Assembly (NCBI GenBank): GCA_964016885.1
Contig: OZ024741.1
Location: 279,620,001 to 279,684,000, forward strand
Source: Eledone cirrhosa
Taxonomy: Eukaryota
Reading direction: 5' to 3'
Length of the DNA: 64,000 nucleotides
Position 1 is the first letter of the stretch. Every line of letters starts with the position of its first letter. The notes under the pieces are model-generated. The model was not told the DNA's origin, searched no databases, and worked only from the letters and a program-made list of their open reading frames with translations. Shown here in pieces: positions 1-64,000 of this stretch. The translations under genes and the position numbers were made by a program.

Positions 1-324
1 CCTAAAAAGCTGGAAAAAATGAAGTTTTTCACCTAATGCCATAAAAAAAGTTGGATTTTCTTTGCTTACGGTATGAAGAAAAGTGATTAATACATAGTTA
101 CAATTTCAAGAAAATCGGTCTGACGTAACGCCTCAAAAAACCCCTAAAAAGCTTAAAAAACCCAGTTTTTCACCTGATTCGGTCCCTAGGAGATCAAAAT
201 GTTTTATGTGCATAACACTCCCTGAAACATAAGTAATACACATTTAAAGTTTGAAAAAGATCGGTTGGGTACTTCTCGAATTTTAGGGATTCGAACACAC
301 TCACACACACACATCCTCAGTTTT

Positions 325-335
<11 letters not shown>
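1..335 (+). mobile_element. Probable 3' end of a Helentron/DINE-1-like non-autonomous element (truncated at window start)
   Basis: Repeated 'aa(a/g)tttcaagaaaatcggt / aaagtttgaaaaagatcggtt' modules, then an (AC)n tract and a 'cagttttttatatatat' end. This architecture is typical of HINE/DINE-1-like elements. Recognised by pattern only. Confidence 0.4.
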
Positions 336-358
<23 letters not shown>

Positions 359-380
359 TGTATATATGAACAAGAGGTGG

Positions 381-660
381 ACAACATCACAGAGAACTCA
401 GTTGTGTGTAGACACCGGAGATATAAGGCCCTTCTTCGAAGCCTGAAAGGCAGCATATGGCCCTACATAACAGGCCCAGAGTCCTTTGTGCTGCGCACCA
501 AGGCTCCTCCTGTGTGGGCAACAAGAGCAGTGAATGCCCTGTCTGTGGTGAGGGCCTAGCCGTCTGCACAACATAAAGGACTCTGGACCTGTTATATAGG
601 GCTATACCCCTAATATACTCGGTGTCTGCGCACAACTGAGTTCTCTCAGCAAGGTTGGTG
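381..660. mobile_element. Fold-back MITE-like element
   Basis: agagaactcagttgtgtgtagacaccg (391-417) is the near-perfect reverse complement of cggtgtctgcgcacaactgagttctct (620-646). An inner inverted pair (ataacaggcccagagtcctttgtgctgcgca / tgcacaacataaaggactctggacctgttat) is also present. Flanked by TA microsatellites. Confidence 0.65.
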
Positions 661-683
661 TATATATATATATATATATACAT

Positions 684-1205
684 AACTTTGAAACAATTGT
701 CGACTACTTTCTCCTACCACTGGAGCAAAAGGGTGACATAGTCATCTAGAAAACACACATGGTGTCATGAGGATGTTTGCTTGCAAACGAGTCGAATATT
801 AATATTATAATATCATTCACTCACGAATACATTTAGCTATCCACCATGTTAGAGCAGAAACAAATTTGGTTTATAATTTTTGGCAAAGCCGGACGTAGAG
901 TCACTTGGTATGCAAATTGGGCTAATCAGCTGATGTACACCTTTGAGAATACTATGTATTCTCAGGTGCCCCAGGAGGTAGCAACGACGAGAGAATACAT
1001 AAGTCTTGATAAGGGGCAATAATTCCGGAACAATTGTCGACTACTTTCTGCTACAGCTGGAGCAAAAGGATGACGTCAGTCATCTAGAAAACACACATGG
1101 TGTTATGAGGCTGTTTGCTTGAAAACGAACCAAATATTAATATTATTATTCACTCACAAATACATTTAAGTATCCACCATGTTAGAGCAAAAACAAATTG
1201 TTTTT
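684..1205 (+). repeat. Tandem ~337-bp unit (1.5 copies) carrying a hammerhead motif; Penelope pseudo-LTR/retrozyme-like
   Basis: 690-871 and 1027-1204 are diverged direct repeats, both beginning G(A/G)AACAATTGTCGACT. The second is preceded by AGTC-TTGATAA-GGGG-caataa-TTCC. Confidence 0.7.
1002..1042 (+). ncRNA. Variant/degenerate minimal type I hammerhead ribozyme (U3-A8 core; GAAA mutated to GGAA)
   Basis: Stem I AGTC(1002-1005)/GACT(1039-1042), core TTGATAA, stem II GGGG/TTCC, then GGAA, palindromic CAATTG and a GTC cleavage triplet. Confidence 0.55.
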
Positions 1206-1209
1206 ATTT

Positions 1210-2290
1210 ATATACACACGCATATATACCTATACAAATATACACACATGTAGACACACATATATATATATATATATATACATATATGTAAACACATGCA
1301 CATATATGTACACATATATACATACACATACGTACATATATATATACATATATATACATACATATACGTACATATATATATACATATATATACATACATA
1401 CGTACATATATATATACATATATATACATACATACGTACATATATATATACATATATATACATACATACACATATAGGTACACATATATACATACACATA
1501 CGTACATATATATACATACATATACATACATACACACATATATGTACACATATATACATACACATACGTACACATATATACATACACATACGTACATATA
1601 TATATATACACATACACATAATATACATACATACACATATCTATATACATACATACACATATCTATATACATACACATATATACATACATACACATATAT
1701 ATATACATACATACACATATATATATACATACATACACATATATATACACATACATACACATATATATACATACATACACATACATATATATATACATAC
1801 ACATACATATATATATACATACACATACATATATATATACATACACATACATATATATATACATACATACACATACATATATATATACATACATACACAT
1901 ACATATATATATACATACATACACATACATATATATATACATACATACATATATATATACATACATACACATACATATATATATACATACATACATATAT
2001 ACATACATACATATATATATACATACATACACATACATATACATACATACATACACATATACATACACATACACACACACATATATATACATACATACAC
2101 ATATACATACATACACACATATATATACACATATATATATATATACATACATACACATACACACATATATATACATACATACATACACATACGTACATAT
2201 ATATATACATACACATATACATACATATATATATACATACACATATACATACACATATATATACACATATATAGACACATATATATACAC
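1210..2290. repeat. Compound (AT)n/(AC)n/(ATAC)n microsatellite
   Basis: Low-complexity tract; source of the spurious YIHT/MYVC ORFs. Confidence 0.95.
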
Positions 2291-2394
2291 ATCAATGATA
2301 GGTGAGATGCATAACGTTGAGTGCTTTCAAATTGTTACATCATTTACTTCGAGGAAAGACCAATTTACCCAGTGGTGAACCACCAAATTTATGC

Positions 2395-3208
2395 GCATAT
2401 ATACACATATATATATACATGCGTGCATACATATACACACAAATATAAACACATATATACATATACAAATATATATATATATATACATATATATATACAT
2501 ATACACATCTATATGCATATCTAATATATAAATATACACACATCTATATGCATCTATATATACACACATCTATATGCATATATATATATATATATACACA
2601 CATCTATATGCATATATATATATATATACACACATCTATATGCATATATATATATATACACACACATCTATATGCATATACACATCTATATGCATATATA
2701 TATACATATAGACATCTATATGCATATATATATACATATACACATCTATATGCATATATATATATACATATACACATCTATATGCATATATATATATACA
2801 TATACACATCTATATGCATATATATATATACATATACACATCTATATGCATATATATATATATACATATACACATCTATATGCATATATATATACACATC
2901 TATATGCATATATATATATATACATATACACATCTATATGCATATATATATATACATATACACATCTATATGTATGTATATATATATATATATACACATC
3001 TATATGCATATATATATACACATCTATATGCATATATATATATATACATATACACATCTATATGCATATATATATATACATATACACATCTATATGTATG
3101 TATATATATATATATACACATCTATATGTATGTATATATATGTATATATATATATATACATACACATCTATATGCATATATATATATATACATATACACA
3201 TCTATATG

Positions 3209-3242
<34 letters not shown>

Positions 3243-3651
3243 TCTATATGCATATATATATACACATCTATATGCATATATATATACATATACACATCAT
3301 CTATATGTATATATATATATACACACATCATCTATATGTATATATATATACACATCTATATGTATATATATATATATATATATACACACACATCATCTAT
3401 ATATATATATATACACATCTATATGTATATATATACACATCTATATGCATATATATATATACATATACACATCATCTATATGTAAATATACATATATATA
3501 TACATACATGGAAAAAATGAAATTTCATTTCTCACTCTTAGTACGGCTGATACATACTTATATATACATACAGATATACATCTATATGCATATATATATA
3601 TATACATAATCTATATGCATATATATATACACATATACATCATCTATATGC

Positions 3652-3684
<33 letters not shown>

Positions 3685-3776
3685 CATCATCTATATGCAT
3701 ATATATATATATACACACATATACATCATCTATATGCATATATATATATATACACACATATACATCATCTATATGC

Positions 3777-3807
<31 letters not shown>

Positions 3808-3819
3808 TCATCTATATGC

Positions 3820-3850
<31 letters not shown>

Positions 3851-5339
3851 TCATCTATATGCATATATATATACACACACACATATACATCATCTATATG
3901 CATATATATATATATACACATATACATTATCTATATGCATATATATATATATATACACAAATACATTATCTATATGCATATATATATATATATATACACA
4001 TATACATCATCTATAAGCATATATATATACATACATAATCTATAAGCATATATATATATATACATATACATCATCTATAAGCATATATATATACATAATC
4101 TATATGCATATATATATACATATACATCATCTATATGCATATATATATACATAATCTATATGCATATATATATATATACATATACATCATCTATATGCAT
4201 ATATATATATACATATACATCTATATGCATATATATATATACATATACATCATCTATATGCATATATATATATACATATACATCTATATGCATATATATA
4301 TATACATATACATCTATATGCATATATATATATACATATACATCTATATGCATATATATATATACATATACATCTATATGCATATATATATATACATATA
4401 CATCTATATGCATATATATATATATACATATACATCTATATGCATATATATATATACATCATCTATATGCATATATATATATATACACATATACATCATC
4501 TATATGCATATGTATATATACACATATACATCATCTATATGCATATATATACACATATACATCATCTATAAGCATATATATATACACATATACATCATCT
4601 ATAAGCATATATATATACACATATACATCATCTATAAGCATATATATATATACATATACATCATCTATAAGCATATATATATATACATCATCTATAAGCA
4701 TATATATATATACATATACATCATCTATAAGCATATATATACATATACATCATCTATAAGCATATATATATATATACATATACATCATCTATAAGCATAT
4801 ATATATATACATATACATCATCTATAAGCATATATATACATATACATATACATCATCTATAAGCATATATATATATATACATATACATCTGTATGCATAT
4901 ATATATATATACATATACATCTATATGCATATATATATATATACATATACATCTATATGCATATATATATACATATACATCTATATGCATATATATATAT
5001 ATACATATACATCATCTATATGCATATATATATATATACATATACATCATCTATATGCATATATATATATACATATACATCATCTATATGCATATATATA
5101 TATATACATATACATCTATATGCATATATATATACATATACATCTATATGCATATATATATATACATCATCTATATGCATATATATATATATACATATAC
5201 ATCATCTATATTCATATATATATATACATATACATCATCTATATGCATATATATATATACATCATCTATATGCATATATATATATACATATACATCATCT
5301 ATATGCATATATATATATACATATACATCATCTATATGC

Positions 5340-5372
<33 letters not shown>

Positions 5373-5560
5373 TCATCTATATGCATATATATATATATAT
5401 ACACATATACATCATCTATATGCATATATATATATATACATATACACATCTATATGCAAATATATATATATACACATATACATACATGGAAAAAATGAAA
5501 TTTCATTTCTCACTGTTAGTACGGCTGATACATACTTATATATACATACAGATATATTCA
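2395..5560. repeat. Microsatellite-derived minisatellite (unit ~CATCTATATGCA(TA)nCATATA(CA)) with a duplicated ~75-bp unique island
   Basis: Dozens of ~28-36 bp units. The island ATGGAAAAAATGAAATTTCATTTCTCACT(C/G)TTAGTACGGCTGATACATACTT occurs at ~3508 and ~5486. Confidence 0.9.
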
Positions 5561-5819
5561 TATATATAACATGATTAAGTTATACATAACCCATACACAT
5601 TACATATATACTCGCAGAAATTAATATGAAGGCTCTTATGTTATATATGTATATGTGTGTGTCAGTGCAGGCATGTTTGTTTGTCTGTTGTGTTTATGGC
5701 AGTCTGCTTGTACGTGTGTGTGTGTGTATGATTATGTGTGTGTGTGAATATATATGTACGCTATATGTGTAATTATTAGTAATACAAACAATAGATTAAA
5801 GAGTGGTTGTTGGACTTAC

Positions 5820-5855
5820 CTTCGGCTTATATAGCCACCTTCGTAAAGAGTTCAT
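5820..5855 (-). CDS. ZFYVE28: First coding exon of lateral signaling target 2 / ZFYVE28 homolog (remaining exons outside the window, to the left)
   Basis: The minus strand reads ATG AAC TCT TTA CGA AGG TGG CTA TAT AAG CCG AAG|GTAAGT = MNSLRRWLYKPK, followed by a perfect phase-0 donor. This matches the conserved LST2 N-terminus (M..FRKWLYKPK) recalled from family knowledge. Confidence 0.8.
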
Positions 5856-5875
5856 CCTACCGCCAGTGCTTTCAT
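5852..5875 (-). promoter_or_regulatory. uORF (MKALAVG*) whose stop overlaps the ZFYVE28 start (ATGA)
   Basis: ATG at 5875-5873. TGA at 5854-5852 shares bases with the main ATG at 5855-5853. Confidence 0.55.
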
Positions 5876-6379
5876 TCCAGCGTGACCAGAAAAAATAGCC
5901 TAGACGTTGAATGTTTGCAATCGAGAAAGGAGGATCGCAAAAAATAAAGAAATTAGGCGAGGTAGGGGAAAAAAATAAATAATGTAGTAAATAACGGCGT
6001 AGACCAACAAGAGGAAATGGAAGCGCGAAATGACGAAAGTGATATTATTGTAGTGTATATATATAATATATATATAGAGATATCTATATATATACGGAGG
6101 AGGGTATACAAAAATATGAGAGAAAGTAAGAAATTATAGAAACAATAATAATGTTACAGAGGAAGAGGTGGGTAATCTAAGATAAAGAGAGTAAGTTGTT
6201 GGGGTGAGTAGTAAAAAAAAAAATGCCTGTGTGTATATTATACATATATATATGTGAGTATTTTGTATGTGTGTGGATATGTAAAATCCCGACCGTGCTT
6301 AAACAAGTAGAATACAAGCAAACAAAAATCCGTACTAAAATAGCTACTTAGTTATATAATAGAAGGAAGGGGGGTCTGA

Positions 6380-6620
6380 GACATGCACAAGGAGCGACGA
6401 GCCGTGATGGCTCGGGCATGCGTATTGCATCGGTGAACACCTACCGCGCTGACGTCACTTCCGCTCTGTCTTGTACTTCGCTCTCCTGTTCCATATCCTC
6501 ACGTGCCAATTACTGCAGACATCTCTCTCCACGTGAGGGAGATTCTAAGAACGGCGATTGTCTTCACAGTAAAATCACAACATAATTCACTAATATCATC
6601 GATGGCGGGGTACCTTTATA
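6380..6620. promoter_or_regulatory. CpG-enriched proximal promoter (likely of ZFYVE28, possibly bidirectional)
   Basis: TGACGTCA (CRE, 6450-6457) overlaps ACTTCCG (ETS, 6457-6463). Also GCATGCG (NRF1-like, 6416), CACGTG at 6500 and 6530, CCAAT at 6506 and GATGGCG (YY1-like) at 6601. Local CpG enrichment ~600 bp upstream of the first coding exon. Confidence 0.6.
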
Positions 6621-8275
6621 AGCTGTCGCCAGTTTTGGTCATATATATTTATTTATTTCTATCTCCCTCACTATCAATTTTACCAGATGTTTCGCTTACT
6701 TCATGCCATCATCATCATATATCACTCACTTGTTTATTATTAATTCTCTTCCTTCTCTATAATCCCTCTTAACTCTCTCTTCGAAACGTTCCTTCCTATC
6801 CCCGACACTTCTTAACTCATTGATGTCTGATATTTTACCTTCTGATTCTAATTTTAGTTATGACAAAAGAAAATCGTCCGCAATAACAGGACATGCTCTA
6901 TTTTACTCGTTCTATTTCTGTCTAAAATCTTTTTTTCTTCTCTTTTAATCTCTCTATCTTTCAAATAAGTTATGCCTTTATGGTAAATAAAGAAATATAT
7001 CTTTCAAATAAGTATTAAGTGAAAACCGGAAAACATCAAAGCAATAACTAGTCTTCATCTGCTTCATTCGTCATATTTTCGTAACCCACTGCGCATTGTA
7101 ACACATTTATATGTATATATATATATATCGTTATGTGGTTGACATCTGAGAGAAAAGGAGTACTCAATACCGAAATAGAATTTTAATATTCATTGTATTA
7201 AGGCTCAATTGTGAGTCTTGTTACTCTGTTTATAACGACCCTGTGATAAACAGGCGAAACTCCAGGGTATAAAAACTACTATTGAGACTCAATAAAATGA
7301 ACATATATATATATATATTTATACACACACACAATTTAGGGTGGTTTTCTGGTGGGGGTCGGGCGGTGACTACAGTTAAGTAAGGTCTTCAAAATGTTAA
7401 TAGAGAAGAATGATATTTATTTTACTCAGAAATGACTTCTACAGGACTTTCATTCTTAAGGAACATTCCTGCTGACTTCATACAAATGAAACAGTTTTCA
7501 AATACATTTGTGTGTGTCCTTTATATTAATCATATAAACTTTCTTAAATCCTATTTCTAAATTTTATTTCACGTTTTTTTTCTTTCTTGAAGCCATTGGT
7601 TACTTCCTGCTTTTAACAAACATCTACTATTGGCTCGGCTGGGAAAAAAATATTCTCTCTCCTTTTCTTACGCTCTCTCTTTCTCCTTTCCTTTCTCTCT
7701 CCTGTCGCTCATATGAAGAGACACATCTGAGACATCAATTTCCTCTTCTCCTCACGACATAAACTCACACTTTACTACCGCATACCACCTTCAGTTTACA
7801 CGATCTGTAAGGATTTTCTTTTCTTTACTTTCTTTTAACTTCTATAAAAGATTATTTGGATAATATCTTTTGTCTTTGACATATTTGCCCACACAAAAAT
7901 TGATCCTCTGAATGATGTCACGGCCTGCTAGAAACAGCACCGAAATCTCCTTCAAATCTCAGGCTTGTCTTTTATTGTATGTAGGCCCTCAACTCCTGAT
8001 GAAATTGTGGGGTTGTCGTCATGACATGCTGTGCACCAGTTTTCTATATCTGCCGTGATCACTTGCTAGTGATTTTTCTCCTCAATCTTTAATGTTGTTT
8101 ATCTTTTTCTTTGGCCAAATCTTTCTCTCTTCCCCTACAGTTCCTTGTAGGCACTACTGGACTTATCTATAAGCTATAACTTAGGACCACACACTCGCGG
8201 GGACTTCATTTTTTTTAAATATATTTTTATTTTATTAGTTTTTATTCTTTAACTCTAAATTATTAAAAATCATTT

Positions 8276-8600
8276 ATATCATCATCATAATCAGGGTTGG
8301 ACTGGTCTACATAGACCAAGTCAGTACTGAAGCGGTGGTTACTGATCTCCCAGACATGCCAGGGATCTGTCGTCTTATGTACGGCCTCACATTCTACCGG
8401 GTGCACAGGTTGGCAAGCTTTCTACGGTTGGATGCCCTTCACATAACCAACACTTTACATATTGTACTGAGTGCGTTTATCGTGTAGATCACCAAACACT
8501 AGGGAGGCTGTCATGCCTTGACACGACTGAAGGGTCAAGCTGATTCATTGTTTGGCTGGCTTTCTAGGGCTGGATGCCCTTCCCCTCACTAACCATTTCA
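8276..8600 (-). mobile_element. RTE-3'UTR-related short repeat (SINE-like/truncated LINE)
   Basis: (CAT)n tail at ~8280 and two 'tttcta(c)gg(c/t)tggatgcccttc' motifs shared with the 3' UTR of the RTE LINEs at 24.1 kb and 47.4 kb. Confidence 0.55.
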
Positions 8601-8906
8601 CTAGAGGGCAGCTGCTGAGAGCGTGGGGGGGGGGGTGCAGTAGGGCTGTAGTGGTGTTAGGGAGAGCTGTTAGTGAGCTGTGGTGGAAGTATACATAAAT
8701 ATTCTTTATCTAACATTAATATTTTTTTTAAATAATAATAGAATAGAGTTATAATTTAGCTTCGAACATAGCTGTATACAAATATGTATTTGAATTTCGT
8801 ATTTCTAAAGAAATACGGTATAAATAAACATTTAGAAAGCCGTAGCTATGCAAAAACACTGGCAGCTAACGCCCTCCAACGGTGTCTAACAGAAGCATGG
8901 GGGACA

Positions 8907-8950
8907 ATCGTCGATGTATTTCGAACTGAATTGGTTCTCGTCAGGACGAT
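8907..8950 (-). ncRNA. Minimal type I hammerhead ribozyme
   Basis: Minus strand: ATCGTC-CTGACGA-GAAC-caattca-GTTC-GAAA-TACA-TC-GACGAT. Perfect 6-bp stem I, 4-bp stem II, complete CUGANGA/GAAA core and AUC cleavage triplet. Confidence 0.8.
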
Positions 8951-9165
8951 CTCTCTCGCTCTTTCAACTGTTGGACTTTGAAAACAGGCGAGAATATCTA
9001 GTTTTCTTGTCAGTGGAAATGAGGTGATTAATCTTATTTGCATATGAAGCTGAATAAGTTGGCTCAACTTGTAATAGAATTAGAATTTAGCTTCGAACAT
9101 AGCTGTACACAAATATGTATTTGAATTTCATATTTCTAAAGAAATACTGTATGTTTATAAGAGAG

Positions 9166-9209
9166 ATCATCCTGACGAGAACGAGTTCAGTTCGAAATGC
9201 ATCGACAAT
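9166..9209 (+). ncRNA. Minimal type I hammerhead ribozyme (stem I partly decayed)
   Basis: ATCATC-CTGACGA-GAAC-gagttca-GTTC-GAAA-TGCA-TC-GACAAT. Intact core, palindromic TGCA in stem III, two mismatches in stem I. Confidence 0.7.
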
Positions 9210-9548
9210 TGGTGCCCTTGCTTCTGCTGGACACCGCTAGGTGGAGTTAGCTGCTAGTGTTTTGCATAGCTATGGCTTTCTAAATGTAGGGCCAAAATTA
9301 AGTTCTTTTGAGGCCCTGATTACTTAGAAAATTATGGTCGGTGTGTGTAAATATAAAATCTGCAAAAACAAAACGAGGTGGATTTTAAATGTCATGAACA
9401 TCAGTGAGAAGATAGTTTTCTGGCACCCCACACAGTTTGTTATCTACAAATGTGAAGACACTATATCCACCTAGACGGGGTTTGGTTTAATCAATTTTGG
9501 GCCCCTATATATAAAGTCTGAAACAAAAATTTTTTTTAGAATATCAAA

Positions 9549-9857
9549 TATTTTCAAGTCCCAAATAATAGAGGTGGGGGCGATTGATAATTTTCTAGGT
9601 TGTCTCCCTTTGATTTTTTTAAAAACCAGAATTAGTCATTCAGTTTACATATTGAGACCCCAGTCCATCCTATTTATTTTATAACGTATGAGATTTCTTG
9701 TAATGTTTATTTTTTTTTGCCATGTATAATGTTTTTTAATGTCTAAAGAAAATTAATTGTCGCAGGAATGCTACCACTTAAAATAAAATTTTGCTGGAGA
9801 TAGATAGCAAAATTTGATAAGCTGGTGGTGGGGACGATTATTCATGACCCAAGAGTA
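9549..9857. mobile_element. MITE family with TACTCT..GTC..AATAAT-like TIRs (related copies at ~11278-11535 and ~43403-43600)
   Basis: The ends tattttcaagtcccaaataat / attattcatgacccaagagta are imperfect inverted repeats. The internal sequence recurs at 11.3 kb and 43.4 kb. Confidence 0.5.
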
Positions 9858-10373
9858 CATTTAATTAATTGAATGGTACCCTTCTTTCTTTGATGCCATA
9901 AGCATGTGCTTATTTTGTATCACACCACAACATCAACCTTACTGGCAAGTCTGGAGTCTTGGAGATTGTTCCATTTTTACTGACCATTCTCAGCAGTTGA
10001 CATTGCATCTGTCAATAATAATTCATTGTTGTTGCTGTTCTTGTTGTTTATATAATACTAGATAGAGTTTATATAATACTAGATAATAATGGCAAGAGAG
10101 ATAGATAATCTGCAAGTTGTTCACACCTGTTACAGATGATAGAACTCCTTTACCTGAAGTATGTAATTAGGTAGGCAGGTAAATATAAAGACAAGACAGA
10201 TGGTAAATCAGAAGAGAGATTTGTTAGTGTATATACATATATATGTGTGTGTGTGTGTGTATACACATATCTAAAAAAAGTGTAAAGTCTGTCTTAAGCC
10301 AGAAGGCTCATTTGGCTGGTGCTTATTCCGGTTTCATGGCGTGAAGCGACACACACATATATATATGTATATA

Positions 10374-10425
<52 letters not shown>

Positions 10426-12114
10426 CATATATATACACACACACACATATATAATTTAATGAACCCCTGTGGCCTAGTTTCTTTCATGTAACTTGATAGT
10501 TCACTTGAGATGAATCTAATTTTCAGGCTCTTGAATAACAAGTAACAATTCCGCTCCATCCTCTTGCTAATCTTCTTTGGGTTGGTTTCAATTCCTCCCC
10601 AAATTATGTTTATATCGGCATACCTAGAAATATCTTGGTTTTGCTGAGGTAACTATTAATCTGCACTAAATACATATATTTTAATAAATTGGTGCAACAC
10701 ACACACATGGACAAACATACACATGCATACACACATAAACAAACATACATGCACACACATAAACAAATACACATGCGCACATTCACAAATACACATGCGC
10801 ACATACACAAACACACATGCGTATATAAACAAACACAAACGCATGCATACGCACACATGAACAAACATACTCACACGCACTAGCTCTGTTGCAACTTGTT
10901 GATGTTCCCTTTTCTGATTTCTTCCAGATAGCAGATTATCAGAAGTTAAGGCCCAAAACACTTGCATGAGGGAGCGTTTCTTCTCTGAAGACCTTCTATT
11001 TGGCTCTCTTGAGAGTTTCTTACCACTTAGTACTTATACTTTATCCCACTGAACACTCATTCCAACAATTTGAATTTAAATTATTGCCCCGCCTTCCTCC
11101 ATTACTCTCTTCTTACCTCCTAGATGTCCCCGTATTCTACTATTGTCACGATATCACCAATCAATGAGGTCACATTTACATGGTCACTCCACCTGCAAAA
11201 TATAGCATAAGATCATATTGGAAAATAATATGATATATTATAAAGTCTGCAAGAAAAAATGTCTTTAGAATATCAAATACTCTCGGGTCTCAATATTGAG
11301 ACCCCCAACCCATCCTATTTATTTTATAACATATGGATTTCTTATAATGTTCTTTTTTTTTGTCATGTATGTTTTTTAATTGCAGGGATGCTACCATTTA
11401 AAATAAAATTTAGCTGGAGATAGAGTAACAAAATTTAATAAACGGGAGGGTTGGAATAAGAGGGGTGGAGGGGATCTGAAAAATTAATGTCCAGGGGAAG
11501 GAGACAATTATTCTGAGAGCAATCCTAGAGATACATTTGCAGAACATCCCCCCTCCGCACACACACGCAATGCCTTGCTTATTGTACTAGCTTTGTCAAA
11601 TAAAAGTAATCATGGAAATTTGTGTGGAGTGACAGTTTATCTTTTGCAAACATAACCTACAGCAGATGAACTCCAGACATGAAACATTTAAATGAAAGAA
11701 AGACTACATGGAAGAATTACGTGACTAAAACAGGTGCTTTTCTACTTGAAGCTGTTACATAGGCATGAGAGACTTATGCATTGGCAAAGCCATAGGGTCT
11801 TTCCTTGTGATCTCCAAAGAACAGCTGGAGACAGCCTCACTGATAAGTGGAGTGAGACCTTCTACATCAAGCAAGGAATAACATGGCACAAAGTGTATTG
11901 TTTTTAAAATTGAGGATGGGATGAAGAGAAAAGTTAGGTGCATCACACAGCAGCCTATAGATTGTTCCCATAGTATTTGGTATGGAAAACATAAGGGCTA
12001 CTTTCTAACACAGTTCTCTACTTCTTGTTTATAAGGTTAACTCTTTCATTACTATATTTCTTATATGATACATTGTATTTTAATTAATTAATGTAGAATT
12101 TGGAGGGATACAAG

Positions 12115-14957
12115 ATACATCTGTTTAACTCCTACGTCAGAAGCATCGACCCTGACTTCATCACAGTTATGGAAAGCTGGGCACATTCCTTACTCTGTGA
12201 TGGGGTTTTCAGCATTACTGGGTACAACCTTTTCCGCAAGGACCGCATTAATGCCCGTGGTGTGATGGTCTACGTTCGTTCAAACTTTTCGATAATTCCT
12301 TGCGTTGATTTGAACGAATCACAAGAAGTTTTTTTTTGTGACATACGTATGACCATGTCAACACTTCTGCTTGGTGTTGTTTATTGCCCCCCAAACTACC
12401 ATCAGGACACACAGCTTTGCGATATCCTCAGCTGCTGCTGCCAGGAAAACAGCCACTTATGTGTTTATTGCAGGTGACTTCAATCATCCTGAGTTCGATT
12501 GGGAAACATTTCGTTGGCCACAAAGTGTAAACGATTTCCTTGAGCTAGTGCTGAACTCAAACTGGTCACAAGTAGTCACCTCTCCAACAAGAGGTGACAA
12601 CACTTTGGACCTGATCTTCACCACTACTCCTGAAGTGATTATCAGTTGTACTACTGAGGAACCTCTAGGCGACTCTGATCATGCTATGATCATTGCCAAT
12701 CTGGCTCTTGCGGGCAGCAATAAAAACCAGAACCATCTCCAATCTGCTTGCTTTGATTGGAAGAAAGCAGATTGGAACTTGTACTGCACTGAGCTACAGC
12801 GCCCAAACTGGCATGAGTTCTATAACTCTGGAGATGTGAACACTATACTCCAGAGCATCCTGGACTCAATATGGATAGCGTGTGCAGCAAAAGTGCAATT
12901 TGGGAAACTTCAGCGGTCCGACTTGCCAGGAAAGAACATCGGAACGCTGAACGGGAATATAAACTGCATAAATCAGATGCCAACAGAAGAAAGCGGAATA
13001 AATCTTCTAACCATCTCAAGCAAGTGACAAAGAAGGCAGTGCTTGAATTTGAACAGTGCATAGCAACCAATCCTGACAGTAAGGTGTTCTGGAAATATGT
13101 TCATTCAAAGCAGAGACCTCACTCTCCAGTTGGTCCTCTTCGCAATCCCCACACAAGGCAGATCACTGACGATCCCAAAGAATGCGCAGAACTCATTGCT
13201 GAGTGCTATGCATGCATTTTTACTGTTGAAAACCAGAATGTACCATCTCCACCATCTCTAACATCAAATTCCATAAGAACTATGGAATTTACACCTGCAA
13301 TGTTGCAACGTCACCTTAAGAATAAGTGCAACTATGCCTCCCCTGGTCTTGATGGTGTTACATACCTGCTTCTCAAACATGGCAGGTACTTCCTTTTGCA
13401 CCAGCTTTCTTTCTTCTTTCAATACTGTCTCAACAATGGTGCTACTCCGCAGCAGTGGAAAACTGCCAGTGTCATTCCCCTGTTCAAAAAGGGTGACCGC
13501 ACGTCACCTGTCAACTATCGTCCAGTCAGTCTTACTAGCTGTATTGCCAAACTAATGGAATCCTGTGTCAGAGAAACACTTTGGAACTTCTGGAGCTCTC
13601 ACAGCCTCATCCGGCCCTCGCAGTTTGGATTTAACCCTAACTCCAGCTGCTGTGATCAGCTTATTGAGTTCCTTGAAGACATTACCCGGATCACTGACAG
13701 CGGCTCATGGGTGGATGTTGTTTACCTTGACTTTGCTAAGGCTTTTAATTCTGTGCCACACAAAAGACTTATGGCAAAACTCTCTGCAATGGGTGTGAGG
13801 GATGATCTTTTTAACTGGTTGAAATCCTTCATTCTCAGCCGAAAAGAGGTAGTCACGGTTCTAGGACAGCATTCTTCACCATATAAGATGTCATCTGGTG
13901 TACCACAGGGATCTGTTCTTGGTCCCTTTTTGTTTGTGGCATATATTAATGACATAGATGCCAACTTAAAGAATGCCACGGTACTGAACTATGCAGATGA
14001 CATCAAGCTGTACCTTGAAATCAAAAGGACGGATCCTGAAATCTACAACTCCTTCCTACAATCAGACCTGGACACAATGCAGCAATGGATCACAGACTGG
14101 CAACTGAAGCTGGCTGTGGACAAGTGTACAACCATGCATTTTGGGAGGAAAAATCCAGCGTCCACATACTCCCTCCACAACACTGATATCAAGAAGTCCT
14201 CTTGTGAACGTGACCTGGGCATTACTGTCAGCAACGATTTGCGTTGGACAAAGCATGTCTCTAAGATTGTCAAGAAGGCCGAGGGTGTCTTGGCATCACT
14301 CAGCCACACCTTTGTTAGCCGCTCTCCAGCCATCTATTTAAAGCTGTATACAGCTATGGTACGACCACACTTGGAATTCGCATCATCAGTCTGGAACCCC
14401 TATCTTGTTCAGAACATTGACCTCCTGGAAACTGTTCAGAGATGTGCAACCAAGCGCATACCCTCCATCAAATACGTACCATACTCTGAACGCCTTGCTT
14501 CCCTAGGCATGGATTCATTGAAGCTCCGACATCTGACAATGGACTTGGTAAACACCCACAAAGTTATTAACCATCTCGCCAACAACAACCCTGAGCACCT
14601 TTTTGATCTCCATGTGTCTAACACATGTGGACATGCCTACAAAATCAGAAAACAGCACAGCTCCCATGACTTTCGGAAACATTTTTCACACTCAGAGTTG
14701 CTGAAGAATGGAACAAACTGCCTGCGTCAGTTGTTAGCTGCCGAGACACTGCATCCTTTAAAACCCTCATGCTTCCCGAAATACGCCAAAACTACACCTG
14801 ATGTACCCCTTCCATACACATGCACACATGTGTATATCATGACTCATGCACTGTTCATTTTCCTGACGTTTGTACATTACCCTATGTACTATGCATACAC
14901 TTTTTGATGAGTTGTAGTGCACCTGAGCACTGTACACAATATTTCATTATTATTATT
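12115..14957 (+). mobile_element. CR1-clade LINE, 5'-truncated ORF2 (AP endonuclease + RT), frameshifted
   Basis: EN motifs ITVMESW, GYNLFRKDR, GDFNHP, PTRGDNTLDL and SDH. RT motifs NYRPVSLT, YLDFAKAF, GVPQGSVLGP, YADD and ERDLG. CR1-type C-terminus (VRPHLEF, YSERL). (TTA)n tail at 14946-14957. Confidence 0.92.
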
Positions 14958-15264
14958 TACTGAAATTATTATTTCATTAAAATGGATATATAACAACAAA
15001 AAGTTATTATATAAAATTATGTTGGAAGATATTCATTGAAATATAAACCTTTTAAAATGGGTGGTTTTGTTCCATAGAACCAAAGCTGGTTTTTAGTGAG
15101 TTGGTAGCAGTTCCTATCATAAGAATATAAAGACAACATTGTAAGGGAGAGGTATCAGTCATCTCCAATCAATTTATGTAATACATTAATAGGAAAATGA
15201 CTGTTAACATACTTGACGTAGTAAGCTAAGAAACTGGAGTGCACTTCATTCTTTGCAAAGTGTG

Positions 15265-15612
15265 TGGAAGGTGGCCATCCACAAGGACACAAAAACAAGG
15301 GTGTTTCTGTATAGAAATGATCCTTCTGTATGGTTTGGAGTTGTGGACGTTGAAAACTGTTTGCTGCAAGAGACTCAATGGTACATACACCAGAATGCTA
15401 TGCTCAGCATAGAACATCTGGAGATGTCATCCAACAAACAAGTCTGTATGAATCTCTGATATGAGACGTAATTGTCTGGTCCATGCTGGCCATGTCACTC
15501 ACCATGATAAACCTGCTGAAAGGTTACTCTTCTGGACTCCAGATGCTAAGAGATGAGTTGGCCAACTGTATATCACCTTGAAATCAATCAGTGAGATGGG
15601 CACAGGCCTCAA
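15265..15612 (+). mobile_element. Decayed RTE-group LINE 3' fragment (paralog at 44420-44830)
   Basis: Remnants of KxRVF..C(I)E.ILLYG..W and RML...NISW..HP.N; aligns by eye with 44420-44830. Confidence 0.55.
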
Positions 15613-15747
15613 AGTCAGTGGTTCAAAGAGTTATCGTCATTGTTATTAACAATTTTTCTATAATAAACATATTGAAATAAACATATAGAAATAAGCTTAT
15701 AGAAATATTGTTAATAACAATGACAATAACTCATTGAACCACTGACT
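15613..15747. repeat. Long inverted repeat/hairpin (~50-bp arms, ~35-nt loop)
   Basis: agtcagtggttcaaagagttatcgtcattgttattaacaat... versus ...attgttaataacaatgacaataactcattgaaccactgact. Confidence 0.85.
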
Positions 15748-15806
15748 CTGTATCTTTCAAACCATTTTTTGATATGGTTTATTAACTGTTAAATCAGAAA
15801 CTCCTA

Positions 15807-16137
15807 ATCATCATCATCATTTCATTTTATGTCCGCTTTTCCCTGCTTGCAAGGGCGAGACGGGAACTGATTCTGGCTTGATTTCTACAGCTGGATGCCC
15901 TTCCTAACACCAACCTCATTTACAGTGAGTGCTGGGTGCTTTTTTGCCGTGGCACCTCCACGACCATTTTGCAGTGGAATGATATGGACCCCAATCCTAT
16001 CATCTCATTTCTACAGCTGAGTAAACTGGAGCAATGTGAAATAAAGTGTCTTGCTCAAGGAAACAACACATCACCTGGTCTGAGAATTGAACTCACAACC
16101 GTTCGATTGTAAGCCCAATGCTCTAACCACTAAGCCT
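15807..16137 (-). mobile_element. RTE-tail repeat (15807-15980) abutting a tRNA-derived SINE head (15990-16137)
   Basis: (CAT)n tail plus 'tttctacagctggatgcccttcctaac'. Then 'ctcatttctacagctgagtaaactggagcaatgtgaaataaagtgtcttgctcaagg...gaattgaactc...ctaaccactaagcc', the reverse complement of a tRNA-like head with A/B boxes. Related copies at 16530-16634 and 48945-49140. Confidence 0.65.
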
Positions 16138-16281
16138 TCATATATATATTTCTTTCACACTGCCATATTTTGAGCTGTTTTTATGAATGTTAAATTTATA
16201 TTTTTATTGTGATATCTTAATGAGTGATTTATGTTTTATTTATTCTAAATATTATTTTGAGTGGATTGTATGAGCATTTTA

Positions 16282-16371
16282 ATAAACTCCGACAACACCC
16301 GTGGTATACTTACTAGTTGCGAATTATTAAACAAAATAGTGTAATCTGAGTAGAAACAATTGTCAGTTTAT
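16282..16371 (+). ncRNA. Decayed hammerhead ribozyme motif
   Basis: Stem I ATAAACT/AGTTTAT is perfect, the core has degraded to CCGACAA, and GAAA-CAATT-GTC is identical to the motif at ~690. Confidence 0.4.
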
Positions 16372-16665
16372 AAATGCCTTAATTCTTTGGTTTTATATAT
16401 AAACTATATATATTATATATTATATTCAATCCAGAGCCTTTTCACCAGAGGAACCCCTTTCTGATTTTAGTTTTGGTCATGTCAGGGGTGCAGCCGTACT
16501 TACCAAGCTTGGCTAATTGCAGGGAGGCTATTTAACCCATTGCTGGGTAAACTCATTTCTACAGCTGAGTGAACTGGAGCAATGTGAAATAAAGTGTTTT
16601 GCTCAAGAACACAAGGCAAAAATCGAACTCACAATATATATATATACACACACACACACATCTAC

Positions 16666-16706
<41 letters not shown>

Positions 16707-16779
16707 TCTACATATAAATATATATATATGTATATACTACTAAAACTCTGTGATAGTGGGCTTGTCTGTAATTTAATAC

Positions 16780-17047
16780 AGCCAAAATGGCGCATAATGG
16801 GAAAATACTTTGAAAGGAAGTTGCCCCAGAAATGGGAATACGAATGGAATAAAACAAGTTTTGCATAAATCAGAGCACGGGTTCCCGAGATAGGGGTTTT
16901 TCTGGATACTTTCATAAATAGTCAACAGCTATGTGATAACCAATCAGATCGCTAGTGAGCTTACCATTGTTTCATTTCCAAAAAGCCTTAGTGCAGTCAA
17001 GTTAAAGACAGACAGGAAGAGCTCCCACTTTGCTGTGTATAGTAAGT
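16780..17047 (+). promoter_or_regulatory. Possible promoter and non-coding first exon of a plus-strand transcript
   Basis: AAAATGGCG (YY1-like, 16784), AACCAATCAG (NF-Y box, ~16938) and a GTAAGT donor at 17042. No downstream exon identified. Confidence 0.3.
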
Positions 17048-18004
17048 ATTTATATTTTAGCTTTCTTTAAGCAGATAATATTTTGATTATTTAAAAATTA
17101 TTTTTAAGGGAACATGATTTTAAAAAATGTTTTTAAGTAAATATGATTTTAAAAAAATATTTTTGAGTGAATATGATTTTTAAAGAATACTATGTCAGAG
17201 TGTTTCTGAAGGATACCTAGTCAACTAAAAATGTCATCAAAAGCATTCTTTTGAACAAAGTGTAACAGTATAAATATGAGAAAATATTAATTCTGACGAG
17301 TTAAAATGAAAAGAAACACTAAGACAGGTAACAACTAGACCACCCGTGACCCAATGGGTCATTGATGGTCTAGTATCAAATAAGGCTCAGAATTGACCAA
17401 AGGGAAGATCGCAGTAAAGTACTTAAAAATAAAGAAACCTTATAAGCGTCTTACCCCAGAGGTAAACTTCTTGTCAAGTTACCTAAATCTAGAGGGCTTA
17501 ACAAATTTCTCCCCTTACTGCAGTTTCACAAGATAAACTAATAGAATTTGCCATCTCAATCAATTAAGATAATTATTTCTGCCAGAACATGCTTGATCAT
17601 CAGAGAGGATTTCTGTTCCATAGTAAGAGAGATAAGATATATTTACCTGTTGCTGGACACCATGTGAAAGAAAACAAGAATTATTTACTAGTATGTGCGT
17701 ATATGTTTCTCTGTGTGTGTTTAAGTCACTCTTTTATATGTCATAAAGATTCTCTAAATATCATTCACAAACTACAAGGAGTGGCATTGAGGACATTTTC
17801 TAAAACACACACAGCAGCCCTACATATAAACACGCAAGCACAGCATCCCTACAGACACATCCAAGCACCAAACACACAAATCCACAATTATGTCCTATTC
17901 TGACTCAAATCAAATCTATTGTTTTTAAGTATTGTGTGATAATCAAAGACTACTATAGTTGACAGTTGAAATTCTACATAGTTCTCTTGTTGTGTATCAT
18001 CATA

Positions 18005-18265
18005 GTTGATGGCATGTGACCTAGTGATTAAGGGGGTCAGCTTGCAATCATGAGGTGGTGAGTTCGATTCCTGGCTGTGTGTTGTTTCCTTGAGTAAGAC
18101 ACTTTATTTCACTTTGCTCCAGTCTCCTCAACTGGCAAAAATAAGTTGTACCTATAATCCAAAGGGCCAAGGCCAACCTTGTCACACTCTTTGTCATGTT
18201 GAATCTCCCTCAGAACTATCTTAAGAGTGTATATGTCTGTAAAACTCAGCCACTTATACATTAAT
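18005..18265 (+). mobile_element. tRNA-derived SINE
   Basis: A-box-like tgacctagtgatt and B-box gagttcgattcc, then 'gtttccttgagtaagacactttatttcac'. The 3' part is shared with 30640-30735. Confidence 0.7.
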
Positions 18266-18499
18266 TTCAGAAGTAGGCTGTTCCATTGTTCAATGAGAAC
18301 ACTGTGGTGGAAACAACAGTGTTGTTTGGACAGGGGCTGAGGAGATATGTAGGGGTTTGAGAGGTAGATCTGGTGAAGGGTTGGAGTGTAAGGACGTGGA
18401 TGAAAGGTGTGGTATTAGGATGTGAGTGGAGTGTTATGACATGGGAGTTATATGAAAGGGGAGGTGGGGGAAAGTGGTGCATACTAGATGTATGCTTCA

Positions 18500-19240
18500 A
18501 CCTGAGCACATGGGAAGGCAGGTCTTCTGTATTGCTGCATAACACCAGAGATCTGTCTTGTGTCATCGCCTTTGAGAGGTGTAATTGTGCAAGCACAGCT
18601 TTTATCACCTCATCCCAAGTCTTCCTACTCCATAGTTTCCATCAAATTTGAGGACCATGCACCTTTTTATACAGCTGTCATCCTTCATAGGCATCACATG
18701 TCCATACCAACACAATCTCTTCTCCTGCACGTTGCATCTGATCCCTCTTATGCCCAGTTTCTCTCTCAGTTCATTTATGCTTTGCTGTTCATGTATATTA
18801 CTATTACACATCCATCAAAGCATGGAAGCTTCATTTCTTTCCAATCTTCTCAGGTCCTCTGCACACAGTGCCCAGGTCTCACTACCATACAGCATTTGTG
18901 TTTGTATACATGCATCACGCAATCTGCCCTTCATTTTGAGCAAAAAACCTTTTGTAGCTAGTAGCAGTAGTAGCTCCCTGAACTTTCTCCATCCCATTCT
19001 CACTCTGTCTACTGTACTTATGGAACACCCACCTCCACTGCTAATTTGGTCAACTATCAACTATTTCTACTGAGCCCTCTGGGTGCTTAAAGGAGCTAAT
19101 ATCTTGTGGGCTCGTGTTACTTACTGCACCTGTGCAATGACCACATAAAATGCATACTCAAGGCCATTTCCCTGATGGAATCTGGGCCCTGCATTCCTCT
19201 CTACATACTAGGACTTTGGTCTTTGCCAAGTTGACTTTCT
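18500..19240 (-). mobile_element. RTE LINE 3' fragment (PHD-insert family)
   Basis: DQISSGGGC..RVRMGWRKFRELL..KMKGRL.DACI..MLYGSETWAL and RLCWYGHVM; stops and frameshifts. Confidence 0.85.
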
Positions 19241-19309
19241 TCTCTAGTTCTGTCCTAGGGGGACACAGAGCAAACCTTGTTTAGAAATGGCTAGCGAATT
19301 TGAAAATTA

Positions 19310-19990
19310 GGTAGTTACAAGTGCTTACGGGATATTTGACCAAAGATGTGTGTTTGTGACCCATGTACGTCAATACTCATCCTTTTTTCCATTCTGAGGG
19401 TTTTAAAAAAAATCCCAACTAACAGACTTATTTTATTTGCTGCCATTTACAATGTTGTTGGAGGTTCTTGTACTACAGGATTTACTTTTGCACTACTTAT
19501 CACATGTATGATTTCCTTCAGCACTTGATTGTTTCTCCACATGTATCTACCCTTTGCTAGTGCTACTCTTTAGGAGCTCAGAATGTGTTCCACTGTCTGT
19601 CTAGCCTGGCAGAGTGGGCACTCAGGGTTATCTGACTTGCCCCACTTGACTAAATTTGTATTCGAAGGTAGGAGATCATAGACAGATCTGAGGAGAAAAC
19701 TGATTCTAAGAGGTGTCATATGCCACAAGTCATTCTAACTGAGACACTTCTGGAGTGCACTTTCCCATGTCGTCCACTGGCCCTACTGGCTCTACGGAAC
19801 TGCCTTCCAGAGTCTTCTGGGATCCTCTTCCTTCTTTACCTCCTGTAAAGTCAGTCCTCTCCTCATCTTTCCCCTTGTCGCTGACCACCGTTCCATCTTT
19901 GTTACACCCAGTCTTTGCCTAATAGCCTGAGTACGTCCCATTATATCTCTGATCGTAAGGCTTTCTTTTGCTGTATCTACAGACTCTTGG
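19310..19990 (-). mobile_element. Hero-clade (RLE-type) non-LTR retrotransposon fragment
   Basis: The minus strand translates GQWTTWE..DLWHMTPLRISFLLRSVYDLLPSNTNLVKWGKSDNPECPLCQARQTVEHILSS..ALAKGRYMWRNNQVL, which is the Hero-type linker plus CCHC knuckle. Confidence 0.75.
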
Positions 19991-20024
19991 ACCTATGTGC
20001 GTGTGTGTATATATATATATATAT

Positions 20025-21328
20025 TCTAAATTAGAAGAAGACATTATCTTTCATGCTAGAAAAACTTTACTCTTTTCTAATGAAAATATTTGGGTTAAAA
20101 AGTCAAACCCTGAAAACTCTTTTGATGTTGCAATGGGTTCATATGACAGTGCGGATGTGTGTGACTTAGTAGGATTATTCCTTCTCCATACCCTCAAAGA
20201 GAAATTTCTTTCCCATAATATCGGTTTATACCGTGATGACGGTTTGGCAGTTTCTCATACCACCAATGGCCATAACCTTGATAAATTCCGTAAAGATTTA
20301 ATCAATACTTTTGCTAATCTTAACCTTAAAATTACTATAGATACGAACCTTACCAATGCTAACTTTCTTGACATTAATCTGGATCTACTTACCGCCTCTT
20401 TTAAACCTTATCATAAACCTAATGAAAATCTTAGGTATATACACAAAGAGTCTTGCCATCCCCCTATAGTTTTTAATAATCTTATTCCTAACATTAGCCG
20501 TAGGATTTCTACCTTATCTTCGTCTATAGACATGTTTAATAAAGCCGCCCCTTATTATAATAAAGCCCTTAAAAACAGCGGTTTTACAGAACATATTTAT
20601 TATTTACCTACTCCCCCCCCCCTAAAACTAACCACAATAACAGGAAAAGGAAAATTATTTGGTTTACACCCCCCTTCTCTCTAACTGTCAAAACTAATGT
20701 AGGAAGGAAATTCCTTGAACTCTTAGATAAACATTTTCCTGCTAATCATAGATATTATAAGATATTTAATAGGAATGTAGTTAAGATCAGTTACTCTTGT
20801 TGCCCATCTATGAAGTCCAAGATTACTAATTCAAATCATACGAGAACAAATCCAGGATGCAATTGCAGGAAGCCGGATGAATGCCCATTGCAGGGCAAAT
20901 GTAACACCAAATCTGTTGTTTATGAGGCTAAAGTAACACCTTTAATCAACAACCAGCCAGCCAGGAGTGAGTGATATGTCGGCATGACCCAGGACAGGTT
21001 TAAAACCAGGTTTTATGCACATGTCGCTTCTTTTAAGCACTCCGATAAACGAACAACAACGGCCCTCGCAAGTAAGGTGTTGGAATTCAAGGATAAAAAC
21101 ATCCTGTACTCTATCGATTGGTCTATTTTAGACCATTCGAGGGAGTACCAAAGGGGCACAAAGAATTGTTCTTTGTGTACCACAGAAAAATATAGGATTT
21201 TGCTAAACTTGAAAGCCACTTCTGCTTGCCTGAACTCAAAGACCGAGATCTTCAGATGTTGTCCTCATCTGAAATCACATCTGATCTGTAACTGGATTGA
21301 CACTCCTATGATAACTCAACCACCTTGA
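20025..21328 (+). mobile_element. Penelope-like element, Naiad type: RT (5'-truncated) + CCCC Zn finger + GIY-YIG endonuclease
   Basis: ARKTLLF..WVKK..FDVAMGSYDSADVCDLVG, GLYRDDGL, FLDI and HPP. After a frameshift at the poly-C (~20613-20622): RKRKIIWFTPPF..KISYSC, CNCRKPDECPLQGKC, VVYEAKV..*YVGMT..FKTRF..H, CSLCTTEK..LN. In-frame TGA at 20972-20974. Confidence 0.88.
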
Positions 21329-21599
21329 ACTCCTTTCCTGCTCTTTACTTCCACTACGGTTTTTTTACCTGCTGAATCCACATTCTGTACTCTTGTATTC
21401 TCTTTCTCCCTTATCTCCCCTTATATTTTAACCTTTTCCTATGTCATTTCCCCCCCCCCCCCCTTTTTTTCCCCCTATAATTTTTTTTGCCTTACCCTTC
21501 ACATACCAAAATTTTTTTATTTTTTTAGATATTAATTCTTTATATAATGGTTTTGTGTGTTTTTATATAATAGCCTCAGAAAAGGCTTGAGCTCTGCCG

Positions 21600-22247
21600 T
21601 AGGGTCAGACTTTTTCCTATGTGTGTGTGTATATATATATATGTATATATACGTAATTGTATGTGTGTTTATATTTCTGTGGTTGGGTTTTTTTTTTGTG
21701 TGTGTGTGTATGTATATATATTTATGTGTGTGTGTGTATGTATATATGTATAAGGGTGTATGTATGTGCATCATTACATATAGTGATTTGATGATTATTT
21801 TCATTGATCTTTTGCTCCAGGAACTTGTTGAGTGCTCTATGTCTGCTATGGGCATTTATACCCCTTTCTAAATATATATTTTTTTTATTTATTATTTGTC
21901 GTATTCCCAATTTTATATACAATATTTATTTTATAATATTTATGTTCTTTCTCATATATATATATATATATATTGAGTTATATATGTATATGTGTGTGTG
22001 TGTACGTTTGCATACATATGTGTATGTATATATGTGTGTGTAGGTATATATGTGTATGTATGTATGTGTATGTATGTGTGTATATATATATATATATATA
22101 TTAGAGTTAAATAAGGTTCATATGAATTATCTAAGAATGAGTTTTACACACATATATATATATATGTGTGTGTTTGTATTTGGTTATGCGTTTTTGTGTT
22201 ATGTATGTATATGCATGTGTATAATAGTATGGCTATGTATGTATGTA

Positions 22248-22280
<33 letters not shown>

Positions 22281-22900
22281 GTATGTATATATGTGTGTGT
22301 ATATAAGTATATATGTGTGTGTGTGTATGTATTTGTGTATGCGTATGTATGTGTTTATGTATTTGTATATGTATATTTATGTGTAAGAGTGCGTGTATGT
22401 ATTTATTTTTACGTATGTATGTACGTGCATTTGTGTGTATTGCTTACCACGTGTGTTTGTTCATTTATTTGTTGCCTGTATCGCTGTCAACTTTATAATA
22501 GTCTTTATTTTCTTTTTTATATATGTTTTCTTATATTTATTTGCGTGTGTGAATATGTAGAGGTGTGTGTATATTTTTCTATTTTTATGCATGCATGTAT
22601 ATATGTGTGTATGTATGTACGTATGTATGTACGTATGATTGTGTGTATGTATGTGTATGTGTATGCATATATATATATATATTTATATTTATATATATGT
22701 GTGTGTGGTTGTATATATGTATGTGTATGTATGGATATGTTGATATTTATGTGTGTATGTATGTATGTGTATATGTATGTGTATGTATATATATACACAT
22801 ATATATGTGTATATGTCTGTGTGTATGTATATATATATATATGTGTGGGTATGTATATAATTGTGTGTGCGTGTGTGTGTGTTTGCATGTGTGTTTTTAT
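21600..22900. repeat. (TG)n/(TATG)n/(TA)n-rich tract between the Penelope ORF and its hammerhead
   Basis: Low complexity; gives spurious CVY ORFs. Confidence 0.85.
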
Positions 22901-22996
22901 TTTATTTTTCCTTTCTTTCTTCCTTCTCCAGCCTCACTTTCATATAGATTGCATTTTTGTATTTAGAATCCAATATCAATAAATACACCAGGATTT

Positions 22997-23057
22997 TTTC
23001 ATTCTGATGATTGAAAGCAAACATTTTTTGCTTTTAAGAAACCACTGGTAAATGGAA
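22997..23057 (+). ncRNA. Type I hammerhead ribozyme, probably in the 3' pseudo-LTR of the upstream Penelope element
   Basis: TTTCATT-CTGATGA-TTGAAAGCAAA-loop-TTTGCTTTTAA-GAAA-CCACTGG-TA-AATGGAA. 7-bp stem I (one GU), 11-bp stem II (one GU), 3-bp stem III, GUA cleavage site; same strand as the PLE ORF. Confidence 0.8.
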
Positions 23058-23154
23058 TAATTGCCTTATGTTGTTTATTACATAACTATTAAGCTCTGTT
23101 ACCTACATAGAGCATTCTTTATTCCTGAACTTTTCCGACAGAATTACTTCAATT

Positions 23155-23279
<125 letters not shown>

Positions 23280-24019
23280 CACACACATACATTGCCTGAA
23301 CAGATTATCACTTGACTTATAATATAGTATATAACATTTATTTTTATTATTTTTTCAATGTTTTTTAGTGTAATATTGATTTGATTATTTTTGTTTGATT
23401 TCTTTCCTTTTTAAATTATTTTTTTTCTTTCTTATTGTCACTTTTGATTATAAAATCTGTTTTCAAAATAGTTCTATTGATAACAACGCACTAAATTAAT
23501 TTTATCACCTATCATCCCGTTTCACTAACATTAAGTAATTTTTATAAATAAAAACATTTTTTTTCATATTTCTCTTTTTATTTATTTTTTTTTTTTTTTT
23601 ATTATTTTTTTTTTTTTTTTTTTTTTTATGGTTTTCTTTTCTTCTTGTCTCTATATAGAACTCTTTTCAGGTCCTCGTAGTTTATTTATTTGAAAATTAT
23701 TAATATTGTTGTTGTTATTTCTTTGTCTCACAGTGTATTTACTCATCTGTCAAGTCACAGCAAATACCCCAGACAGATAATACTTTCTTTAAAATGTGTG
23801 CAATGCCTAACAAGGCAGATTTTTGTATGATGCCAATCTTGCATGGGATTCCCAAACACTTTAAGAAGTCTTTTTCATTGGGATTGACCCTAATGTCTGA
23901 TCACAACTGGTATTACTTTCACATTGCCATCTCACTTTCAATTCAGACTACTTGGTAATTTTACAACCTCCTTAGTTTCAATATTCATGTCATTTGGTAT
24001 AGCCACGCCAGTGATCTGA

Positions 24020-27000
24020 CATCATCATCATCATCATCATCGTTTAACGTCCATCTTCCACGCTTGCATGGGTTTGGACGGGAGTTTTCCCACTTGAAGC
24101 AAGAGTGATTGTCTTGCTCGCATAGGACTGTCTGGCGGGTTTTCTACGGCTGGATTCCCTTCCTAACACCAACCACGTTTACAGTGTGGACTGGGAGGTT
24201 TTTACCATGTTACCTACACGGCCACATTACAGCGTGTACTGTGTGTTTTTTTGTCGTGACACCCACACGACCTCATTTGTTTCGAACTGGATGTTGTGGT
24301 ACCAACATAACTTTACATTGAAAGGGGTGGTGTGGATGGGGTGTGGGTAGTGGGATGGGGTGTATTTTGTTAGAGGGGCCTACTGACTGTAGTAGGTTTC
24401 GCTTTGTACTTAGGCAAGGCGGGTCTTCTGTATTACTGTGTAGCGCCAAAGATCTCGGTCCAGTTACATTGTCTTGGAGAGGTGTAAGTGTGTGAGGTCG
24501 GAATTTATCAAGTCGTCCCAGATTTTTCTGGGTCTGCCTACTCTGTAGCTACCGTCTATCTTTATTGCCCTGCACTTTGTTATACAGCTGTCGTCTTTCA
24601 TGCACACGCATCACGTGACCATACCAACGAAGTCTTCTCTCGAGTAAACAACATCTGATCCCTCTTATTCCTAATTTCTCACTTAGTTCATTTATGCTTT
24701 GCCGTTCACGTAAATTACTATTACACATCCAATGGAGCATGCAAGCTTCGTTCCTCTCCAGTCTGCGTATATCCTCTGCACACAATGCCCAGGTCTCACT
24801 GCCATGTAACATTGCTGGTCGTATGCAGGCATCATACAGCCTGCCTTTCATTTTTAGAGAGAACCCTTTAGCGGCTAATAGTGGTATAAGCTCTCAGAAC
24901 TTTTTCCATCCAGTTTTGACTCTAGCTACTGTACTTTCAGAGCACCCTCCACCACTGCTGATTTTGTCACCCAAGTAACGGAAGGTGTCCACTCTTTCTA
25001 TAGAACCATCTGTGCAATGGAATGAGCTAGTATTCTGTGGGCACTTGCTGCTACTTATTGCACCAGAGCACCGGCCACATATAAAATCTATATTCTTAGT
25101 TAGCTTACCTGTGACCCCACTACATCTTTTATGCACCCATACTTTGCATTTGGGACATAAAATGGAGTTTCTGCCTACTTCTTTCCTACACACTGAGCAT
25201 GGCCATTTCCCGGATGGGACCGGTGCCCTATTTTCCTTCCTACAAACTAGAACTTTAGTCTTAGACAGGTTAATTTTAAGGCCTTTTGATTCTAGGCCAT
25301 GCTTCCATATTTGGAATTTCTTCTCTAGTTCAGCCAATGATTTAGCTATGAGTGTTAGATCATCTGCGTATAGGAGTTCCCATGGGCAGCCGGTCTTGAA
25401 CTCCACTGTTATAGCCTGAAGGGCAATAATAAATAGTAGGGACCTAAGAACGGAACCCTGATGAACACCAACTTTTACGCTAAACTCTTCACTATATTCG
25501 TTGTTAATTCTAACCTTGCTGACTGTTTCTTTATACATGGCTTGTATAGCTCTCACAAGCCATTCATCAACACCTAGTTTTCTAAGAGCCCACCAGATAA
25601 TGGAACAGGGGACTCTGTCAAAGGCTTTCTCCAAGTCGACAAAAGCTAAGTATAGGGGTTTACTTTTAGCTAGGTACTTCTCCTGTAGTTGTCGTACAAT
25701 GAAAAGAGCGTCTGTGGTACTTTTACCTGACACAAACCCGAACTGCATTTCATCTAGATCAATTCGCTCTCTGATTAGTTGCGCTATTACTTTTTGTGAC
25801 CTTAATTTAATGGTCGATTAATTTAATGCCTCTATAGTTACCCCTATCTAGGGCATCTCCTTTGCGCTTGTAGCAGTTAATGATGATGCTGCTCCGCCAG
25901 TTCTTCGGAACAACCCCATTCTGTATGACTTGGTTTACTATCCGGGTGACCATAGTGTGTCCGACCGTTCCAGAAGCTTTCAGCATTTCAGCAACTATTT
26001 CCGAAGGCCCAGCCACCTTACCCGTATTCATATCTTTGATTGCCTTACTTATTATACTACCTTCGACTAACACTGCTGGTCCCTCTATTGGACCGATGTG
26101 GGGGAGACTGTCTGTCTCCCATTTATTCTCCTCATTTAGTAGCCTTTCGTAGTGACACTTTCAAGCTACCTTCTTATCAGCGTCAGTGATGGCAAGTACA
26201 CCATCATCATTAAGGACACACTTCTCCCCGACAATATCACGGTTTTCCTTGACACATTGCCTAGCAATCCTGAACACCTCACGTTCTTGGTCCTCGCGTT
26301 GTAGAACATGCTTGAACTTTCTTTCCTCTGCTTCCCTTCTTGCGAAGTACACTTGTCTCCTAGCTTCCCTCCTGGCCACTTGATAGTCTTCTCTACTTCC
26401 CCCATCCCGCCATACTTTCCAAGCCTGCTTTTTGGCCTTAATTGACTCCTCCACCTTACTGTTCCACCACCACGTTACTCTCCTCCTGCCTATAAGTCTG
26501 CTCCAGCCACAGACTTCATCTGCCGCCATCAGCAGGTTAGCTTTCAGGAATTCCCACTGTTCCTCTATATTGTACGACTCTAATTGCTCGACTCTAATTG
26601 CTCTTCCTTACTGTCGAAAGCATCAAGTAATATGCTTTTAAATTTATTACTGGCTGTGGGGTCCTTTAGCTTCCATATTTTTCTCCTGAGGATAGTCCAC
26701 TTCTGTTGTCGAGTACGTCTCGTCCTGACTATTAGGTCGCTAATTATGAGTCTATGTTGAGAGGTGCATTCTTCATGGGGGAGGGATTTAGTGTTTACAA
26801 CAGACACTATGTCACGTCTTCTGGTAAGGATATAATCTACCTGGCTGGTATGTTCCCCTGATCTGTAGGTGATCAAGTGATTGTCTCGTTTTTTGAAGTT
26901 AGTTTTACAGATAGTTAGGTTATTTGCATCACAGAATTCCAGGATTCTGGAGCCTTCCTCATTTCTAGTACCGAATGGATTCCGTCATAGCCGTCACAAT

Positions 27001-27110
27001 GTTGTCCAACGTGACCATTTAGGTCGCCAGCAATAATTATATAGTCACTGTCGGTTATTTGGGAAGTAGTGAGCATCAGTGTCTCATAGAATCTGTCTTT
27101 TATAGCGCCA
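24020..27110 (-). mobile_element. RTE-clade LINE (EN + RT with internal PHD finger), 5'-truncated and decayed
   Basis: EN: IAGDLNGHVG, SQVDYIL, SQHRL. RT: NYRGIKL, QFGF, FVDLEKAFD, GVHQGS, LLYADD, FRYLG. C-terminal RRLRWYGHV. (GAT)n tail at 24020-24041. Confidence 0.92.
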
Positions 27111-27423
27111 GGCAAGATTTGTCTTTCTTGTTCAAGCCAACAATGTTTCATCTGCAATGCACTACCAGTCTGAAAATCATAATCACAGAATATTGTTGCT
27201 TTCCCATCCACTTGCATTACTTTACAAAGCAGATGCTCATACCAATTCTCTATTACTTTGTATTGGTATTTACAACATAACAGCCAATGAAGGTATAGAC
27301 AGTCTTTATCATGGTGGCGCTTGTATTCTTTTTGCACAAGGCTCTCACATCCACTTACCAAGTGGGTTACATTTTCTACATTCTTTTCACAGTCTGCATT
27401 TCTGGGTGTCAGAAATTTTGTAG
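27110..27423 (-). mobile_element. R4/Dong-clade fragment (Zn knuckle and start of RLE region) abutting a (TAA)n tract
   Basis: KCRL..(frameshift)..ENVTHLVSGCESL..EYKRHHD..LYLHW..WYEH. The 5' junction is contiguous with (TTA)n at 27425-27465. Confidence 0.65.
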
Positions 27424-27495
<72 letters not shown>

Positions 27496-27586
27496 GCTGT
27501 TGCTGCTGCTGCTGCTGCTGCTGCTGTTGCTGCTGCTACTGCGGCGGCAGTGGTGGGTCGTCGTCGTCGTCGTCGTCGATGATGAC
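27424..27586. repeat. Compound trinucleotide microsatellite (TTA)n(TTG)n(CTG)n(GCG/GTG)(TCG)n(ATG)
   Basis: Seen directly. Confidence 0.95.
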
Positions 27587-27736
27587 GAATATTTTTCTAT
27601 TCTCTGTTTGTGTTTGCTGTGGTTAATTTATTGATTAACTAATTATGAAATCTGAACCTGATGATGTCAGCAGGGTCTTACATAACCAGTCCATTGAAAT
27701 ATATATATTTTTTTGCAACAATAAAACTTTAAAGCT

Positions 27737-28290
27737 TTTATCACCTCATCCCAAGTCTTCCTAGGTCTTCCTACTCCATAGCTTCCATCAACTTTGAGTG
27801 CCATGCACTTTTTATACAGCTGTCATCCTTCATACACAGCACAAGTCCATACTAATGCATTTGTTTCCCCTGCACATTGCATCTGATCTCTCTTATGCCC
27901 AGTTTCTATCTCAGTTCATTTATGCTTTGCCATTCATGTATATTACTATTACACATCCATTTAAAGCATGGAAGCTTCATTTCTTTCCAATCTTCATAGA
28001 TCCTCTGCACACAGCACCCAGGTCTCACTGCCATGCCACATTGCTGTTAGTATACATGAATCATGCAATCTGCCATTCTGAGGGCAAAATACTTTTGAAA
28101 CATCCACCTCCACTACTAATTTGGTTGCCCAGGTATCCAAAACTATCAACTACTCCTACCGAGCCCACTGGGCATTTAAAGAAGTTATTATCCTGTGGGT
28201 TGTTGCTACTTACTACACCTGTGCAACGACCACATATAAAACCTGTGTTCTTTACTAGCCTACCTGAGATCTGACTACATCTCTTGTGTA
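27737..28290 (-). mobile_element. RTE LINE fragment (PHD-insert family)
   Basis: HKRCSQISGRLVKNTGFICGRC..DSFGYLGNQISSGGGC plus 3' RT remnants. Confidence 0.8.
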
Positions 28291-28511
28291 ATATAGATAT
28301 GTATATGTAAACAAAACTTACCCCTTTTTTTCTATTATATACAATCTGCATCTGTGTAGAGAGCTTGATTTGGTACCAACACCAGTAATTCACTGTACTA
28401 CCCACACACACTATATATATATATATATATATATGTTTGTCTATACGTATTTATATATGTGAGTATTTATGTTCATCTATCTATATGTGTGTGTATACAT
28501 TCTTTTTTCAA

Positions 28512-28930
28512 TAGCTTGAGCCTGCGGGGCTGGACCGAGAGAATGGCAAAAGAACAGACGGCATGACAATCTTACCATTCCATGGTTGTAGGCCTCTTAT
28601 TTGGGATGCCACGTGCTGTGACACCTTCTCTAATGGCAACCTAGTATATTAGGCTACCAGCCCATGCACTGTTGCCTGCCAGGCTGAAGAGAGCAAGCTG
28701 TCCAAGTATTGGCCACTCTCTAATAGGTTTGTGATAGAGCCTGAAGTAGTGGAGACTACTGACGTTCTTGGTTCCTGTACCACATCCCTACTCACTGCGA
28801 TCGGAGTGGAGTTGGCCACCTGCAGGTGTGAGCCCCACAGTGGTTGTTCCAGTGCGTCTCCCTCACCATGTATTCATGTATTCTCCATCCTATCAGCTAG
28901 GACCCAGTGGCTGAGGGTAAGCTAGTTGGA
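28512..28930 (+). mobile_element. CRE-clade non-LTR retrotransposon, restriction-like endonuclease fragment
   Basis: LEPAGLDRENGKRTDGMTILPF..PLIWDATCCDTF..AEESKLSKY..PEVVETTDVLG matches the CRE RLE pattern (EP.GL...GKRPDG..WD.T..D..AE..K..KY..ET.G). Confidence 0.75.
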
Positions 28931-28977
28931 GGTGGAGGATACTTATTCAGATGTCACTTTTTCTCTATTTCTATATG

Positions 28978-29143
28978 TACAATAAAAATATGAGAGTATA
29001 ATATACAAAATTGATGAGAAAAGAGATGTAGCCACAGATGAATGTATATAAAACAGCATATAATATTTTAGAGTCAAGTACATCTGTGGCTACATCTTTT
29101 TTCTCATCAATTTTGTATATTATACTCTCATATTTTTATTGTA
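28978..29143. repeat. Near-perfect inverted repeat (63-bp arms, 40-nt spacer)
   Basis: tacaataaaaatatgagagt...gtagccacagatg (28978-29040) versus catctgtggctac...atttttattgta (29081-29143), about one mismatch. Confidence 0.9.
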
Positions 29144-29189
29144 TTATAGTCTGTAATGTACTTTATGATGCATTCCTGGCATTTAAGAA

Positions 29190-29645
29190 ATCATCATCAT
29201 TACCACTGTCATTGCCACTACCATCACCACTACCACTATCACTGCTGCCACCACCACCACCGCCACCATCTGTATTATCACTGCCACCACTAACATTAAT
29301 ATCACTGCCACCATCGTCAACACAACCACCACCACCAAAACAATCACAACCCACAATATCACCACTACAACCACCACTACTACCACTCACTATCACCACC
29401 ACCACCATCACCACCTGCGGCACCACTATCACTACCTCCACTATCGCCACCACCATCACCAACACCATAACCACCACCATGACCATCATCATCATCGCCA
29501 TTGCCACTACCACCAACAACAACAATACTACCAACACCCCACTAACCCTGTCGCCACCAAAACAACCACATCCTCCACTATCACCATCACAACCACCACC
29601 ATCAGCACCACAACCATCATCATCCTCCTCCTCATCATCATCATA
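29190..29645. repeat. Degenerate (CAC/CAT)n trinucleotide tract
   Basis: Low complexity; poly-P/T/S ORF artefact. Confidence 0.9.
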
Positions 29646-30174
29646 CTCTACATGCTCATCATTCTTGCCATCGTTATTGCTACCATTGTAATTACCATTA
29701 TATCAAGGGCTGTGGATGGCACAATCAGAAGAACATCAGTTTTTGTGTCTACTTACCTCCCTTTACATTCTTCAGTTTTGAAAATAACACTTATCATACC
29801 CTAAAGCAACTGTGAAGAATATAAAAATAATTGTAGAATTTTTGAAAAAGTGAAAACTCTGTGGAATAAAGTTTACAGGTTTAACCATTTAGGGACTTAA
29901 ATATAAGTTAGGGACTATATTTCTAATAAAAATACAATTTCTTTTTATATTCGCTTATCTTTGTCTATCTTGTTTTTTTTTTGTTTTTTCTCAACTGTAA
30001 GAGGTACTAGATACTTTCCCTGGTCTGTCATGGCTTACTAGCTCTATACAGACGTTTAAATTGATTAAATAAATAAATAAATAAATACACTATATGTTTG
30101 TTAACTTTGAAAGCAATCAAGGATTTGAAGGGATTTAGTGAAATAATTTGTTCATTAATTATTAAGTTGGAAAT

Positions 30175-30735
30175 TAGGGTGGTGGACTGAGAGAATCATT
30201 TGAGTGACTGACAGATTGTCATATGGTATTTGGCTACGGCTGACTTCAAATCTGACCTGGGGTCAACTTTCTCTTTAGTTTCTTCATGGTCATTGAAATA
30301 TTTCAGTACCAGTAATACACTGAACCTGATCTATTAATCTGTCTATGGTGGCTGCAGCAATGGTTCAATGGTTAAGAAGTTCACAATCATTAGATCCCAG
30401 GTTCAATCCTACTGCTTGGCATCTTCAGCCAGTGTCATTTACCATGGCCTCGGGACCCAAGTTGTCAATCTCCTTGTGACAGGCTCTGGGAACTGATCAC
30501 TGATCTTGATCAGGTGAAAGACAACAACCTGAGACAGCAAAGGTCTCGCACACAAGAAGAAGATCATAGCCTCGAGTTAACCCTTTGTCAATGAAATCGG
30601 GTAAACAAACTGTTTGGAAACCTATCAGTTAGACTGTACATGTAATTCAAGAGATCAGCCTTGTCACACACTGTGTCATGCTGAATCTCCCTGAGAATTG
30701 CATTAATGGTATACGTGTCTGTGGAATGCTCATAA
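30175..30735 (+). mobile_element. Cluster of decayed tRNA-derived SINEs
   Basis: Head with 'ttcaaatc...ggtcaactttctcttt' (30175-30345), head 'tggttcaatggttaag...ggttcaatcc' (30350-30460) and a 3' segment shared with 18175-18260. Confidence 0.5.
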
Positions 30736-31584
30736 TTCATCAAACCTAACAGAGGTGCATCACAGCTGAGTCTGTCTATGCTGCCCTTATTCCCTAAAAA
30801 ATATGTGTCCTTGTGACAAAGTTAGAAATTCATATTTTATAACTTTTGTTTTAATTTTTTTTTTCATCTTGTGTTTTACATAACTGAATATAGTACTCCA
30901 GCTGGGGCTTCACTGTGATGGTTAAAACAAATGGAAGAACTAAGCTGGAACACTTTGACACTGCTATTGGATTGAATGGCAGGCACTGCAGTAGCAGATA
31001 TATGTGTACTATAAATATTTCACTAGTGTTGTCATGGTTATAGTCATTCTCAACTACAAAAATAATAATGATAGCAAGAACAACACAAATAATGGCAGCA
31101 ACTGTGAAGTACTTCTTTTATTAATTAAACATTAATATTTTGACAAAAAATGATGGTGGAGCTCTGAAATGATAGTGAAGAACTTGTCTTTCCTGATGTT
31201 GAAATGAAAGACTTACTATGAGAGGCTGCTGAATGGGGAAAACAAAGGGTTGGGAGGACCCTCAGTTGTGTCAAGGACATGACAGCCCCCTTAGTGCATG
31301 ATAAATGCAACCCTTCAGTTGTGTCAAAGACACAACAACCTCTCTTGTGCACTCAGTAGATCGTGAACCCATACATAAGCCTTTATTTTGTTCTATTCTA
31401 CATGCTCTTAATGAAAAACATTAAAATAATTTTAAAACAAGCTGTTTCTTAAATATTGTGTGACCATGGATTAATTTTTTATTCTCCTTGATACACAACA
31501 CAATAAAAACATCTGGACTGTCCCTATTGTAAGGTGTGATATGTTGACTCCTATGGTAGGGTTTGATTTATTGACCCCATTGGC

Positions 31585-32466
31585 ACAAAGTCAGCAATAT
31601 GGGGAAAGGGGAAAGACAATTATATAAACTCCAATACTTAACTGGTTCTTTATTTTATCAACCTCTGAAGGATGAAAGGCAAAGTTGACTTTGCTGGGAT
31701 TTGAACTCAGAGTGTAGACAGCCAGTTTGACTGCTAAATATAGTAGATAGATTAATCATGTAGACAAGTTAACAAAACTATTCCTAATCTGGACTGTCTT
31801 CAAAATCCTTGTGGTATGGTAGAATTTTTTGTGGGGGATTTGACTGCTAATAGTAGGTCAATTGACCATATAATGTACTGTAAAGTGGTCATGCTGGTGA
31901 CATGATAAAAAGCACTCAGTTCACCCTGTAAGGTGGTTGTGCTGGTGACACAATGAAAATGTACTCTGTCAAACCAGTCAGTTAGGCATATTGATGCCAC
32001 AATAAAAAGCATCCAATCCATGCTGTAAATATGGTTGACATTAGACAAGGCATCCAGCTGTAGAAACCAAGCCAGAAACAGTTCTGTATGGTCATTTGAT
32101 CTGACATATCATAATGGGACAACTCGTCTAACCCATGCTAGCGTGGAAAATGGACATTAAGCCATGATGATGATGGTGATTCCTAATCTGGACTGCCTAA
32201 AAAAACCCTGTGGTTGGGCACAATTATTTTGTGGGGGATTTGACTGCTAACAATGGTTTCTAATTTAGGCACAAGGCCAGCAATTTTAGGGGAGGGGGAA
32301 ATCGATTAAATCAACTCCAGTGCATTACTGGTACTTTATTTTATTGACCCTATAAGGATGAAAGGCAAAGCTAACCTCAGCAGGATTTGAACTCAGAACA
32401 TAGAGGGCTGTAACTATAAGCCATGAAGCATGCCCAACACTCTACCAATACTGCCAATCCACTGCT
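31585..32466. mobile_element. Nin-domain-like SINEs (31585-31735, 32254-32466; minus) and an RTE-tail repeat (31870-32180; plus)
   Basis: 'ggtactttattttattgacccta-aaggatgaaaggcaaag..acctc..ggatttgaactc' signature, with further copies at 42300-42610 and 50470-50620. (GAT)n tail at ~32165. Confidence 0.65.
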
Positions 32467-33297
32467 AATAATAACAGATCAATCGGCCAAGTAGAAAAGT
32501 AATGTACTGCAGTTGATTTAACAAAACCATTCCTAATCTGGACTGCCTTCAAAATCCCTATGTTAGGATATAATTTTGGAAGAGACTATGTAAGCGGTCC
32601 TGGTAAAATAGACTCCCAGGCTATGTAGCCTGTAAGAGTGTCAGACACCTTGAGTTGTGGCCCTTTATGGTCTCAGTTAAGACAATTTGAAATCTTTTCA
32701 CCATCACCATCAATTGTTAAAATACAAGTTAAAATCATTTAGTTGTCCATTCATAACGTAGGTTATGCTCTAGTTACATATAAATACATAAACAGATACA
32801 GACAACAGAAGTGCAAACACACACGTACACATACACACACACATCTACTCATACATATTCATAAATAGACACATGATACAAACTAATTATTACATACACA
32901 CATATCTATGTAATGATCAAGGAAGGAAGGGGCTAGTGAAAGTTTGTGTGTAGCGACCCTTTAAGGTTTACCGGCTACATAGCCTATTTGTATAATTTCT
33001 TTGCGGGAGATTTGACTGTGAAATAATAGCAGGTCAACAAACATTCCCCATAGAATCTAAGGGAGATATTTTTGATTCTCAGTGAAACAGTTATAGTAAA
33101 ATACGCCATAAAGTGTCATGATTGCATTATGTGTATATTTTCTTGTCTTCTGTCATGCCTCTAGATATTCCTGATATTGTCTTTCTACAAGATCCATCAT
33201 ACAAACTATTGCAACCAAATATCTGGCAATTCTGTGCCAGCTGACATCCTAGTTTTGTCTTGTAATTTAAGAACAGTTCTTCATAGTTTTTCAGAGA

Positions 33298-33851
33298 GAT
33301 GGTGGAGATGGTGATAATGTTGATGATGGTGGTGATGGTGATGGTGCTGATGATGGTGGTGATGGTGGTGATGGTGATGGTGGTGATGGTGATGGTGGTG
33401 CTGATGATGGTGCTGATGGTACTGATGGTGGTGGTGATGTATGGTGATGGTGGTGGTGGTTGGTGATGGTGATGGTGGCGGTGGTGATGGTGATGATGGT
33501 GGTGGTGGTGGTGATGGCAGTTATTGTAGTGATGGTGATGGTGGTGATGTATGGTGATGATGGTGATGGCAGTGATCATGCTAATGGTGGTGGTGGTGGT
33601 GATGTATGGTGATGGTGGTGGTGGTGGTGGTGATGATGGTGATGTATGGTGATGCTGATGGTGGTGGTGATGTATGGTGATGGTGGTGGTGGTGGTGGCA
33701 GGATGGTGGTGAGAGTCATGATGCTGGTGGTGATGATGGCGATGGTGGTGGTGGTGATAGTGATGATGCTGGTGATGGTGATGATGGTGGTGATGGTGTT
33801 GGTGGGGAAAACCTCTCTCTCTCTCTCACACTACTCTCTCTCTCTCTCACG

Positions 33852-33912
<61 letters not shown>
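33298..33912. repeat. (GGT/GAT)n tract followed by (CT)n
   Basis: Seen directly. Confidence 0.95.
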
Positions 33913-33914
<2 letters not shown>

Positions 33915-34030
33915 GTATTTTTCTTTGTATCCCAATGTTTCTCTTTTCTTTCTCTTTCATACTTAAATTCTTTCTTTCTTTCTTTCTTCCTTTTCTTTTC
34001 TCTCTCTATAAATGAAAATGATTATTATAC

Positions 34031-34063
<33 letters not shown>

Positions 34064-34123
34064 TGTATGTATGTATGTATGTATGTATGTATGTATTTAT
34101 TTATTTATGTATGTATGTGTGTA

Positions 34124-36310
34124 TGTTCTTCTGGTTTTATAATTTCACAAAGTTTTACCAATAGAGAGAGAGTCGGTTTCTAACATAGACACAAGACTCT
34201 CTCATTGGAATTTACACAACATCAACTAGGTAGATATGTATGTATGTCTGCATGCATGCATGTGTAGATATGGATGTTATTGTATGTGTGGATGTGTATG
34301 TTTTGAGTTGTATGTGTGCATGTGTATATGCTTTGTATCTGTACATGTGTATATGCAATTATTAGATGCAAAATTTTTGGAATGTTTTACATAATTTTAC
34401 TGTTCCATTAATGGATTGTATTTGTAATTTCCTAACTAGTTGTGTTCTTTCTGTTCCTGTGAAGCCTAGCTTCTCAAGATTTGTATTGAGGCAGTTACTA
34501 ACATATCCCAGTGCCCCAATAATCACAGGCATAAATCTGAAGGTGTAATCAGGGTGGAGTATCTGCAGATTCCTCATCAGTTCTGCATAAATATTCTCCT
34601 TTTCACTAATCTTTGATATTATATTGGCATCTGCTGGACAGCTAACTTTCACTACTGTGCATGCTTTCTTCTCCCTGTCCCATGTCATAATATCTGGTCT
34701 GTTATGCCTGCATTTTATTGGGGTTTTTACTGGAACATTCCACCAGTACTCTTTCATATTATGTACATGGATGTCTTCCACATTGTTGTAGCTTTTAATG
34801 TTTATTATCGGGGCTATCTTTTTTACGAACTGCATTGTACAGTGTTTTGGCCACTACATCATGCCTCATAGGTAGATAGTACCGCGATGACATCTTTGGG
34901 CAGCTGCTGATGACATGGGTGATATCCTCGATGTTAGTTCTGCAGAGTCTGCACTTGTTATCACATCTAGGTGTTTTGCCTGCATCCCTATCTCTTTTGT
35001 GAATCAGGTATTCGTGCTCAGCTCCTGTTCTTGGATTGCAAAAGCGTATCCTTCAAAGTGGGAGCCAATATAGCGGTTGTTGGTCCAAGATAGACTACTT
35101 TCCTTATCTATATTACTCTCACTCTGGAACTTCCTGGCAACATATCCATGCATGATTTTTTGCTGATAGGCATGCAGTTTTTCATCCATGGATTCACTGC
35201 GATACTGCTGAGCGACATCCCTGGGTGTGAGTTTTTGATTATCACACAGGGAATATCTCTCAAGGAGTTCCTTCCCAACTCTCATGATCTTATCTGTTTC
35301 ATGCAAATAGACTTGCTCGAGAAGCGGGCTCCTACGCTTCGAGGTTTGTAGATGTTGTCAGAGAGATATGATGCAACATTCAAATGTTGTCTGGACTGAT
35401 GTTAGGCCTCTGCCTCCCTGCTTACATTTCAAGTAAAGGCGGTCTATGTCACTGTTGATGTGGAAGTTTCCGGTGTTGTTCAGTATTTTTCGAGTTCCAA
35501 CATCAACTGCTCGGATTTCATCTATCGTCCAATTGAGTATTCCAAACGTTGGTGTTAGGACAGGCACAGCAAACACATTGTGAGCCACTGTTTTGTTTTG
35601 CGCAGAGAGTTCCGATGACCAGATCTTTCTTAATCGGGTGTAGTATTCCCTGGTTACGCGTTCTTTATTACAGATACCATTATAGGATATGTTCTCATCT
35701 ATCCCCAGGTATCTGTAGCAGTCCTCCTCAGATATCGGTGAAACAGTTAGACTATTGATGACAATGTTGCTAGATTGGGTTGTTGTTTTTCCCCGCTTTA
35801 CAGTCATGTATGAGCATTTATCTTGGCCAAACTCCATTCCTATATCCTTTGAGAACGTTGTAACCAGGTCAAGATTTTTCTTCATCCCATCCATGTTCTT
35901 GGCATAGAGTTTCAGATCGTCCACAAAGAAGTTATGGGTTAGGTTCGTATTTCTGTCCTCCTGTGAGCCAATGATGTATCCCTCACATTTCTTGAGCAGA
36001 AAGGACAAGGGGTTTAATGACAAAATGAACAATATCACAGAGAGACTGTCCCCCTGAAATATACCCCTGCAATATTTTATTTTATCAGTGAAAATAGAGT
36101 CCTCCCTCTCTGTCTTCAACCTTAGGATAGTAGCCCAAGAAGAAGACAGCCTCTCTATGGCTCTGACAATAATGTCTGGGACTTTAGCAAGTTGGAGGGC
36201 CTCTATCATCCAAGAGTGGGGAACAGAATCGAAAGCTGTCTTGTAGTCCAGCCAGACTGTAGCCATATTCCTCCTAAGTTGTCGCACCTCCGACATCGCA
36301 GTTTTGTTAA
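34124..36310 (-). mobile_element. R4/Dong-clade non-LTR retrotransposon (RT + CCHC + RLE), 5'-truncated
   Basis: WLDYKTAFDSVPHSW, GIFQGDSLS, FFVDDLKLY, YRYLG, GGRGL, AIQEQ, CRLC..EDITHVISSC..RHD and RPDI. Both junctions abut (ATAC)n repeats. Confidence 0.88.
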
Positions 36311-36840
36311 TTATGTATGTATGTATGTATGACTGCAAGTATGTATGTATATATGTATGTACATACATGTGTATGTATGTATATATGTATGTACGTACAT
36401 GTGTATGTATATATGTATATGTATGTATATGTAATGTTTATATGTGTATATATGTATAAGTATATGTATGTATAACAATCTGACATATTCCTTAATTACC
36501 ATAAGTTTTATAGACATATGCTGTTTTGTCTATGGAACCAATAATATAGGAATTTGTCAGATTTTTGTACATACATATACATATCACCTTGATCACCTTG
36601 ACCGACCATTCGGCGCCGCTGGTCACAGCACGTGCTGTTTTAGCCATACGATGACACCATTCCACTGGCTGGGCGGGCAGGCCGACATATACATATATAC
36701 ATAAACACATACATAATACACACATACATACATATATACATACATATATACATAAACACATACATAATACACACATACATACATATATACATACATATAT
36801 ACATAAACACATACATAATACACACATATATACATAATAT

Positions 36841-37460
36841 ATGGTGGAATGTTCCAGTAAAAACCGCAATAAAATGCAGGCATAACAGACCAGATATTAT
36901 GATATGGGACAGGGAGAAGAAAGCATGCACAGTAGTGAAAGTTAGCTGTCCAGCAGATGCCAATATAATATCAAAGATTAGTGAAAAGGAGAATATTTAT
37001 GCAGAACTGATGAGAAATCTGCAGATACTCCACCCTGATTACACCTTCAGATTTATGCCTGTGATTATTGGGGCACTGGGGTATGTTAGTAACTGCCTCA
37101 ATACGAATCTTGAGAAGCTAGGCTTCACAGGAACAGAAAGAACACAACTAGTTAGGAAATTACAAGTACAATCCATTAATGGAACAGTACAAATATGTAA
37201 AACATTCCAAAAGTTTTGCATCTAATAACTGCATATACACATGTACAGATACTAAGCATATATGCATGCACACATACAACTCAAAACATACACATCCACA
37301 CATACAATAACATCCATATCTACACATGCATGCAGACATGCATACATATCTACCTAGTTGATGTTGTGTAAATTCCAATGAGAGAGTCTTGTGTCTATGT
37401 TAGAAACCGACTCTCTCTCTATTGGCAAACATTTGTGAAATTATAAAACCAGAAGAACAT
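36841..37460 (+). mobile_element. Second, shorter copy of the same R4/Dong element (RLE + 3' UTR) in opposite orientation
   Basis: Near-identical to the reverse complement of 34124-34745; ends GAAGAACATAC(ATAC)n. Confidence 0.88.
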
Positions 37461-37514
37461 ACGTACATACATACATATTTGTGTGTATGTCTTCTTTTCT
37501 GAGAAATCATTGAC

Positions 37515-38070
37515 GTGAGATTTCCCAGGCAGTGCAACCAGTACACAGTAGTGGGATTAGTATGCTTGAGGTCCACACTCTCAGGTTGGCAGAGACCTGG
37601 GCACTCTCCACGTGATGTCTCCCAGGCACTGCAACCAGTACATGGTAGTGGGATTAGTATGCATGTGGTCCACACTCTCAGGTGGGCAGAGATCTGGGCA
37701 CTTACTCAGTACATGTTCTGCAATCTGCTCTGGCAAGTCATATTGGCAAGCTGCTGATAGATGCAGCTTCCAGTGGTGCATGGCTCGATTGAATTGGCTG
37801 ACACCTGTACGTAACCAATTCAGGGACACCTACTCCCTCTGAGAGAGGTTAGTGCTTGGTGGGAGGTTGACATTCAGTTTGGCTGGTCAAGATGTCTATT
37901 GTCAGCTAGCTCTCCACATATGAAGCATGCTGAAATTTGAATTTGCCAAGAGAAAGGTCAGCATGATACCAAGAGATGTTGGTTCAGTCGCTGAGAACCC
38001 TCAGCCATGTTGGAGTGGATAACTTGGATCTATTGAGGCCTTGGTTACCTCAGTCATGTCATAGAACAGA
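37515..38070 (-). mobile_element. Ingi/Vingi-like LINE 3' fragment with a ~101-bp terminal tandem duplication
   Basis: VSLNWLRTGVSQF..MHHWKL..SAACQ..EQIAEHVLSKCP resembles the LNRLRTG..CxC..EQT..H...CP knuckle. 37520-37600 is repeated at 37621-37701. Confidence 0.55.
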
Positions 38071-38082
38071 TGACTTGGGTTT

Positions 38083-38447
38083 TTGATTTCCATGTGTCTA
38101 ACACACGTGGGCATGCCTACGAAGTAAAAAAACAGCACAGCTCCCATGACTTTCGGAAACATATTTTCACGCTCAGAGTTGCTGAAGCATGGAACAAACT
38201 ACTTGCATCAGTTATTAGCTGTCGAGACACTGCATCTTTTAAAACCCTCATGCTTCCCGAGATTCGCCAACACTACACCTGATATCCCCCCTCCATACAT
38301 ACGCACACATGTATATAATGACTCGTACACTGTCCATTTTCCTGACATTTGTACATTATTCTATGTACTATACATGCACCTTTGATGAGTTGTAGTGCAC
38401 CTGAGCACTGTACACAAGAATTTCATTATTATTATTATCATTATTAT
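38083..38447 (+). mobile_element. CR1 3' fragment (same family as 12115-14957)
   Basis: FDFHVSNTRGHAY..FRKH..RVAEAWNKL, 3' UTR and (TTA)n tail. Confidence 0.9.
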
Positions 38448-38522
38448 ACACAGACATAGACAGACACACATGCACACATTTACTTGATATATTCCATAAA
38501 TGAATTGTTATTCTATATATAT

Positions 38523-38562
<40 letters not shown>

Positions 38563-38564
<2 letters not shown>

Positions 38565-38770
38565 AAGGCGGGTAAAATTCCCGAGATCCATGGACGAGTT
38601 CTCTCCAGCGGTCTCTGTCCCTCATTATCGCTGCCCTGTCCTGCATCTCCAACAGACCAGTGTCTGTCCTTAGGGCATCAACATACGTTAACCTTGGTCT
38701 TCCTCTTCTAGTGTGTCCATGTAGGGGCTCCCAAAGGAGCACTGAGTGCAATGTCAACTCTGGATGTATA
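38563..38770 (-). mobile_element. RTE-group LINE C-terminal fragment ending in (TA)n
   Basis: LLWEPLHGHTRRGRPRLTYVDALRTDTGL..MRDRDRWRE. Confidence 0.7.
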
Positions 38771-39289
38771 TATATATATAAATATGTATATTAAGAAAAA
38801 TGAAGCTTCGTTAAAAAGAAAAAATGAATGCCTTGAAAAATACATTTAATTTTAGCTGGTGTTTGGAGCATAACTTAACAAAGGTTCTTATATAAAATGA
38901 TGGAAGTTTTTAGATGAATATAAACAATTTAAAATAAACAGCTTTTTATCAGAGAAACAAAGGTAGTTTCAGGGGGTTTGGTGTCAAAAACTTTAGCCCC
39001 CCCCCCCTCTCTTCTTTGCTACTCCCCTCTTTTTCCATACGTACCCCCCCCCCCCCCCCTCCACACACACACACACACACACACACAACCCCACTTTTCC
39101 TTATTTTTTTTTTTTTTTTGTACTTTATCTGCCTAGTTATATAAATTTTGGTAAATGTAGCTTTAGAAACAAAGATGGTTACAGGCTGTAAGGGAGACAA
39201 CTGCAAATAGCTCAATTTTAACTTGCAGTAAATTATCTATGTATTCAATTGGTCACACACGGCAAGGGTGCAGGAGCCTCTTTCTAATA

Positions 39290-39460
39290 TTTTTTGAGGC
39301 AAACCAACACACTGGCAGCGTTACCGCGGATGAGAGCGTGGCTAAGATGCTAGAACAACTAAGCATCTTCACCAGGAGCATCACCTGATATCTCGGTAAG
39401 GTGAGCAGCCAACGATGACAAGAACTTCATTGTCAGCGGCCCAGTTCCTCCAAACGTCAC
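39290..39460 (-). mobile_element. CRE-clade C-terminal fragment
   Basis: The minus strand reads GGTGPLTMKFLSSLAAHLTEISGD....LSHALIRGNAASVL, containing the CRE terminal RGNAA motif. Confidence 0.55.
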
Positions 39461-41121
39461 GTGAGTTAATCTGTGAATGTGGAGATGTTGGTTGAGATAA
39501 GATAGCGCCATAGTAGTGGTTGTCTACGTCAGCACTGATTGCACACACGCGCGAACACACTCACACACACACATATATATATATTTATACATTTGATTAA
39601 AATAACAGGAGGCCGGATTTATAATATTCCTTTAAAGTTTTATTGTTGCAAAAATCACTATGTATATTTCAACGGCCTGTTTCATGGCGATATCATCAGG
39701 TGTGGATTGAATAAATAGTTAGTCATTAGAGGAATTACGGCAAACAACAGAGAATAGAGAAAATAGGAAAAAATATTTGATTCGGAGATAGTCCGTGAAA
39801 TAGGTGTTATTGTTGCTGCCGACCATATATATACAGAGTGGCAGGGTGTAGGTTACTCAGTTCCTGATACAAAGGAGGATCGACTGAAACAAAGTTTGGG
39901 ACAATCTGCGTTCGTGAGACACCTTCAACTCACTTTTTGATCAATAGGATCAATTCGCAAGGTATCGCATAACTTCCGCAAGAGCAAAATTCTCGGGGGA
40001 TTGGGTTGTGCACCAAGCAATTGAATTATACCATATATTGAATAAATTTACAGTTTGGCGACTAAAATGATTATAATGAGTCCAACGGTTATATTTTAGT
40101 GATAAATAATTAAAACGATTGTTTATTTAGTAGCTTACTGATAGTTGTTTTCTTGCGGTGTCAGTTATATTACAATGACCGTTGTATGCTGAAAGAAGTA
40201 GCTAAATGCAGTGGAATGTTGGTGGGGGATGGGGGCTGCAGCCCACGCCCACACCCACACAAAAAAATATTGTCGGAAAATATGGTTTTGTCAGAAAACT
40301 CTTAAATTTTCAAAAAATATTGCATACTTTGCTCGTTTATTCTAATTACACGAAACATAATAGAATATGTACAATATAATAATTACTAAAGATGCCATAA
40401 TAATGGTAGGTGTGCATAAAGATGCTCCTTGGCCTTATATATTAAGTAGTAAATTGATGATCGTTTTCGTTTTTGTCTTTGCTTTGTTATTCTCAAAGAA
40501 TTGTGAGCAAATTGAAATGTTAGTTATGTATATATATATTATTTACTAAAATAAATGTAATTGTGCATTTCTTGCTTTGTACACAATGCGCATAAAAATA
40601 ATATGTTTGCATTCTACCTTATTATTATTTTCATTATTTTGAAACTAGGTTTTTAAAAAGATGTAGTAAATTTGAAGTTTCAAAATAACTTTGTATTTTT
40701 CTTTTCATATTATCAATATTTCTCTTTCTCTTGTCGATTTTTTTCTACCACTGTCAATATTTTAATGTATATGTGTATATATACATAGTACACCATATAA
40801 ATTATTAGTGTTGCTGCCTTCATAAAATATACCTCATCAAGTCTGTAAAGTGGTTGTGCTAATGTGGCAAAAAAGCACCCAGTATACTCTCTAAAATTAG
40901 TCCTTTTTGCCGGAAAATTAGTCATTTTTATAGAAAAATTATGAATGTCTGCACCTCCAACAATGATAGAAACAATACGCTTATGGTTAAATGGAATGCG
41001 GAGTCAAGTGATGCATAAAAATGCATGGAACAGTCTAGGGGAGATAAACACAGCTTGAAGAGTTACGTCCCTTGATATTGTCTTTTGACAAGAAATATGT
41101 TTGAAACGCATTGGTTTGTAT

Positions 41122-41500
41122 TAATAATAATGAAATTAATAATAATAATAATGAAATTATTGTGTACAGTGCTCAGGTGCACTACAACTCGTCAAAGGTG
41201 CATGTATAGTACATAGAATAATACACAAATGTCAGGGAAGTGAATAGTGTATGAGTCATGGTATACATGTGTGTATGTGTATGGAGGGGGAATATTAGGT
41301 GTAGTGTTGGCGAATCTCGGGAAGCATGGAGGCCTTAAAGGATGCAGTGTCTCAACAGCTAACAAGTGATGCAGGTAGTTTGTTCCATGCTTCAGCAACT
41401 CTGAGCGTGAAAAATTGTTTCCGAAAGTTATGGGAACTGTGCTGTTTTCTGACTTTGTGGGTATGTCCACGTGTGTTAGACACATGGAAATCAAAAAGGT
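41122..41500 (-). mobile_element. CR1 3' fragment
   Basis: Reverse complement of the CR1 3' end with a (TAA)n tail on the plus strand. A shorter copy lies at 49661-49830. Confidence 0.88.
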
Positions 41501-42927
41501 ACTCATGTCATCTTCGGTGAAATAATTAAAAGAAAAAGGCAAATAAAGTGGTAAGAGAAATTATTCACATCCGTCTAATAGACATACAGAAATTTTATTT
41601 TAGCAAATGTAAAATAGGAAATTCTTGCGCTCTATATTTATTTTAGTCATAAATATATGCAAGAATACACAGACTCCCACCATCGTCCTTGGATGTGCAG
41701 AACCCCAGGTGTATGGCGCCTCATAGAAGCGTTACTTAAAAGGATAGCGAGAACAAACACATTGAAACAGCTATTCTAATAGCAGCGAGTAGGGAGATTT
41801 ACTCATTGACTTTGAGTTTGAGCAGTAAATAAATGACTCAGTAAGAGAAACAATCAGAGATGATACGAGTAGCAATTGGGAAAGTTTGTCTTTCTGGAGA
41901 GAAAAGTTGCTTTGGACATGTATAGGTGATGTTGTAAAGACGGGTGTTGCTGGCCATTATCCACGGAAATGCCTTTGCCATTTTGTCCAAGGGGCACAGC
42001 CGAAACACCACTCTGACCTAGTTGAAGAGTCTGTCACCCCCTCCCCTTCCCTCTTTCTTTCTTTTTTTTGTTTTGTAGTCCTTGCTCTTTCCCTTCTTTT
42101 CATCTCATTTATAGCATTTATAGTCTTTTCCAATGCTGCTTTCTTTTTCTCTATGCCCCCACAAAATATATACACTCTTTGATTACCTATACAGGCAACA
42201 CATTAGAATGCACAGCCTTTCCCCAAAATAAAATGATCTACAGACATAATTCAATTGTATGTAACACCCAAAAATGTTTACATAATTTAAATAAATGTTT
42301 CTACTTTAGGCACAAGGCCAGCAATGACCCTAGTGTATTACTGGTGCTTTATTTTATCAACCCCGTAAGGATGAAAGGCAAAACTAACCTCGGCAGAATT
42401 TGAACATAAAGGGCCGTAACTCTCTACTGCAAAGCATGGTGTCTGATGCTCTATTGATACTGCCAATCCACCACCCTTAAATAATGGTTTCTTATATACG
42501 CACAAGGCCAGCAATTTGGGGGAGGGGAAAGTCGATTAAATCGCCCCTGGTGCCTGCCTGGTACTTTATTTTATCGACCCCTTAAAGATGAAAGGCAAAG
42601 TTAGCCTGATCGCCCTTAAATAATGAATATAAAACAATTTATTTTAATGCATTTTTTAAAGATTTTTTGTGTATACATTTTTTTTGGGGGGGGACACCCT
42701 ATATATATGCAAAACTTATCAATCACTAATTTCTCCTTAGCTGTCAAATTCAACTCCAGTCTAACACAGAATGTCATTTTTGTTATCCTGCAGTCAACAA
42801 CCCTACCTGCAACACATCTTATTGCTAATCTTTCAAATGCCTTTGGTCACAAACTACTAAGTCTGTTCCCCCTCCCCCTCTCTCTCCCTCAGTCTCTCTC
42901 ACACACGCACTCTCTCTCTCACTCTCA

Positions 42928-42968
<41 letters not shown>

Positions 42969-44419
42969 AAGTACAATTGTTGCTACACTACCTTGTGTTT
43001 TAATGCGTTATTGTGTTATTATTGATATGTTGTATACTGATCCCTCATCTAACACACACATACACACACACAAATACACACACACACAAATACACACATA
43101 CACATACACACATAAACACACAAACACACATGCACACACAAACACACACACACAGAAACAAACACAAACACACACACTAACACCTTTTGCTACCAAACAC
43201 CTGGCTCAAACAATGACCCACCCACTCCATTCCACCCATCACCACTTAGCATCAGAGTCACAACAACAATCTCTCATGATACTTGATGATATTGTAATAT
43301 TTTATCAGAAGACATGACTTGGCTGACCCTACTAGAGCCCCTTCAACGCACATCCTCAACTATTTTAGAAAGAGTAATTCTTAATATCACTAAACTAGAC
43401 ATCTACTCTCCGGTCCCAAATAATAGGGAGGGGTTGAAATAAGGGTGGAAAATCGATAATTTTTCTAGGTTGTCTTCCTTGATTCTTAAAAAACAAACAG
43501 AATTAGTTGTTTAGTTTACATATTGGAAACCCCCCCCCTCCTATTTATTTGATAACATATGGGATTTCTTGTAATATTCGTTTTTTCTCATGTATAATCT
43601 TTACTTTATATATACTATTGTATTTTCATGGTAAACACTTTATTTCACATAATATTGAATGTACGAGATTTTGATATTATTTATTTTGAGAACAATGACT
43701 TAACATCAGTATGAGTGGCCAGTTATGGCCGGTTTGAACAGAAAAAGGTGAGAGAATTCTGGCCTGATATGGCCGGTTTAAATGCTAAAGTGTTAGAAAC
43801 TGGATGAATATTAATAATTACTTTCATACAATAAACTATTGATTTCAAAAGAAATAAATCATTTAATGGAGAATTTGTAGGACTAAAGCAATTGCACAAA
43901 TGGGGAGAATTTGATGCAGATAGCTATTTAAGATTTTTGCTGTTAATATTTGCAAAATTATGTGTATAGTTGAAATTTAATTTAACATTATTCAAAGATT
44001 TACACATAAAAATTACTGTTCATACAAACTTAGTCATAGTTATTTTCTTCGATATAACCTGAAATTTAAAAACTGATAAATACTACCCAGTTAATAATTC
44101 TGTTACCGTATTTCTAATGTAAGACACTGCTTACGTGTTTCAAATAATTTTGAAAATAACCAAGAATTTTTATGGATATAGTAAAATACCTAACCTTGTC
44201 ATTATTAAATTTGTGTTGGGAAAATAACTTAACAAAAAGTTCTTACATAAAAATTATCAAGAAAGGTTTTAATTTAAATATATATAATGTAAAATGAGAT
44301 GGACAATCTCAGGCAGGTTGTTATTGAAAGAGTTAAGAATCTAAATGGAAAGTGAAAGTACATAAATATTGCTTCAAAGCATTTGCCTACCTTTATAAAT
44401 AATTCACTAATGTTTGTAT

Positions 44420-44830
44420 AGGATACAAAAAACAAAGGTGTTTCTGGCCTGTATAGAAACAATATTTCTGTACGGTTTGGAGTTGTGGATGCTGCAAGAG
44501 ATTCAATGGTACATACAGCAGAATGCTATGCTCAGCATACATCTCCTGGAGGCGTCATCTAACAAACAAGTTTCTGTATTGATATCTACCTCATATCTCT
44601 AATGTTGCGAGGCATCGTTTTCTGGCCCATGCTGGCCATATCATTCACCATGATGAACCCACTGGAAGATTGCTCCTCTGGGCTCTGGATGCTAAGAGAT
44701 CAGTTGGCCAACTGTATATCATCTTGAAATCAATCAAGATGGACACAGGCCTCAAAGGAACAGATCTGCATGCTGCAATGGTCGACCGAAGACTTTGGAG
44801 CTCAAACTTTGTCCATACCTCACCACCACC
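44420..44830 (+). mobile_element. Decayed RTE-group LINE 3' fragment
   Basis: KTKVFLACIETIFLYGLELW..; paralog of 15265-15612. Confidence 0.55.
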
Positions 44831-45700
44831 TTAATCTCTTCAGTGTCGTAAACAAGTTAACTCATCGTAACATGTATGCATTCCAGTGCCACGGATGAGA
44901 TAACTTGTCCTAACATGTTAGAACTTTTTTCTAACTATCCACAACTTCAAAGTTATGAAATCGTTTCCAACAGTTCATAACTTCAAAGCTAGATGGGGTT
45001 ACTAGTTTATTGATGTGACATTTGTCAATCATTCAGATATGAGTTGTTAATAAATGTTTGTTTAAAAAATAGTAATTTTACTGAAAAAAAAACCCAGCAC
45101 AGAAACTGTAGCTGTGTAAAAGATATGTGGCAGTCAACAGGTTAAGGCACTGGATGACTCAAGAAGAAGTTAGTATAGTTATCCAGTATTTCATCTGATT
45201 TATCTTTCTTCAACAAAGTAATCTCTTATTATAATGAAGTTTTTCAAAATGGCTACTGACTGAATATTGGATAACCTTGCATATTACATGTTACAATACT
45301 TTTTTGTTAAATACTTTTTTGTTGTTAACATACATCGCATACACCAAGGATTATATTTCATAAGTAATTTTTTAAAAAATCAGTCAATTCATTTATTTTA
45401 TTGCTTGAGAATCAATAAAACAGGAAACTTAGATTTTCAATATGGGAAATTTTTCAAAATAGAATAATTGTTATGTTACTCTACTTCATTATATTGAGTT
45501 CCTTTTTTTCTCTGGACCTGTTTACATAGTAGCGTATCCCTCAGCCCTTCCCCTCTCCTCATATATATATATATATACATGTAGGTGTATCATATGATCA
45601 TTCTAATGCATATTCATGCTCATTTTTGCATTCAGACACACACACTGACATATGCACACACATGCACATATACAGATACCCACTCACACACACACACATG

Positions 45701-45731
<31 letters not shown>

Positions 45732-46222
45732 TCACATACACACACTCACACACATCCACACATTCACATTAAAAAAAATTTTTTTCAAGACGTGAAAAAA
45801 TATGAATTACAAAGTGGACAATATAGCTGTAGAATTTGAGATACTGTTTAGAATAAAGTCTGATTTGTTTCCCTTCAGTTATAGTTATTATATTATATAT
45901 ATTTTATATCTTTTTTATTATGTTATGTATATTTTATAAATTTTTTATTATGTTATACATATATATTTGTTATTATATTGCATATATTTTATATAATGTT
46001 ATGTTATATATGTTTTTATTATATTATACATATTATATATATATATTTATTATGTTATATATTATATTATATATATTTCATATATATTTTCTATTATGTT
46101 ATATATTATGTTATATATATTTTTTTATTATATGATATATATTTTGTACATATTTTTAATGATGAGATAAAAAACAAAATGAGAGCATAGTAAAAAGTAA
46201 ATGGCACATATTTTCTTTTTTA

Positions 46223-46268
<46 letters not shown>

Positions 46269-46959
46269 CCACCATCACCATCACCATCATCATCATCATC
46301 ATCATCATTTTTGTATTTTGATTGGCTAATGCTGTCCTCCATTTTAAAATGCCTGACATTAAAAAGTGAAATGTAGGAGTAATGACGTCAGGATGGTTAT
46401 TTTTTAGTTATATATTTTTCAATTTTTTAATAAAAACACTAGATTTATAGCTGAAAACTAAACTTAGAAGACCTCCATTAGGCTTTCAGTCTATCAAAGT
46501 GTCGGTATTACGTCATGATTAATATTGATTCTATGGCAGTGTGGAGGACTAAATTATTTCTGCTTTTTCATCCATCCATCTATTTGCTGAATTCAAATTC
46601 TATTGGAATCACCTCAGACTTTTATCTTTATAGGATCAATCAATAAATATAAGTAGCAGTTATATACTAAAAGTTGAATCAAGAAATGTGGGAGGTTTTG
46701 TGCTGTCAGAAATGGCATTTTTTAATATTTCTTGCTTAGGCACAAGACCACATACATATTAGAAGCAGGAACATTGAATTGTGTGTGATATGCATTTATC
46801 GATATAGCATTGGTTAAGGTAGAGAAGTAAAAGTAACATAGCTATGAACTGATTGGTTATTGATTTTACTCTACAACACTTTCCATTACCTACATTTACC
46901 TGGGTTTATTTGTAATAGTATGAATAATCAATTGATGCATCTTGATCATGATGATGATC

Positions 46960-47262
46960 ATCATCATCATCATTTAATGTCTGCTTTCCTTGATGTAAGG
47001 TCGTCGTGCTGGTGATACGACAAAAAGCACCCAGTCTACCCTGTAAAGTGGTCATGCTGATGCCATGGCAAAAAGCACCCTGTCCATACTGTAACATGGT
47101 TGTCATTAGGAAGAGCACTCAACCATAGAAACCAAGCCAAAATTCAGATCCATATGAGCAATAGATGGTACCTGACTTGATTTATCTCATAACATGTCAA
47201 CCTATCTAACCCATGCAAGCATGGAAAAATAGACATTAAACGATGATGATGATGATGATGAT
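46960..47262 (+). mobile_element. RTE-tail repeat
   Basis: Ends 'aacccatgcaagcatggaaaa..gacattaaacgatgatgatg'. Confidence 0.6.
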
Positions 47263-47315
47263 ATATATATATTAATTAAAAGTTAAAGTTAAAATCTGTC
47301 CCAAACTTGGAGGCT

Positions 47316-48890
47316 CATCATCATCATCACCGTTTTACGTCCGTTCTTCCACGCTAGCATGGGTTAGACGGGTTGTCCTGTTGTGGGCAGTGTCTGGTCG
47401 GCTGACCATACCTTGCTCATACAGGAACTGATTTGGCTTGATTTCTACAGCTGGATGCCCTTCCTAACACCAACCTCATATACAGTGAGTGCTGGGTGCT
47501 TTTTCGTGGCGCCTACACGTCCACTTTACAGTGTGGGCTGGGTGCTTTTTTGCCGTGGCACCTCCACGACCACCTTGCGGTGGGAGGGTGTGGGGGCATA
47601 TTGTCTATATGCTTCAGCTTGTACCCATGGGAGGTCGGGTACTCTGTATTACTGCGTGACGCCAGAGGTCACGGTCGTGTGTCATCGCCTTTGAGAGGTG
47701 TAATTGGGTAAGGTCGGCTTTTATCACCTCATCCCAGGTCATCTTGGATCTCCCCACTCCGTGGTTTCCATCGACTTCTAGTGCTCTGCACCTTTTTATG
47801 CAGCTGTCATCCTTCATACGCATCACATGTCCATACCAACGCAACTGTCTCTCCTGCATACAGCATTTGATTCCTCTTATGCTCAGTCTCTCTCTCAATT
47901 CATTTATACTTTGCCGTTCGCGTATATTACTATTACACATCCATCGGAGCATGCAGGCTTCATTTCTCTCTAATCTACGTAAGTCTTCCACCTTCAGCGC
48001 CCAGGTCTCACTACCATGTAACATTGCTGTTCGGATACACGCATCTTACAGTCTGCCTTTCATTTTGAGGGAGAAGCCTTTTGCAGCTAGCAGTGGCAGT
48101 AGTTCCCTGAACTTCTTCCATCCCGTTCTTACCCTAGTTATTGTACTTTCTGAACACCCACCTCCGCTGCTAATTCGGTCACCTAGGTAGCAGAAGCTGT
48201 CTACTGTCTCTACAGAGCCCTCCCAGAGATTGGTGGTACTTGTTTCCTGTGGCTGTTTGCTGCTTGCTGTCCCAGTACAGCTGCTGTATGTGAAGCCTAC
48301 ATTCTTAATTAAGCTTCCTGAGATCCTGCTACATCTCTTGTGTACCCATTGTTTGCATTTGGGGCAGAGAATGGAGTTCCTACCTACATCTTTCCTACAT
48401 ACTGAGCAAGGCCATTTCCCTGAGGGGATCTGGGTTCTGTTTCCTCGTCTACTTACAAGGACCTTAGTCTTTGTCATGTTGACTTTGAGACCCTTTCTTT
48501 CTAGTCCCTGCTTTCAAATTTGGAATTTCTTCTCTAGTTCTACCATAGATTCAGCTATAAGTGCGAGGTCATCAGCATACAGGAGTTCCCATGGGCATCC
48601 GGTCTTAAACTCCGCCGTTATTGCCTGCAGGACTATGATGAACAGGAGAGGGCTAAGAACAGAGCCCTGGTGGACACCAACCTGTACGCTAAATTCCTCG
48701 CTATACTCATTGCTAATCCTAACTTTGCTGACTGCTCCCCTATACATGGCTTGTACAGCTTTCACAGGCCATTCATCTACTCCTAGTTTTCTAAGAGCCC
48801 ACCAGATTACAGCACGTGGAACTCTGTCAAAGGCTTTCTCGAGATCGACGAATGCCAGGTAGAGTGGCTTTTCCTGTAACTGCCTCACAA
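47316..48890 (-). mobile_element. RTE LINE, 5'-truncated (RT with PHD finger)
   Basis: FVDLEKAFD, GVHQGSVLSP, LLYADD, GKWPCSVCRKDVGRNSILCPKCKQWVHKRC, FCYLGD and WYGHV; (GAT)n tail. Confidence 0.92.
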
Positions 48891-49174
48891 GGAAGAGGGC
48901 ATCAGTGGTGCCTCTTCATCATGCTCAAGGTTTCATTGACATTAAGCAACTGCTGGACAGGATGCCCGTCCATCACAAAGTTAAACCCCCTAGCTGTTGC
49001 AGGTACTCATTTTCAGCTGAGTATACTGGAGTTATGTGAAATGAAGTGCCTTGCTCAACAACACAATGTACCACTTGGTGCAAGAATAGAACCCATTACA
49101 TTATGATTGTAAGTTGAACACACTAACCACTTGGCTGCATGCATTCACATGCACACACACACATACACACATAC

Positions 49175-49255
49175 TCCCTCTCTCTCTCTTTATCTCTCCC
49201 ATACTCACACATACACTTTCTCTCTCTCTCTCTCTCCCATACTCACACATACACT

Positions 49256-49300
<45 letters not shown>

Positions 49301-49315
49301 ATACTCACACATACA

Positions 49316-49358
<43 letters not shown>

Positions 49359-49373
49359 ATACTCACACATACA

Positions 49374-49426
<53 letters not shown>

Positions 49427-49570
49427 ATACTCACACATACACTTTCTCTCTCTCTCTCTTTCTCTCTTCCATACTCACACATACACTTTTTCTCTCTCTC
49501 TCTCTCTTTCTCTCTTCCATACTCACACATACACTTTTTCTCTCTCTCTCTCTCCCCCATACTCACACAT

Positions 49571-49644
<74 letters not shown>

Positions 49645-49660
49645 ATACTCACAGATACAC
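49175..49660. repeat. Minisatellite of (CT)n + CCCATACTCACACATACAC units
   Basis: About 9 units, seen directly. Confidence 0.9.
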
Positions 49661-49898
49661 AATAATAATAATGAAATTATTGTGTACTGTGCTCAGGTGC
49701 ACTACAACTCGTCAAAGGTGCATGTATAGTACATAGGGTAATGTACAAATGTCAGGAAAGTGAACAGTGTATGAGTCATGGTATACATGTGTGTATGTGT
49801 ATGGAGGGGGAACATTAGGTGTAGTGTTAGGGAACATTAGGTGTAGTCTCTCTCTCTCTCTCTCTGTCTCTCTTTCTCTCTCCCATACTCACACATAC

Positions 49899-49959
<61 letters not shown>

Positions 49960-50757
49960 TGCATATTACATTTGAACACAGCTGTGTCTATAATATAACA
50001 TGCTTGAAAGGTAAGTTATTAACTACTTATATACACACACACACACAGACACACACGCAGAGACATAGACACACACACACAGAGACATAGACACACACAC
50101 ACACAGACACACACAGACACACAAGCACGCATAGAGAGAGATAGACACACACACATAGAGAGACAAACACAGACACAGATACACATATATGTAACAGTGC
50201 ACGGTACTTATATGACCAGCCCTGGAAGATATAGCCAGATGAAAATAAACACTAACATAAATTATTTGTTATTAAAAAGGAAATGTATAAACTTTATTTC
50301 AAATGAATTATATCTTGTTTAGAATTTATAAAAGGAGGTACAGTAAAGGGCCTTAACTCCTGATGGGGTTGTAGGGGTTGGGTGGGCATCCTAACATATG
50401 GAGCATCTCAGGTATTTTAAACCTGGTTGAAACAGCCAATATTTTTCTGAGAGAGAGAGAGAGAGAATCCCTGTACTAGACTGGCACTTATTTATCAACC
50501 TCAAAAGAATGATAGATAAAGTTGAGTTGGGCAGGATTTGAATTCAGAGTACAGTAAGCCAGAACAAATACTGAGGCTTTTCTAAGATGATGCCTTAATG
50601 ACTCTGCCATTTCACCACCTCTATAAAAGAAACAAATCAATAAAAAAGAAAGAATCAGAAAGAAGAAAAATAAAGGAAAAAATTAAACAAGAGAAGACAT
50701 TCACAACTTAATTTCACACTACACCAGAGAATGTTGTTTCATCATCATCATCATTAT

Positions 50758-50796
<39 letters not shown>

Positions 50797-51109
50797 CACC
50801 ATTTTATGTCCATTCTTCCACACTAGCATGGGTTAAGAAGTCATATACAACTTAATTCCACATTACACCAGAGAATGTTGGTGTTTCCACTTTAAGAAGT
50901 CATGTACAACTTAATTCCATTCTACAACAGAGAATGTTGGTGTTTCCACTTTAAGAAGACATTTGTCGTGGTAGTGAAGACAATTGTGGTGGTAGTGATG
51001 ATGTGGTTGGCGTGGTTGAGGCTAGCTAGAGTTGTAGTAGCGCTAGTGGTGGTATGACGATTTCAGTAGTTTATGGTTTAAACAATTTGGACAATAAACG
51101 ATATATATA

Positions 51110-51151
<42 letters not shown>

Positions 51152-52069
51152 CATATATATATATATATCGTTTATTGTCCAAACAAACAGTAGGATGCTA
51201 GCTAACTGTATTTCATCTTACATTCACTGAACATACAAATAAATTAGTGCTTTTTGTTGTAATGTTTGGACTTCCATATTAAATCATGTTTAGATTCTCT
51301 ATCAACCACCATACACACATAAAAGTGAAGTGAATACGAAAATGTCAATACAATTTCTAGTAATGAGACAGTGTAGAAATAAAATATGTAAAGGGATATT
51401 TTCTTTCTCTCTTTTACTATACTTGTAACACAGATTCAAACACAAAGCTCTTAACTTGAAAAAAGGGAAAAAGTGTCTGACACGAATAAGGTGTCTTTGT
51501 TTTCGCGTTTTGCATGGCTGCAAGTATTCAACAAAGTCTGAGTGCTTTCAAGATTAAAACGATTTCTGAATCTCTTTTAGAGTTCCTGGTTACTGTAGCA
51601 CTACAAAAACAAAAACAAAAAATAGTAATTATATGAAACTGAACTAAAGAGAAAGAGTGAAGTCGATTGAATCTGGCCGTTTGGGAAGAATAGATGTTAT
51701 GAAAGGAAATGTGATGTAGGGAAGCAACAACAAATATGCTTGTCTGGTTAAAAAAGAAAAAAATTCTAAGTATATTTCTTTAGCCATTTATGTTTCAGAA
51801 GCACAACGTGTTATCAATAGAACGATACTGTGCATTGATTTCTATTAATCGAGTATAGCATAATTTATTGATTGTGAGATCGATAAAATCACACAATGAT
51901 GTGCAATGCTCTTTCGAGTTTCAAACCAGGTCGAAATATTATAATGAGCACACAATTGAGAAGATCAATTTAAGTCTTTTCTTTTATTATTATTGTTTTC
52001 AGAATTTTAATTTGATTTTATATTTTATATTTGAGCTTTCTGATTGATCAAACAGAAATGATTAAATAA

Positions 52070-55000
52070 AGTTTGGATCTAAAACAGAAATCAGAGGGAA
52101 TTATGATCTAAAACAGAAATAAGAGAGAGTTAGGATCTAAAACAGAAATAAAAGAGAGTTATGAGCTAAAACAGAAATAAGATAGAGTTGGTATCTAGAA
52201 CGGAAATCAGAGAGAGTTAGGATGTAAAACAGAAATCAGAGAGAGTTAGGATGTAAAATAGAAATCAGAGAGAGTTAGGATGTAAAATAGAAATAAGAGA
52301 GAGTTAGGATGTAAAACAGAAATCAGAGATAGTTAGGATGTAAAATAGAAATAAGAGAGAGTTAGGATGTAAAACAGAAATAAGAGAGAGAAAGTTAGGA
52401 TCTAGAACAGAAATCAGAGAGAGTTAGGATGTAAAACAGAAATCAGAGAGAGTTAGGATGTAAAACAGAAATAAGAGAGAGTTAGGATCTAGAACAGAAA
52501 TCAGAGACAGTTAGGATGTAAAATAGAAATCAGAGAGAGTTAGGATGTAAAACAGAAATCAGAGAGAGTTAGGATGTAAAACAGAAATCAGAGAGAGTTA
52601 GGATGTAAACAGAAATAAGAGAGACTTAGGATGTAAAATAGAAATAAGAGAGAGAAAGTTAGGATCTAGAACAGAAATCAGAGAGAGTTAGGATGTAAAA
52701 CAGAAATCAGAGAGAGTTAGGATGTAAAACAGAAATCAGAAAGAGTTAGGATGTACAGAAATAAGAGAGAGAAAGTTAGGATCTAGAACAGAAATCAGAG
52801 AGAGTTAGGATGTAAAACAGAAATCAGAGAGAGTGAGGATGTAAAATAGAAATCAGAGAGAGTTAGGATGTAGAACAGAAATCAGAGAGAGTTAGGATGT
52901 AAAATAGAAATAAGAGAGAGAAAGTTAGGATCTAGAATAGAAATCAGAGAGAGTTAGGATGTAAAACAGAAATCAGAGAGAGTTAGGATGTAAAATAGAA
53001 ATCAGAGAGAGTTAGGATGTAGAACAGAAATCAGAGAGAGTTAGGATGTAAAACAGAAATAAGAGAGAGTTAGGATGTAAAATAGAAATAAGAGAGAGTT
53101 AGGATGTAAAACAGAAATCAGAGATAGTTAGGATGTAAAATAGAAATAAGAGAGAGTTAGGATGTAAAACAGAAATAAGAGAGAGAAAGTTAGGATCTAG
53201 AACAGAAATCAGAGAGAGTTAGGATGTAAAACAGAAATCAGAGAGAGTTAGGATGTAAAACAGAAATAAGAGAGAGTTAGGATCTAGAACAGAAATCAGA
53301 GACAGTTAGGATGTAAAATAGAAATCAGAGAGAGTTAGGATGTAAAACAGAAATCAGAGAGAGTTAGGATGTAAAACAGAAATCAGAGAGAGTTAGGATG
53401 TAAACAGAAATAAGAGAGAGTTAGGATGTAAAATAGAAATAAGAGAGAGAAAGTTAGGATCTAGAACAGAAATCAGAAAGAGTTAGGATGTAAAACAGAA
53501 ATCAGAGAGAGTTAGGATGTAAAACAGAAATCAGAGAGAGTTAGGATGTAAAACAGAAATAAGAGAGAGAAAGTTAGGATCTAGAACAGAAATCAGAGAG
53601 AGTTAGGATGTAAAACAGAAATCAGAGAGAGTGAGGATGTAAAATAGAAATCTGAGAGAGTTAGGATGTAGAACAGAAATCAGAGAGAGTTAGGATGTAA
53701 AACAGAAATAAGAGAGAGTTAGGATGTAAAACAGAAATCAGAGAGAGAGAGTTAGGATGTAAAACAGAAATCAGAGAGAGTTAGGATGTAAAACAGAAAT
53801 AAGAGAGAGTTAGGATGTAAAACAGAAATCAGAGAGAGTTAGGATGTAAAATAGAAATCAGAGAGAGTTAGGATGTAAAATAGAAATCAGAGAGAGTTAG
53901 GATGTAAAATAGAAATCAGAGAGAGTTAGGATGTAGAACAGAAATCAGAGAGAGTTAGGATGTAAAATAGAAATCAGAGAGAGTTAGGATGTAAAATAGA
54001 AATCAGAGAGAGTTAGGATGTAAAATTGAAATCAGAGAGAGTTAGGATGTAGAACAGAAATCGGAGAGAGTTAGGATGTAAAATAGAAATCAGAGAGAGT
54101 TAGGATGTAAAATAGAAATCAGAGAGAGTTAGGATGTAGAACAGAAATCAGAGAGAGTTAGGATGTAAAATAGAAATCAGAGAGAGTTAGGATGTAAAAT
54201 AGAAATCAGAGAGAGTTAGGATGTAAAATAGAAATCAGAGAGAGTTAGGATGTAAAAGAGAAATAAGAGAGAGTTAGGATGTAAAATAGAAATCAGAGAG
54301 AGTTAGGACGTAAAATAGAAATAAGAGAGAGTTAGGATGTAAAATAGAAATCAGAGAGAGTTAGGATGTAGAACAGAAATCAGAGAGAGTTAGGATGTAA
54401 AATAGAAATCAGAGAGAGTTAGGATGTAAAATAGAAATCAGAGAGAGTTAGGATGTAAAACAGAAATAAGAGAGAGAAAGTTAGGATCTAGAACAGAAAT
54501 CAGAGAGAGTTAGGATGTAAAACAGAAATCAGAGAGAGTTAGGATGTAAAACAGAAATCAGAGAGAGTTAGGATCTAGAATAGAAATCAGAGAGAGTTAG
54601 GGTGTAAAACAGAAATCAGAGAGAGTTAGGATGTAAAACAGAAATAAGAGAGAGAAAGTTAGGATCTAGAACAGAAATCAGAGAGAGTTAGGATGTAAAA
54701 CAGAAATCAGAGAGAGTTAGGATGTAAAACAGAAATCAGAGAGAGTTAGGATGTAAAACAGAAATCAGAGAGAGTTAGGATGTAAAACAGAAATAAGAGA
54801 GAGTTAGGATGTAAAATAGAAATAAGAGAGAGAAAGTTAGGATCTAGAACAGAAATCAGAGAGAGTTAGGATGTAAAACAGAAATCAGAGAGAGTTAGGA
54901 TGTAAAACAGAAATCAGAGAGAGTTAGGATGTAAAACAGAAATAAGAGAGAGAAAGTTAGGATCTAGAATAGAAATCAGAGAGAGTTAGGATGTAAAACA

Positions 55001-58000
55001 GAAATCAGAGAGAGTTAGGATGTAAAATAGAAATCAGAGAGAGTTAGGATGTAGAACAGAAATCAGAGAGAGTTAGGATGTAAAACAGAATAAGAGAGAG
55101 TTAGGATGTAAAACAGAAATCAGAGAGAGAGAGTTAGGATGTAAAACAGAAATCAGAGAGAGTTAGGATGTAAAACAGAAATAAGAGAGAGTTAGGATGT
55201 AAAACAGAAATCAGAGAGAGTTAGGATGTAAAATTGAAATCAGAGAGAGTTAGGATGTAGAACAGAAATCAGAGAGAGTTAGGATGTAAAATAGAAATCA
55301 GAGAGAGTTAGGATGTAAAATAGAAATCAGAGAGAGTTAGGATGTAGAACAGAAATCAGAGAGAGTTAGGATGTAAAATAGAAATCAGAGAGAGTTAGGA
55401 TGTAAAATAGAAATCAGAGAGAGTTAGGATGTAAAATAGAAATCAGAGAGAGTTAGGATGTAGAACAGAAATCAGAGAGAGTTAGGATGTAAAATAGAAA
55501 TAAGAGAGAGAAAGTTAGGATCTAGAATAGAAATCAGAGAGAGTTAGGATGTAAAACAGAAATCAGAGAGAGTTAGGATGTAAAATAGAAATCAGAGAGA
55601 GTTAGGATGTAGAACAGAAATCAGAGAGAGTTAGGATGTAAAACAGAAATAAGAGAGAGTTAGGATGTAAAATAGAAATAAGAGAGAGTTAGGATGTAAA
55701 ACAGAAATCAGAGATAGTTAGGATGTAAAATAGAAATAAGAGAGAGTTAGGATGTAAAACAGAAATAAGAGAGAGAAAGTTAGGATCTAGAACAGAAATC
55801 AGAGAGAGTTAGGATGTAAAACAGAAATCAGAGAGAGTTAGGATGTAAAACAGAAATAAGAGAGAGTTAGGATCTAGAACAGAAATCAGAGACAGTTAGG
55901 ATGTAAAATAGAAATCAGAGAGAGTTAGGATGTAAAACAGAAATCAGAGAGAGTTAGGATGTAAAACAGAAATCAGAGAGAGTTAGGATGTAAACAGAAA
56001 TAAGAGAGAGTTAGGATGTAAAATAGAAATAAGAGAGAGAAAGTTAGGATCTAGAACAGAAATCAGAAAGAGTTAGGATGTAAAACAGAAATCAGAGAGA
56101 GTTAGGATGTAAAACAGAAATCAGAGAGAGTTAGGATGTAAAACAGAAATAAGAGAGAGAAAGTTAGGATCTAGAACAGAAATCAGAGAGAGTTAGGATG
56201 TAAAACAGAAATCAGAGAGAGTGAGGATGTAAAATAGAAATCTGAGAGAGTTAGGATGTAGAACAGAAATCAGAGAGAGTTAGGATGTAAAACAGAAATA
56301 AGAGAGAGTTAGGATGTAAAACAGAAATCAGAGAGAGAGAGTTAGGATGTAAAACAGAAATCAGAGAGAGTTAGGATGTAAAACAGAAATAAGAGAGAGT
56401 TAGGATGTAAAACAGAAATCAGAGAGAGTTAGGATGTAAAATAGAAATCAGAGAGAGTTAGGATGTAAAATAGAAATCAGAGAGAGTTAGGATGTAAAAT
56501 AGAAATCAGAGAGAGTTAGGATGTAGAACAGAAATCAGAGAGAGTTAGGATGTAAAATAGAAATCAGAGAGAGTTAGGATGTAAAATAGAAATCAGAGAG
56601 AGTTAGGATGTAAAATTGAAATCAGAGAGAGTTAGGATGTAGAACAGAAATCGGAGAGAGTTAGGATGTAAAATAGAAATCAGAGAGAGTTAGGATGTAA
56701 AATAGAAATCAGAGAGAGTTAGGATGTAGAACAGAAATCAGAGAGAGTTAGGATGTAAAATAGAAATCAGAGAGAGTTAGGATGTAAAATAGAAATCAGA
56801 GAGAGTTAGGATGTAAAATAGAAATCAGAGAGAGTTAGGATGTAAAAGAGAAATAAGAGAGAGTTAGGATGTAAAATAGAAATCAGAGAGAGTTAGGACG
56901 TAAAATAGAAATAAGAGAGAGTTAGGATGTAAAATAGAAATCAGAGAGAGTTAGGATGTAGAACAGAAATCAGAGAGAGTTAGGATGTAAAATAGAAATC
57001 AGAGAGAGTTAGGATGTAAAATAGAAATCAGAGAGAGTTAGGATGTAAAACAGAAATAAGAGAGAGAAAGTTAGGATCTAGAACAGAAATCAGAGAGAGT
57101 TAGGATGTAAAACAGAAATCAGAGAGAGTTAGGATGTAAAACAGAAATCAGAGAGAGTTAGGATCTAGAATAGAAATCAGAGAGAGTTAGGGTGTAAAAC
57201 AGAAATCAGAGAGAGTTAGGATGTAAAACAGAAATAAGAGAGAGAAAGTTAGGATCTAGAACAGAAATCAGAGAGAGTTAGGATGTAAAACAGAAATCAG
57301 AGAGAGTTAGGATGTAAAACAGAAATAAGAGAGAGTTAGGATCTAGAACAGAAATCAGAGACAGTTAGGATGTAAAATAGAAATCAGAGAGAGTTAGGAT
57401 GTAAAACAGAAATCAGAGAGAGTTAGGATGTAAAACAGAAATCAGAGAGAGTTAGGATGTAAAACAGAAATAAGAGAGAGTTAGGATGTAAAATAGAAAT
57501 AAGAGAGAGAAAGTTAGGATCTAGAACAGAAATCAGAGAGAGTTAGGATGTAAAACAGAAATCAGAGAGAGTTAGGATGTAAAACAGAAATCAGAGAGAG
57601 TTAGGATGTAAAACAGAAATAAGAGAGAGAAAGTTAGGATCTAGAATAGAAATCAGAGAGAGTTAGGATGTAAAACAGAAATCAGAGAGAGTTAGGATGT
57701 AAAATAGAAATCAGAGAGAGTTAGGATGTAGAACAGAAATCAGAGAGAGTTAGGATGTAAAACAGAATAAGAGAGAGTTAGGATGTAAAACAGAAATCAG
57801 AGAGAGAGAGTTAGGATGTAAAACAGAAATCAGAGAGAGTTAGGATGTAAAACAGAAATAAGAGAGAGTTAGGATGTAAAACAGAAATCAGAGAGAGTTA
57901 GGATGTAAAATTGAAATCAGAGAGAGTTAGGATGTAGAACAGAAATCAGAGAGAGTTAGGATGTAAAATAGAAATCAGAGAGAGTTAGGATGTAAAATAG

Positions 58001-61000
58001 AAATCAGAGAGAGTTAGGATGTAGAACAGAAATCAGAGAGAGTTAGGATGTAAAATAGAAATCAGAGAGAGTTAGGATGTAAAATAGAAATCAGAGAGAG
58101 TTAGGATGTAAAATAGAAATCAGAGAGAGTTAGGATGTAAAAGAGAAATAAGAGAGAGTTAGGATGTAAAATAGAAATCAGAGAGAGTTAGGACGTAAAA
58201 TAGAAATAAGAGAGAGTTAGGATGTAAAATAGAAATCAGAGAGAGTTAGGATGTAGAACAGAAATCAGAGAGAGTTAGGATGTAAAATAGAAATCAGAGA
58301 GAGTTAGGATGTAAAATAGAAATCAGAGAGAGTTAGGATGTAAAACAGAAATAAGAGAGAGAAAGTTAGGATCTAGAACAGAAATCAGAGAGAGTTAGGA
58401 TGTAAAACAGAAATCAGAGAGAGTTAGGATGTAAAACAGAAATCAGAGAGAGTTAGGATGTAAAACAGAAATAAGAGAGAGTTAGGATGTAAAACAGAAA
58501 TCAGAGAGAGTTAGGATCTAGAATAGAAATCAGAGAGAGTTAGGGTGTAAAACAGAAATCAGAGAGAGTTAGGATGTAAAACAGAAATCAGAGAGAGTTA
58601 GGATGTAAAACAGAAATAAGAGAGAGTTAGGATCTAGAACAGAAATCAGAGACAGTTAGGATGTAAAATAGAAATCAGAGAGAGTTAGGATGTAAAACAG
58701 AAATCAGAGAGAGTTAGGATGTAAAACAGAAATCAGAGAGAGTTAGGATGTAAAACAGAAATAAGAGAGAGTTAGGATGTAAAATAGAAATAAGAGAGAG
58801 AAAGTTAGGATCTAGAACAGAAATCAGAGAGAGTTAGGATGTAAAACAGAAATCAGAGAGAGTTAGGATGTAAAACAGAAATCAGAGAGAGTTAGGATGT
58901 AAAACAGAAATAAGAGAGAGAAAGTTAGGATCTAGAATAGAAATCAGAGAGAGTTAGGATGTAAAACAGAAATCAGAGAGAGTTAGGATGTAAAATAGAA
59001 ATCAGAGAGAGTTAGGATGTAGAACAGAAATCAGAGAGAGTTAGGATGTAGAACAGAATAAGAGAGAGTTAGGATGTAAAACAGAAATCAGAGAGAGAGA
59101 GTTAGGATGTAAAACAGAAATCAGAGAGAGTTAGGATGTAAAACAGAAATAAGAGAGAGTTAGGATGTAAAACAGAAATCAGAGAGAGTTAGGATGTAAA
59201 ATAGAAATCAGAGAGAGTTAGGATGTAAAATAGAAATCAGAGAGAGTTAGGATGTAAAATAGAAATCAGAGAGAGTTAGGATGTAGAACAGAAATCAGAG
59301 AGAGTTAGGATGTAAAATAGAAATAAGAGAGAGTTAGGATGTAAAACAGAAATCAGAGATAGTTAGGATGTAAAATAGAAATAAGAGAGAGTTAGGATGT
59401 AAAACAGAAATAAGAGAGAGAAAGTTAGGATCTAGAACAGAGAGAGTTAGGATGTAAAACAGAAATCAGAGAGAGTTAGGATGTAAAACAGAAATCAGAG
59501 AGAGTTAGGATGTAAAACAGAAATAAGAGAGAGTTAGGATCTAGAACAGAAATCAGAGACAGTTAGGATGTAAAATAGAAATCAGAGAGAGTTAGGATGT
59601 AAAACAGAAATCAGAGAGAGTTAGGATGTAAAACAGAAATCAGAGAGAGTTAGGATGTAAACAGAAATAGGAGAGAGTTAGGATGTAAAATAGAAATAAG
59701 AGAGAGAAAGTTAGGATCTAGAACAGAAATCAGAGAGAGTTAGGATGTAAAACAGAAATCAGAGAGAGTTAGGATGTAAAACAGAAATCAGAGAGAGTTA
59801 GGATGTAAAACAGAAATAAGAGAGAGAAAGTTAGGATCTAGAACAGAAATCAGAGAGAGTTAGGATGTAAAACAGAAATCAGAGAGAGTGAGGATGTAAA
59901 ATAGAAATCAGAGAGAGTTAGGATGTAGAACAGAAATCAGAGAGAGTTAGGATGTAAAACAGAAATAAGAGAGAGTTAGGATGTAAAACAGAAATCAGAG
60001 AGAGAGAGTTAGGATGTAAAACAGAAATCAGAGAGAGTTAGGATGTAAAACAGAAATAAGAGAGAGTTAGGATGTAAAACAGAAATCAGAGAGAGTTAGG
60101 ATGTAAAATAGAAATCAGAGAGAGTTAGGATGTAAAATAGAAATCAGAGAGAGTTAGGATGTAAAATAGAAATCAGAGAGAGTTAGGATGTAGAACAGAA
60201 ATCAGAGAGAGTTAGGATGTAAAATAGAAATCAGAGAGAGTTAGGATGTAAAATAGAAATCAGAGAGAGTTAGGATGTAAAATTGAAATCAGAGAGAGTT
60301 AGGATGTAGAACAGAAATCGGAGAGAGTTAGGATGTAAAATAGAAATCAGAGAGAGTTAGGATGTAAAATAGAAATCAGAGAGAGTTAGGATGTAGAACA
60401 GAAATCAGAGAGAGTTAGGATGTAAAATAGAAATCAGAGAGAGTTAGGATGTAAAATAGAAATCAGAGAGAGTTAGGATGTAAAATAGAAATCAGAGAGA
60501 GTTAGGATGTAAAAGAGAAATAAGAGAGAGTTAGGATGTAAAATAGAAATCAGAGAGAGTTAGGACGTAAAATAGAAATAAGAGAGAGTTAGGATGTAAA
60601 ATAGAAATCAGAGAGAGTTAGGATGTAAAATAGAAATCAGAGAGAGTTAGGATGTAAAACAGAAATAAGAGAGAGAAAGTTAGGATCTAGAACAGAAATC
60701 AGAGAGAGTTAGGATGTAAAACAGAAATCAGAGAGAGTTAGGATGTAAAACAGAAATCAGAGAGAGTTAGGATCTAGAATAGAAATCAGAGAGAGTTAGG
60801 GTGTAAAACAGAAATCAGAGAGAGTTAGGATGTAAAACAGAAATAAGAGAGAGAAAGTTAGGATCTAGAACAGAAATCAGAGAGAGTTAGGATGTAAAAC
60901 AGAAATCAGAGAGAGTTAGGATGTAAAACAGAAATAAGAGAGAGTTAGGATCTAGAACAGAAATCAGAGACAGTTAGGATGTAAAATAGAAATCAGAGAG

Positions 61001-64000
61001 AGTTAGGATGTAAAACAGAAATCAGAGAGAGTTAGGATGTAAAACAGAAATCAGAGAGAGTTAGGATGTAAAACAGAAATAAGAGAGAGTTAGGATGTAA
61101 AATAGAAATAAGAGAGAGAAAGTTAGGATCTAGAACAGAAATCAGAGAGAGTTAGGATGTAAAACAGAAATCAGAGAGAGTTAGGATGTAAAACAGAAAT
61201 CAGAGAGAGTTAGGATGTAAAACAGAAATAAGAGAGAGAAAGTTAGGATCTAGAATAGAAATCAGAGAGAGTTAGGATGTAAAACAGAAATCAGAGAGAG
61301 TTAGGATGTAAAATAGAAATCAGAGAGAGTTAGGATGTAGAACAGAAATCAGAGAGAGTTAGGATGTAAAACAGAATAAGAGAGAGTTAGGATGTAAAAC
61401 AGAAATCAGAGAGAGAGAGTTAGGATGTAAAACAGAAATCAGAGAGAGTTAGGATGTAAAACAGAAATAAGAGAGAGTTAGGATGTAAAACAGAAATCAG
61501 AGAGAGTTAGGATGTAAAATTGAAATCAGAGAGAGTTAGGATGTAGAACAGAAATCAGAGAGAGTTAGGATGTAAAATAGAAATCAGAGAGAGTTAGGAT
61601 GTAAAATAGAAATCAGAGAGAGTTAGGATGTAGAACAGAAATCAGAGAGAGTTAGGATGTAAAATAGAAATCAGAGAGAGTTAGGATGTAAAATAGAAAT
61701 CAGAGAGAGTTAGGATGTAAAATAGAAATCAGAGAGAGTTAGGATGTAAAAGAGAAATAAGAGAGAGTTAGGATGTAAAATAGAAATCAGAGAGAGTTAG
61801 GACGTAAAATAGAAATAAGAGAGAGTTAGGATGTAAAATAGAAATCAGAGAGAGTTAGGATGTAGAACAGAAATCAGAGAGAGTTAGGATGTAAAATAGA
61901 AATCAGAGAGAGTTAGGATGTAAAATAGAAATCAGAGAGAGTTAGGATGTAAAACAGAAATAAGAGAGAGAAAGTTAGGATCTAGAACAGAAATCAGAGA
62001 GAGTTAGGATGTAAAACAGAAATCAGAGAGAGTTAGGATGTAAAACAGAAATCAGAGAGAGTTAGGATGTAAAACAGAAATAAGAGAGAGTTAGGATGTA
62101 AAACAGAAATCAGAGAGAGTTAGGATCTAGAATAGAAATCAGAGAGAGTTAGGGTGTAAAACAGAAATCAGAGAGAGTTAGGATGTAAAACAGAAATAAG
62201 AGAGAGAAAGTTAGGATCTAGAACAGAAATCAGAGAGAGTTAGGATGTAAAACAGAAATCAGAGAGAGTTAGGATGTAAAACAGAAATCAGAGAGAGTTA
62301 GGATGTAAAACAGAAATAAGAGAGAGTTAGGATGTAAAATAGAAATCAGAGAGAGTTAGGATGTAGAACAGAAATCAGAGAGAGTTATGATGTAAAACAG
62401 AAATAAGAGAGAGAAAGTTAGGATCTAGAACAGAAATCAGAGAGAGTTAGGATGTAAAACAGAAATAAGAGAGAGTTAGGATGTAAAACAGAAATCAGAG
62501 AGAGTTAGGATGTAAAACAGAAATAAGAGAGAGTTAGGATGTAGAACAGAAATCAGAGAGAGTTAGGATGTAAAATAGAAATAAGAGAGAGAAAGTTAGG
62601 ATCTAGAATAGAAATCAGAGAGAGTTAGGATGTAAAACAGAAATCAGAGAGAGTTAGGATGTAAAATAGAAATCAGAGAGAGTTAGGATGTAGAACAGAA
62701 ATCAGAGAGAGTTAGGATGTAAAACAGAAATAAGAGAGAGTTAGGATGTAAAACAGAAATAAGAGAGAGAAAGTTGGGATCTAGAACAGAAATCAGAGAG
62801 AGTTAGGATGTAAAACAGAAATCAGAGAGAGTTAGGATCTAGAACAGAAATCAGAGAGAGTTAGGATGTAAAATAGAAATCAGAGAGAGTTAGGATGTAA
62901 AACAGAAATAAGAGAGAGTTAGGATGTAAAACAGAATTCAGAGAGAGTTAGGATGTAAAATAGAAATCAGAGAGAGTTAGGATGTAAAATAGAAATCAGA
63001 GAGAGTTAGGATGTAAAATAGAAATCAGAGAGAGTTAGGATGTAGAACAGAAATCAGAGAGAGTTAGGATGTAGAACAGAAATCAGAGAGAGTTAGGATG
63101 TAAAATAGAAATCAGAGAGAGTTAGGATGTAAAATAGAAATCAGAGAGAGTTAGGATGTAGAACAGAAATCAGAGAGAGTTAGGATGTAAAATAGAAATC
63201 AGAGAGAGTTAGGATGTAAAATAGAAATCAGAGAGAGTTAGGATGTAAAACAGAAATAAGAGAGAGAAAGTTAGGATCTAGAACAGAAATCAGAGAGAGT
63301 TAGGATGTAAAACAGAAATCAGAGAGAGTTAGGATGTAAAACAGAAATCAGAGAGAGAGTTAGGATCTAGAATAGAAATCAGAGAGAGTTAGGGTGTAAA
63401 ACAGAAATCAGAGAGAGTTAGGATGTAAAACAGAAATCAGAGAGAGTTAGGATGTAAAACAGAAATAAGAGAGAGAAAGTTAGGATCTAGAACAGAAATC
63501 AGAGAGAGTTAGGATGTAAAACAGAAATCAGAGAGAGTTAGGATGTAAAACAGAAATCAGAGAGAGTTAGGATCTAGAATAGAAATCAGAGAGAGTTAGG
63601 GTGTAAAACAGAAATCAGAGAGAGTTAGGATGTAAAACAGAAATAAGAGAGAGAAAGTTAGGATCTAGAACAGAAATCAGAGAGAGTTAGGATGTAAAAC
63701 AGAAATCAGAGAGAGTTAGGATGTAAAACAGAAATCAGAGAGAGTTAGGATGTAAAACAGAAATAAGAGAGAGTTAGGATGTAAAATAGAAATCAGAGAG
63801 AGTTAGGATGTAGAACAGAAATCAGAGAGAGTTATGATGTAAAACAGAAACAAGAGAGAGAAAGTTAGGATCTAGAACAGAAATCAGAGAGAGTTAGGAT
63901 GTAAAACAGAAATCAGAGAGAGTTAGGATGTAAAACAGAAATCAGAGAGAGTTAGGATGTAAAACAGAAATAAGAGAGAGTTAGGATGTAGAACAGAAAT
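52070..64000. repeat. 29-bp satellite array (consensus AGTTAGGATGTAAAA(C/T)AGAAAT(C/A)AGAGAG) with higher-order repeats; continues beyond the window
   Basis: About 400 tandem monomers, with 31/33-bp length variants. Rare variants recur at a fixed 2590-bp spacing. Confidence 0.97.

What the first reader, a model, noticed from the sequence alone, without database searches (positions are those of the whole stretch)
8743..9286. Pair of opposing hammerhead ribozymes in a rearranged Penelope pseudo-LTR
Seen: two complete CUGACGA...GAAA...AUC cores in the arms of a ~128-bp inverted repeat, interleaved with an ~80-bp direct repeat (A-B'-C-A-B). The minus copy has a perfect ATCGTC/GACGAT stem I. Stem III is very short, and palindromic in the plus copy. 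Established: Penelope-like element pseudo-LTRs carry minimal type I hammerheads that act as dimers, and PLE insertions often have inverted partial pLTRs. Inference: transcripts crossing this locus in either direction, ~2-3 kb from the ZFYVE28 promoter, could self-cleave or fold into long dsRNA.
Basis: partly seen in the sequence, partly recalled or inferred. Interest (0 to 1): 0.75.

Follow-up and report, generated by a model that had tools for sequence, protein, structure and literature searches.

The report
Decayed two-armed hammerhead retrozyme insertion
The two back-to-back hammerhead ribozyme motifs are real, but they are the two arms of one old, mutated insertion of an abundant 337-base non-coding repeat that was likely copied in by Penelope-type jumping-gene enzymes, and both motifs are predicted to be inactive at this site.

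Summary
The repeats and both hammerhead cores are present as described. They form one insertion of a 337-nt, non-coding, circularly repeating unit with 3,623 first-look candidates in the genome. A 1.26-unit arm (8742-9160, minus) is fused head-to-head to a 5'-truncated inverted arm (9161-9287).

Across 81 loci the family shows Penelope-type anatomy: two fixed 3' ends about 35 nt apart, variable 5' ends, 37 head-to-head pairs (18 of 22 scorable pairs have one long and one short end) and microsatellite targets. Opposing hammerhead pairs recur (4 of 53 motif-selected loci) and are already reported for Penelope remnants.

The motif has canonical rather than minimal geometry, covaries between subfamilies, and no coding parent was found. 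It is better called a non-LTR retrozyme than a pseudo-LTR.

Here the plus copy has a broken stem I and the minus copy a broken stem-III palindrome. In a read-through transcript each is predicted to be paired to its antisense arm. Long dsRNA is plausible; self-cleavage is unlikely. No RNA data were available.

This scan has noted the same anatomy in other families of this and other genomes. Verdict: a new member of a known kind, low interest.

The parts
8742..9160 (-). Main arm: 1.26 laps of the 337-nt retrozyme unit (unit positions 249 to 336 of the next lap); 3' end at the family's long end
   Evidence: (92% to family consensus)
9161..9287 (+). Inverted, 5'-truncated second arm (unit positions 117-244), fused head-to-head with no gap; stops about 55 nt before the usual short 3' end
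8906..8951 (-). Type I hammerhead, main arm: stems I and II intact, stem-III palindrome mutated at 8917; predicted cleavage after 8913
9165..9210 (+). Type I hammerhead, inverted arm: palindrome intact, stem I broken at 9169 and 9207 (both CpG-site G>A); predicted cleavage after 9203
8742..8821 (.). Direct repeat copy 1: the overlap of the two laps, not an LTR
9073..9152 (.). Direct repeat copy 2
8742..8775 (-). About 35-nt 'tail' between the family's short and long 3' ends
9287..9370 (+). Start of an unrelated diverged repeat (transposon-terminus-like) abutting the end of the inverted arm
5820..5855 (-). Neighbouring first coding exon of a probable ZFYVE28/Lst2 gene, transcribed away from the element (context only)

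Best explanation
The locus is one old insertion of an abundant 337-nt non-coding hammerhead repeat (a non-LTR retrozyme) whose two head-to-head arms were likely written into the genome in a single event by a Penelope-type reverse transcriptase/endonuclease, and whose two ribozymes are now predicted to be inactive. Shown: unit length and circular permutation, high copy number, two fixed 3' ends, variable 5' ends, head-to-head arms sharing subfamily alleles, microsatellite targets, and the damaging substitutions. Inferred: master copies were transcribed as multimers, cut by hammerhead dimers and closed into 337-nt self-paired circles. A Penelope-type enzyme then nicked a (TA)n/(CA)n-type target and copied the RNA from two fixed start points about 140 and 175 nt downstream of the cleavage site, running through the cleavage/ligation site, one arm from each side of the break. 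The opposing hammerheads are a by-product of that geometry. After insertion the copy decayed neutrally.
For: Family size: 3,623 first-look candidates (40 scored) in the own genome. 3' ends: 77 of 88 arms and 28 of 37 end in two narrow classes, unit positions 286-306 and 322-337, while 5' ends are spread. Pairs: head-to-head at 28 of 55 loci and 9 of 26, with no tail-to-tail pair flagged; 18 of 22 pairs with both ends classifiable have one long and one short end (p=0.002). This matches the inverted 5'-truncated copy and one-sided 30-40-bp tail of PLEs (PMC8557442, PMC3846280, passages). Targets: microsatellite within 20 nt of 47 of 77 canonical 3' ends vs 10.7% background. Template: 65 of 77 arms cross the cleavage site, only 2 start within 5 nt of it, and 39 of 88 exceed one unit, so it was a circle or an uncleaved multimer. 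One event: opposite arms share diagnostic alleles at 289 of 351 sites vs 48% between loci. Structure: consensus circle z=-6.2, 0 of 100 shuffles as stable; compensatory subfamily pairs 66-80 (GC 45, AU 26), 100-184 (AU 55, GC 16) and helix II 136-148 (AU 74, GU 9, GC 5). Decay: 4 of 38 hammerheads fully intact in loci not selected on the motif, and core substitutions 17/351 vs 715/12841 elsewhere. Silencing: stems I and II have probability about 0 in the whole-locus fold on both strands, with 0.91-0.93 mean pairing to sequence more than 150 nt away.
Against: No RNA, cleavage or circle has been observed for this family. No long tandem array was seen among 81 loci (longest arm 677 nt; 3 of 77 arms cross two cleavage sites), so this locus fails the 'two complete units' test of Li et al. 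2026. The mobilising PLE was not identified: two PLE families examined share no 3'-end sequence with the unit. The inverted arm here does not end at either canonical end and no displaced remainder was found in the window. Rare variants are mostly not shared between arms (24 of 531), so 'same RNA molecule' is not shown. The 5' ends cluster modestly at unit 185-210 (15 of 88 vs 6.8 expected), which is unexplained. Loci were picked by similarity or motif, not at random.
Confidence: 0.82

Rival explanations
1. The unit is the pseudo-LTR of an autonomous Penelope-like element, and the locus is a 5'-truncated stub of it.
For: The insertion anatomy is PLE-like. At L059 a PLE ORF is fused directly 3' of the unit. 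Li et al. 2026 (parts 1-3 of 5 read) link retrozymes to pLTRs.
Against: At L059 the junction falls inside the ORF, and 0 of 29 other copies of that ORF segment carry the unit. 44 single-arm 5' flanks share no junction sequence beyond simple repeats and one 32-nt match. Arms close on themselves around 337 nt (39 of 88 exceed a unit). tblastn with 5 peptides from three PLE families over 82 loci found no ORF running into the unit from its 5' side. The hammerhead geometry is canonical, unlike the minimal-type motif of the young Neptune-like family in this genome.
Confidence: 0.1
2. The opposing pair is a functional, co-opted device that cleaves or silences transcripts crossing the region upstream of ZFYVE28.
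For: Both catalytic cores are intact. The locus lies about 2.9 kb upstream of the ATG. A very stable hairpin is predicted: -254.9 and -232.6 kcal/mol vs shuffle means -129.8 and -107.3.
Against: The gene is transcribed away from the element. Each ribozyme has a structural lesion. The arms differ at 18 of 127 positions with no sign of maintained complementarity. Divergence is family-typical (about 7% non-CpG). Opposing pairs recur at 11 of 55 and 3 of 26 loci.
Confidence: 0.05
3. The inverted arm arose later by DNA-level rearrangement, or is an assembly artefact.
For: The arm has a non-canonical end next to another repeat. Contigs cover the inversion and right junctions with only 30 letters on one side, one short of the tool's bridging rule.
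Against: Head-to-head fusion is the family norm (37 of 81 loci). The arms share three diagnostic alleles yet differ at 18 sites, which indicates an old duplication rather than a mis-assembly.
Confidence: 0.03

Closest known systems
Metazoan non-LTR retrozymes (Cervera & de la Pena 2020, PMC7229834, parts 2-3 of 6 and passages read; mussel 350-390 bp, axolotl 330/350 bp)
   Same: Non-coding unit of 337 nt, 39% GC, one type I hammerhead with a short palindromic helix III, strongly self-paired predicted circle, thousands of candidate copies.
   Different: Seen here as dispersed 1-2-unit arms rather than long tandem arrays. Fixed dual 3' ends and inverted arms are not described in the parts read ('inverted' occurs 0 times in that main text). 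Expression and cleavage are untested.
EN+ Penelope-like elements (Craig et al. 2021, PMC8557442, passages; Arkhipova et al. 2013, PMC3846280, passages)
   Same: Partial tandems, adjacent inverted 5'-truncated copy in head-to-head orientation, 30-40-bp tail at one end only, microsatellite targeting.
   Different: No RT/GIY-YIG ORF is associated with this unit, and no parent was found.
Minimal hammerheads of PLE pLTRs (Cervera & de la Pena 2014, PMC4209133, parts 1-2 of 4 read)
   Same: Type I core needing a dimer. That paper already reports dual motifs about 100-700 bp apart on opposite strands in Schistosoma.
   Different: Minimal motifs have a long helix II (7-8 bp), a short helix I (4-5 bp) and an extra nucleotide before helix II. 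This one has a 4-bp helix II, a 7-bp helix I and no extra nucleotide, i.e. the canonical form.
Non-LTR retrozymes as non-autonomous PLE derivatives (Li, Clavereau, Pollet 2026, 10.64898/2026.07.22.740005, parts 1-3 of 5 read)
   Same: Same proposed dependence on PLE enzymes; solo copies are dispersed.
   Different: Their support is co-occurrence and pLTR phylogeny, mainly in vertebrates. Here the support is insertion anatomy, and no pLTR homologue was found.

Membership tests
Non-LTR retrozyme | Type I hammerhead in each repeat unit | tested here: met
   helix II covariation
Non-LTR retrozyme | Unit of about 170-400 nt, GC below 50%, non-coding | tested here: met
   337 nt, 39.5% GC, longest stop-to-stop frame 84 codons
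Non-LTR retrozyme | Tandem arrangement with two or more complete hammerhead units | tested here: inconclusive
   This locus has 1.26 units; 3 of 77 arms cross two cleavage sites; no long array among 81 loci, but only a small part of the family was sampled
Non-LTR retrozyme | Highly self-paired circular monomer | tested here: met
   Predicted only: consensus z=-6.2, window copy z=-1.9; compensatory pairs
Non-LTR retrozyme | Expression as linear and circular RNA; self-cleavage | not testable with these tools
   Needs RNA data and an in vitro assay
Non-LTR retrozyme | Absence of PBS/PPT; target-site duplication | not tested
   Not searched systematically; microsatellite targets obscure TSDs
Autonomous EN+ PLE pseudo-LTR | Repeat flanks an RT + GIY-YIG ORF | tested here: not met
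   only three PLE families were used as probes
Autonomous EN+ PLE pseudo-LTR | Inverted 5'-truncated copy, head-to-head | tested here: met
   37 of 81 loci
Autonomous EN+ PLE pseudo-LTR | 30-40-bp tail at one end only | tested here: met
   18 of 22 scorable pairs, p=0.002
PLE minimal hammerhead | Long helix II, short helix I, extra nucleotide 5' of helix II | tested here: not met
   4-bp helix II, 7-bp helix I, no extra nucleotide
Rfam hammerhead families | Covariance-model match | tested here: not met
   No match at E<=10; also none for a near-consensus copy, so the models do not see this family
Viroid-like RNA with a ribozyme in each polarity | Distinct ribozyme on the antisense strand of the monomer | tested here: not met
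   No CUGANGA on the plus strand of 8742-9160; the second motif is an inverted copy of the first

The most novel reading that the evidence does not exclude
The family's fossil record is direct genomic evidence that a circular ribozyme RNA is reverse-transcribed by Penelope-type machinery from two fixed internal start points, one from each side of a staggered break, running through the cleavage/ligation site. This would tie retrozyme circles to the unexplained PLE 'tail' and inverted arm, and give a 337-nt minimal substrate for testing PLE integration.
Probability: 0.45. Interest if true: 0.5.

Novelty: new member of a known kind. Interest (0 to 1): 0.25.

Why it matters
The locus itself is ordinary: a decayed copy, and opposite-strand hammerhead pairs are already in print. 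The family is a useful example because it joins retrozyme features (canonical hammerhead, self-paired 337-nt circle) with the Penelope integration footprint, a link that the papers read here propose but do not show by insertion anatomy. A full-text search for cephalopod + hammerhead ribozyme + retrozyme listed no paper describing cephalopod retrozymes (listings only, supplements not seen). Hundreds of such inverted insertions could be a source of long dsRNA, but that is untested.

Tried and rejected
Rfam scans: no hammerhead hit; uninformative, because a near-consensus copy also fails. Isolated folds of the two motifs were not better than shuffles (z 0.22 to 1.31, and -0.75). Parent search: the PLE ORF fused to the unit at L059 was rejected as parent (0 of 29 other copies carry the unit). 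The loci of that family (25) and of a young Neptune-like family (25) share no more than short AT-rich matches with the unit in the part that was displayed. The PLE remnant at window 19959-21328 has no copy of the unit. Pfam did not recognise the four PLE peptides scanned, so clade names are recalled from motifs. Expression: no RNA holder listed. Contigs X1-X3 are one sample and may be the assembly source; summed depth over the element is thousands of times that of the flank, but it is not a copy number. No displaced remainder of the inverted arm and no second terminus of the abutting repeat were found in the window. Pol III promoter: one B-box-like 9-mer, no A box, and a T5 run in the unit, so not pursued (box motifs recalled). 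CTCF-like motif (recalled pattern): 10 of 79 covered positions match, no sign of retention. ZFYVE28 exon 2 was not recognised within about 14 kb downstream of exon 1. No covariance model was built. Rows dropped before counts: duplicate loci L016, L037, L044, L054, L161, L164, L166, L170; the second copy in L015; L033 (internally re-duplicated; kept in the 53-locus denominator for opposing pairs); arms under 45 nt.

Full report
Observation. The layout A-B'-C-A-B is present: an 80-nt direct repeat at 8742-8821 / 9073-9152 (94%) and inverted arms at 8828-8956 / 9160-9287 (85% over 129 nt). Each arm has CUGACGA, a 4-bp helix II with a 7-nt loop, GAAA, a six-base stem-III segment and AUC. Predicted cleavage is after 8913 (minus) and 9203 (plus). 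A loose motif is not above chance in the window. The family motif is: 35 and 204 genome hits against 0 for reversed controls. Rfam finds no hammerhead here or in a near-consensus copy.

The family. The window lies in a 3.0-Gb animal genome; an octopus-type host is my inference from its repeats and is not tested. The element gives 3,623 first-look candidates, of which 40 were scored. Aligning 62 segments from 56 loci gave a 337-nt unit, 39.5% GC, with no long reading frame. In unit coordinates the locus is two arms: 8742-9160 on minus is 1.26 laps, so the 'direct repeat' is the lap overlap, and 9161-9287 on plus is unit 117-244, fused with no gap.

Insertion anatomy. 3' ends fall in two classes about 35 nt apart (77 of 88 arms; 28 of 37), while 5' ends are spread. 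Head-to-head pairs occur at 28 of 55 and 9 of 26 loci. Of 22 pairs with both ends classifiable, 18 have one long and one short end (p=0.002). Microsatellites follow 47 of 77 canonical ends against 10.7% background. These are the features described for Penelope-like elements: partial tandems, an adjacent inverted 5'-truncated copy, a one-sided 30-40-bp tail and microsatellite bias (PMC8557442 passages; PMC3846280 passages). A hammerhead in both arms was seen at 11 of 55 loci (10 of them in the set chosen by similarity to this locus) and 3 of 26 further loci, i.e. 4 of 53 motif-selected loci. Cervera and de la Pena 2014 already report dual motifs 100-700 bp apart on opposite strands (PMC4209133).

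Template. 65 of 77 arms run through the cleavage site, only 2 begin near it, and 39 of 88 exceed one unit. The template was therefore a circle or an uncleaved multimer; these data do not separate the two. Opposite arms share subfamily alleles at 82% of diagnostic sites against 48% between loci, and this locus's arms share three such alleles, which points to one event. Rare variants are seldom shared (24 of 531), so a single RNA molecule as source is not shown.

RNA structure. The consensus circle folds at z=-6.2, with the hammerhead at the tip of an extended rod; the window's copy has decayed to z=-1.9. The antisense strand folds as well (z=-8.1), so the fold does not by itself show which strand is the RNA. 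Subfamily differences include compensatory pairs at 66-80, 100-184 and in helix II. Each is probably one or a few events, but together they suggest selection on master RNAs. One diagnostic pair (221-312) is broken in 12 laps. The geometry (helix I 7 bp, helix II 4 bp, palindromic helix III) is the canonical type I form of retrozymes, not the minimal pLTR form (definitions from PMC4209133; retrozyme features from PMC7229834 parts 2-3).

No coding parent found. L059 has a PLE ORF fused 3' of the unit, but the junction is inside the ORF and none of 29 other copies has the unit. It is either a second insertion or a template switch. A very young Neptune-like family (150 of 150 scored hits at 100% identity) has its own, different hammerhead and ends in TA repeats. 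It shows that suitable enzymes exist here, not that it is the mobiliser. Forty-four single-arm 5' flanks share no junction sequence beyond simple repeats and one 32-nt match, and PLE peptide hits near family copies (L008, L036, L052, L150, L171) do not run into the unit from its 5' side. Only three PLE families were used as probes, so a divergent parent could be missed.

State of this copy. Non-CpG divergence is about 7%, the family median. The plus motif has lost two stem I pairs at CpG sites (9169, 9207) and part of the extended helix; the minus motif has lost the dimer palindrome (8917). In whole-locus folds of either strand, stems I and II have probability about 0 and the motif pairs with the far arm. 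Because the arms are head-to-head, the antisense arm is always transcribed first. In loci not selected on the motif, 4 of 38 hammerheads are fully intact and the core is not better kept than the rest. The inverted arm stops about 55 nt short of the usual short end, where another diverged repeat begins. Later truncation is likely, but two other arms end at 242-245, so an original end is possible.

Context. A minus-strand exon at 5855-5820 and a same-strand FYVE exon about 175 kb on support the ZFYVE28 assignment. The gene reads away from the element. Nothing here shows transcription of the element.

Mechanism and verdict. Most likely (0.82) this is a decayed, two-armed insertion of a non-LTR retrozyme made by Penelope-type machinery. 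The opposing ribozymes are a by-product and are predicted inactive. Earlier AI notes in this scan describe the same anatomy for other families in this and other genomes; they are unchecked leads and are not counted as support. Supplements of the cited papers were not read and may list similar families. New member of a known kind; interest 0.25.

Noticed in passing
window 19959-21328 (+): 5'-truncated, frameshifted Penelope-like element remnant (RT C-terminal part, Cys-rich linker, GIY-YIG-like end; motifs recalled), unrelated to the hammerhead unit.
   Followed up: partly
L119-L143, L036 (G000): Very young Neptune-like PLE family: 38,013 candidates, 150 of 150 scored at 100% protein identity, open frames up to about 1,380 aa, frequent tandem and head-to-head copies, own minimal-type hammerhead, two 3' ends in TA repeats.
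   Followed up: partly
L059/L061 1630-1640: Retrozyme arm lacking its normal 3' end fused to the middle of a 5'-truncated Penelope/Poseidon-like ORF on the same strand, with no displaced remainder within 8 kb; a possible template-switch chimera that would hint at a mobiliser.
   Followed up: partly
unit positions about 192-205 (window 8867-8880 and 9236-9249, approximate): The family consensus has a GC-rich stretch resembling the CTCF motif (recalled); 10 of 79 covered positions match a strict pattern. 5' truncations cluster here (15 of 88 vs 6.8 expected).
   Followed up: partly
family helix II: A recurrent variant with a U-U mismatch at the second pair of helix II (4 of 26 loci), recalling the U-U in axolotl HHR_Amex2 described in PMC7229834.
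   Followed up: no
window 6450-6465: CRE-like TGACGTCA next to an ETS-like CTTCCG (motif names recalled): probable core promoter of the minus-strand gene, possibly bidirectional.
   Followed up: no
window 12097-14907 (+): LINE remnant with endonuclease- and RT-like frames, the last 693 codons long (CR1/L2-like by recalled motifs).
   Followed up: no
window about 52000-64000 and 1000-5470: Long purine-skewed simple-repeat tract (GC skew about +0.68, AT skew about +0.45) and a TA-rich minisatellite array.
   Followed up: no
L015/L016 (G000 C28): The whole two-armed insertion is repeated at 1,375-bp spacing with about 100% identity: recent tandem duplication or an assembly repeat.
   Followed up: no
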